This document shows, piece after piece, positions 1-64,000 of a stretch of 64,000 bases of DNA. The notes under the pieces were generated by a model. That model ran no database searches and had not been told where the DNA came from. It was given only the letters and a program-made list of their open reading frames with translations. Numbering within the stretch: the first letter of the stretch is position 1; each line of letters starts with the position of its first letter. The stretch is taken from contig DF236986.1 of NCBI GenBank assembly GCA_000708835.1, positions 1 through 64,000 of the forward strand. Direction: 5' to 3'. The translations under genes were made by a program, and so were the position numbers. This stretch comes from Klebsormidium nitens (Eukaryota > Plantae > Klebsormidiophyceae).

Positions 1-1221
1 ATTAGCGTAATTGCCTGCCTTTCAAGGGCCCCAACGACCTTCATACAAAGCTGTCGCTGGAACTGTTTAGGTTATCTAATGTTTCAGGGCCCCAAGGTTC
101 TTCATTGATGGAGCAGTGGATCGAACCTCACTCCCATAGCTTTTATATCATAACCCATTGACTTTTTAACCACCTTCTTGACCCGTTACGGAACCCAATT
201 CCACCAGAATCCACCAAGGGTCGTTTTAGCGTTCCAGTATCATAGGCGGCCGTTTCTTCTATGCAATTTGGAGCTCTTATATTACTAGCTAGGGCAGTGT
301 GCAGTATACGTACTCGGACGTGTACATGGCGCTACCGTCTGCAGCATCCGCTGCTTACGTTGAAAGAGCTTGCGGCCCCTGGCAATCTGAGCCAGGAGCG
401 GGCTAGGCTTAGAGTTGGCCGGGCCCTAGCTCGCGGGCCAATTTCACCGGACAGCTATATGGCCTAGTTGAATATTCATAATAGTAGATTGATCTAGCTC
501 GAGCCGGTCACCGGGTAAAAAGTGGGCCCGAACTGTGCATCCATCGAATATGCACATATAGTCGATCATGCACGACGTATATACGATCATAAGTTGTCAG
601 CAGCTATATTCCGGTCACCTTTGTTTATGGCGAACACACGTGCTCATGTTAAATAAGACACTGTTAAATAAGACACTGAAATTATATCCTGTTCAAATGG
701 AGCGCTTGAGGCTGAGGAGGCCGCACTCAGATCCGTCATCCAATGTAACTTGACACTTGCATGTAGAAAAGATACACAAATCAATGCTCTTATTGAAAGT
801 AAGTTGGTGTATTACCAGGATTTAATTAGTTTCCATGCTTACAAACACAAGATATTCCCACCTATGTTTCAGAAAATGCAGACCAACACTGCTGCTGATC
901 TCTGAAAAGTACAGTGCAGCCTCCTGCAATGCCAATTGGCAAGCAGTGCGTACGGTACAAGCCAACAAGCCAACACTGGAACGTGCCTTTATAGGGTGTC
1001 CATCTTTCGAAGTTCTATCCTTCTTCCGTCAAACCCTGCTATGGTACGCAACTCAGGAGGGCCCGTCATCAGAGCTAAGGCATGGTACACTCAACCGTAC
1101 CTGCTAAGTCTTTCAGAGAAAGACCTGCTCTTATCTCGGCACACAACCTCAGCAAACCTCTGCGTCAAGGCTCTCAAGGAAAGGCCTACCTCCTACTCGT
1201 CAAAAACCACCATTCAATCAT

Positions 1222-3850
1222 CTACTTGACTGGCTCTGCACCAACCGCTTCCTTCACAGTGTTGACAACGAACTTGAGAGGTCCATTGCCCAGATCCGTC
1301 ACTGTTTCCTCCTTGGGCTCATCCTCAGCCTTCTCCTCGCCTTTCTCTTCCTCCTTCTCGTCGCCCTCTTTTCCGTTCGCAGCAACGTCCTCTGCCTTCT
1401 CGCTCGCAGGCTCCTCTGTCTTCTCCTCCTACAAGACAACAGAAAAACTGCCTTAATACTTACTGAAAGGCGGAGAGGCAAGGCAAAAGGTAGAGACCTT
1501 TCTCTTTCGTTGCCTAGTTTATTGATGGTTGAGCAACCCTTTAACCTCGAAGACTTCCCCAAGACCAGAGCTGTTGTCTGTCAAGAGGTAGACAGACAAT
1601 ACTTCTCGTGTTGGAGAAAAGTGGAGACATGATCAAGTACCAAGACAGTGGGTCTTCCTCAAAGCAATTGATTGAAGCAATTGATTGGAATACTCGTTTC
1701 GGAGAACCATGGACTGAAACGGACAGAAAGCATTCCCCCGTCAGAAGAATCAAATGGGCCTTCATCAAAGGTACCCATGAGAAAGAAGGGGTCCTTCAGA
1801 GCGAGGGGGGAAAAGCCAAAAAACAGACCTCCAGAAGTTCGTCCGCAGTGACTGAAAGGACGAGATGATGTCTGCGTGAAGAAACCAAGACCACTTCTTG
1901 GAAAGCCTTGACCCTTGAACGACAACATGTCTGCAACCAAGCACTTACCAAGTCACGAGCCCTAAGAACGGTGGCACTTGACCGTACAAAACAGTGACAA
2001 AGCTTCTTCTCCAAGGCCCCTAAGGTCAAGGGCAAACAGTTCTCCGATGTGCCACGCCATGTTTCTAGCTGGTTGCCAATAGCCCTCTCCAGATGGAGAT
2101 TAGTGAGCTCGAGACCATACCTTCTCTGCGTCTGCAGGCTTTTCAGCTTCAGCGGCCTCCTTGGCAGCTCCCTCGAGGTCAATCTTCTTCTCTGTTAGGC
2201 TGGGCTCGCTGGCAGTAGCAGCGTCTGTGGAAGGAAGGGCGTCGGCCTCCGAGTTGTCAGTGTTCTTCACCTTCTCGATTGCTTCGTCAACAGCCTGCCA
2301 GGGAGCAAACCAGCGTTCAGCCTGATATTAAGGTAACATAGAAAGACCACGCATCATCGATGTTCTTCTCCTTCCCCCTGTTCAACTACATCGTCAAGAG
2401 CCTGCCAAAGAGCAGATCAGCGTTTATTGCCAGCCTGATGCTAGGGTAAGATGACCACAGCCTGAGAGTATCAAAAGCTGTCAACCTTTCCCCTTGGTAT
2501 TGGGAACAAATAAGTGGCACAGCAGAGACCAGAGTCCTGGGGGAAATATACTGCAGTACAAATAAGGTAAGTCTACAAAGTTCCTCACTCAGAGGAGTCC
2601 TACTGATTCACTTGTTCCGTATTAAAGTGATGGTGGAACGATGTGACTACAAAGATCAAAAAAGTGATAACCAAGTCTTACAACCAAGAAACACTTGAGG
2701 GGTGATCCAAGGAACCGCCGAATACCCTTTGTCCATAAATATACCTAAAGATCGCCCTGCTGGACTTGACCGGCATACCAGATTATTGCCCCAACCTGGA
2801 CATGGCCAAGCAAACAGAGAGGTAAACAAGCAAGGAACCCCTCCCTGGACCACTGCTATTACCCAGACATAGCTGAGACCAGAAAACTCACTAGACAGAA
2901 GTTCTTTTTGACTTCAGTTCACTACAGTTGCCGAGAGTCACCCAGCCAAATAGTTACATGTTGGGAACACTTTCACAGAAACCTGTTGCTCCTTGGATAC
3001 GAAAGACTTCAGCCTCTTCCTTCCATTGCAGAGACCAGAGAATCTATTCTGCCAAAGATCGGTAAGCAATGTGTTTCTACATGAAAGCGCTTCCTCCAAT
3101 ATTCCACAGATCGACAGAAAATAGGCAGAATAGGACTGTAGGTGAGAGAATACTGGTGCATTATGTAGGGGTAACCTCTAAAGCTGCATGCAAACTAAGA
3201 TGGTCCCCAGTGTAGAGGTTATAGAACCACTCACTCCAAGAGTAGCATACACATTTCAGCTCAAAAGATTGAGATTCCCTCTTTCATGTAACTTGGCTGA
3301 AACAGTCTCCTCGCACGTGACGAATCAAGGGCTGAGAACCAACACCAAAAAGGGAAGCCACTTCTGATACAGGTGCTTTCAAGAGCCCCAGGCATCACCT
3401 TGCTGTCACAAGAAGGACCATTCAACATTGACCACTTTTGATGACTGAGCACAACTCGATGGATGACTATTTATCTAGGCCATGAACTCATACTTCAGCC
3501 AGAGCTCAGCAACAATCTGAAGGGGCTCATCCTGCATGCAGCTCACTTGCAATGTTTTAGCTCCCCTCTTTGCTCTTTTCAAGGTGCCATGTGCTACAGC
3601 TATTTTTCTTTCCCCAGTCATTCCTCCCAGTGGGGGTGGTAAACCAGCAGGTCTTCAAACAACCATCCCCCTTGGATGTAACAGCTTTTTGCCAGCAGGC
3701 ACAGACTTCATGGGTTCCTTGCAGATACTGGACTATGAACTTTCTGATTCTCAAAACCAACCACGCACCGAGCATACTCACCTTTGAGGCGGCAGCAGGG
3801 CTCTGCTCTGGGGCCAACTTGGCTACCTTGGTCGGCTGCTCGTCTGCCAT
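1222..3850 (-). CDS. Multi-exon gene, unknown function, acidic low-complexity C-terminus
   Basis: ATG at 3850 (MADEQPTKVAKLAPEQSPAAASK, then GTGAGT donor). Further exons read DEPLQIVAELWL (~3531-3495), AERWFAPWQAVDEAIEKVK...ADAEK (~2321-2120) and EEKTEEPASEK...GAEPVK, ending TAG at 1222-1224, with canonical GT-AG ends. Exons between 3490 and 2330 are unresolved. No family recognised. Confidence 0.55.
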
Positions 3851-4934
3851 TTTGGTGAGAAGGAATGGAATGGAAGGAACAGGGCAAGCGGGAGAAAGTT
3901 GAGACAAATGTGCTTGAGCAAGCTTTGCAGAATTGCAGGCTGGGGGAACTCGAAATATGGAGGAGCTGGAAGGGAAGGTGGCGCCAACGACTTCGATTCT
4001 GCTGAACTCTTGAAATTGACCAGTTCAGTTTCATGACCAACATGCAGCTCAGGCGACAGGTCACAGAGCTCTAGAGGACTTCGCGCCTGACGATCCAGTC
4101 TCCGGACTCCGAGTCCGGAGCCCACTGTGAAAGTGTGTGAATATATCCTTACACTGTTACAGTTGTCAACGGTTTCGTCAGGGCACTGCCCGGTTTGCCT
4201 CGCCGGGTGTCCCATGCATCCGAGAGCTAGGCGTGTGTACTATTTAGTCAGCTTCTTTCTTCAACCGACCGGTCACCGGCGCCTGAAACTTGTCAGAACG
4301 GAACTCCGCGAGTGCGTCTCCGACTTTCCAAGGCTCTGAGCTGGCCGGACTCCGCCGCAGTGGCGCAGAATGCGCGCGCGACATCTGGCCTGAGGCTGCA
4401 GCTAAGTCGTGCGGTATTGAATGCCGTATTCACACTCAACCCGGAGGCGATCATATTACCTACCTTTCGTCGGTCCCCTCACAGTCACTGTTCAGGCTTC
4501 TGCAGAGTGCACGAGGGACCGAAGATCACTGATTTCAAATTTGTCGTATCTGAATTGCTGATGTCACCTTTGGCCTCTCGTGTCCGTCGATCAATCCCAT
4601 CGGATGACACAAGGTCTATTGCAGATCTTCAAAGAGCGTTACCGAATCCAGCCGCCCATTACCGCACAGGAGCTTGGACTCGTCGCATGGCAACATTGCA
4701 CACCGCCCGTCAGAATGCACCGCCTCTAGTTACGGGGTAGCCGCATGCGGGCCTAGCTGGCCTGGTCGCCGTGTGGGGTACAGCCTCAGGACAGTGCCAC
4801 CAGCTAGCTAGGGCGCTCGCGGCTCATCTTTGAGGTGCATAAGTGGTGCTTTCTTCTGCCTTCAAAATTGAGTAGAGAATCAGCTTCTCAGTTGTTCGGG
4901 GCCAGGGTTTCTGGAGTATTGATCAATAAGCAGC

Positions 4935-7900
4935 ATGGCGGATCCGGAGCCAGCGAAAGGTCTCCTCCCCTATCTTCAACGAGCCGACGAGCTGCAAAAG
5001 CATGATCCTCTCATATCTTACTACTGTGAGCCATCTATATTGATTTATCTAGCTGGAGTTTATGCTTTTGCACTTTCATGAGCCAATCTTTGGGGCACTG
5101 CCTTGAGTTCTGATATTCTTCTTGGCTGAACAGGTGGGATCAAAACAATGCATTGCTGCAGCAGTGCATAGCAGACGGCCGTTTATTTACGGAGGTTGAT
5201 TGCGCAGATCCTTCGGTGCTCAATTGCGATGAGATCTTCCGTACTTACCTCATCTCCGATTTGATATGGTTGGGGAGCGAATTGGTTATCCATTTAGACA
5301 GCCTTAATATTTCGTCAGAACAGGTTGGTGCATAGACCATGCCTTACACCGGGGTTTTCTCTTCGTATGCAGGTCGCATGTATGCAGTGGACAAGGGCAT
5401 CAAGATCCCAAAGGCACAGCGGACACAGACCACCAATGACCTGCTCAAGTCGATTCTAATCCAGCTAGAAAAGGTGCGAGACAAAAAAGATAGGAAGCAC
5501 TGGCGGCATTGCATTCATTGCTGCAGATCACCCCAGGCTACAATGGTTGAGGGGCGTAGCGTTGCTTGAAACGTCTCCTGAAACGTTGCCTGAATGTCCT
5601 GCCTGAAGATGCCAAGGAGTGGAGCAATTGCAGATGAGACCGCCTCAAGCACCACTTCACTATCAAGCCATTTGTTTCAAACTGACGGGATTCCACCCAT
5701 CGCAGTCTTCAAACTTCAAGCATTCGCTGGTCAAAGTTGCATAGACAAGGTCGATACTGAAGCCGAGGTTAAAGATGGCTGTCACTCCAAACCCAATTCT
5801 GTCATGCCATTAGGACGGCACTATCTTTGCAGCCAGCATTGACAGCTGTCAAATAGATGCAACTCAAGAGGAAAGTCTTATAAAGCCGTATTTTGCATCG
5901 CTGCCCGTTCTGCAGGACAAGAAGGCGGTCAAGTTGAACGAGCAGGACGACCCCATGTATGTCGAGGGCTTTGCGCTTAACGTGTTTGCCAAGGCAGACA
6001 AGCAGGACCGGGCGGGGAAAGCTGACTTGTGAGTTGTGGTTGCCATCTCATGTCTTGTTTTGTCTACTTAAGTGGATTAGCTTTTCTTAACACGGGTCCT
6101 TTTCCATTAATGTTAGCCCTTTGGTTGATTGTGGACAACATCGCCAGGTTTCGCTCCCCTGATCAAACCAAGAAATCCTGTAAAAGCAGAGTCGAAGCTA
6201 GGCTAGAAAGTTTGTAATCTTGTACGATGAGTTTTTGGGATGTCTCGGGCACTTGTGAGAAGGCCGTTGGTTCAAGAAAGTTGTGCCCCTTTTCGATGAT
6301 CAGCCCGTTTGAGGAATCAATGGCCAAGTGCCCTTCTTTGTTCAATTTTAAAATGCACTCAGATGGGTCAACTTAAGTCTCTGGGGTTGAGATTCCCTTT
6401 GTCAGATGAAACCCGGCAAGTCGGACGGACTCTAAGAAGGCGCGCACTCTGCAGCATTCCGGCATCAGCTGCTCTTACTAGTTATTTATGCTGTATAAGG
6501 TCCTGAGGTTGACAAGAGAGCGTTTTGCAGGAACACGGCCAAGACCTTCTATGCTGCCAGCATCTTCTTTGACATGCTGCGGCAGTTTGGGGAGCTGCAC
6601 CCCGACGTAAGGCCTTCAGCCGACAAACATTGAACTTTACGCCTGTCGAACTTCACCAGCTTTTTGAATCCGCTATTGGCTATCTGAGGTCTCTTTGACA
6701 CGTCAGATGGCCCCAGGGCGTGTCTTGGCAGAGCCCCTCGGAAATCGTTTTCGTCCATTCAAACGCATACTTTTCGCATTGCTCATCGCCCATGAATGAT
6801 GGGAATTCAAGCCAACAGGATCCAAGCCAACGGAACTCAACCTAACGGAATCCAAGCCAGTGGAATGCAACGCCTTTTCTATACCTGCCTCTGCTCCAAG
6901 GCGCTTTCAGAATCTTGGCTGCGGCATAAAATCGACGCCTGCCAGCTCGCTTCGATTATCCAATACCGAGGATGCTCTTCTGAACTATCCTGCTTCGATT
7001 GCCCATACAGCTTTAGAGTCAGATTTGTACAATTGACTCTCGCTGGCGGTGTTCAAATCTCAACACCCGTGAATGCCTCTTCTCACAAGTCTCAAGCTCC
7101 TCGCTTCCAGATCGCTGAGAAGCAGAAGTACGCCGTATGGAAAGCGGCAGACATCCGCGCAGCGTTGAGAGACGGGCGCAAACCGATGGCCGGCCCTCCG
7201 GGGGGTGATGCGACCATGGACCAAGATGATTCGTTGGTAAGCTTATCTACCTGGGGTCTTGCTTTGGAACATTGATTCGGTGCTTGTGTTTTGGGGTCCT
7301 TCTATTCTGGCCCTTGCTTCTGGGACGTTGCTTCTGGGGTGTTGAATTGGTCTCCTGTGGTTTAAAGTGGGGCCTTGTTTTGGGGTTGTCTGGTATGTTG
7401 AATTGCTTTCCTGTGGTATAAATTGGGGCCTTGTCTTGGGGTTGTCTGGTATAGAGTGGGGCTGTGTCGGGGATCTTGCTTCGGGGGGCCTTGTTGCATG
7501 GACCTTGTGTCTGAGCCTCGTTTTGGAAGCCTTTTCGTATGCGGGTCTTCATTCTCGAGTCCTTGAGTCTGAGCCTTCTTCTGCCTTTGGCTTTGTTTCT
7601 CTTGACGCGCTGTTCTGGGGGAGTGGTTATCAAGAACCGTGACCACTTCTTCGCGCACTCTTCTGCGCAGTCTCAATAAACTCGGACCTTAATGTCACCC
7701 TACAGAGGGGCATTGTGTCCAGTCTTCTTCTCGGCAGCGACCAAGGGGAGAAAAGCCGAAAACGATTATGCCTGATACATGCTGATTGCGTATCATTTGG
7801 ATCTTAGCCTGATTGTTGTGGAACGACCCAGGCTTAGCCTCAAAGCTGGTTTTGCGACGCGGCTCAAATACCAATCTCGAACCTGATTCTTCCACAGGCC

Positions 7901-9470
7901 TCCAGCCAGGCCCCCTCTTTGGACCGCCCCGTCTCCTTCAGCGACAACCTCCCGTCCATCCCCCCTCCGCAACCCCCCTCCGAGGCCTTCAACGGCTTCA
8001 GCTTATCGCACCCCCCCCCGGAGCAAAGCGGGGGGCCCCACGACCAGCCTCCCTTCCCTGGAATGCGCACCGGAGGACCCCCCCCTCAGGGTCCCCCCCC
8101 CGGGGGCCTTTCCTACCCCTCCTTTGACTCGTTCAAGCACTCGTCCGCGCCATCAATGCCTCCACCCCCACCGGCCGTCTCTCAGCCACACGACCCCCCC
8201 TCAGCGCCAGACATGGGACCGGCCCCCCCCCCGAGGGTCTACCCAGGAGGGGATCNNNNNNNNNNNNNNNNNNNNNNNNNNNNNNNNNNNNNNNNNNNNN
8301 NNNNNNNNNNNNNNNNNNNNNNNNNNNNNNNNNNNNNNNNNNNNNNNNNNNNNNNNNNNNNNNNNNNNNNNNNNNNNNNNNNNNNNNNNNNNNNNNNNNN
8401 NNNNNNNNNNNNNNNNNNNNNNNNNNNNNNNNNNNNNNNNNNNNNNNNNNNNNNNNNNNNNNNNNNNNNNNNNNNNNNNNNNNNNNNNNNNNNNNNNNNN
8501 NNNNNNNNNNNNNNNNNNNNNNNNNNNNNNNNNNNNNNNNNNNNNNNNNNNNNNNNNNNNNNNNNNNNNNNNNNNNNNNNNNNNNNNNNNNNNNNNNNNN
8601 NNNNNNNNNNNNNNNNNNNNNNNNNNNNNNNNNNNNNNNNNNNNNNNNNNNNNNNNNNNNNNNNNNNNNNNNNNNNNNNNNNNNNNNNNNNNNNNNNNNN
8701 NNNNNNNNNNNNNNNNNNNNNNNNNNNNNNNNNNNNNNNNNNNNNNNNNNNNNNNNNNNNNNNNNNNNNNNNNNNNNNNNNNNNNNNNNNNNNNNNNNNN
8801 NNNNNNNNNNNNNNNNNNNNNNNNNNNNNNNNNNNNNNNNNNNNNNNNNNNNNNNNNNNNNNNNNNNNNNNNNNNNNNNNNNNNCCGGCCCCCCCCCCCG
8901 AGGGTCTACCCAGGAGGGGATCCCTCTGCCCCCAGCTTCCACAACCCCCTGGGGGGCAACTTCGGGCAGAGACCGCAGCCTCACGAACCCCCCTCAGCGC
9001 CGGACATGGGACCGCGCCCCCCCCCGAGGGTCTTCCCAGGAGGGGATCCCTCCGCACCCAGCTTTCACAACCCCTTGGGGGGCAACTTCGCACAGAAACC
9101 GCAGCACGGGTATGGTGGCCCGCCGCCACCGGGGGGGGCTGGATACCAGGTGCCACCGCCCCCTGCTAGCAGCTCTGGCTATCCGAGCATCCCCCCACGA
9201 AACTCGACCCCTCCTCCGGTTTTGCCGTCGGTTCCGTCAAGAGCTCCGCAGCCTGTGGGAGGGGGGCAGAGTTACTTCAGTGGGGTGCAGATGCCGAACC
9301 CCGTCCCGGGGTACACCCCGACGCCCGACAGAGTGTTGGAAGCCCAAAAGCTCGGAAGGTTTGCGGTCAGCGCGCTAGGATTCGATGATGTGCAGCCAGC
9401 GATTAAGTACCTGACGCAAGCGCTGACGCTCTTGATGGTGCCCAATGCGGACATAGGAGAGATAAAGTAG
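4935..9470 (+). CDS. VTA1: VTA1/LIP5, ESCRT VPS4 cofactor (MIT domains, Pro-rich linker, C-terminal VSL domain)
   Basis: Spliced exons: MADPEPAKGLLPYLQRADELQKHDPLISYYC / RMYAVDKGIKIPKAQRTQTTNDLLKSILIQLEK / DKKAVKL...VEGFALNVFAKADKQDRAGKADL / NTAKTFYAASIFFDMLRQFGELHPD / IAEKQKYAVWKAADIRAALRDGRKPMAGPPGG. The last exon ends EAQKLGRFAVSALGFDDVQPAIKYLTQALTLL. These match the plant LIP5 family. Confidence 0.92.
6802..6874. repeat. Intronic 15-bp minisatellite, about 5 units
   Basis: ggaattcaagccaac / aggatccaagccaac / ggaactcaacctaac / ggaatccaagccagt / ggaatgcaacgcc inside a VTA1 intron. Confidence 0.8.
7341..7452. repeat. Intronic 56-bp tandem duplication within a G/T-rich degenerate repeat tract (~7250-7520)
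   Basis: gttgaattggtctcctgtggtttaaagtggggccttgtttttggggttgtctggtat is followed by gttgaattgctttcctgtggtataaattggggccttgtcttggggttgtctggtat. Confidence 0.8.
8186..9095 (+). repeat. Coding 126-bp (42-aa) tandem repeat in the VTA1 last exon, interrupted by an assembly gap
   Basis: gagggtct(a/t)cccagg recurs at 8233, 8900 and 9026, giving a 126-nt period between the last two. Unit: RVYPGGDPSAPSFHNPLGGNFGQRPQPHEPPSAPDMGPRPPP. Confidence 0.9.
8256..8884. other. Assembly gap (629 N)
   Basis: Run of N flanked on both sides by the same repeat unit. The reading frame differs across the gap, so the gap length is an estimate. Confidence 0.99.
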
Positions 9471-10966
9471 AACTATTGTCATCTTCAAGTGGGCACTCCG
9501 GTAGATAGTCCACCAAAACTTGCACAGTTGCTGGCGGTTTTAAACCCTTTGCTGTACAGACGGTCAGTATTTGGCCGGCCTATGTGAGATTGCAACTGAG
9601 TGTAGGAAGGTGGATCGACTTTCTAATACCCCTTGTGTTACAATCAAGGCAATGAACTCAGATAAGTCCCTGGTGAGCCATGTACTCGCGACCCGCATTC
9701 TTTTGACACCTAATGGTGTGAGGATTTATCCATTCAGAATCAAATTGGAGAGACTGCCTAATTGCAGTCATGCATGAGTGATCATGAGCCTCTGACCGTG
9801 CAGCCAATCCATGATCGACGGTGCATCTAGCAGGCGATGGTGCCAGGCCCTAGGGTTACAGTCAATTCCGCATGACGCGTCGAGACCACTGGCATGCCCT
9901 TAATGAATATGTGAGCTCGAATTGTCCCCGTGCGCGTCTGGGACCGTGACTGCAACGGCTGCATATTGAACCGGGCGCGCCGCATGTGCAGAAGAGGCGG
10001 CCTACATACAATATAGTATAGCTGCAGCTTCAAACCGCCAGGAGTCGGCCGCCCGCGGGCCGGGCCGAACAAGCTTCGCTCGCATGGCGGGCGCGCGCGG
10101 CCGCGCGCCCGTCGCACATATGTATGCCAGCAGGCCGTATGTATACTACGATGGCCACAGTATAATAAAATCTTACCAAGTACGTACCGGCAACAGGCTT
10201 GAACGCATGCATGGATATGGATTGGCCTCGAGCCTGTGCATGAAACGTATAGGTATACCGTCAATATAATTGATTCAAACAATCAAACTGTCTGATCAAT
10301 CGAGGAGTGGAGCTAGCACGTCGATAAATTATGTACGTAGGTGTGTATATGCATCATGTGCAGGATCTCAACCAGGCTCGAGCGAGGCTGCACGAGTAAA
10401 CATATATTGCATGTACGTTGAATATAGATATAAGTTAAAAACAAGTAATAATCTGACAATCGAGCCTGGATCCAGGCTCACGAGCCGCTCTGCAATGGTC
10501 CCTCTTGTGTCCGGTCTGATTGATGTATCTCCAGATCCATAATGCATGCGGAGGGCATATCGGCACGACCGGTGTTGCATCGCAAGTACATTGATGCAAG
10601 CTAGAATACAAGGATGGTAAAGGTACCTATAACGTACTCCAATCTGCAACATGCAAGTCTTTCGAGCTGTTGCGGACCGTTACTCTTTGACTTTTCCTTA
10701 TAGATCCAAGATTATACATCTCGTTGCTATCTGCGCAGGCTCTGCTTGTATTTTACAGAGAATAGAAGTTTGTGAGAAACTGATTATCTTCTTTTCTATC
10801 TTTTTGTGACCATATTATAAATTGGCTTTTATCTATGACTCAATTTTCAAATGATAACATCTATTATAGACCACCTTGACCGCGTAAGGATATCTGTATC
10901 GTCAGCGTGCATCTGATTAAGCGGTATCTTTGCGGCTCCAATATAAAGCCGCGCGGTCGCTGATCT

Positions 10967-13900
10967 CTATGCGTCGTCCCTATGTTCACTTGGTCCGATC
11001 CAATCCGGCGGTCCTGGAGGCTCGTCAACCATGACGCCTTCTACGAATGTATATGTACCCTCCGAAGTCTCCCCTTCCCCCTCGTCTTCTTCAGGCCAGC
11101 CCGCCAAATGGTGGTCTCCTGCATCGGCTCCGTCGATGTGTTGGTGGAACCCCAGCCCACCTACGGCTGAGTGATTTGACACGGCGGGGCCTTCCGTTCC
11201 GTGCGGCAGCGACGGCGGTTGCCCGGTCTGCTGGGACCCCGAGGCGCCCGTGTGGTCTCCGTTGAGGAGACGCGAGAGAAGAGACTCGACTTGGATGGCG
11301 GTGGCGTCGCGGTTGTTCTTGTTCAATGTTAGGACAGCTGCAGGGATAGATACACAAAAGGTTTTAATCTTCTCAACACCCAACCCAGCACGTGACTGTG
11401 TTCATGTAAAGAACAAGAAAGTCAGGACTTCCCGGCCGTCTGTCCACGTACTAGCTCCAGCCGCAGAGAGTCGACGGCAAAATGCAAGCAATCTGCTTTC
11501 GTGGCAGCCTGATCACGCGAACTGATCAAAGGAGCGAGCAGCCGAGCAATCAATCATAAAGCCAATCTTCTTCTCGTGCTGTATCACGCCTACGCTGCTC
11601 TTCCGTTGGAGCCGACTCCAACCACGAACTTGCTGATCAAGCAATAACACGCAGGATCAGACAGACAGGCAGCGATAGACAAACTTTGTAACCATACCTG
11701 TGTCGGGCCGCTGCTTGATGTCCTCGACGAAGTCGATCGTATGCCGGTACCGAGGGGCAGGGAGGGAGCCGAACACCTGAGCGCGAAATGGGGAAAACGA
11801 ATCACTTATAGCGGCCAGCCGCTGTAGCAACAAGCGCATCAAATCTTTCATCCCTGTGCATTGTGTGGCAGAAGCCCAGGCGAATGAGAAGCTGGGGCTA
11901 CTTATGCCCAAACGGACGTTCTCAGTGAGTCACGCTTCCGGGAACGTAAAGCTGCGAATCTGATTATATTGAAAAGAAGAGAATTCCAAGCACCACAGCC
12001 TCGCCTTACTGTGTATGACACTTGCTCGGGCACCAGGATTTGGAAGCGCTCTGGCTGCATAATCAGAATTGTGTCTTCAATCTCTTTCCTATGCGGAAAG
12101 AGGTCAGACGAAACGAACAACTATGGGGCAGATTCAAAATTGAGCACTTACCACTGTGTCCGGGGAAGCAAGGAGAGCTGTGACGGCGTCCTGGAATGGT
12201 CGGCTGCACAGCTCCAACCGGCCGACCTGTGCAGACAGAAAAAGAAAAGCTCGAAAAGAGTAAAGAGCACAACTAGATGTGGATCACAAGCAGCGGTGGA
12301 TAAAACTTTGTAACGGCTGAATCGTGTGCCGCAACAGGAGTGGGTTCGGTGGGCACCGAAATTTCCATCGTCAAAAATCTAGATGACTGGTGCAGCTACG
12401 ACGGTGACTACTTTCGAATCGGACGAAATACGCGACAGTGAATCGCGTAAAGCTAGCTCTAACCCGAGCACGCTGAGTTTCAAACGCAACAATCTGTCTC
12501 CTACCAGTCCAAGGGGCAACAAGCCAGGTGAAATTGACGGGTCAACGCCCGCAAATACAATAGAAGGTAACACTGACACGTAAGGTTAAGTTGCAAAGTA
12601 GGAAGGAGAGCAATGCCTTGAAATGGAAGTCTCGTTGACCAGACCAAGCAGGACGTCCGATGACTTTTCTATCTACCATTGGAGACCGCTCAGAACACTC
12701 CCTCTGTTGACCACCCGGTGAGGCGCTCGTAACAAATGACATTGATTACATTCTTAAAACTAGACGTTACTCACCTCGTCGATGACGTGGAGTTTGATGT
12801 TCGGGCTGGGCGTGAGGGTTGGCATCACGACCTTCTCAAATTCGTCGAGCGCAACGTAAAACTTCCCGACCTGCGCGAGTAGCACGGCCCAAACGGACGA
12901 GCGTCTGGTAAGATGAGGTGTTTGGAAGAACGAGTAGGATTATTCGAAGGCCCAGGACGAATTGCCACACAAGCACGCAGTTTCCCCTCCGTCTGCATTT
13001 CACGTGTCTTTCCGGAAGCCGCCTTGCGAAGTGCATGGCAGAGAGTGACTGCCTGGACGCTAAAATTCCATTGAGCATGAAAGAGTGCGTAGAATTCGAT
13101 GTTGTCACGAGGAAGGCAACCTTTCGTTTCCGTACACAGATGCATCTGAAGCGACATCAAAACGCGACTGGTGACTGGTGACAGGCAAGGTCTTGCTTTG
13201 CGGTTCTTACGAATCTGGTGACGCTTCAGCCAGGTAGCCTGTCATACAGTCGTCGCATGCTGGCCCAGACAACATGCCTTCGTCCAAAGTCGTCATGACT
13301 TTGTTTCACAGAATATGTGAGGATATCTGATCGGAAAACGACTGTCTCTTACCTTCTCTACACGATTCCCCTGCCACTTCTTCACTCGGCATAGTGGGGC
13401 CGTTTCTCCGGTCAATGTGACTGCCACACAATTAGGGCACGCTCAGTACATCGAAAGCATAACTCTCGTCGAACCGAATGGAAGGCAGCTGCTACATACA
13501 AAGTCCAGCGGAAGTGCCAACTCGGGTCGAGCAGAGAACATATAAGGATTGCCAACCAACAGACCACTTGCAAGCATTCTGCCGATCTGCGAGTGGAGCA
13601 CGTGCAAGCTGAGAAATGATTGACGAAAAAGCGCAAGGAACTCTCTGGGAGCTGTAGCGACACACACCGACGTCATACCCAATCTTCTCATTGGTTTCGG
13701 GGGACCGCGCCTCTACGGTGTAGAATCCAGCAATGAGGTGCTGGGGCAACTTCCCAGCAACGTTCAGCACCAGCCTGCAAATGAAGGCATGAGCTGCCGT
13801 TTGTGTTGTTGACAGCGACAATTCTGGCGCATGTTCCATCGAAGATAAGGATTGCCTTTATGTTGTGAAACTCCTGCAGAATGAATGTGTCTATCTGCTG

Positions 13901-14319
13901 CCTATATAGTTGGTGCAAGGAAGCTGCCAATGTTTGCCACTCAGTGATGCTATTCCGGATTTCTAAGTCCTTCTTGTCAACTGTTGATAATTCCACTACA
14001 ATCAAGCTATGTGGCCTGCTGGATCCGGTTGTGAATTGTTCCACCAGCAAATCCATAGATGACCAGACTATTCATCTACAGAGCCGTCAAAGAAGAAGGT
14101 GCTACCCTTCCCTTGAAATTCTCGTATCTTCCAACCAGACAACCATGTACAATTTTAGATTATGACAATCGCAGTCAATAGAGGACAATTGCTTGACAGC
14201 AGAAGCAAGTCTTACACTTGGAACGAGCACACTTACGAGGTCTTTCCAACCCCAGGCTGTCCTGTGACAAAGACATTCACGTTCGTTGAGCCAGCGGGCG
14301 GCAGCACCACTTCGCTCAT
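10967..14319 (-). CDS. NTPCR: NTPCR/THEP1-family nucleoside triphosphatase with an acidic C-terminal extension
   Basis: Spliced: MSEVVLPPAGSTNVNVFVTGQPGVGKTS (Walker A) / LVLNVAGKLPQHLIAGFYTVEARSPETNEKIGYDV / ... / VGKFYVALDEFEKVVMPTLTPSPNIKLHVIDE (Walker B) / VGRLELCSRPFQDAVTALLASPDTV / VFGSLPAPRYRHTIDFVEDIKQRPDT / AVLTLNKNNRD. One middle exon near 13100-13300 is uncertain. Confidence 0.87.
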
Positions 14320-16062
14320 CAGGCTCCAGTAGCAGCAGCTGGAGGCTGCCTCTCCAGCTTGGTGGATGAGCCCTCCAACGCTGGCTCAACTTCTTCCCTC
14401 TCTAGTTCACAGCTCCAGCTTGAAGCAGAACGCTCGTTTGCTACGGACAATTAGAGCCGTAGCCGACTGTGCTCAACCATTGAGGGGGTTTGGGAGGCGA
14501 GGTTCTGCTGCGGCAGCTACAAAGAAGGATGGAGCTTTACCTGTATGCAACGAGAATGGAATGAGGCTTCTAACAGTTGCAAGAGATACTCAAAAAGCCA
14601 GAATCGCTCTCCGCTTTCTTGCAGGAGACTCCATGTGGATACTGTTGGTATTCAGAGAAAAGTAAGGTCAAGGATTTCAATCGCCAGCCTCGCCTAAAGT
14701 TGTGTTCTCAGCAGCACAAGCAAAGGTTGTGCTGGGGACAGTAGCTACCGGATCGCTTGTGCTTGCCAATTCTGCATATGAAATGCTTGGACTGTCAGGA
14801 GCTTTCTGTTGAGGGAGGGCTGGATCTCCATATCAATACATCAATAAGAACGAGCCTTACAGCCGTACAGCCTCTTCCCCCAAGTTGCTACCTTCAAGCC
14901 ATGTTTCCCTTCATCACTCCACTTGACAGAGTTACAGCGTTTTATTCAAATTGAGAGTGAGTGTTCATCGCTTCTGGTTCTCAACACTTGTCTACTACCA
15001 TGGAGTCGATTCCATTGGTGGTGTTTGTTCAGATATGCAGAAGATTGATTAGTTCCAAGCGACTTTCGCGCTGAATACCTCCTCGATGCTCCATCAGATG
15101 GTGCATCGAGCCCAAGCTAATCAAGAATGATGATGCAGGTCTATAAATGACGAACTCACACATGGTTCTCCCATCGTGAACTTTGATAAAGTAGAATGGT
15201 ATCATTTTGGTTCAAAAACTTTGAATGGATTGCACCACTTTCTTAGCGGCTTAAGAGAAACCCTTGACAACATCTTCTAGGAAATTGTCGACATTTCAAA
15301 GCTTCAACAAGCAAGCTTCATTGTGAAAGTGCCAGCTTTCAAGATCTCTCAGGTGATTGTAATGCTGATCAGGTTTTTCAACCATTCAGAACTTGGAAGC
15401 AAACGGCACTCACCAGTATTTTGGTTGCAGAATATATGTGCCACAACCACGAACGCTGTAGAGAAGTTGCTTTGACAGCCTTTGATAGTTGCAACAGAGC
15501 ATTGATTCCAATGGATCTCTAGAACATTCCGCGACCCCCCCGGCTCAGCAAATTGCTCCTTGCTCAGGAACGAATAAAGAGCTATGTCCTTACTTCCCAA
15601 AGATGAGTCTTATCTAACATCAGCAACATTGTGCAGCCGCCTCTGATCTCAATCTGCAATTGCTTGCGCTCACAAAAGCCTGGAAAGACGAGAGAAAGCT
15701 GGCCCCCAAACAAAACTTCTAAGTTTCAGAACTTTTCACGACATTTTGTCCAGTCATGCTATGCAGTGCATGTGCGGAGCGCGCGCGCCGTCAGAACATT
15801 GCGGTATGGGGGGTTCGCTTCTGAGTCGGCTCTCGGGAAAACTTTGCACCCCCCCGGGAAGCGATTCCGTTGAATGCAAAATGTGCAATGATATGGTGAG
15901 CCTTGCATCATGCACTCCCTCATCATTGCTAGGCATCAAAGGAAGGGAGCAGCCGGCCCGCATTGCATTGGAAGTTGAACGGCATTGCTCTTTTGAGCTC
16001 ACTCGGTTGGGACAAGTTACTAATAGTTTTACAGGAAGCCGCTCCCATCTTCTGCTCTGGCA

Positions 16063-19000
16063 TTGAAGGAGGGCTTGCCAAGTTGGAAACAAGCGGTCTT
16101 CGGACAGATGCCAAGTGGTACGTGTCTGAGGGGACTGACAGGAAATGCACCACCCCTTCATCGCGCACCGAGCGGCGCACACCGCTCAAATTACCACATT
16201 GCAGGAGCCAATGCATCAGAAGGCGGTCTGCTAAGAGCCGCCACTCATTCTGCAGGAATCAGATCCAGCATTGCGTCTAAAAGCACAATTGTCAGGTCAC
16301 GGCGGTCGTTCTTTGTCTCACAACCGCAGAGCACAAGTAGTGCACATTTATTGAATTTTAAGCAATATTCAGGTTTTTGTCCTCCTCATCCATCCAGTGC
16401 CCCCTTACGCATAACCACTAGTGCCATAGATCTTTCCACCGGCGTTGCTCAGTCCATAGAGCAGCGAAGCTTAGAATCAGAGCAATCAAATCGCTCGATG
16501 GCAGAAGTAGATACAGATGAGGCCGAAAGCAGCCCCCATAACGAGCCCTTTGCAGATTACATATCAGATGCTGTGGACAAGTTGAGGCCGCAGTTCGAGC
16601 AGGTAGACCGGACGGTGGCTGTAAATCTGCGGAGAGTCCTAGACGCATACCGAGAGGCGCGAGTGGGGTCGCACCATCTGACTGGCGCAACGGGCTACGG
16701 GCACAATGACGCTGGGGGAAGAGAGGCGTTAGACACGTGAGCTTGGTTTGTGTATAAGATGACCCGCACAAACACTGAGCAAGCTTGATTCTCTGAATCC
16801 GTCCGGGGGCTAACGTTGGCTTTTGTGGTAGTCAAAACGGGCTTAGACTACACCTCAATGAGCTGGAAGAGTGGTGCACTGTCAAACTGGACAAATGGCC
16901 AAGCTTTCTTTTCTACCCACTTGTTACATCATGTTGCGTACGAAGCGTCCTGGTTCTAGTAGCTGTCGCGCGCGCAGGGATTGGTGCTGGTCTCGGTGTG
17001 GCAACTTCTTCCTTCCACTGCCACTGATGTGAGAGAACCTTCCCGCATGACTCTAGTACAGTACTCTCGGGCAAGGTCTCCTTTCGTCGTAAAGGGCCTC
17101 ATCTGGGGCTGGTTAGCAGGTGATTGAGAAGTGTGGGAACGTGGTTAAAAAGTGACGCGGCTTTGCTTGCAGGGCCTTTGCACGAATTGTGGGGGCGGAG
17201 GCTGCCATCGTGCGGTCACAATTCTTCTCTGGGACTCATGCAATTGCTGCGGCGCTGTTTGCGGTCCTGAGGCCTGGGGATGAGCTCCTAGCCGTGGCAG
17301 GTCAGTGAATGCTTTCGCGCATTGTGCGCCTTTTTCGTTTGTTTGGCAGGACTGTACTGCTGTTTGTCTCGAGGTTTTCGATGGCAATATTTGCGCACTT
17401 GAAGAAGAAGCAGATGTCTTCCTCCTCCTTGTTCTGGTCATGACGCATGCGGAAGTTTGAGACCACTGTTCGTCCTACGTCGCTGGCGAAGATAATCTGG
17501 TCAGGATGTTTGCAACGAAAGAAAGTCTGCTCATAGCGGTGACACGCCCCCTGTTACTAACCGAACTTTCCAATGTAGCTCTTATCTTTCTCCCCGCTAG
17601 TTCCCAGGTGGCCCTTAAGACAGCCTCGAGGAAGTGGTCGACCTGCCGGCACACGGCCACACAGCTCACGTCCACAATATGTAGCGGCCAAACGCCCCTT
17701 CCACGAAGATTAGCTCCCGAATTGTGCCCCGCTCTACTTCGCAGGTGCCCTTACGACAAATTTGAAGATGTGATCGGCCTGCGCGGCCCGCCCGCTCATG
17801 GGCCCTCGCCGAGTTCGGCGTTTCGTACGGAGTGCTTCCACTTAGTCCCTGAGGGAGAGCTCAATCTTGCCCGCTCGTTTCATTCACGAGCTGCCAATCA
17901 GCTCCCAAGTTTCGCCCCATCCTAGTTTCCAGGTGCCTTACGACACCCTCAAAGAAGTGATGTACCTCCCCAGCACACTTCGCTATCATCTCAACCGCCT
18001 CCTCCTTTCTCGCATTGAACAGATGCCCCCCTCGCCACTAACTTACAGAATCCATCCCTGATTCTCGCCCCACTCTGCTTTCCAGGTGCCCCTTACGACA
18101 CCCTCGAAGAAGTGATCGGGCTGCGCGGCACGCCCGGCCACGGATCCCTGGCAGAGTTCGGCGTCTCGTACCGGGTGCTTCCGCTTACCCCCGGGGAAAA
18201 GCTGGATTTCGCCGCCCTCGAAACGGCGGTCGGAAGCGGGACGAAGTGCGCGCTGATCCAGCGGTCGTGCGGGTATTCATGGCGGGAAACGTTGACAATG
18301 GAGGAGATCGAACGGGCGGTGAACATTATCAAGCGGCAGAATCCGAAGTGTGCGGTGGTCGTGGATAATTGCTATGGGGAGTTTGTGGATATAAAGGAAC
18401 CGACGGCGGGTGAGTCGGCTCTTTACATGCGTGCGACTCTGAAACGAAGAACGTTTAGGGCGGGCCGGACTCCAGCATTGAATCTGTGTAGCCTTCAGAG
18501 CTTCGAGACCTGGGCCAAGGGGCTGACCTACCGGGGGGGATCCCAGTACGACACTGACGCGAGATAAGCAGAGACTTTCGTCTTTCTGGCGACTAATTTG
18601 ACCGCTCCAATATTGGACCTGAGCACGAACTCAACTTGCGATCCCTTGCCCTTCCAACCCAAACCAAACGGGTTCATGTATCTGTTTCCAGCGAACGGTC
18701 TTCGTCTGCTCTGCAGTTGGCGCCGACTTGATTGCCGGAAGCTTGATCAAGAACCCCGGGGGTTCGATCGCGCCGGGAGGGGGCTACGTGGCAGGGCGAG
18801 AGGACCTTGTCGACGCGGCCGCTGCCCGGTTGAGTGCCCCGGGCATCGGTCGGGACGCCGGAGCGACGCCCTCGTCCGTGCAGAGGCTCATGCTACAGGT
18901 GGGACGGCAAAGTTCCGCAAAGCGGGCACAAGATTCTGTAACGACAGTCGGCATTGTTGAGCAGACTCCCCAACGCTTGCGACTGGTCAGAAAGCCTTTT

Positions 19001-20138
19001 CTCTGGTTTGCCCACTCGGGTGATCTGCGAAGGGTCGGACGAGGTTCCCGTCTCTAGTTTTCAAAGAGGATTGTAGCAATGCAGAGCCCAGTCCTCCCAA
19101 TCCATTTCCAGACCCCTTCCTGCGCATGCTGGGAGGATTCCATTGAAGCCTTGGGGACACTCCCTTTTGAGGAGAACTTTTGGCCTGCAGCCCAAGGTCT
19201 GTGCGGGGCGCAATTAAGCTAGCTGAAAGTACCTAGAAGGGTTTCGTTTAGACAAACGTCTTTCCTGGCAGGGTCTCTTTCTGGCGCCCCCGTTTTTGAC
19301 ACCTGTCCTCCCCGCAGGGCCTGTTTCTGGCGCCCCAAATGGTCGGCAGACCGTTCATTTGTGGCTCGTGCCCTTCTTGCAGGGCCCTTATTTCGAAATC
19401 CCATGACACGTGTCGTCCTCGCAGGGCCTGTTTCTGGCGCCCCAGATCGTGGGCGAGGCCGTCAAGAGCTCCTTGCTGCTCGCGGAGGTTCTGAGCGCGG
19501 AGGGCTTCGCTACAAAACCTGCCCCGCGCGCGCGTCGGCATGACATCATCCAGGCGGTGCAACTGGGCAGCCGGGAAAAGCTGCTGGCCTTCTGCCAAGC
19601 GGTACAGACCATGTGCCCGGTCGGTGCGTACATTCGGCCCACGGCGGGGGCGACCGCAGGTGGGGTTCGAGAGCTTTTAGATCGCCTGAAATTTTGGAAA
19701 GAAGCTGCTTGATATCTTTTTGTGGTATGACCGCGTATGTAGCTGGAGGTAGCTGCGAAGAAGACTTGTTTCAGAGCGCCAGCAAGATGTAATTCAGAGC
19801 GCCACCGAGAGGCGAGAGTTTGACATTGCTTGGAAAACGCACCGCTGATCAATAAGGCTTGTGCTGGCTGTTGATGACGGTGTTTTCGAGCAGCGAGCTT
19901 CGTGCGTTCAAATATTGCACGATGTTTCTCAAACAAGCCCTCACGTTCTTATGCAGGGTATGAATCCGAGGTGGTCTTCGCCGACGGGACGTTTATCGAT
20001 GGAAGCACGATAGAACTATCTTGCGATGGTCCTCTACGAGAACCGTTCGTTGTCTACTGTCAGGGTGGCACTCACTGGACACATTGGGCCATAGCCTTGG
20101 AGGCTGCCGTGACAGCAATGAGGGCACTGGGTCGATAG
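16063..20138 (+). CDS. YnbB-type PLP-dependent lyase (cystathionine beta-lyase / 'aluminium resistance' family), probably organelle-targeted
   Basis: Exons: HHLTGATGYGHNDAGGREALDT / AFARIVGAEAAIVRSQFFSGTHAIAAALFAVLRPGDELL / GAPYDTLEEVIGLRG...VVVDNCYGEFV / GADLIAGSLIKNPGG (PLP lysine) / GLFLAPQIVGEAVK / GYESEVVFADGTFIDGSTIELSCDGPLREP...GGTHW*. The true start is uncertain: ATG at 16498, with an upstream Ser/Arg-rich open frame and a possible first exon near 15770. Confidence 0.9.
17603..17961 (+). repeat. Three decayed copies of the acceptor plus start of the YnbB exon at 18086
   Basis: Copies at ~17603, ~17741 and ~17928. Example: ccaggtggcccttaagacagcctcgaggaagtggtcg vs real ccaggtgccccttacgacaccctcgaagaagtgatcg, 32/37 by hand count. 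Confidence 0.9.
19268..19402 (+). repeat. Three decayed copies of the acceptor plus start of the YnbB exon at 19425
   Basis: gcagggtctctttctggcgcccc (19268), gcagggcctgtttctggcgccccaaatggtcggc (19314) and gcagggcccttatttc (19379) vs real gcagggcctgtttctggcgccccagatcgtgggc. Confidence 0.88.
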
Positions 20139-20785
20139 CTATGCTTTCAGTTTAAGGATGGGGAGAGTTTGCAATGCGTTCCGCATCAAACCGGTCCGAG
20201 TATTGTGGCCGCAGGTGTACCGCCCTCGGGGGGCAGCATACATTTTGAGCGAGCTGCAGCGATCGTATAGAGCACTGAGCGAATATCGCCGCAGCTCAGG
20301 AGGTGAACTTATTTAACGCATGCCGCCCACCAATGATGCCGGTTTATTTGGGTATTCGAACTAACTGAATGGGTTGTACGATCTCAAAGCGTACAAAAAA
20401 CTATACAGTCTCATTCCTGATGCAGGATCAATTTCTGGCCAGCCCGTCATGCAGAAATCTGGCACTGTGTGGCCGATGCGGACGGTTCTTCACAAGGCCT
20501 CGCGCTGCATGGCCGACCATCACATGGACATGCATGTTGAATTGCCGATTGAAATGAATGATCTAGCTCCGACACATGTGTGCCAACGGCGTATATGTAC
20601 GTTGGCGGCCGCATATGTTGCCCGCGGGAAAGGCCGTGCGCCAGTGCTGCATGCACATATATGTGTGGGTTCACGCGTACACGTTTGGCCAGCATGCATG
20701 ATTCGAATTGCTGGTCGGAAAATTAATGTAATATAGTATCGCCACGCCGTGCGCCAGCTGCAGGCTGGTTGGCGGCTTTCATGCA

Positions 20786-21066
20786 CATCACGGGACCGCT
20801 ACGGTGCAAAATCGGTCCGCGGCAATTTCCGCGGTGCTTATAAATTCCGGTGGTCGGGGCCCGCACAATCGCGACGGTACGAAACTCGGGCAAAAAGCTC
20901 CGCATTACGGGCCGATTTGCTGCCGAGGGCGATTTTGGCCGCACCCGGAACTCGGGCAGAGGGCCCGCACGGCAAATTTGAATTGGTACGGCGCCCGGGA
21001 CAATTTTCCGCGCCGTAGCCCGGTAAACCGCCCGCCACCAATATGCACCGTAGCGGTCCCGTGATG
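20786..21066. mobile_element. MITE-like element with perfect 23-bp terminal inverted repeats
   Basis: catcacgggaccgctacggtgca (20786-20808) is the exact reverse complement of tgcaccgtagcggtcccgtgatg (21044-21066). The interior is non-coding and contains a repeated aactcgggca. The target-site duplication is ambiguous. Confidence 0.65.
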
Positions 21067-22232
21067 GAGAATCATAGTAGTGCACCAGCCCTTATATTTG
21101 AATTCATCTGGATGGATTCCGCTCAAGCCAGCATGCGTGAATGTCCATCATTACAATCGCCCTTCAACTTGTATCATGCAGATGCAAGGCAATCTTTGAG
21201 TCACCGTGGAGAGGTCGGGACTATCATGAATGGTCTATCATTACCACTGCACACCAAAGACATGATGCACGACCAACCATACAGTGGATAACCACGACCG
21301 GGCAGAGAGTACTGCTTCGAAAATTATCGTGGCAATCTTCTGTAAATTTGTTATAGACTTGACATCTGACCTAGAGCTGTGCTCATAAGGCCTTGCTTAT
21401 CAAATCTGACATTGATTTTGCACAGACGTAAGTATGATTAGACTGAAGCACGATGTGTTTTAGTTTGAGGCAACAATATTGCCATTGTTTAGAGGCCGCA
21501 TATTTCGATATTGCCGGGGGCTTTGTCATTCATAAGAGGTTGACCTCCACCCGGTCGTGCCCGGGAGTAAGAAGGGGCAGCCCCGGGAGGCCTGCATAGT
21601 GATCCACGACAGCCGCCGGTGGCCGGTTCCTATATACAGTTACCGAAGCCCTTCCCGGCACGGTATTGTTTAGATGTCTCAGCCTTCCATTTCAGCCTTC
21701 TTAATTGTGCAGGGGCTAGCTAGCCAGAAGGGAAGCCTCAAGTTAACCGTCAGCCTGACTGGATTTGGTCCATGGATGTCAAAGGGGTGCGCCATTGTGA
21801 TTGGCTCGATTCACGTGCCCGGTCCAAATCGTCGATAGGAGCACGCGTACGGCTGCATGTCGATTCTTGGCGAGAAGCGATCCCGCCGCGCGCCCTCGGG
21901 AACCCTTGCCAACCGATTCTCTGCCGACTATTCCTTTTGAAGCGTTCTTGATGGTTTGACACAGCTATGCCATTTGCAGCTCAGCAAAGGAGAAACAACA
22001 AAATCAAAGAGCGTTTTGGTACCCAATGACAGCGGAGATTGGACTATGTCATAGCAGATTGAGCATTGGAAGATAAATCCAGGTTGCGTCCAAAACTCCG
22101 GCCATCAGAATGTTAAGCCAGAGGCCCTTTATGTGTACAAGCTCTTGCATGTGATTCACAATCAAAAGACTACCGCCAAATCTAAAGACTGATTATGTGG
22201 AAGTACGACGATTTTTGAGCTCTAAGATTTGA

Positions 22233-25200
22233 TCAGAGGCCTACGGCTGCTGTGGCCTCCACAGGCGGGTCTGGCAGCGGAGCGCCGAAGTGCGGTTGTA
22301 GGACCTTAGTCATCCCGAAGCCATTGAACCTCTCCTGACCCATCAGCCTTGCCAGCTTGGCGTCCGCTATAATCACCCGCTTATCTGCTGGATCCTGCAG
22401 CACGAGTCAAAGAGGCACAGCCTTCAGCTTAGGGTGCAATCCAAAAGTATCTGATCCAGTGCAGACTTGGTTGCTCAAACAAAGAGACACCAGATCAAAA
22501 GAAAAGCTTGTCCAGGAGCCGGATCATTACTGCCTGCAGTCAATGAAGTAGTAACCATTTGTTTATTGGACCCATTTGACGTGCTCTGATGCACAAGCGC
22601 ACAAAGTGGGCCTTTTACTCAGTCAAACAAAGTAGAGAAGAGTCCAGATACAGGGAAATCGTCCAGATTTGCATTAGTTTGGTCAACGCTAGGCTCATCC
22701 AGTGGACCAGAGTCAGCGATAATGGCCATCCCAGGCTGCTTCAAAAGAACTCGTAATCAGCACAGCCTTTTAAATTCCTGCTCGACGTGAGCAACTTTCC
22801 CTCCAAAAGACTCCGTATGATGCATTGACCTGATGAGCACCACAGCAGACTCGTCGAAGGTCAGGAACAGATCACCGTTCAGAATTGGTTGAAGTGAGCT
22901 AAGGAAGCTGTCCCGATCAAGAACCATACCAACCACCAATCAAAACCACAACCACCAATCAAAACCGACCTCCAAACTCCAATCGCGTTGCACGAACATC
23001 GCCCCACCTGGAGATTGTGCTCCTTGATGTAGGCCCACAGCCGCTTGACGACCTCGGTCCTCGGCAGCAGCTTCTCCCCCATGCCAAAGAACTCGGACAG
23101 CTCATCGGAGATGGGCAGCGGGCGTAGCAGGCCCTTGGGCGGGCCGGGGGGCTTGTCGCCCTCCTGGGGCTCCTTCTTTTGCCGCTTGGCGCGCTTCTTC
23201 TTCTTCTTCTTGCCGTCGTCCTCCTCCTCCTTGCCTGCAAAACGTTTGATTCTTGGGTCAGACTCTGGGTCTGACAAAATTTTGTTCCCTTTGACTGAGT
23301 TATTTGGCCCTTAACCAGTACCTGTCACCAAACTTGAGAGGTAACCAGCTTTGAAACAAACTTACAGCCTGGCTGTTGTCCGGTAAACCAAGACTTGACA
23401 TGGGTAATCAGCCTGGTTAGCAGCCATATTCTGTGGTTTCTGGCAAGCATTTGGTGAACCAGAGTCGTTGCCCACACTGTCCTCGTCATTTGCAAGTCCT
23501 TTGAAGCTACAAAGTCAAGCCCTATTTGAATGCCAAAACTCGCATGAGACTGTCCTACTCCAACAGATGCACAAACCTGTAGCTTACGATACCAGTATGA
23601 CCGAAGGTCTCGCATCTTGAATCAAAGGCTTGACAAGCGATGATGTCTGACCTGAAATGCCAGGCGAACAGCAGCTAATGAAGCTGCTCCGAATCAGGCA
23701 CGTGATCATTTGCACGACTTCATTTCCAGCCAGTCTGACTGGCTTTACGGATGCAATGAAGCAGGAAACGCATCTTGATTCTCACCCTTCTTTCCTTTCT
23801 TCCCTTTGGGTTCATCATCTTTCGCTTTCGGCTTTCTTGGTCTTGGCTTGGGCTTGGGAGCATTGGGGTCTGCAGAAAGACAACATGTCTCCTCAGCAAC
23901 TGGCGGTGGTGAGTGACTGACAGTCACGGTCTACCGTCCTCCCTTCTACCTTCTATCTGGCATGGAAGCAGGACCTTGGCCCACTCTTTTCCTTGATTCA
24001 TGACTCAAGGCATCTGTTCTACCCAACAGAATATTGCTTTACTCAACCTCTTGTAACAACAACCAAAGCATCGATATGCAGAAACTGCAGTGGACTCTCT
24101 GGCAATCCCTTCTCCTCATGGTCGATTCCAATCCTGTGATTCTTTCTGCCCTTCGACTGACCGAATCAACAGAAGATCGCGCCACTACTTGTTCGCTGAA
24201 TCAGCCATGAATATGATCCAGATCGACTCTGCTCTGTGGGTATAAGAATGAGATTGCAAGAGGCAAGTATGCCTAGCTGAGCGACAAGGAAATGGACATT
24301 AGCAAACACAGACTGAAGATTACAGCAAAGCCCATATTGGTCAAACCCAGAGGAGAGCAACCCCAAATTTGGTGCTGGGAAAGAGCGAACGCAAGCAAGC
24401 AAAACACAAGACTTACCCTTGGGAACGTGGATGGAGAAGATGTGCTTGGCCAGCAGCTTGTTGACCTCAAACATGTTTGTTTCGGTCACTCCAAACAGCT
24501 CCTGGAGCGCCGCATCGCAGTGGATGTTCCGCTTATTCTCAGCGTCCTGCAGGTTGTGCCCCTTGATGTACTCCCACAGCTTCTTCACAATCTGCATGGA
24601 AAACAGAACTTGGTCGATCAAGGTGCAAAAGAGTTGAGGGCAAAAGCAAAAGGTAAAAGGGTTTAACAATACCAAGTGAGCAGAAGCTACACAGGTAGAA
24701 ACTGCAGAAATCAACGTTCCAGCAATCTTTGCGGCAAAGCCTCTAAGCCAGTGGTTGAGGTCGCCCAAAAATTGGATTCTCTTCTGCACCTGACAACTCC
24801 ATAAAGTAGAGACAGAAACAGGATTGTGGATTTCCCCAAACCAATCACTTGCTTCTCAACAGCCTAAACGCAAATAATGCATCAGACATTGCAGCAAGCA
24901 TCTGGCCCTAAAGAGCCGTGAAAGACAGCTTTCATGCTCGAATTGCTTCCTTTTCTTATTCCAAGAGAATTCAACACAATTGGCCTCGCATCAGAGCTGA
25001 TGTACTCATATGCAGACACAAACTACCCTGTCCAATCACCATTCGCTGTCTTCTGAGCAGTTGTCTCTGGCAGAAGACTGAAGCCTCAGTGTGACTAGGG
25101 AATACACTTCTCAACATCCAGAATACACGGAGTAGCAAAATGATCTCAATTCATGTAGTTAGTCCTTCCTCTGAATCTAGTCCATCATCTAGGATATTTA

Positions 25201-26277
25201 CCATCAAGCTCGGTCATAGCCACTCAATCCAGAGAGCGCATCTTTCGCCTAGCAAGTCACTGTCACCACCGAGAAAGGTGCTCCTATCAAGATTACAGCT
25301 CACTGTGATACCCATTCGCCTCACAAAAAGATCCCACGTATACCGCAGGAACCCTGTCAACTGAACTACTCTTGAATCGACGACCTTACCTCATTCCTAG
25401 TTAGCCTGGGGGCGCCAAGAAGATTTGCAAGCTGAGGGGAAAGATTGCAGGGTGTTGCAAAGCCGCCTCCGCCACCTCGCTTACTGGCACGCAAGAAGAA
25501 TGCAAAGTAATCAGCAATTGCTGAGAAATGGAATGAAGTTGAGAAGCGCTCATTCAGAGGCCTCTCACCTCAGTCCTGGGCAACTGTTGCGCTCCAAGAA
25601 GTCTCGACAGCTCAGGAGAGAGGTTGCAAGGAGTAGAGAAACCACCAGCCTTCTTTGCACTGGTCAAGGAAAGAAAAACTGCAACTTGTCATCCAAGGCT
25701 ACAACCACAATTGGTGGCCCAATGCATCATGAGGAATAAAATTTTAGGTAGCCATTCAACTGTACGAAAGCAACTGGCTAGGACCTTCCCAGAAAAATGC
25801 AAACCAGCGTGAATGATGCTGTTCCGATCTGATGTAATCGTTTACCAGAACTTTTGCAAAAATGGTCACTGCCACCTAGCAAGAAGCTATACTGAACACA
25901 AGAAATTAACATCTGGCCATGCATCCAATGTCCTTGTCCGTCTCCAAGGCAGCCCGCTGTCCTGCATGTACTCGCAGCGTTTCAGGTAAAACGGTGCCCA
26001 ATCTGACAGCCTATGATTGAAATACTTACGGTTTCTCCTCCTCGTCGACTGCAGCAGACTCCTCCTCCTCCTCATCGTCATCGTCATCATCCTCCTCCTT
26101 CTGCTGTGCATCCAGATACTTCTGTATCTCAGCCCTTATTATTGTCTTCTTCTCAGTAAGATCTACTCCCAGCTCCTCTTCTAACTGCTTGCGCAATTGC
26201 CGCTCGGTCGTTGTCTGCAGGTCTGCTGTCTTCAGCTTCTCCTGGACACGCCTCGCAATCTCAACGTCGTTCACCAT
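22233..26277 (-). CDS. DEK-C domain + two SWIB/MDM2 domains (UAF30/TRI1-like chromatin protein)
   Basis: MVNDVEIARRVQEKLKTADLQTTTERQLRKQLEEELGVDLTEKK (DEK-C). SWIB1: GGGGGFATPCNLSPQLANLLGAPRLTRNE / IVKKLWEYIKGHNLQDAENKRNIHCDAALQELF. SWIB2: GLLRPLPISDELSEFFG...LPRTEVVKRLWAYIKEHNLQ / DPADKRVIIADAKL. Stop TGA at 22233-22235. Confidence 0.9.
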
Positions 26278-27634
26278 GTTTCCCTTTGAAATACAAACCA
26301 AAGCCAAAAAGGCCCCAAGGTTCTTTACCAGCTAAGGACACAAAATGTCCTAGTACAGCAAGCTCTCAATCAAAGAAGATAACAGGCTATTGGCACAGAC
26401 ACTCAATGACCTGCACGTACTGAGACTGAGCTTTCTGCCCCTATGTGGAAGAATGGGTCTTCTGAGGGACTATCCTTGAACCTCCAATCAGCCAAAGTAG
26501 GCCCCTAGCAACAACAAGGACGAGCCACTCCACCTCTCAGGCCACGGCGCCTTGCGGCACCCCTACAAGGGGGGGACCCCTTGGGGACGAAGTGTCCACT
26601 CCAGAAGGGGAGTCAGGGTTGCAGTCTAGCAACGCCTTCGCCAGTCCAGTCGAGAGCTTTGCAAAGCTTGAGAGTGCACCAGAGTGCCGCTAGAGAGCTG
26701 CTTGCGAAGGGCTTCTTGCGGACTTGACAATTTTCCAAGGCTTCTTCCAGGCTTGAACTTTCAAGTTTCAGCCTTGCAAAAAGACCGAAGACAGAAGTTA
26801 GAACACGTCCTCTGCCGTGCGAAGATAGGCTAGTGCCTGGAAATAATCTCCGAGCAGTCTAGAAAACCTGGTGTCAAAGTTACGCAGCCAAATGTCCTGC
26901 TCGAACTTGAACGAACAGAGTGTGTAGTTCCCGGCTGCTTTTCCGAGGCAGATTTTTAAATCGAGAAATGACGAAGCATACAGAGGAATCTTTTGAGGAG
27001 AAACTCACAGATTGCGTAACGTCGTGAACGTCTTCTAGGTTCAAGATCGTCGCATTTTAAAAAAGGCATAACGCCTGAAAGCAGCTACGATGCGATGCTT
27101 CGAAGCAAAGCAATGACATGTAACGCAAATAATGAACGGTCCGCTGTGCACAATCTGACTCACGAGCTAGGCCCGGTCGCGCGGCGGCCGCACAAGTGCA
27201 AAACTCGAAACCTCTTGCTGGCATTCATCCACGTCATCTTGTAGGCCCGCGGCGCGACGGATGCGCGCACTAGCTACTAAACCAATTAATGATACTCCTC
27301 GCGATCACTCCGACTCCGAGTCCTAGGCTCCTTGCTAGCTTGCACCAAACTTGCCCCATCTCCTGCGCAGCGGTCAGTTGGTGCAGCAAGAAGCGCACGT
27401 TTGAAAGGACACAACTCTGGGCGTGGGTAGCTTTACCCTTTTCCCGCGAACGGAATCTGTTGATTTATCCTTGACGTGAGGGGAGGGAATCATTTCTCAG
27501 TTGCTATCAAGCATACTGCATTATCTTTTATGTTAGTGGTTGCTCGTTGTGGTGGTGCGGCACGGTGGGGAGTGTCGCGGACGATCAACAAAGTCCACTT
27601 TGGGCGTCTGTCTTTTCCACATCCTGCAGCTGCC

Positions 27635-30600
27635 ATGGCATCAGCAGGCATCAGCATGGCTTCGGCCCAGCCGCTGGCCGCGAACCTCTTCAGATCTGCC
27701 ACAGATTCCCCTTCCACTTCTTACTCTAGAGCCAATGTTGCCGTTGATGCTAGAGCATGCTCGCCGGCATTGGGACGCCAGCGTTCACCTCAAACCCTAA
27801 AAGCTCCCATTGCAGCAGTTCTAGGAAACCGTGCTTTTGCAAGCAGCGCGGGCGTTGAAGGAACACGGCTCGCATTGCAGAGGAAACTTTTGCTTGGAAG
27901 CTCAATGCAGTGTGGCAATGCTGCTTCTAACATGAGGACAACTAGGAGATTTCACATCAGCGCCGTTGCTCAGACTCAAAGCTTGACGAAAGAAGGTAAG
28001 CACGAACAGACCCAGAACCGTCATCCAATATATTATTTCTCCTTTGACTTCCAGATCACTTGTTCTGATTCCAATAACCTGCTCATTTGTCATTCAGTTA
28101 CATCAGTCAGGCAAATCTTTCTTTTTGACTTTTCCCATCCCCGTTTCTTTCTCAGAGTACTGCTGTCATAAAGCAGCAAATATGTACCTTGTAAAAGCAA
28201 ACGCCTTCTTGGTGTAAGATGCAATCTGTTTGACCAAGCCAAAGGCAATAGCAAAGAGGGAAGGAGGTGTGGCAGAAGGTCTTGCAGATGCAGTCACCAC
28301 CACTCACTGCTGCACAGAGCTTCTTGAGACGCTTTAGCTTTCGATAGGATCACAGCATGGAACGAAGAAGCCCCGTCAGGATAGCAACCGAACGCGCTGC
28401 TTATTCTCGCATGACTAAGCACAAGTCTTCGAGGGGGATAGCCTCCCTCCTTACGAATTTGCAAGCTTGTAACCTGTAAGAAGGCGGGTACCGCAAGGGC
28501 AGCGTTTGTCGCAGAACTCGCTGACTGGTCATCTCCATGCTTCATCCTCCATCCTTCATTCTCCATCCTCCATCCTCCATCAGCTTGCAAATCGCGAAAA
28601 CCCATCTACGGTTGTATTCATTGACTGGCCAGTGAGACTTTTGCGGCGATATGACGTTTTTGTCGTTGTTATAATGATTTTCTGCAGATGTGGTTAGAAG
28701 AAACGGCCCTATCAAGATCGTGTTGCGCGCCAGCTTCACCAGCTCATATGAAGCAGATTGGCGGATAGATCGACTCTATCTGGGTGTCTGTTATATTGCA
28801 AAAATTGTTTGTATCCATCTTTTGCAGACGAGGTTGAGGTGGACGACAATAGTAACAACGCGTTGGATTCACTCTCACCATCTCATAGAAGCACACTGTC
28901 GATCAGTCTGATTGAATCTCATGACTGATTATCTGTGATCATTGACTGTCGGTCATAACCACTTTGTACAGACGTCGTTAAGGAGGACGACCCCAGCAAC
29001 AACGTGTCGGACGCCATTTTCTCCAAGCTGGGCATCAACCTGCACCACCGGCCGAACCACCCGCTGTGCATCCTTAAGGAAGCCATCTATGAGTACTTTG
29101 AGGGAAGGGAACCTGGAAAGTTCCAGAAGTTCGACAAAGAGCCCCCCGTTGTGACCGTGAAGGCGGTAGGTGCTTCTGAATTGAGGTGTGAGTTGAGGTT
29201 GTTCGTGTGCAGTTTTGTAAGCTTGTATTGAGACCCATTTTGGGCTCCAGCCGACCACGTTACGCTTAATCTATGTGTATCTGTCCAAATGGAGCGAAAT
29301 TGTCACTCTGGAAGACCTTTTCGTTTTCCGCCTAGCTTTGCTAAGCTGTTGGAAATGATTGTCCGCTTATGCCAGCCAGGTTCGTAACCCCATTCTTCGT
29401 GAAGAGAATGTGGTCAATCGCTGAAAAGGCGCGTCTCTTTGCAGAGCCTCAACAACTTCTAGGACCCAATTCAAATCGAAGTGTGCATCTCGGCAACATC
29501 CTTGGCAGATTACTCAGGCCAGAGCGTTCTAATCATCGTTCAACTAAGAACGCGCTTTACGAATCACTAACGGTGATTTGGCACTGTCCATCAGTGCGGA
29601 TTGGAGCCACACAACAGAACGAGTCCATCCGAAAAATCCTTCTGTTGAACGGTTCAAGTCTAGTAATCGCATTCTGTCCACTCGCCTGCAGAGCTTCGAC
29701 GAGCTTCTCTCTCACAACCACACCCCGAAAGTATGCATGAATAGTGTTGGATCGAGCTGAAAACTGTCCCAAAGAATGGGACAAAATTTTCAGCAAACGC
29801 TCAACTGACAATCTGTGCCTTGCAGAATTTCGATGAGGTTCTCGTCCCGGCCAACCACATCAGCCGCAGCTACAATGACACGTACTACGTGAACAAAGAG
29901 ACGGTGCTGCGCTGCCACACAAGCGCGCACCAGGCGCAGAAGCTCCGGGAGGGCCACTCGCACTTTCTGCTGACCGGGGACGTCTACCGCCGGGACGCGA
30001 TCGACGCCACGCACTACCCGGTCTTCCATCAGGTGAGCAACGGAGAAAGAAATCAGTGGTATGCATCTTCAACTTTCGAGCTGGACATGGAATTAGGTAG
30101 TAAGGTTTCATATCCTTATGAATAGCTGCCCGATTGCGTTCTGTCACGGGACATAGCTGCAGACCATCTTGTGTTTCATTAGGTGAGCAGAATGCGGCGG
30201 TATATCTACGAGAGCCCGTGTTTGCTTCAACCTTGTGCAGGTCTTATCCCCTCAGCGATAGGGCCAACTCGGGCCAGAGTCGATTTCAAATTCTGGTTGC
30301 CAGTTCATCTTGTCCGCCCGATTAACCTTTCACACGCATTCTTCTTGTAATTAAAAGGGATTCGATTTTGATTGGACGACTCTGGAGCGGCGAGCGAGGG
30401 AGAAGTAAACGCGTGGCGCATTCACCTGGATTTGGAACGCACTTCATGTTGCTCCGATTGTGCATTTCGCTTGTGCATCCGCCTTATTTAGTTACATTAA
30501 GTCCACTGCTCCGGACCGCTTACGCAGAGCTGTAAGCAAGCAATCAGCCCCCTCAAGAAGTAATGTTCTAGCTTGGGCTGATATATGCTTAGGTTCCCAG

Positions 30601-33600
30601 CCTCCCATCTCTGGTGCAAGTACACTCCAGATTTCATTTTCATGCAGAGCATATCCTGTGCTACATGATCAGTCAACGCATTCCTACAATCCGGAAGAAC
30701 GTAGACGACTGCTCACGACCATCCGGGTCGATGCGGATGTCAACACGTCAGGAACGCGGATCTGACGTCATGTTTTGTCCGTACCCGCAGATGGAGGGCG
30801 TCAAAGTGTTCAGCAACGACGAGTGGGTGGACGCCGGCCTCAGCTCCGTGAACTACATCGAGAAGGACCTCAAGGAGTGTCTAGAAGGCCTGGCAAGGCA
30901 CCTGTTCGGTGAGACATCCGCCCCACAGAACTCTCGGTCGTCAAAGCAGTGGAAGCATTGGATTGAAGGTGCCCTTCTTCTACGTCCCAAAGATTAGTTT
31001 GGGTATTGTGGTCGCTTCAAACAGGGAAGCGTTATAAGCCCGACTGTCAGAGCAGGAGTGTGGAAGCTGGCTTGCCGTTCAGAAGGGCGATTCGAGCAGG
31101 CTGAGCTTCTCGCGCAGGCAACGTAGAGAGTTCACAAGTGCGACTGCTTCTTCCTTGTCACGGACCCTTCGTCCGAGATGGAATTCAAGTGACAAACTTC
31201 GAACTCCAATCCTTCAAATCCCTGAAAGTTGGTAAGCTTTGCTCGTGCTGGCAACGTGCAGTCGCGGTGGTTCATCCCCCCTTTCAGGGACCCCTCCTTT
31301 CAGCAAAAAAAGCCTTCTCACCAAAGCTGTAATTACAACAAACCCAACACCTAAATGACTGTGTTCTCGTGCAGGGGACGTGCAGATGCGGTGGTGCAAC
31401 TGCTACTTCCCCTTCACGGAACCCTCCTTCGAGCTGGAAAAAGAAGTCTGTGAAAATCTAAACCTCTTTTTGGATAGCCGAGCAGGGATCCCAAGGAACT
31501 CAGTAACCTTCAAAAGTTCAAAACCCTAGGGTTCTGAAGCATGGATTTCATATCTGCAGGCGATGTGCCGATGCGGTGGTGCGACTGCTACTTCCCCTGC
31601 ACGGACCCCTTTCGAGGAGCGATTTGACGACAGCAGAATCCTCTAATTCCCAAAGCCTCAAGACTCTAGGTTTCGACATGTGGCAACTTCTGCTTGCGCA
31701 GGCGACGTGCAGATGCGGTGGTGCGACTGCTACTTCCCCTTCACGGACCCCTCCTTCGAGCTGGAGATTTTCTTCAACGGCAAGTGGCTCGAGGTCCTCG
31801 GCTGCGGCGTGATGGAGCGCCAGATTCTGCGCAACACGGGCCGCCCCGACGACCGCGCGTGGGCGTTCGGCCTGGGGCTGGAGCGCCTCGCGATGGTTTT
31901 GTTCGACATTCCGGACATCAGGTTGTTCTGGACTGATGACAAGCGGTTCACGGAGCAGTTCAGCGCCGGGGAGCTGCGCCAGAAGTTCAAGCCCTTCTCC
32001 AAGGTAAGAGTTTGGTGTTTCAGGTGGTTCATTTTTGGATCTGAGCCCTTGTTTAAGGCAAGCGGCACGTGTTATGGCTATGCGCATGCGGTTTCTTTAC
32101 CGATCATCCGCATTGGACGTGTCCGCATCAGTCGGATGTTCAAGAAGCAGGTGAAAGGAAAAGGGGTACTCAGCGCACAAGCACTTGCGAATCTGAGGAA
32201 TCTGTCCTCGTTTGAGTGCTCTTGGAACCTAGTTTGAAAGCGCAACGGCGGGAGAGACGCTTCCCTTTGCAAGGCGGAAGTCAGGCGGAACGTTCTCTCT
32301 TGATGCAAATCAGACAACAGTGGCCCATCGAGCTCTGCGGTTTGCCCACTCCCCTAAAGACAAAGGGACGTTGATCAGTCAATGCTCTCATGAAAGGCCT
32401 GGGTAAAGGCCATACAAAGTTGCTTTCCTCCTTTGCTCGAACTTGAAGCCTTGGCGGCGAAGGCGTTAACATCAAGGCAGTCCGCCAGACCTACTCAGAG
32501 AGACGAGGATGGTGTGAAAGCGGCCCTGCTGTTTCTGAACGGCCTTTCGCTTTTCCGTGCAGTACCCGCCCTGCTACAAGGATATCGCGTTCTGGGTCAA
32601 CGACCACTTTACGGAGAACAACTTCTGCGAGCTGGTGCGGGGAGAGGCTGGAGATCTCGTGGAAGAGGTACGCTGTGGTTCTACAACTTCAAAACTTTAC
32701 ACAGACTGCATTTTCATTATTCTGAATTCTGGGGGTATGTGGCGACCAGAAGCCAACCAGAACCAAAGTCCAAGCTCCCATCCACAGAAGTCTCTCGTTT
32801 TTCTTACTCAGCGGCCAGAGAAGGGCAGGTTAGGTGTTGTCTACTGACCGAGACGCAAGTTCGAGAGACGCAAGTTAGACACCCAGATTCCAGCTGGACT
32901 TGTCTTTCTGGAGCAGTCGTGACTTAGAAAGTGAAGCATCGATTGGAAACCCTGAATCCAAGCCCCGGTTCTGTGGGTCATTGGGACGTTCCCGGCAGCA
33001 CGACTCGAGGTGACCCTTTTTGTGGGGAGATGCTGCCGTGCATCCAAAGTGCTGACAGAGTTTCTTCGTCTTCGGCCTATCTCGTGTGACGAGCTCATCG
33101 TACTGCTGTTCTTGAGCCTTTCACGAAGGCGACCCTCCCTTCGCGCCTCTTACCGCGCGTGGCTTCAGAAGTCGACCTAAAAGCACATTTATCCAGGCCG
33201 CGCCGACCATTTCAGCGCTTTGTTTGCTGCTGTCAGCTCTCTTCACTTCAGAACTTCTTCCAAAAGTCCTTGAGCGGAGTCCTCGATGAGGCGCTACCTT
33301 TGACCCCTCCGCGCTTTCAACTTCCCCTGCTTAGCTCTTTCGCATCACATTCAACGGCCCCGTCTAGCGGTACTTCCGGCGAGTCGATCACTCCCCTGAC
33401 GCTTTTTTCGGTCTTGGCATCCCCAGGTGCAGCTCATCGACGAGTTCACCAACAAGAAGACGGGGCGCACCAGCAACTGCTTCCGGATAACGTACCGGTC
33501 GATGGAGCGCTCGCTGACAAACGAGGAGATTGACGCTATTCAGGTCTGTGCCCTTTTGGTTTGTAGCTTTTCCATGCCTGTTGCCATACGTTTCCTCAGG

Positions 33601-35001
33601 TTCGTTCCCTTCCGTGGATCTTCTGTGAGCTTCCTTACTCGCTTGTGTGGGCTTTCTCATGTGGGCCTCTCCTGTTGACTTTCTCTTCTGTGAGGCTCCT
33701 TCTCTCCGCTTTCTTGTATCGGGTGTCTTGTGTGCGCTTCTCTTGTGGGCTTTTCTCCGTGCCCTTTCTCGTGTTGGGTTACTTACGTATGCCTTTTCTG
33801 TGGGCTTTCTTACGTCGCCTTCTTCTGGGCTTTCTTCTATGGGCTTTGCTAATCTGTGCTTACATACATAGCTTTCATTGGTTGACTTTGTTTATTGGGT
33901 TTTCGTACGAGGGCATCCTGCTGTCGGCTCTCTTTTCCTGGTGCCCTTCTTGTGTCCTCTTTTTTCCTTGGGCTTCCTAAAGCGCCCTTCCTTAAGAGCT
34001 CCGGAGGTTCCGCTCCTGTTTGAGCAGAATCTTTGCTTGTCGGGACGGCCCCCTTTAAGTGTTGTTTCTATCTCTGACGTGGTTCATCAAACGAAATCTA
34101 GTTGTCCAGGCGAGGAGACGTTTCTTGCTGTGCTTCTGAAGAACATGGACGGCAGACAATAGGGGATATACAAACTGGCACATGCATGTGGGACGCCCGA
34201 TCCAATGCTTTTGTGGGGCTAACCAGAGCAGTGCTCATACTGCACTGCATGGTGCCCCGTCCTTGCACTCATTCTGAAGTGAAAAACTCGTCAATGGTCA
34301 GATATCGAAGGCTAGTTTTAACCACCGCATGCACGAGGCAGATCCTACTTGATTCTGTTGCTGACTGTGCCTAAACTCTTTGCCACATTTCTGTATCATA
34401 ATGAGGCACGACAAGACGTACCTGATCCAGCTTTGTCTGCTCCTGTCCCCGTCTTAAACCGAGTCTTTGCTCTAATACTTCCTTCTGGCACGTGGTCTGG
34501 ATTGTGCTTGGTCGAATCAGCTGTTTCTGCTGCTCTGATGCTCTGGTGCTTTTGTCACTTGACCTCAGGGAGGATGTGTAAGAGTCACGTAAGAGGGGCG
34601 GTCAAAGGAAAGCAGCCTGTTTCACTCGATCTTTTGTTGCCGTCTCCGCGATCGACCTGGTCAAAGCCACTCAACTTGAACGTTGTGCTTTCTCCTGATT
34701 TGTCATGGATGTCAACACCCCTGATTTCGATAATATGACTTAGCTTGACAATCGACCGGGCAGGCTTCCTGTGGCGCTTTTTCCAGCTGCTATTTCAACG
34801 ACAAAAAGGCTACGGTTGACAACGTTGAGCTGCTACTCATTTGGGCTGCTGCGATTCTCTTTCACAAACATCTTCGAAATCCTGGCTGGTGTGTATTACC
34901 TCAGTTTTTATCAGTCTGCATGCTCAATCACCACGCCCAAACTTCTGCAGGAGAAAGTGCGCGAACAAACTGCAAGCAAGCTGAAGGTGGAGCTACGGTA
35001 A
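27635..35001 (+). CDS. FARS2: Organellar (chloroplast/mitochondrial) monomeric phenylalanyl-tRNA synthetase
   Basis: Transit-peptide-like exon 1, then [27 protein letters not shown] / [24 protein letters not shown]...LRCHTSAHQ...[19 protein letters not shown] / MEG / [13 protein letters not shown]...WLEVLGCG...[24 protein letters not shown] / FDX-ACB domain [11 protein letters not shown]...[18 protein letters not shown] / [16 protein letters not shown]. Confidence 0.96.
28543..28581. repeat. Intronic (CATCCTC)n heptamer microsatellite
   Basis: catcctc catcctt cattctc catcctc catcctc catc. Confidence 0.85.
31138..31690 (+). repeat. Four decayed copies of the acceptor region plus start of the PheRS exon at 31702
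   Basis: Copies at ~31138, ~31254, ~31371 and ~31556 of gcaggcgacgtgcagatgcggtggtgcgactgctacttccccttcacggacccctccttcgag, with related intronic spacers. Confidence 0.92.
33640..33980. repeat. T-rich degenerate intronic repeat (gtgggctttct / gtgcccttt motifs)
   Basis: Many copies of gtgggctttct, tgggcttttct and gtgccctttct downstream of the donor gtctgtgccctttt at ~33544. Confidence 0.7.
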
Positions 35002-36356
35002 CAAAAGCGTGCGCTTTGGGCTTTAGCTACCTGATCGCAGCATTACCTAGCGGACTGTTATGTGAGGAACTGACAACACAGTTGGTTGGGGTTAGATTAA
35101 CAAGCACGTCAACTGGCAGGGGAGTCGCATCAAGAAGCGTCAATGTTTGAGTTGCAAATCTTTGTATTCCTTAACGGAATGTGTGTCCGGATCGTACGAG
35201 TCTGTGGAACTATAGATTGACGTTGATCTATGAACAAATTACTACTCCGAGTAAACGGCTATCCCATGAACATGTTCACATCTTGCAGTTTGCCTATACA
35301 GCTAGCGACCTAGTGACATCTCTACCTGGTATGGATCATGCATGACCTAGAAGTACGCTGCTTGACGAGATACCGGGACACACCAATCAGCGCCAGCAGG
35401 CTAGCTCCCAGTGGCAGCCGCCTGCATGCTACTGCAGGCATACGTTCAATGATGCACGTCATGATCGAGTCACAAACTTGTAGTGCATACATGTGCCAGT
35501 ATATACGTACATCTGGGAACTTATACTGTTCTGAGTCAATTCAGGGATAAGCTAGTGACATCGTGCATTAATAGAGTTGAAGCATTTGATTGAAACACCT
35601 GTACCTTTCTAACATACTGGCCTTGAAGTCGAACAGAAAGTGCGCGCTCTTGCATATGTTGTGTTCCAAGTTAATTGGCCTCGTGGGACAATCCCCATGT
35701 CAGCTAGGTGCGGCAGGCTGTCCAATTTCTGATGGGTGCATGTTTTCATGAGGTTTGCCAAGTTAACCATTGATATATGTTCAAAACTTCCGTGGCATTA
35801 TGAAGTGTGGTTCACACTTACCATGGTGGATATGTATGATGAGACTGACGAGCATTAATCAGTGGCTGGCTGCCATGGGACTGGAAAACGACTTAAGATG
35901 AGAGGTGGCGGTATGAAACAACGACTGCTACCTACCTCAAACTTAATGCTTGGAAGTGCGGTAAAGTCTTTACTTGACAGATGTTGTCCAGCAACTTAAG
36001 TCAGATTGAAGGGCTAGTAACAAGACAAGTGTAAGGAAGCAATGTGGTTCACTGGACAAGTGAACCTTCGAAGGTCTTATCATACACCAACCAGTATATT
36101 GTACAAGCTGTGATATCAAGTCTAGTGCTCATCTGAACTCTTAAAACCCCTGATGCTTCTCGTTAGAGATCTTTCCTAGTGGCTTAAGGTCTACTGTGAT
36201 GTGCGTGCACTAACAGTAGCTTTGGAAAAAGCGTCAACCCGGTTGACCAATTCCAATAACGACCACGTTCTAAAGTAGAAACATGGCCCTAGAAAGCACC
36301 CTTCATCTGACGGTAAAGTTCATTTGAGACATGACGTCATTTGGGCATCCGCAGGT

Positions 36357-37564
36357 TTACGCTAGTAAACACCGCATCCAGCCAGGCCCACACCAAGGTC
36401 CTTGTGACTTATTCCAGCGCACGACCATATTCGAATCAGTGGCATCACACCTGGAAAAATGGGACGATCAAATGCTGACGGAAAGAAGGCTTCATACCAA
36501 AACCGACGATCACGAGTATATTGCTAGGAACATGAAGGATGCACTTGTCCTGCCAATATGTGAGCAACATGCTCTTTCTGGGTCACTACTCCATGCTCGC
36601 TTACTGCGGCAGGCAGCAAATGATCTGGATTGGATGTCTAATCAATGGTCACTTGTATTCCAGTTCCACTGACAGCAATGCCAAGCTGTCAAATGCAAGC
36701 AGGCAGACCAACTCAGGATGTCCCATAATTTTGAAACCCTTTCCAAAAGAGGCGCTTTTCTCGTCCGCTGGTGTGCCCAGTGCCCATTCCAACTCTAGAT
36801 CGCTGAGTACAGGCCGCAAAAGATCTAAATCCAGTAACATATATGACATGACAGGGATGCAATATTGGAATCCACCCTGCCTGAAAACCACCGTTCCCAA
36901 GAAGAAAGCAATGTCCACAGAAACAGAAGGCTCAGACAAACGACTGCAGATGATGACAACAGAAAATTAAAAGCTGATGAGTTTCATTGGCATGACACCT
37001 GTCACACTGCTAAGCGAAGAGGTCTGACCCTCAAGGCCCTAGCAAAGATCCGCCTGAATTGGCCAAGCCCACATCAGACAGATGGCACCATTTCCGTTCT
37101 GAAAAGCTCCCGACCTGGTCACGGAGTATACTGTGAGGTGCATGCAAAGTTGACACATGCACTCGTAGCTCGAAACAAAACCACTCGACTCCTGCTTTCG
37201 ACTGAATCGAGGGATCAGATTCGGGCTCACAAGAAGCAAATATAGCCACACCCCGCATATCCTTACCGATTGCACATGTCCTATGCTGCCCCCCTCATCG
37301 GGCATCCAACCACTTATCCTCCCCCCCCAAATACGGTGTGTTGTATAAGAGGCCCGGAACATAAGCCCCGAGCGAACCATCCCGTGCATCACCCATATCG
37401 CCTGGCAGCGGGAGCCCGAGTTTGGCGGCGCAGACCGAGACCCAACGAAGGACAACTTCCGGATACTGATGGTGGAACACCACACCCAGCAGAACCAACA
37501 GGACAACAACGCAGAAGACGTCTAGGGCTACTCTCCTGCCGGAACGGCCGCACAGGGACGCCAT
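36357..37564 (-). CDS. Candidate gene for a small type II membrane-anchored protein; may be frameshifted or a pseudogene
   Basis: ATG at 37564: MASLCGRSGRRVALDVFCVVVLLVLLGVVFHHQYP (hydrophobic anchor). Strong GTAAGG donor near 37266. Open segment 36939-36649. Phase-compatible last exon KCDATDSNMVVRWNKSQGPWCGPGWMRCLLA*. The exon-1 frame stops before the donor unless the homopolymer run at ~37320 is off by one. Confidence 0.3.
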
Positions 37565-38082
37565 TGCGCGCCAACTAAATAGGGGAAAGACACGGGCAGA
37601 AGCACATCCGAGCTCACATCATCATCAACCAAATTTGAACAGCAGCCAGCTCGGTTAGGTTACCAGTGTCGAGTCTGCACAGACTTGCAGAATCCAGCTG
37701 CCATGGCCCATTCGGGAAACAGCCTGCAGCCTGCAGGTTAAACAGTCACTAAATGTTGCACGTGCTAACGCCTTGCATTCGTGCTGAGCAGATTCTGCCG
37801 GATCGACCTGCCTTACAAAAAGCCCACTTGTCAGACTAGATGCCGTCATTTTACCGGTAAACGACAAAGTGTCCAAGATTCTGGTGATACGTGGCGGCGA
37901 TTCGTAGTCTCGTAGAGCGGGTCTGGAATATTTGTGCGGCCCAGAGCTGCCGATACCAGTACAGCGGCATGAGTAGGTTTGGTACTTGATAGTACGGTAC
38001 AGACATCATCGCCCCTCGCGGCGACGGCCCAGCCTGGGCGTAGGGCCGCAGCCCTATGTCAAACAGAAGCTGTGTCGCTCTG

Positions 38083-38480
38083 TCTGCCTACTTAGGTACC
38101 TACCTACCGGTACCTAAGTCGAATTAAGTTCGACATTCCTGACCAGCATCTCATACTGATAAATGCCGTCGATTGGGTACGGTGTTTCATCTCAGCCTTC
38201 GGATTGGAAAGAAATTCAAAAACTTGCACAAACCGCGCCAATGACAATGAGGTCAGAGTCTGGACTCAGAGACTCTGTAAGTTGCCAGGTGCTACTTACC
38301 GTAATACCGGTAGATGCCTAGGTACAACCGTAGGTACCTGGGTATGTTCGGCCCGGGGATACCAGTATTGCCAAACGATCAGGTAGGTAGGTAGGTACCG
38401 TAGGTAGGTAGGTAGGATTCCGGTACGTACCTGGAACCCAGACCTGGAGTCTGGACAATTGCAAGGTACCTAGGTACCTA
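38083..38480. repeat. GGTA/GTAC-rich simple-repeat tract with short palindromes
   Basis: aggtaggtaggtaggtaccgtaggtaggtaggtagg (~38381-38416), cttaggtacctacctaccggtacctaag and ggtacctaggtacc. Confidence 0.8.
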
Positions 38481-40075
38481 CATCAAATTTCAGGAATCAG
38501 GATTCAGGATGCAGAATCACGTTTTCTGTGTCAATCGCCACATATTTTAGGTAAGATTACGGTATTCAACATGTAATAAGTATAGGTTATCCAACGAGTG
38601 CGAGAGAATATCGAAGTTTCGCGTCGAACGAGAGCGGATATTCCACGAGGGCCTCCGAGGCCCGAGTGGAATATGAAGCTCGAGTTTGACGCGAAATCTG
38701 ATATGCTCGAGCACGAGTGAGGGTAACCGACTTATCTCACGACCGGACTCCGATGCATCGTCGAACCTGGTAAGGGTCTCGCGTTTATTCCACCGCTGAG
38801 CGTTGAATAAAAATATATATTCAACGCCTGGGTCGCCGACTAAGTTCGACGCCGAAACTTTACTAATACTCAACGCCGAAATGGCTGAGCGCAAAAACCG
38901 GTCGTGGGATAATATGGTAGCGCCACCAATGTGGTAGCGCGGCGCGCCACATGCTCTCCGGCTTCGATCTCGATGTGGTTCATTCTGATAACGCAGTCCG
39001 CGATTGTCCTTGTGCCATTGCTTTTCATGGCGCGCGCTGAGTCCACTATCCGGGGCAAAGTCATGAACCCTGACATCTTCCTGACATGTGGTCGGAACCC
39101 TGGCCCTGGCGTATACCCAATGGTACTCGATACGTCTCTTTCACCAAATCATGACTTCATCATTGATAAGAAAATACTCTTAGTACGTCATGCAATTGAG
39201 GTACTAGTGTATCTGATCTCCGTTCTAGATAACTACCTAGTTGAGGCTTGAGCAGGCTAGCGTGATTGGGCCGTCATGCAGGACCGCTCATCATGTGAGA
39301 AGCGATCATAGCTTCCAAACGAATGTAGCTGCGCAATTTGATAAAGATCTAGAGCAATTCGCGATCAATCATGTTTATCGCGGTATATATCGTTGTAAAT
39401 CGAGTTGAATCAGAAGCTCTGAGGTCAACGGTTCAACAACAATCGACTGCCAGGCGATCATATTCAATATAGCTCATGGGATGGCCATAACTTTCCTCCT
39501 TGGCCATGCCATGAGCCTAGGTAATGTTGACCAAGCTTATAAAGATTGTTTACAATTCTCCCACATCCCAATAAGCCAAGTGAGCTTGCGAAAGATGCAC
39601 TTCTCATATCCGACCCTTTTCCGAATTAACCGCGTAGTTCTGCCAATATGTAACACAGCATGACACGTCACAACGAAATCGAATATAACAGCCCTTCCAT
39701 CCGAAGGCCACCTTTCTCTTGCATGATGCATGATCTTTCGAGGTCGAACTTATGATGGCTCTTGGCACATTGATTGAGCAAAAACCTCGGACGAGATACA
39801 GTTGGTCATCTTCAGTAAAATGATTTCAGTAGAGCCTGATCAGAAATTTAAGCTGAATCCTAGCCCAGTTAAAGGTGGGAAACCAAGGGCCTCATGTCGG
39901 TTTTTAACTATTGCTGTCCTTACAACTCTTGCCAACCGTTGTTGAGTTTCATTTGTCTTGTCAGGCCACATGCGGACCTTGGTAATCTCTGGCCCAAATC
40001 ATTTCATGTTGATTAGATGACGTCAATAGGTATCACGCCCCTCTAATCAATATCAGCTACAATCGAGCGAGGCCT

Positions 40076-43000
40076 TCAATTGATTACATCCGCTTCCATG
40101 GACACCTGCCGATCGTATGCTGCTCTCAGCGACTCCACCCCCGAGCTTGGCACATAAGGTTTCGTCTCCAGCGCCAACCCTGGCAGTTTTGAACCCGCTT
40201 GAACCTCCACAGCAAGGGCCCCATCGACTGTCGCATCAATGTTTTCAGCTTCGCTTTCCGGTCCTCGAGCTTCTAGCGCCCCTTGACTTTGAAGGACCCC
40301 CCTTTCCGTGCCGGTCGAGCCAGCCCCCCCTTCAGCACCATTTTGGTAACCTTCGCCTGTCCCCTGATCGTTCTGCGCGTCATTCCCCCTCCCCATCCGG
40401 AAACCGCCCGCTAACCCAGGTGCATAACCCAAGTCCAACGGCCCCAGATCGCTTGGCTGCTTTTCCCGGCCCCCTTCTTGCGTTTCCAATGCGCTTCCTA
40501 CTCCGCCCGAGGGATGCGCTTGGTCCGCCCCGGGGCTCGACACGAGCACTTGCTGGTAGTCCCCCGCTTGGGGGCCCCCGTTCCGTTCCGTCCCTGTTCC
40601 GTCCCCCGGAACGTCTTGCACTTCCTCCACGATTGGGGGCGGGGGATCTTGCCCCGGGTACGAGGGTAAAATGTCCGGTCCCTGCCAACGAGGAAGAAAG
40701 CAAACGGTTCACATAAGCAGCAGAGACAGACATTCCGCAGTTGAAACGGAATGGAACAGCAAAGAATGGGAGGGAACGGCTGACTTTGTCATGCAGTATC
40801 GTGCCCAAGTGTAAGAGGGCCAGGTGAAGTTGTGGGGGGAAGTATGATCACCAACATTGCAGCAAAGCCCACTATTCAGACGGCTGGGAAGAGCGGGTAA
40901 CAGCTGGAGTGCGAGTGTGGTTGGAATTCAAAACCTCAGACAATTGATTCTTTTTGGTGAAGTAACATTCAGATTATAAGTTGAAATGAAGAGCCGACAA
41001 TCCTCACTTCACTGGACAGCAGGAATGAGTTTCTTGTTCAGCCCACCTGTGCGTAAGGGGGATCCCCCTGCTCGCCTGGCGGGAGCGCAGCATACTGCGC
41101 TGCGTAGCGCTCGTCGAACTCCGCCTGCCGCCGCCAGAAGAAGTGCGCCCGCGTGACGCGCTCCAGCAGGTCCTCGGGGACCTCCACACCGCGCCGCTGG
41201 GAGGGCGCGATCTGGGCGGTGCGCACCAGCGTCTTCCACTTGTCCTGTAGTGAAAATTAGCTTGTTTCAGGGTTGAGGGAGCCTGGATTCGACGTTTCTC
41301 TCGGCACTGAGCGATTCATGGCCTCATTACCATCCCTTTCTGCGCTGCTGAAACAGTGCGATCTGGGCGGTGTGCACCAACACGTTACACTTGTCCAGTT
41401 CCGAAAGTGAAGTCGTTTCAGGGTTTGCTTTTCCTTGAGGATCTCTGGGGGAAACACGCCTTTCATGGGACCTCCAACTGGGACGGCGCGATCTGAACGG
41501 TGCGGAGGAGCGTCTTCTACTTGTCTTGCGAAGTAAGTTCGATTCAGACTTTCATTCCTTGTTCAGAGTATCTGGGGTCAAAAGGGTTGTGCTGGAAAAC
41601 GTTAGGAATTGACGCTTATGATGTGATCCCATCCGAGGCCGCTTGAAGGGGCCAACTTGAGCGGTACGCACCAGCGTCCCCTACCTCTTCTGTAGCGGAT
41701 GCGAGCTTTTAAAAGCAGATGTTTTGGGGGTCACCTCATTTGCAAAGTCTGAGTTCTGTTTGTTTTGGGCATGTCAGCTGGATATTTACGAAGGGACGCA
41801 GCCCCGCTGCTGAAAGAGAAGCACATCAGCAGCGGTTTTGACAGTTCAACTCACCACGAATCCCGCCGACGGGTTTTTACTGAACTTTTTTACAAATATT
41901 TCTGTACCACGTACAAAGGAGCTCTGCTTGCAAACGAGGCTTAGGATGAACATACGCAAAGCTCTTACCTTGAGATCTGCATAAGTCCGGTGCCTGGCCA
42001 GCGGGAAGGCCCGCTGCTTCACGTCGCGCCAGCGCCCGGTCCCCAAACGCTCCACCGCCGTCACGAGAGCCTCCACTTCCCCGACTGTGAATAGGCGCCG
42101 GGCACGCCGCTGGTCGCCGGTCGGATGCTTCTGCCTGCAGTCACGGAACGGTCTTTTCGATCTTCGCCGCACTTTTGGGCAGTCGTGGTTTGCTTATAAG
42201 ACCTCCCCAGCGTGACAGATGAGGGGTTGTAGCGTGTAAAGACAGGGCGTGAGTCCACAGCCAAGTAGACGACTAACCAAACACAGCAACGCGTTATCGG
42301 TTCTGCTTCAGAAGGCGCTTTTGCTGGCCGTGATTGGAGCGCCCGGACTCGAGCAGCGCTCAGAAACTCCGTCTCGACAACACCATCTTAACGCGGAAGT
42401 ATGAGATCTTGCCGATGTTGCCCTATTGAATGACAGCGCTACCTCAATCCACGGACAAGCCTACCAGTCGAACTTCTGAAGACTTGAAAGGCATCCTCTG
42501 AGAAGGAATACACCTTCGAAAATCGAGAAACCTGAAGATAACGATTCCTTACTTGAGGCTCTTCTCTTGCTTAGGCTCGCTCAGCGCCAATTGCCACTGC
42601 TGACCATCGTCCACCATCATCCCCCCAGCCTCCTCAGTGCCAGGTGGCGCAAACTCATTGGCCGCGGTGGCGGCTTCGTACCCTTGCTCGATGTAAGCTG
42701 TTGCATACGGTAATTGACTTAACCCCTCTGGGTCTGGGATGCCATTAGGGTCAATTGCGGGAACCTGAGTCTCATTTGGCATATGATATGAACCCGGGTC
42801 AAGGTTTTCGGGAATCCGTGACTGAATGACGTCAGCCGGAGGGGAAGCCCCGGATGCTCGCATAGGGGGCGCTCCAGTTGCGTTCGGATCTGGCATGGGG
42901 GTCTCGAACGCTTGGGCTTCTGAGGAGGGTGTGACGATGATCTCCGGAGGGAATGGGCTGACGGCTGTTGGAGGCCTGTAGCAGCAGAAACGTGGTTCAG

Positions 43001-46000
43001 AGAAGTGTAAACTGAACGCACTACAATCCTTCAAAACTCGAGAACAGTACGATCACTTGACGCACAGTATACGATGGCGATGTCACGTCATGAGCAACAA
43101 GTCGCAAAACGTTTCGGTCTTGTGATTGAAATACACAATCGCCACTGCATAGTAAGAGTACTCGCTTAATCTGGAAAGCCTACACGCTCAAAAAGCTCCC
43201 AAATTCATAAGTGCGTTCTTCTTCAAAGAACACAAAGCGTTTCAACCTCCTGGTGGTCGCCCCTTGAACTATGACCCGCCCACAATGTTGATCGCACTCA
43301 AGAAACACTCAGCTACTTGCCGACTCTTATTTCAAAAGACTTTGGTCTCACAGCAGTCAGCCAGCCACGTGATTGAACGCACCGCATGGCCACGTAGCGT
43401 TCGGTGGTCCCCGCCTCCGGCTCCAGCCAGTGGTTCCCCCGCAGCGCCATCTGCTGCGCAACCTTGTCCCAGTCTCCGTCGTCCTGCCCCAGAAACAGAA
43501 TTGGTTAGTGAACAAACGCCCGGTCGACGGTAGCTGGTACGGGTAGGGTTAGTCAATGGGCTAGGGCGAGTACAAGCGGAGATCGTGAATCTTTGAATTA
43601 GGGTTTAGATCAACCCGAAAACCTGACGGTTCAGTGAGCTTACTGCGCACTGAAATTGAAATTACAACCCGATCGATGTACTAAACAGTAACAGCCAGTG
43701 AACAGTGAACAGCACCGGGGACGGGTACGGTTAGTCAGGGGGTTAGGGCGAACACCAACGAGCTCGCGAATCTTCGGGTTCGGGTTTCAAATCAATCGAA
43801 AGGCGTATCACACACTCTCTTCACTGTACACTAAAAAGAGAAGTACCTGTCCCAGCGAGCTGTCTGCCGGGCGCTCCATCTTCACTATCTCGTATGCACC
43901 CCCCGGCGCCGGGGCGTTCCCGCGCATGGCCGCGGCTCGCGCCCGCGCCTCCCAGTCGTCATCGTCGTCCACGACAACCGGGGGTTGAGGCGCTTCGGAG
44001 AAGGGCGTTGAGCTGGGGGGGTCGTGGGAAGGGCCAAACGAGGGGGGTTCGTCGGTTGGTGCGGACGTTGGCGGAGTTGGTTCTTGTTGGGGGGGTGTGG
44101 TTGCCGGCAAATCTTGAGGGGCACCAGACTCTGGAGGAGCGGGGATCGGGGGTTCCGTCGACTGGGGCGCCGAAGCGGGATGCTCCTCGGATGGACCGGC
44201 TGGTATTAAGGCGCCTGAGGACTGCGGATCCTGACTAGGCGGATCCGGGGACGACTCAGGAGCTGACGACTCGACGAGGGGAGCCGACGGTTCTGGGGCG
44301 GAAGGAGTGGCTGTGGCGGGCAGGGGTTCTGGAGCATCAATCGCTGACGACTGCGGCTCGGTTTGGAGGTCCGGAATGACTTCGGGATCTGAGGTTGGGA
44401 TGGCCGGGTTAGGAGGCTCTGAAGCAGACTCAGGTGAAGGCTCTGGAGCGGTGATGACGTCAGCCGCGGGTTGAGGGGTAGGGGCAAGGGCGGGTGACGA
44501 GTGGGGTTCAGGAGTCAGGTCGACTGAGATCTGGGGGGCGGAGACTTCCGCGGTCTGGGTGGTCTCGGATGCAGGCAGGGTGGGGTCTTGAGTGGCTGTA
44601 GAGTTGGCGTCTGTTTGTGATGGTGAAGTCTGGGCAGGGGGGGCTGATGGGGGCTTCAGAGAGGGGGAACGCCGTTTTGCCTGTATGACACGGCAACGTG
44701 GCCTGTTAGCATACCAGGTCAGGGTCGTTCCAAGTCATCAAAGAAAGAAACTAGAGTTGTCAAAGATAAAGAAGCATGATAACCGGGTTGGTAAGCTGCG
44801 AGTAAGCTGAATGGCCGTGTACGTTCAGGATATGTGTCCAAACAATTCAAAGACTTCTATCGCAAGACAGCTCTGGAATTGACCATTGTGTCTTGATTTT
44901 ATAGAGGGATCTGCCAAAGAAAGACATGCTTTTCCTTGCAAATGCGTGCCTTGTTTCTGCTAGAGAACTAGGATTATGTCTCGGCCGAAGCCGTCAAACT
45001 GCCCCATCTTCAGCTGTTCTCGTTGTCCTAGGAAAGAGATAAGAGGCTCCAAGTTCTTTACGTGAAGAATCTATGTTGCCCTGCTGACACAGTGTATTCA
45101 AAACATGACAGAGAAAGACAGAGGGAGTGCTTTTCCTTCCATGAAACGACCGAGGGCCCACAATACGGTAGTAAAAAGTCCTCACGTTGCGGGAAGCTGG
45201 TGTTTTGCTGGCGGCAGCCAGGCCTCTCATCAGAAGCTCCGCTGCTGACACCTGGCAGTAGCCGGGGGGAAGCTGGCTCGGGTCTAGCTGTGGTCCGTTC
45301 ACTGGAAAGAAAAGCAAACGGAAGCGTCAGAGAAGAAACTCAAACCTCGTCTTAACCTTTGTAGAAAACCACGAGCTAGAAGGATTCGTCCCCTCATGTG
45401 GCTTGCAGCGACCCGCAAATCACGAGATACGACTAAGAGTCGCTGCACTTTTCTATTTACGTCGTTTCTGAGCGACCGACGGAGCGGAGCCTCGGCCAAA
45501 CGGTCGCTTAGGGGGACCTGGCCCCCGAAGCCGTCTTATTATGGGGCGTAGATTGCTCCCTCGAGGTAATGGACTGGGTTCCACTTTAAGACATGTGGGA
45601 TGCCCGTGACCGTTTATCTCAACGTTGCATAATTTTGAGCACATGAACACCAAGAACTACGTTCTTCTTCAATTTGCGATGCAGACTGGAAAGGATCTTG
45701 TGGGTGCTAGGTACTTGCAGAACTTACACACTGACGGAGGAAGGGAGAAGGTACCCAGGGCGTCTTTCGACTTCCGTTTGACGCCGGTGGCACTTTGATT
45801 TCGACGGCTGGGCTTGGGCTGGGCCAGTGGTGTGGTTGATACGTAGGCGCCGTACCCTGCTCGAGCAAACATCTGGTTCAGAAACTAGACCGGAAGCTCG
45901 GCCCCCAGTCGACCTGAATTATAGGCGATTTTTCCCTAATTAGGACGCGCTACTTTTCAAAGACCATGGCTGAAAGATCGGCAGCATTTGAATCCACCTT

Positions 46001-48489
46001 GTCCAAGAGTGCGAGAGAAGGAAGCAGAGGTACTGCAGGATTCTTTGTCAGCAGGTTCAGTTCTGAGATTGGGATCACTTCCTTTTCTCAGCAGGGTCCG
46101 TTCTACAACCGAGGTGCGAACTCAGCCATCCTTGCTCGTGCCACATCTTTGTTTGCAATCGTGCCTTACCCTCTGCCGTTACGTTTCCTAGGCCTACAAG
46201 CGCCCGCGCTGCTGCCTCTCCGGTCGGACTGGGCCGTATCACGGTTGTCGGAGTAGGCACTATCTCGTGTAGTTCACTGCAAATACGACGATGGGCTATG
46301 TCAGGAACAAATTGGACCGAATCGGTGCCGAATGCGTCGGATATCAATAGGCAGGATCGAGATCGAATCTCTTTTGTATAAAACTCCTCAGCAAGATTAA
46401 CACAGCTTCTTTCGGGAAAACGACCGTGCTTTCTCGATTCTGCTTGGTTACAATCTGCCTAGACACAGTCGACTCTTTCTGGCGAGAACAGCCGTAGACC
46501 CTAGAAGGCCCTAGAATCCTGCCAGCTTCAGGTAGCTAGTACATGCAAATGACTCGACGGGACAACACAGTAGGCCAAGTCCAAAGGAGCCCATCGCAGC
46601 AGGCTGTCTCAGATGAGCAAACATCGGAGTTCTCCCAAAAGGACGATGCTCACTGGAATCTTAGGAGTCCTGCGCTTTCGATGAGCGCGCGCGTGTCTCT
46701 GGCCAAAAAACCCACAATAGTGTCGTCCTGGACGATGCCAACTTGCTTGAGTGTGAGAGAGTCCTTGTTCAGGGGCGTCTTGCCGAAGAGCAGCGTGGGG
46801 CTGAAGGACTCTTTGAGCCGGCTGTTGCTCTGCTCCTCAATGGCTCTCTGCAAAGTTCGGAAAAGAGCGTTTTCAATTGGCAGATTCGGATTTCTTCTTC
46901 AGATTCGGAAAAAATAGCCCCGGAAAGCAGTGATTGCCCGTGTTAACAGATTCGGTTTTGATTTAACGAATTCGGAAAGAACAGCCCCAGAAAGCAGAAA
47001 TCGCCCGTGGTGTACCCCGGCAGTGGCTGTATGCAAGTAGCATTTGACTTCAGTGGTCATCCAGCTGGCACGTTCAGCCAATTGGGTGAAAGCTTCTGGC
47101 CGCAAATCGTACTGCTTTCAGGACCGCATATAGCACGCCGTTTTCAGCAGATTCAAACACCGGCTCACCAGCTCAACAAACATCTCATCAGACCTTTCAA
47201 GCTCACCAAAAGTTGTCCCTCATGATTACACTTTCATCTTTTTTCAGCTGATTGTAAAATACCAAGCAAGACGATCATGCTGCTCGCGTTTTTCAATGTT
47301 CGTAATCGTTGTGGAACGGCTGCAGGCTTCAGAAAAGAGCCAGATGATTGGGCCTACCTTCAGCTGGCTGATGTTTGCGTCTCGTGGCACAACCACTGTG
47401 ATGTCCTCATACACAGCGGACCGCACCAGCAAGCGCAACGGGAGGGGGGAGATGTCCATCCTCCGCCCTGCAGAACATTGGGAGATCCAGAATTCGATAA
47501 CTGCAGGTTGCGCAGCGTCCACAAAATGGTTCGTATTAGCTGCGGTCATGATACAGTACGCTGCAGTCAATCTGCGACCATCGCCTTGTGCTTAGATCGC
47601 AGTATGAGTTGCGCATGTTGCAGAGGACGGCAAATGCAGAGATATGCACACAACTTGTTATTGGCAGGCTGATCTGGCCTTTTGCAAATATGCTAGATTA
47701 AGTTCAAACTGGCATCACAAAATCTTCAAGAGAGTTGGGTGTGACGGTGATTCGCGTACCCTTAACACGATCCAGCTCCTCCCGCCTTGGCCGGGGTCGG
47801 GCCCTCCTTATATGCCCTTCCTCTTTCTCTGCGGGGTTTCTCTGCCGCTTGTTGCCTCTGGCGGGAAGAATTGCATGTATCTCTGTTGCGCCGGGCTCTG
47901 CGCTGTCCTGAAAAGGGTGGGCTTTTGGCTGGGGAACATCGTGAGCAAGGGGAACCCCTGCCAGGGGACCACTTGGGGGAGAATGCTCCTGATGCCCCTC
48001 TTTGGGAAGTGCGTCTGCAAAAGAAGGTGATGATCATCAAATTTATGGCAATGTTGGGAGGCTTCATGATCTCGTGAATAGATGTACCCTATCAAAGTGT
48101 AGACGGCAGCTCTACTTGCGTCGTTTGAGTTAAAACTGCTTCCTAGGAACAGCCTGCCAGCTCTGCAGGTGCCTTGGTAGATGCAGATTGGTTAGCAATC
48201 TAGTATCAGAGCCTCTGAAGGTTCTGAGGGGGATTCTATTTGGTGGCAAGCCCCAAAGCCATCTCAGGTTGTTCATCACAAGCAACTTCATTGACTTTGT
48301 AAACACAAACGAACTGACACTTCCGATACTTGCAAGTTGCTTCTTACCTTCAGTAGGGTTTACGCCTCTTCCATCCTCCTGCTGCTCAGCTCTCTCCTCT
48401 CCTACTTCTTCAAGGGGGTCCACAAGATAGTCAAGAGCAGCAGCTTCCTCAGCTGCACTAGCCTTGGGCAGAGCCGGGCCCAGATCCAT
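40076..48489 (-). CDS. TRF-like (TRP/TRFL) telomere-repeat-binding protein: ubiquitin-like domain, long Pro/Ser/Glu linker, telobox Myb domain plus Myb extension
   Basis: ATG at 48489 (MDLGPALPK). Ubiquitin-like part: LLVRSAVYEDITVVVPRDANISQLK / ...SPTLLFGKTPLNKDSLTLKQVGIVQDDT. Myb: RRARRLFTVGEVEALVTAVERLGTGRWRDVKQRAFPLARHRTYADLK / DKWKTLVRTAQIAPSQRRGVEVPEDLLERVTRAHFFW. Phase-compatible last exon GPDILPSYPG...DVIN*. Exons between 45000 and 46400 are uncertain. Confidence 0.85.
41356..41696 (-). repeat. Three decayed copies of the acceptor plus start of the TRFL exon at 41244
   Basis: In + strand text, the real gcgcgatctgggcggtgcgcaccagcgtcttccacttgtcctgtag is echoed at ~41356 (gtgcgatctgggcggtgtgcaccaacacgttacacttgtcc), ~41486 (gcgcgatctgaacggtgcggaggagcgtcttctacttgtc) and ~41658. 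Confidence 0.85.
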
Positions 48490-49825
48490 CTGTTCATAGA
48501 AAACAAACACGGTGCTGGTCTCAAAGGCGCAAGTCCTCAATGAAAACTTTTGATCATAAAGTGACTTGTAAAACAGCATTGTATTGTGCGGCCCATTGAA
48601 CAATGTGCCACGGCACTTTCATGTGTAAACACGCTTCTGTATACTATTTCTTCAGCAGTCGCACTGAGCTATGCCCTCTATGTATTCATGTGTCCTCTTC
48701 AATCCGCTGGGAGAACAGGCCTTGGTTGAGTTTTGCTGAGGCTGCTTTCTAAAGGACTGTCTCCTACCTTCTCCTAAACCGCAATGCCCCATCAACGGTG
48801 CATTGAACAAAAAGCAATAAACTTTGCGAAAACGTACTAATACAACAGGATGGTAAACGAAGCACCCAGGGTCACTTGCAAGTTGCATTCTGGACACTCA
48901 CATTACCAGTTCAAACTGAATCCAGCTTTTTGACCTAAAGGAAACCACAACCACTGGTGAGCGGGGAAAGGCCCCATAACAAGCACACTACAAGAAAGAT
49001 GTCAGGAGCCTGAACTTCAGTCATACTTACCTTGCCAGAAAGCTGTGCAGTTGATCAGCAATTGATTCAGCTTCTTACAACTGCGTGCTACTCAGAAAAT
49101 CAATGAATACAAAAATCACCCACACTGCTGTCCTCGTATCGCTTCTACCTAGGCCACATGCACAGCTTTTGACCCTAGTAGGTAATTCAGGCTGCATTCG
49201 ACAGGTGTGGCTGCTGCTTCTTGTTGCAAACCACCTGCATTGGTGCATATCCAGCTCTAGCGCTGGAGAAAACCATCACTTTATAAGTTTGAACAGACTG
49301 TGGGAATTTTGAAAAGTGGAGAGGGATGAGGTTTCTCTGCGGCCAGTCACAGTGCGCGCTGCGTCGGGCATGAGCAGGCAGGAGTTGGTGACATCAGCTA
49401 AGCTTAAGCTCTGAGAACCCTACGATGGATACAAGTAGAAAAGTTCTTATCATCTGACGGTAGGACGTCGTTCAGATGGTCACGAAGTTTAAAGATTGCA
49501 TTCCTTGATGATGATGGCCCCGAGAAGCAATTTGAATGCGCATTCAGCAGCTGCACCAGCAGCTATAGCAGCAGGGGCGGTTGATTGCTGGCTCTGCATC
49601 AGAAAGGAGCTGGCACAAGACACTGAAGGCGCTGAAAAGCGATGAAGCCAATCCTGGGCAAGCAGTTCTTCACAAATGACTTCAGAAGTTGAGCGGTGGT
49701 GAAGAGTTGAAGGCTGATCTAAGTCGGCATTGGTCCTTTCACTGCCCAAAATGCTTCGAGGCAAATCAGGAGAGTAGCAGGACTAGAATCAGATTTGGTG
49801 GTGTCTAAAGGTCGCAGGCTTTATC

Positions 49826-52800
49826 ATGGCCCCCACAAAGGATCTACTCAAGGCGGCATACCGGATTGGGGAGAGAGCGAGCAAGCAGGGTTCGAGGCAC
49901 GTGTTGAAGGGTGGTCGGGATGGATCTACATGCACTACAGCCCAATCGGCACGCAGGCCTAGCAGCAGGCAAGTGCTTCTTGTTGGATCAATGCATTCCA
50001 CTGATGAGTTGAACCCACTTTGTCGCAGATCCCAGAGATATCGGGGCCTCAATTCTGTTCAATCAATTCGTACATGCCGGTGACGCCCAGAGACGCAGAA
50101 TGTGTTGCCTGAGCATTGCAAAAAATTGTGACTTTACAGTTGAGCAGGCCCGGCACATTTCATGTTTCCTTACGTCAAAATAAAGTGCTGTAACATGTTC
50201 CAGAGAGTTGCGTTGCCAAAACCTGAAAAGTGTTTCAGGCAGGTGGTGTGATCCAATTTTACAGGGTTTCCTCGAGAATTGCTGGAGATGCACTTCGAGC
50301 AGGCTCCTCAAATCTGTGCGGCCGTGCAAGCTCGACGAGTTTGACCAGGTAAGAAATTTACCGTGTAGATCCGACACCGAAACAACGTGACAGATCTTTT
50401 TGGTTGAGTTTGACTTTGCATAAAGAGGTTGTGGTCGTTAAAGAGCTTCATTGCAAGCTGGTGCGCAAATACTATTTCTTAAATCATTGCACCCTGCATT
50501 GTGCGCTCGGCGGAAGTATCAGGCCATTTTGTTTTAGCTTGAGGTATGCACAAATTGCACCTACGAATTACATAGTTTCTCCTTCGTAATATCAGCATTG
50601 TGCTAGAGGATGCAGTGTGGAAGGCTCAAATAATGAAATTAGGAGTCTTGTTTCTTGCAGGATGTTAGAGCTGATAGAGGGGCACGGGGTGACCCGTTCT
50701 CTGGCTGGGGCACTGGGGGCCACTAGAGGGTTTGCCTCAGAGGGTAAGCTTACCACTCATAATCTAACCCCCAAAGTAGAGCGTTTTTGAAGGTTTGAAC
50801 TGGCTTTTGCAATGTGTGCTCTTGGCTTCATGCTGCCTCATGGTTTCAAAAGGGCGCACATGTGTTGGCAGAAAAAGGCAGGGTCTGGCGCCTTCCATTT
50901 GCTTACGCATTTCAGTCCTACGTGTCAGCTGTGCCTTGACATTCTGAGGCAATGGGACTGTTTCAGAATGATCCCAACAAATCAGAGAGTTTTCATTGCT
51001 GAGGACAGGGACGAAAGGAATGTTTAGCTCCTGCAATCTATTTAATTCGTGCGCCAATTCATTACAGCTTGTATCCTCTTGTTGTTACAGGGCTGCCAGT
51101 GCACACCGTCCTTTCCATGCCGGCCCTGTCACCAACAATGGTAAGCCCCTCGAGCTTTGCCACCTTCTTCCACCATTCCACTTTTCTCTGTCAAACCAGG
51201 CGTCACAGTGTGGACTTCAAAATGGTCACGATCATTATCAGACTCGTTCTTGACAGAATAGGACACGGGATACATTTAAGGGAGTGTCAGAATGAGCCAT
51301 GAAATTTCATTTCTCTTAGTTGAAATGATTTGTTCAACCTTCAACTTGCGTTGCTGCTTTCTTGAGAGCCTGAATTTCTGGGCTTACGGCCCTTGTGAGG
51401 GCTTGCAAGTATCCCAGTACGGCTTTTCAAAGGTACGCTTTTTAAACGGTCGTTTGCCACGATTGATCAACATGCCAGCAACCCCACTACTGCTTTTGAC
51501 TGCATTTTTCTTTGTTCGTTGGCTCTCTCCAATTGTCCATGTTTTCTCTGTCGCAACCGAACCTTGAGCGAATCTGAATGGTAACAAAGCAAGGAAGATG
51601 ACAGAGTAGCACTTTCTCAGTCTCCACCCTTCCAAAAACCGAGAGAACGGAAGAAAGGAACAGGATAATACGAAAGAGAAGCGGCTCATCTCTCTGTCTG
51701 CAAGAACAAAACAGAGAAAAGACGAGAAAAAGCAGAAAAAGGCTGGGATTGCGATCATGACCAGACTTCGAACCCACCCCCTTTTGCAGGAACAAGGCAA
51801 CGTGGCTAACTGGCAAAAGAAAGAGGGGGAGTCCATAAGCGCGGGGGACGTCCTCGCAGACATCGAGACTGACAAGGCCACGCTGGCATTCGAGTCCATG
51901 GAAGACGGTTTCCTCGCCAAGATTCTCGTTCCATCTGGGGAGAAGAACGTACCGGTAGGGAAGCCGTTGGCAATTGTGGTGGAAGAAGAGGGAGACGTTG
52001 CTGCGTTTAAGGATTACCAACCGGACGGAGGAGCCGCGCCGAAGCCAGAGACGAGCGTGCCGGCAAAGGAGGCTCCCAAGGAAGCCCCGAAGAAGAAGCG
52101 GAAGAAGAAGGCGGCACCAAAAGCGGCGGCGAAAGGTGCGGGTTTGCGGGTGTTGTTGGACGACTCGGGATGTATTGGGGCTGAGTGTAGCAAGAGTCGC
52201 TTTTGATGTATCTCTATGTTGATCTTCTACTCGAGCCGCAGTCGACATCTTGAGGAGGGCGATCGTCTGAGCTTGATTGAGAAAGATACAATGCCTGTGG
52301 TCCTCGATTGGCCTTCTCCTTTGGGAAACCGACTACAAGCTTGCCTTCTTTAGCTTTCTAACAGAGAAGGGAAGCTGAAGGCAGCGGTGTCATTGCAGTC
52401 CGATGTTTCAACGGCTTGGAGTCAGATTTGCAGTGGGTCAAGGTTTGTACTCAGAACATACCCCTTTCTGCGCTGCAGAGTATCCCCCGCACATCAAGAT
52501 CGACATGCCAGCTCTCTCTCCAACGATGGTGAGTCAGAGCCTGCCTTGGAGCCTGCTTGTGGGAATTACCTGCGGCGATTTGAAGGATTTTTGACCCCCT
52601 TCCGTTCCATCGTCCCTCAGGCTTGAACCAGATTATAGACTAACGAAAACAAAGTCTTTGACCACCCTCACAGGCCCTATATGAGCTCTTTTCGCAAAGG
52701 CATCTTATAACTCATTTCTGTATGCTCTCTTGTCTGATCGCTCGGTCAACAACTGCAAGCGTTGGACGGCTTGATATTAGGCATTGGACGGCTTAGAATC

Positions 52801-55800
52801 GATCGTCGTTGTTGCTAAGGAGCGGAGTGCTGAAGTTCGCAAACAATGACTCCCAGGCAACCGTTGAGTTCTGTCAGCTTAAGCCATACCATGGCTCAAA
52901 GTGCTCTATTATGCTCGCTTGTAGACGCAAGGCAACGTTGCATCGTGGTCCAAGAAGGAAGGCGATGAGATCGCAGCAGGCGACGTCATTGCTGAAATCG
53001 AGACGGACAAGGCGACAGTCTCGCTGGACTCCCAGGAAGACGGGTGAGCGGGAGATTGTCGGGAGTGCTCAAATCTTTGTGTGCCGGCTTGGCTTGTTGA
53101 GGATTCGCGTAAGCGACTTGATGGTAGTTACTTTGTCGAGTCGGAGTGCAAGCTCGTGGCTCGTTCTCATCTAGCGTTTGCATCTTGTCGCCCGTGCTTT
53201 GCCAGAGTTTGTAACAACGTTGTCCCTCACTTCGTACGATGAACTCCTTCCCTACATTTGGATATTGCATCATTCTCGGAATGAGGTTGCTGGATATCAT
53301 TTGCCGCCTTCTGCACCAGACGCATACCTAACTCCCTAGATTGGCTGCATGGAATGAAGTATATGAGCCCAGATTCTTTTCACTCAAAGCTTAGACACGA
53401 TTTGCGGGTGCAGGTTCCTTGCGAAAATTCTTGTCAAGGACGGCGCAAAGGATGTCCCGGTGGGCACTCTTCTAGCCATTGTGGTAAGTGCGCTCTATTT
53501 CCATCCTTGGGTCTTTGCCCTGGCCAGTAGTGCAACGGGGAAAGAGTCACGTTGATTGATGGGCAGACACAGGATAATTTCGGTTGTCAAAATGCTGATG
53601 GAACCAATTCAAAAGCAGAAATGGCCGGGATTTGCTGATTGATCGGGCGGTCCTGGTTGGGAAGGGACAGACACTTCCTTGTTGCGAAACTCACGGAGCC
53701 TTTTTGATATTGGACCGAGCAGAAGGTCGATTTTGTGCAAGTATCGCCTCGTCTTTGTTCCGGATCTAGTTTCTTCTCTGGTTGTTTGATGCTCAGTAGC
53801 AGGGTTTTTCCTCAACGTGCAAACGTTTGAACGGATGGCTTGCTAGACCGTTCGATGCGCCTCCCAAGCACATCTCCTATTAGTGCGCCTCTAACACTGA
53901 ACCCTGGTCCTATTCTATCTGCAGGTCGAGGACAAAGACACGGTGTCAAAGTTCGCCGACTTTTCCCCCGAAGCTTCCGCCGCCGACGAACCCTCCACCT
54001 CCGACGCAGAGGAAGAGGAGTCTCCCGAGCCCTCCGCCAGCCAAGACAAGCCCAAGCCGCCCCCGAAAACCTTCAAACCCTTCACCGGGCGCATCTGGCC
54101 GACCGCCCGCAAAATCCTGATTGAGTACGGCGTAGACCCGTGGGAGGTGAAGGGGTCCGGTTTGAACGGGATAATTACGAAGGACGACGCTGTGGCGACC
54201 ACCAAGGGCATGTCCAAGCCCGAGGAGTCGCCCGAAACGAGCGCTGCGGATGAGGAAGAAGGGGAGGAAGAGCAGGTGAAGGAGACACCAAAGAAGGTGG
54301 AAGGGAAGAAGGAAACGGGGAAGAAAGAGGTTGGAGGTGCGAAGCCGGCGGCGGCGGGGGGGCCGCCGAAGAAGAGCGCGGAGCCGATGGCGGGCGGGGA
54401 GTTCGAGGACGTGCCCAATTCGCAGATCAGAAAAGTAAGTGGCTGATGTATTTTGGCTGGTGACGATGTTGTCCTTGTATGGAGCGGAATGCCCGCTATT
54501 TCTTTGGAGGATGACATGGAAATTTCTGCCTCACCTACAGCGACTGGTTCGTAATGAATGATGGGAAAGTCATCGAACGAAATTGAGTGCGACTGGGACA
54601 AGTGTGTCACGTCATTCGGCGCTGTAGCCAAGTTGCTTTAAATGCCGTATGGTGATACAATCCAGTGAGAATCCCGAAGGCCACTTGAGCCAATTCTGTC
54701 TGCCTCTGCACCGGTGGGACATGCACAGGCTTTGAGCCCACAGGAGCTGGTCAGCGATGCTGCTTTCCGCCCGGTTGTTTTAGAGCCTCGTAGACATGCT
54801 GTCACATGCTTGTATGAGATGGTCGTCGTCTGCCTTCACACGGCTTCTGCCATTTCCTTGCGGCCAAGGCTGTCAAGTCTTGCAGAGTATTTCCAGGTGT
54901 CCGCTTTCCATCACCAGTTTCGAAAAAACAACGAACGTCTTTGCCTCCCTGCAGATCATCGCACAGCGCCTGAAAGAGTCAAAATGGGGCACTCCGCACT
55001 TCTACCTAAGCGCAGGTGCGTGAGGTTTTTATCTCGTTCTCACCTTGTACCAATTGAAGCTTCACATTTAAACGCAAAAAATCTCGCGTCGAATCCACTT
55101 TTGAACGCTGCCTGCTTCCTCTGCTGCTTCCTCTGGGGTGTGCTGCATCCACTCGGGGGGGCTTACAGTCTCTTAGGTTTCAAAGTCAGCTGGCAAAAAA
55201 TCCAATGATTCGTTGAGACTTCTGAGTACACGCATGTGCAGAGTTGCCAACTTTGACAGACTTTCTTTCCCTTTCTTTGCGCAGATGCCAATCTCGACGC
55301 GGTGTTGTCCTTGCGAAAGGAATTGAAAGGTAAGCGGCTTTCACCTCCGTCCCCCACTTCTCCAAGCAACTCGGGGGTGCACCACTATTGGACTCTTCCA
55401 GTGTAGTCGACACAACCCTTCATACAACGTCATCAAAACGGAGCGGTACAATTGACTCAAGCTTCTACGATCCTGAATATTCCCACTCGATCAAAGTCTA
55501 CATGTCCTCAGCGAATTACGGTTACAAGGGGCATACTGGATCCCTCCATATGAAGTTTCTGATTTCTTTTCGGACGCTGCAGAGAAGCACAAGGTGTCTG
55601 TGTCCGTGAACGACTTCGTCGTGAGGGCTGTGGCGGTTGCCCTGCAACGAGTTCCCGAGGCGAACGGTAAGCCAGGCCGGTTTTGACTTGGCCCCTTCGA
55701 AAGCATGCGTTTTACCATTGTCATTGATTTACTCGCTCGTTGTCGGATCTTCAGTTTCCGCCAAGTCAAGCCTGACGGCTGGCCAAACGCGCGTGAGCAC

Positions 55801-58800
55801 GATTGCATTGCGCTTATACATTCATTCGCTTCCATAGCACCGACGTGCAAACCGAGCCGGCCCAGGAAGGTGGACTGACGGTCGCACGTTTCCATCCCGC
55901 ATGAAATTTTACCCGCTTATCGGGCTTTGCGAAAAGAAAGGACAGCACCCTTTTCTGCCGTCTTGATGAGCTGGCCATATCGGACCACGCGCTCACAGGT
56001 CTGCATGCGGACGTGAGAATAAAAGTTCGTCTTCTTGCAGCATTTTGGGACACGAAGAAGGAGGAGGTGACGTCGAACCCAAGTGTCGACATCTGTGTGG
56101 CAGTTGCGACCGATAAGGTGAGAAAATCTTCAGTAGTCAGGCCTTCTTTCAGTGTTGTGCTGCAGACGTGTGAAGAATCTACGACTTTGGAGGAACGAGA
56201 GGTGACCATCATCGAATGTGAAGTCGTTTTCAAAGGCCGAGAGTCTTCCAACGTTGGAGAAGCTTCGAGTGTCCTTTCAGTGCCCGGCTCCTAGTAGCCC
56301 ACTCATGAAGCATGCGGACTGTTGGAAGGGGTTATTGCAATGGTCATGCGCTTATGCGCTATTTTCCAGGTTTCGCCAAAGCCTATCGTAACCCCTCCTC
56401 CTCGTAGGGTTTGACGACGCCCAATTTCTTCTCTGTTTGACTTTTCTTTCTCTAAGCATGCAAATCAAATGCTCTGCCCATTAATCCGCAAAAGCAGGCC
56501 GTTCCCATAATTAACTTAACCGCCCGTCAAAATTCTCTCCCTATAAGCTCTGATGACGCCCACTTTGAAGCGTGCGGACCTGAAGACGCTGTCCGTCATC
56601 TCGTCCTAGATGAAGCAGAATCTGCATTTTTTGACTGGCAAATGCCTGGTTATTTCAGGGGGTGTGAAAACCCGGCCAATCTCCTCCCCTGCAGGGTCTG
56701 ATGACGCCCATTGTGAAGCATGCGGACCAGAAGACGCTGTCCGAGATCTCGTCGGAAGTGAAGGACCTGGCAGAGCGCGCCCGCTCGGGCAAGCTCAAGC
56801 CGGAGGAGTTCCAAGGGGGGTCGTTCAGGTGAGGCCGCGGCCCGATGATGAGCCCCCCAGAACGGAAGGACAGAGTGGCGCAGCATCCTGACGTGCTTCT
56901 TCCCTGTGGTAGATTATGAATCAGGGCGGGAATGTTGCAGTTGTCAGGATTGTTTCCGCAGGCCTACAGGTCCCGGCAGGATTCAAAGCTCACCTCAACT
57001 TTCAAAGTTTCGTCATTGTTCCGTTTGACTGCCTGAGCGGGTCAAGGAGAATCCGTAACTTTGATAACCGGGGTCGGAATTGCTGCAAGTTTTGATGACG
57101 TGGCGGGTTTATGGGCGAAACCCTGGACTAGGCTTCTTTCGACCCATCATGCATCAAGGAGCCCCGGGTCAAAAACTCTAAACCTCGCCACGTCATCCCT
57201 CCCAACAGCATCCCCGGCCGGGGGTTCCAAAATGACTCTTCTTGTCCCCACTCTACCTGCAATTGGAAACTGTTCTCCGATCACATATCCTTCGACCAAC
57301 CATGCTATCAGGAATGACGAATGCACTGCACGTAGGACTGTTAAGGCGTGATCTTGTTCTACCTGTCGGCTCAGTGAAGCAGATCCGCCCTGTGCCTGCG
57401 ATCATATCATGGACATTAATCAACCGTAGCAGAAAGGCTGCAATAAACGACCGTCTAAACAGACTCGTTCTTTGCAGTATATCCAACTTGGGCATGTATC
57501 CCATCGACTACTTCAGCGCCATCATCAACCCGCCGCAGGTGAGCGCTTCTCTCTCTTGACTCTCTTTTCCAGGCCGCCCTGTACAGCTCGCTAGGTTTGC
57601 CAGCGATTCGAGAAGGTTTACACTCGGTTGGGCGATCTTAGTTGCTGCAGCATAGGGTTTCTGTAGTTCAACTTAGAATTTCCAGTTTAGTTGCTGAGGA
57701 TTTGTGTCAAGGCAAAGTGTGTCAGGGCGAAGTGTAGCAGTCGTGAAGTGGTTGGCCCCTGTTCAACCCCGGCTGATCTGGATTACAGACTGTTGGGCAG
57801 CTTATTCTTGCTTGCGAGGTCTTTCTTGAAGTCGGAGGTAAGTTCAGTCCCTCCCCTTCGGGTCGACAATGGGGTCACAGAAAAACCTTGGCTTGACGCG
57901 ACCTTGCTTCCCACATACGTCCAGGCGTGTATCATGGCGGTTGGGAAAGGCAACAAGAAGGTCGTATGGGAGACCAAGGAAGATGGTGAGTGTGTCTCGA
58001 CGTACATTTGCAAACGTGCTCTCACTTTTGGTGGTCTTTACCAAAGACGACTTTTCGCTACTCTTGCGTCGAGATGGTCAATTGGAAAAGAAAACGGCTG
58101 TCTGGTTGGCAATGGCTCAGCCACATGAAGACAGCTCAGAGCCCACTTCGGTTTCTTTTTGGACAGATTTTTCTGTGCAAGCTTTGATATGTCACGCTAT
58201 CCTTCTAAGGGTCTACTCAACGGCTTCTTTAGTTGAACTTTCGTTTCGCTGGACAGCCTTTGCTTCCGTCTGCGCTTCTGAAGTCCTCACTTCGAGGGTC
58301 TGGTTCAGAAAGGCCTACGAACGAACGTTGTTTTTGTTTGTCCGTCCTTCGTTTTCTCCGTTGCGCCGATCCGCGGATCTGTCCTTCCAGCTCGATCGCC
58401 CACTTGGTCTCGACCCTTTCTTCTCGCCAACGTTCCCATGCAATGCCTGCAGGCACTGAAAGCCCCGCCGTTGTCACGCAAATGACGGTCACCCTTTCAG
58501 CAGACCAGCGGGTCTACGACGGCGAGATCGCGGGTGAGTGCTTCTTCAGACTCCTTGTTTTGAAAATGCACTCTGAAACAGGGAGAGAGCCGAGACGAGG
58601 TTTCCAGTCATGTACTATTTTTGTGATGGTTCCTCGGCAAAGTGTCCGTTTGGTGTTGTTTGACGACTTGAGCATCCCTGATTCATTTGCACGTATCAAG
58701 GAAAAGCCATGTTGAGCTGCTTGTATCGTCCGACTTGGGACTTGCATGCGTATGTTTGACAATCCTGATCTGCCCCGTGCTAGAAGCACTGATTCCGTCG

Positions 58801-58948
58801 GCCAGCATGCGTGCGTTAAGGTCTAGTAAGAGCGAAACACCGCTGCACTTGATGTGAGTACTGACATTGTCAATCTTGTTCGTCAACAGGCCGCTTTCTT
58901 GCCGAGTTTACGTCTGCCATGAAGGACCCAGCGCAACTATTGCTTTGA
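49826..58948 (+). CDS. LTA3: Mitochondrial pyruvate dehydrogenase E2 (dihydrolipoamide acetyltransferase) with two lipoyl domains, LTA3 type
   Basis: Presequence ending RGFASEG. Lipoyl 1: MPALSPTM...DIETDKAT. Lipoyl 2: MPALSPTM...EIETDKAT. Peripheral-subunit-binding domain: [33 protein letters not shown]. Core: [79 protein letters not shown]...LLL*. Confidence 0.95.
56297..56614 (+). repeat. Three decayed copies of the acceptor plus start of the E2 exon at 56695
   Basis: ctctgatgacgcccactttgaagcgtgcggacctgaagacgctgtccgtcatctcgtc (~56548) vs real gtctgatgacgcccattgtgaagcatgcggaccagaagacgctgtccgagatctcgtc. Shorter copies at ~56404 and ~56297. Confidence 0.9.
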
Positions 58949-60596
58949 AAGTAGAAAGACAACATTCCCTTATCAGCGGCTAGCTTTTGAGCTGCGTATC
59001 TGCGCTAAAAGAAGGTGCTCCTATTTGCGACACGCTTCTGCCCCTTATTCGAGTAACGCAGTGGCGGCTGCTTTTCGAGTTTTGCTGCTGCTCTGCTCAA
59101 ATTGGGCCGGACTTGTTCCGCTCACCATATTTGGACCTGAGAAAGCGTCGTTTGTGACCATTAATTGTCTAAGGAAGCGATCTCCACGGACAGAAGTGTT
59201 CAGGAAGCTTTGAGGCGTCCAGACACCTGAATCATGAAGTAAGTCGGGTCTGGCGTACGACCAGCAAATAAACATGAAGTGAGTCTGACATATTGGCAAG
59301 CCACGCCTCAAATTTTATTGTGTTTATATTGCATATGCAATATGTTGCATGCACCATGGACTTCCATGGGATCCTCCGGATCAAAATGCAGATCTCTAGT
59401 TGGCATGTACAGTGATTGACCTGCATGATTGCTTGAATTATGATATTGTCCGAGCCTGAGGGCCGAGCCCGAGCGGGCTGGGGGGCCTCGTTCATTACCG
59501 TGCCTAATCATTGTATAAACTATAATGACCGCGTCCGAGTCGGCTGCTCAGCATGCATGCCAGCATGTCGATCATGCCCCTCCCGGCGCCTAATGGAAAG
59601 CTCTAGGTCAGGCGGCGCGGCGGCCCCCATGCAGCCAATTCGCGACTCTATATGATCACCTATCAGGGCGGCCGCTGGCAAGGAGCTAGCCCCCTGGCAA
59701 TGTTCCGATTGCGGCAAGCCTATTGCCTTCATGCGCGGCGGGCCCGTTCCGGCGGCTACTGTTTTGCATAAAAACAAGAAGCAGCTGAGTCAGAACCCGG
59801 GCCACCGTATTGAGCGAAGTCTGTTCACCATCTGCAATCGCTTTGCATATAGGGATAAGACGGGCCGCCAAGCCGCGGGCGGGCCCCTGCAGCCGCCTAG
59901 CTGTGTGCGAATTGCATGCATTGATGGAGAGCACAAAAAGCAATCTGCCACGTACCGCGAGAAGATCATATTGACCATGTATTACTCACTGGGCTAATAA
60001 TATGGCAGACATGAAAAAGCGCTGTTTAGTAGCGATATGAGCCGGCGCTCGAGTCTCCCAATGAAGCAACAGTACATCACCGGCAACGGATACGGAGAGG
60101 TGCCAAATGATCACCTTTCAAGAGCAAAAAGTTCAGCGCGAAGTCCCGTGTCGATTTGGGATGGCCGCCTGATACGTTGCAGGGAACGATCGGCGATGTA
60201 GTTTTTTCGTTGATCAAACCGGATCACAACAAATGAAATGAATCACAAAGTAAGATTGATAGTGGTTCTCGTTTCCATCATCAGAAGACTTTTGCAAGGC
60301 TGATGGCTTATCATTCGAATACAAATGATTAGTAGCCTCATCGCAAGTGGTTATTTGTCCGGTATGAAAAGCAACTCGCACGACCTCACTGGTGCAGCAT
60401 CTCGATATCTGCGAAAGGAAAGTCCGAAAGATCCCACTGCATTCAACGGTAAAGCAACTGTCGAACAGCGATCGACATCGACTCGACTACAATCGTTTTA
60501 GCATGGGCCGAGCTCCTCATTACCGCCGTCAATGGTCTAACTACCGCCACGCTAATCTAGTCCACAGGGGAGATTTCAAGTTTTCCGGTTCCTGGT

Positions 60597-61927
60597 CTAA
60601 CTGATAGCAGCCGCTTTGTCGTCCACTTTCTCTGCGGTGTCCGCCCTCTCCTCCGCACTTTCCGCGGTGTTCATCGTCATCCCGAGCTTCCCCGTCGGCG
60701 CCGTCGCAGGCTCGCCCGACTTCGCACCATCCGCACTTTTCGTTTTCCCCTCCAACTTATCCGCCGCCGCATCCAACTTGTTTCCCACAACGCTCAGCAA
60801 GCGCGAGAGTCCAAACAGCAGATCGCCCAAACCCTGTCCCTTCTCTGCCGCACCGCTGGCCTCCAAATTGGGGATGTCTAGAACTAGACCGAGCAGATTG
60901 AGGTGCAGTTCTTTGGCCCTCAGCTTCAATACGGGGCAAGTAGTAGGGAGCGGGGCGTCTTCGTGGAGGGGCGAAAGGAGCGCTTCGTTGGGGGGGAGAT
61001 TGGGACTTCTGGTCGCCTCCAATTCATTGGCGGCTTCCTGCGAGAAGATATTCGCGGGTTTCAAAGGGCTGCAGATTTTCATGCCCTAAGGAGTCAGAGG
61101 ACATCAAAGGCTGCTGGAATGGTGTCTTACACCTGCAGGTGCGAAGTGTGATATCCGAAGCTTCACCCAATCAAAGAAAAGTCATGTATCCAGTATGCAA
61201 AAAGCGAAGCTGATCAGCTTATCAGTGAACGTTTTGATACTCGCTCCACAGATGAGCAATGAATGTTCAAAGAGTGAGCTCTCAAGAGCGAGCAGGCCCC
61301 AATCAAAAGACGAGCCTCAAGAATGTTAACAGATCAGCGGCGGGAATCGATCCCTTGCACCAAAGCAGCAGCCAATCGACAGCAGCCAATCAGCAACACC
61401 TAGCACTACTTAGTTGGTCGGTCACAAGTTTCAGATTGTTCCTCCTGTGATTGCATGTCCCGTATGCTTTCAAGGTGGCACCTTCATGGGAAAAATCAAG
61501 AACAGCATCACTACCGTAGCCAAGACACGAGCTGCTTTGAGTGACTATCAAACATCACAGATAAGAAGGCCCAAATCTCGCAATTCAATCGTCAAGGCCA
61601 TTGCGCTGTAATGGAGGACCAGATGAAGAAGTCTCAATCGGTCCATGACAAACTTCTGAGCTTTCTCTCAAATCCGAAACCCCTGGATCCTCAGGAATCT
61701 GTTTCCGACCTCTCAAGCTTGACTCCTTGGGTCCTCTTAGTCGAGACATCTTTTCGAATTTCTGAATCCTTTTTCCGCCTACCCACTAAAAGTTTGGCGG
61801 CAGTGACAGCAGCACAGAGACCCAAAACAGCGGCCAAGTCAATTCGAGGGAAGCGATGGCCGACCTTCAGTTGAGCGCTCTGCTGGCGAATGTCGCTCAC
61901 GGGCCCGTCACTTTCATTATTGCCCAT
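60597..61927 (-). CDS. Small protein with an N-myristoylation-like start and a bacterial-looking LHLNLLGLVL domain
   Basis: Probable exon 1 is MGNNESDGPVSDIRQQSAQLK (GTCGGC donor). A phase-0 acceptor TTCTCGCAG near 61040 leads into a ~146-codon open exon EAANELEAT...TTCPVLKLRAKELHLNLLGLVLDIPNL...KAAAIS*. The link between the exons is inferred. Confidence 0.55.
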
Positions 61928-62240
61928 CCCTGCAGTTAATTCGGAGCGTCCCTGTGCTATCCAAACTGTCCCGAATGTCTCTCGTGCTAGAAGGCCGCCT
62001 TCCCTCTAATCAGAAGTCTTTGGAGAGCAGAAGTCGGATACCTATCTTTCTGAGGATATGTGACGAAGTTTTTAGGGCCTAATTATAATCTTCAGCCTTC
62101 AGGGCTGCATGATTGCATGCTAAGGAGATCCGAGTCAGGGCTCGCAAGATCAGTGAATTGCAGCAACAGTACGGTATGTTTCCTTGCTAGGAATACTGTT
62201 TTAACAGTACCGCGGCGGCCAGCTTGCGCAGTTGCAAGTA

Positions 62241-62498
62241 TACCGTAGTGGCACGACCCATTCGCACCAAAAATAAATTCGATAGGCCTTGGTGCGTAAA
62301 ATTTCGGAAATTATTCTGACCTTGGTGCGAAAGAGCGAAATGGAAATAAACCCAAATGAAGCCTGAAATCGCGTAGAAATGGGCTAAAACACTGTAAAAT
62401 TGCCCTTGTGCGATAAGAAAATATCCCCCCGAAATCAGAAAAGCGAAAAAAATAATTTTCGTAAGAGCTTGGTGCGAATGGGTCGTGCCACTACGGTA
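62241..62498. mobile_element. Tc1/mariner-type (Stowaway-like) MITE, 254 bp, perfect 28-bp TIRs, TA target-site duplication
   Basis: TA|ccgtagtggcacgacccattcgcaccaa (62243-62270) ... ttggtgcgaatgggtcgtgccactacgg|TA (62469-62496). A-rich non-coding interior with internal ttggtgcg copies. Confidence 0.85.
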
Positions 62499-64000
62499 TG
62501 CTTGTTGCATGCATGCATGCAAAGGCAAAACCAATCATGCAGTGATCACACCAGCTAGTGGAACGGCCACTGCGTCAGCTCGCGCATAGCGTATGAAGAA
62601 GGCACAGGTGGACATTTCCGAACTCACTGGTCTGGTCCGGGCCGCCGAAGCGGACGGGCAATTGTCTTCAATGATTGGTATCTGCCAATTGGCAATGTTT
62701 GCCTGCTCGACATGATGGGGACGTAGTAGCGGCTGCCCGCGGCCTGCCATTGCCCTGAGCCGCGCGGCCGGGTACATGAAGCAGCGCGGCCGGGCGGCTC
62801 AGCGGGTTTTACCTATCCGCAAGTTGGACGTACCGGACGTCGTACAACTTCCCACGGGCGCGCAACGGACGTCCGCATCATGAGATGAGAAGTCGAGCGC
62901 TGGTGGGCCTCGAGGGATGCCCCGGCCTGGGTTGCTCGTGGAAGGCACATTCACAGTGTCGGCTACCCGTAGAAACTTGCCGTTTCAAGCCCGAGGATCG
63001 ATTCCAGGGACGAGGCCGAGTTGCATGAAAGCGTTGACAATGCGAACGCCGGAGCATGGCTGCCAGCAGCTAGCGCTAGCAGACCGGGTTAACGATTCGA
63101 TATCTGGGGTGTTGCTGCAACGGCCGCTTCTGTCGAAGGTGTCACAGATTCAGATCACTGCACTCACTGCACACATGCTCCTTCGAATAGCGCTTCCGTT
63201 ACCAATTGGTAACGTCCCGTACTGCCCGGTGCAAGTCACCGCCCTTGATCTTTGACGCCCAAAAACGGCCGGGCTACCGGCCCCCCGATCCCTCCTCTTC
63301 CGATCTCGGCCTTCGAATAATTAAACTTAAAGCAGCAAATCAGTCATATCATGGCAAACACACGCAGTTGCCAGAGCTTGGCTGGGTCCATACCGCAAAA
63401 TGGCCAGGCGGCCATGAGGGTAATATTTCTGGTAGCTAGTGCTGCAGGACTGAAATGCACTGATCGAGCAGTATAACAGATATATGCTGGTTCCTTTTAG
63501 CTGCATTGCCAAATGATCTGTACATCCATGCAGATCAATCTGCGACCCGCGCGGCCATGCCAGTGACCCGGCTGTGAATCCCCTTCACTAAAGCGCGGCA
63601 TGCCGAAGATGCAGTGTCTTTGCACTTAATTTGCCCATGGGCCCGTGAGAAGCTGGCCCGTTCAAGACCGCGGCCGACGGCCTCTTGGACGTCTTTTATA
63701 GTGGTTGCCGGTGCCGCATCAGTGACGGTGCCATCCCGCGGGCGGCCTGCACAAGCTACCTATGGTGGGTGTCGACGGTATCGACCGCGTCACGGTCCGG
63801 TATCAAATCTGATTGACCGGTGTCACGCGTCGCGACAAATGTTGTACGCAGTACTAACGACCGTACTCGGCGGTACTTGAGAATTGGGTCCGAGTTCATG
63901 AATGGAAGTTTTTCTGACACGTCGATAAACGGGCAATTGCGTACTAGCCGGAGGTACGGTACCGTCGCGCGAGACTTGAGTCTGCGCGTCCAAATATTGA

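Follow-up and report, generated by a model that had tools for sequence, protein, structure and literature searches.

The catalytic residues of E2p are a histidine, an aspartate and a serine (PMC8421416). The 64,000-nt stretch of contig DF236986.1 from the alga Klebsormidium nitens analysed here (the window) encodes an E2 paralogue in which the general-base histidine of the DHRxxDG motif is absent and Gln602 stands in its place, which raises the question of whether this substitution is real and, if so, whether the protein is still an acetyltransferase or rather a structural subunit of the kind represented by the mammalian E3-binding protein (E3BP, PDHX). The codons GAC CAG CGG GTC TAC GAC GGC were found at 58503-58523 of the + strand, in exon 15, exactly as described in an earlier note on this DNA, and the two lipoyl lysines (K73 and K205), the subunit-binding domain (PF02817) and the SISNLG motif listed there are all present. 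The modelled CDS of 1890 nt in 16 exons encodes 629 amino acids without internal stops (Table 1).

Table 1. Features of the gene for the His-less E2 paralogue in the window.
Feature	Position	Strand	Basis
Whole coding span	50662..58948	+	modelled, all introns GT..AG; TGA stop 58946-58948
Exon 1: modelled start codon and short N-terminal presequence	50662..50743	+	orthologous exon in L001
Exon 2: start of lipoyl domain 1 (MPALSPTM)	51091..51140	+	kept in L001-L003
Exon 3: lipoyl domain 1 with lipoyl-lysine K73 (51874-51876), then Ala/Pro/Lys linker	51790..52135	+	PF00364 E 2.2e-14
Exon 4: start of lipoyl domain 2	52479..52528	+	gene model
Exon 5: lipoyl domain 2 with lipoyl-lysine K205 (53009-53011)	52925..53043	+	PF00364 E 6e-10
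Exon 6: end of lipoyl domain 2	53414..53483	+	gene model and transcript joint 53482/53924
Exon 7: peripheral subunit-binding domain (~54090-54194) between two linkers, then beginning of inner domain	53925..54434	+	PF02817 E 1.1e-08
Exon 8: inner (catalytic-type) domain	54955..55015	+	gene model and transcripts
Exon 9: inner domain	55285..55329	+	gene model and transcripts
Exon 10: inner domain	55583..55666	+	PF00198 and transcripts
Exon 11: inner domain	56041..56117	+	gene model and transcripts
Exon 12: inner domain	56695..56828	+	PF00198 E 1.4e-14 and transcripts
Exon 13: SISNLG motif; its Ser at 57482-57484 corresponds to E. coli S551	57478..57538	+	gene model, profile match
Exon 14: inner domain	57925..57985	+	gene model and transcripts
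Exon 15: active-site strand SADQRVYDG	58453..58533	+	transcript depth 71-242, no differing letters
Gln602 codon CAG, replacing the catalytic His of DHRxxDG	58506..58508	+	sequence, transcripts, relatives
Exon 16: C-terminal helix, end ...DPAQLLL, then stop	58890..58948	+	transcripts; kept in L001-L003

Transcripts were represented by RNA-like contigs from four runs, belonging to four studies and carrying two organism labels, and were examined over 53300-59200. All of them read CAG at the glutamine codon, with no differing letter, and the ten introns separating exons 6 to 16 were found exactly as modelled. The junction of exons 5 and 6 is supported by a loose end at 53413 in 4 of 4 transcript runs, exon 7 is covered by transcripts with no differing letters, and the transcript contigs reach about 490-530 nt farther in the 5' direction. 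Furthermore, three Klebsormidium-like genomic contigs (L001, L002 and L003) carry the same motif stretch with the same CAG codon; these, together with the transcripts, rule out the sequencing error that had been considered as the source of CAG. Comparison of the inner domain with the same three contigs gave dN/dS values of 0.025-0.094 (about 0.03) at dS of 0.16-1.45. Throughout the Klebsormidium lineage the His-to-Gln substitution is fixed, and the gene that carries it, which is transcribed, spliced and conserved, is under strong constraint.

Two PF00364 matches were obtained in the window protein, K73 and K205 both lying within ETDKAT, and exon-wise PF00198 matches span profile positions 57-212; the translation of exon 12 served as the query in homologue searches. 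The inner domain, at residues about 395-629, is 70% identical to that of the Chlorokybus homologue (233 columns) and has as its closest solved relatives those of PDC E2 and PDHX, the E2 proteins of the 2-oxoglutarate and branched-chain complexes being more distant. Ser545 of SISNLG and Asp606 of the DG pair, which orients the histidine, are retained, both columns being invariant or nearly so (the serine in 74 of 74 aligned sequences). Like E3BP/PDHX-type proteins, the window protein combines the E2-like domain order with a replaced catalytic histidine. Its subunit-binding domain, inspected for the type of binding partner, gave generic matches only and no E3BP-specific signature. The presequence in the gene model is short and contains acidic residues, and DLA3 of Chlamydomonas has been reported in the mitochondrial proteome, as cited in PMC3570535; judging from the short presequence and this proteomic report, the window protein is presumably mitochondrial.

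The possibility that the window protein is the sole mitochondrial E2 of K. nitens was rejected, since a second mitochondrial-type E2 with DHR, whose existence the earlier note had left to be confirmed, was found as KFL_004810130 (P0295), carrying SCDHRIIDGAMGAEW. The two proteins share their genome and their domain types; KFL_004810130, however, has one lipoyl domain, an intact motif (SCDHRIIDG), a DLAT-like subunit-binding domain (48 bits to mammalian DLAT versus 16 to PDHX) and a position in another clade, that of DLAT (support 99/91). Sanguina and Physarum possess the same set of two paralogues, and all His-less species checked carry a His-bearing DLAT-type E2 as well.

The assignment of the gene to LTA3 held in the evolutionary tree, where it falls within the streptophyte LTA3 clade (support 100/97), between Chlorokybus and the embryophytes. 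In the ML tree the LTA3/DLA3 family joins animal, fungal and amoebozoan PDHX/E3BP-like proteins with support 100/94, the PDHX-like members concerned being those of a tunicate, Physarum and Conidiobolus. The motif columns were rejected as the driver of this grouping, the support being 100/93 after their removal, and a duplication inside the green lineage was likewise rejected (AU p = 0.0005). The inner domain of Chlorokybus P0243, the closest named relative, scores 217 bits to PDHX versus 209 to DLAT. According to the ML tree, the LTA3/DLA3 family appears to be old and to group with PDHX/E3BP-like proteins rather than with DLAT-type E2, although the AU test did not reject the alternative tree, with the family split from the PDHX-like proteins and joined to DLAT (p = 0.093).

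Alignment of the LTA3 orthologues showed that the substitution is not the property of a lone, newly inactivated paralogue, as replacement of the histidine recurs throughout the family. In the green-lineage LTA3/DLA3 proteins the position is occupied by H, N, S, G, Q, A or E, with 15 changes among 31 LTA3-like rows versus none among 23 DLAT-type and bacterial rows. The overall conservation of the two sets is equal (0.69 versus 0.72), and the Ser, Asn and Gly of SISNLG as well as the Asp and Arg of D-x-R are invariant despite the changes in the His column. Changes to residues as unlike as Gly, Ala, Ser and Glu form the pattern expected of a site freed from catalytic constraint. Roughly one half of the family, to which nearly all seed plants belong, nevertheless keeps the histidine, which is present in 100 of 105 land-plant matches; its retention in that half suggests that the site is still in use in some lineages. 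Replacements are known from algae, lycophytes and liverworts, asparagine being found in Chlorokybus, Selaginella, Diphasiastrum, Calypogeia and Riccia sorocarpa; Marchantia and Physcomitrium have the His form. Of the independent inactivation proposed in the earlier note, what stands as independent is the particular His-to-Gln event alone. A protein search with Chlorokybus P0243, admitting lengths of 0.55-1.75 times the query, returned land plants, the window protein not being among them; either there is no public model of it or that model falls outside this range of lengths.

Among known systems, Arabidopsis LTA3 (mtE2-1, At3g52200), compared via its orthologues, belongs with the other seed-plant members to the same clade and has the two-lipoyl architecture. 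These orthologues ('component 1 of PDC, mitochondrial') share with the alga's protein SAD-x-RV[YF]DG and the ...LLL C-terminus, but nearly always have histidine where Klebsormidium has glutamine. Chlamydomonas reinhardtii DLA3 (CHLRE_06g252550, P0238), from the same family, also has two lipoyl domains and a replaced histidine (SADGRVYDG); its residue, however, is glycine and it stands on the chlorophyte branch, so that the substitution is an event independent of the Klebsormidium glutamine. Mammalian PDHX (protein X; PDB 6h60) has the same order of lipoyl, subunit-binding and inner domains, has lost the catalytic histidine and likewise co-exists with a catalytic DLAT-type E2. It differs in having one lipoyl domain and serine at the His site, in contrast to the two domains and glutamine of the alga's protein, which moreover keeps the DG after the motif that is mostly lost in PDHX-like proteins and lacks a clear PDHX signature in its binding domain. 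With AU p = 0.093 for the non-PDHX tree, its orthology to PDHX is tentative. In fungi, protein X (Neurospora, Chaetomium, yeast PX) serves to recruit E3 and has no catalytic role (PMC7494870; PMC8626477), and the alga's protein may by analogy be similar; ascomycete PX, however, has a small divergent C-terminal fold inside the E2 core, whereas in the alga's protein the inner domain is complete and of the E2 type.

Taken together, the window protein is probably a core subunit of the E3BP-like type with little or no catalytic activity, which would serve as scaffold and lipoyl carrier. None of the refuting findings named in the earlier note that could be sought by computation was obtained, and this remains the best reading, as had been proposed, except that the protein is not a lone new paralogue. 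It would co-assemble with the His-bearing KFL_004810130 via the conserved inner domain, contributing swinging lipoyl arms as well as a site at which a peripheral enzyme is tethered, and acetyl transfer to CoA would be carried out mainly or only by KFL_004810130. The loss of activity, the co-assembly and the holding of an enzyme by the binding domain are all presumed for the window protein. The inner domain and the C-terminal ...LLL are conserved. A precedent is the mammalian E3BP, which is described as inactive through an active-site substitution and as taking part in the core at 48:12 or 40:20 (PMC8626477; PMC4059968). The still conserved catalytic serine and DG aspartate, the histidine kept by half of the family, the AU result for the non-PDHX tree and the lack of an E3BP-specific signature in the binding domain speak against it.

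The main rival, which is possible but rather unlikely, holds that the window protein is a working dihydrolipoamide acetyltransferase, i.e. another catalytic E2 isoform, one bearing two lipoyl domains, in which the histidine is helpful but not essential, and substrate positioning, the conserved Ser and Asp, or glutamine or water as a weak base would suffice. In yeast E2p, His mutants reportedly keep transfer with kcat barely changed (Niu et al. 1990, as cited in PMC5484351), so that glutamine need not abolish catalysis; in other E2p, however, the histidine is clearly important (Hendle et al. 1995, as cited in PMC5484351; PMC8421416). Ser545, Asp606 and the D-x-R pair, invariant across the family, the very strong purifying selection on the inner domain (dN/dS about 0.03) and the histidine retained by half of the family would all suit a working enzyme, but the histidine is invariant in 23 of 23 DLAT-type and bacterial rows while at least 15 changes occur in 31 LTA3-like ones, and every His-less species checked has the His-bearing DLAT-type E2 at its disposal. 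It is improbable that the protein has shifted to another 2-oxoacid dehydrogenase complex or to a moonlighting role outside the mitochondrial PDC: its divergent subunit-binding domain matches no particular partner type and the short presequence contains acidic residues, but the nearest solved inner domains are those named above, and Chlamydomonas DLA3 is reported as mitochondrial and treated as a PDC E2 (PMC3570535). An assembly or sequencing error, for which CAG is just one base away from CAY, or an expressed pseudogene is practically out of the question in view of the agreement of transcripts from four studies, the same codon in three diverged relatives, and a reading frame intact through 16 exons at dN/dS of about 0.03.

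Usual descriptions of the mitochondrial PDC of plants give it mono- and di-lipoyl E2 forms and, to our knowledge, no E3-binding protein. A full-text literature search on plant and algal E3BP yielded no paper tying LTA3 or DLA3 to E3BP, and nothing on target came from searching for an E3BP of plants or of Chlamydomonas or for remarks on the LTA3 active site. It may tentatively be proposed, with somewhat less than even confidence, that the LTA3/DLA3/mtE2-1 family is the plant and algal E3BP/PDHX, derived from one duplication older than the divergence of plants, amoebozoans and opisthokonts, and that its acetyltransferase site has been dispensable since; such dispensability would explain the recurrent replacement of the histidine by N, Q, S, G, A and E. 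If so, plants would have had an E3BP all along and the Klebsormidium glutamine would be one natural active-site knock-out. A conserved and expressed His-less member beside a standard E2 offers a testable case for a di-lipoyl 'E2' acting as an E3BP-type scaffold, bearing on core stoichiometry and E3 recruitment in plant PDC and on the timing of the origin of E3BP in eukaryotes, and the natural variants H, N, Q, S, G, A and E allow a test of how essential the 'catalytic' histidine of E2p is.

As to the gene structure, intron 11 contains at 56523..56615 (+) a decayed 93-nt copy that takes in the splice acceptor of exon 12 and the beginning of that exon, 77% identical to 56671-56763. The transcript contigs contain no joint to this copy that would indicate its use in splicing. 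Similar remnants, one of them with a stop, are present in L001.

The gene that carries the substituted motif was modelled from open frames and GT..AG sites; its 16 exons give a coding sequence of 1890 nt without internal stops, and the corresponding protein of 629 residues has Gln602 in place of the catalytic histidine, with Asp601, Arg603 and Asp606 retained. Pfam analysis of the exon translations returned two Biotin_lipoyl matches, one E3_binding match and 2-oxoacid_dh matches on four exons. The codons read in the earlier note, CAG included, were confirmed in the sequence, and both lipoyl lysines, the subunit-binding domain and the SISNLG motif that it described are present according to the gene model, Pfam and residue mapping. 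Transcript contigs run ~490-530 nt further 5' of the modelled ATG (50662); no longer in-frame N-terminal extension was found in ~50130-50661, so that the presequence appears to be only the short one modelled. The sequence of that region suggests a 5'-UTR intron (GT 50349, AG 50660) and short upstream ORFs.

Features of the window E2 gene and its protein, with the assembly gap of the window
Feature	Position or detail	Strand	Basis
Gene	50662-58948	+	Gene model
Presequence	Short, ~27 residues including two Glu	+	Gene model
Two lipoyl domains	Lipoyl-lysines K73 and K205, both in ETDKAT	+	Pfam and residue mapping
Linkers	Ala/Pro/Lys/Glu-rich	+	Translation of the window protein
Peripheral subunit-binding domain	One copy	+	Pfam E3_binding
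E2 inner domain	SISNLG (S545), SADQRVYDG (Q602)	+	Pfam 2-oxoacid_dh and residue mapping
Codons of the substituted motif	58503-58523, GAC CAG CGG GTC TAC GAC GGC	+	Window sequence
Assembly gap	8256-8884, 629 N		

Public sequencing runs matching the stretch wholly or partly numbered 20, from seven studies, and 16 of them match 21-38% of its sampled words, the level expected from spliced RNA. Contigs from four runs, representing four studies and two organism labels, were aligned to positions 53300-59200. Each of the ten introns separating exons 6 to 16 shows up as a GT..AG joint where modelled, and a loose end at 53413 agrees with the end of exon 5. Neither differing letters nor indels were found over the aligned interval, exon 15 being covered at a depth of 71-242, although assembled contigs can mask rare variants. 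Orthologous genes were reached from the search with exon 12, which yielded ORF fragments of 116 and 43 aa and from these the genomic contigs of three related organisms, one from a Logan assembly (L001) and two from one JGI metagenome (L002 and L003). In all three, exons 8-16 are identical in length and splice sites to those of the window gene, and the same 13-residue stretch surrounds a glutamine encoded by CAG. The sequencing error that the earlier note had allowed for is contradicted both by these relatives and by the transcripts of the four studies, which exclude CAG as an assembly error. Pairwise comparison of exons 8-16 (663 nt) gave dN/dS of 0.025-0.094 at dS of 0.16-1.45 (values above 1 being saturated); since CAG is common to relatives at such distances, the glutamine is old within this lineage, and the inner domain around it is, on these ratios, evidently under strong purifying selection. 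In the Klebsormidium-like contig L003, a TIR / NB-ARC / LRR gene pair (13758-16150, minus strand) adjoins the orthologous gene.

A further mitochondrial-type E2 with the DHR motif, whose existence the earlier note had left to be confirmed, was recovered from K. nitens with a DLAT-type (standard E2) protein as query. This protein, KFL_004810130, is 551 aa in length; it has a long presequence, a single lipoyl domain and a binding domain, and carries the sequence SCDHRIIDGAMGAEW. Its inner domain scores 272 bits against mammalian DLAT versus 191 against PDHX (the E3-binding protein, E3BP), and its binding domain 48 versus 16 bits. With this His motif and DLAT-like domains, K. nitens has a standard catalytic E2, and the window gene as its sole mitochondrial-type E2 is ruled out. 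A search with the Chlorokybus homologue, the closest named relative (70% identical in the inner domain), returned weaker land-plant matches, and the 629-residue protein was absent from its results; the locus may lack a public gene model, or have one that is split or fused.

The evolutionary position of the window protein was assessed in a maximum-likelihood tree (LG+C20+F+G4 with PMSF, 74 rows, 234 columns) rooted on bacterial E2p, in which the eukaryotic sequences form two clades. The DLAT-type clade (99/91) comprises animals, Paramecium, a cercozoan, Dictyostelium, Physarum, KFL_004810130, Chlamydomonas eustigma, Sanguina and Haematococcus. The second clade (100/94) unites PDHX-like proteins with the green LTA3/DLA3 family (99/98), where the window protein lies in a streptophyte subclade (100/97), branching after Chlorokybus and before land plants, as fits its Klebsormidium nitens label. 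Among the PDHX-like proteins are one from a tunicate that is named PDHX-like and matches human PDHX best among solved structures, a His-less Physarum paralogue and a cluster with a Conidiobolus protein. The same bipartition was obtained with the DHRxxDG columns removed (100/93). A duplication inside the green lineage was rejected (AU test, p = 0.0005), and the LTA3/DLA3 paralogue is therefore old. A tree joining the LTA3-like family to DLAT rather than PDHX was not rejected (AU test, p = 0.093), and the Chlorokybus inner domain scores 217 bits against human PDHX and 209 against human DLAT, a marginal difference; a common origin of LTA3/DLA3 and PDHX is favoured by the tree, but only tentatively. 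The full-length His-less paralogues of Physarum and of the Conidiobolus cluster have complete E2-type inner domains, Physarum possessing a standard DLAT-type E2 as well. Such amoebozoan and early-diverging fungal PDHX-like proteins suggest that E3BP of the mammalian type long predates animals.

Loss of the histidine is widespread in the LTA3/DLA3 family. Exon 12 gave 2563 matches among 1.84 billion cluster representatives, and several of the best 150 of these lack it. With the Nannochloris homologue as query, a word search retrieved at least 120 green-lineage relatives; in the 110 sequences with a readable motif, the position is occupied by His (35), Asn (35), Ser (15), Gly (14), Gln (6), Ala (3) or Glu (2). 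Asparagine is found in Chlorella, Nannochloris and Trebouxia, serine in Picochlorum, glycine in Chlamydomonas reinhardtii (CHLRE_06g252550) and two sister species, and glutamine in Asterochloris and Sanguina. Among streptophytes, asparagine occurs in Chlorokybus, the liverworts Calypogeia and Riccia sorocarpa and the lycophytes Selaginella and Diphasiastrum, and histidine is retained in Riccia fluitans, Marchantia, mosses and Spirogloea; the land-plant matches to the Chlorokybus homologue have His in 100 of 105, Asn in four and Ala in one. The congeneric R. fluitans (P0235, His) and R. sorocarpa (P0247, Asn) differ on very short branches. The catalytic position in this family can flip recently. 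Across the 74 aligned inner domains, three residues of SISNLG (Ser, Asn and Gly) and two of D-x-R (Asp and Arg) do not vary in any group, whereas histidine is present in 15/15 DLAT-type, 8/8 bacterial, 15/31 LTA3-like and 0/12 PDHX-like rows, the compared sequences including many metagenomic or transcriptomic proteins. On the tree the position changed 15 times in LTA3-like proteins versus 0 in DLAT-type and bacterial ones, with the same counts without the motif columns. Because overall column conservation in the two families is the same (0.69 vs 0.72), it is the catalytic residue specifically that is relaxed.

In E2p the histidine takes the proton from the CoA thiol, an aspartate orients it and a serine stabilises the tetrahedral intermediate (PMC8421416). 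Mammalian E3BP, an E2 paralogue whose inactivity is attributed to an active-site substitution, forms part of the core at 48:12 or 40:20 and serves to tether E3 (PMC8626477, PMC4059968); the window protein resembles it in being an E2 paralogue with the catalytic histidine replaced. Its conserved inner domain and C-terminal ...LLL would equip it to fold, trimerise and dock, and it has a pair of lipoyl arms and a single binding domain to offer, the general base being absent. From these features it is probably an E3BP-like core subunit acting alongside KFL_004810130; the sequence of its binding domain identifies no particular peripheral enzyme. The main rival, that it keeps acetyltransferase activity, seems less likely: a His mutation in yeast E2p reportedly barely altered kcat (Niu et al. 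1990, as cited in PMC5484351) and half of the family still has the residue, but the same source cites its importance in other E2p enzymes (Hendle et al. 1995).

The interpretation in the earlier note is supported in part: the E3BP-like role that it put forward as possible is the best reading, but the change did not arise in this alga alone, since the protein belongs to a family with repeated His loss and a possible common origin with E3BP. What is particular to the Klebsormidium lineage is the H-to-Q step alone: Chlorokybus has Asn, from which Gln would take two base changes, and His is found in the branches that follow. A literature search for LTA3/DLA3 linked to E3BP, or for its missing His, found no paper in the library covered; Bohne et al. 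class DLA3, along with DLA1, only as a putative mitochondrial E2 subunit (PMC3570535). His-less E2 paralogues as a kind are already known from animals; the window protein adds one more, and greater interest attaches to the pattern across the family than to this single protein.

Intron 11 contains, at 56523-56615, a decayed copy of the exon 12 acceptor region and first 69 nt (77% identity). Splicing to it was looked for in the transcript contigs, where only the joint 56115/56693 was seen; the copy possibly represents a dead twin exon. The same intron of L001 holds related remnants at 6659-6715 and 6881-7027, one with an in-frame stop.
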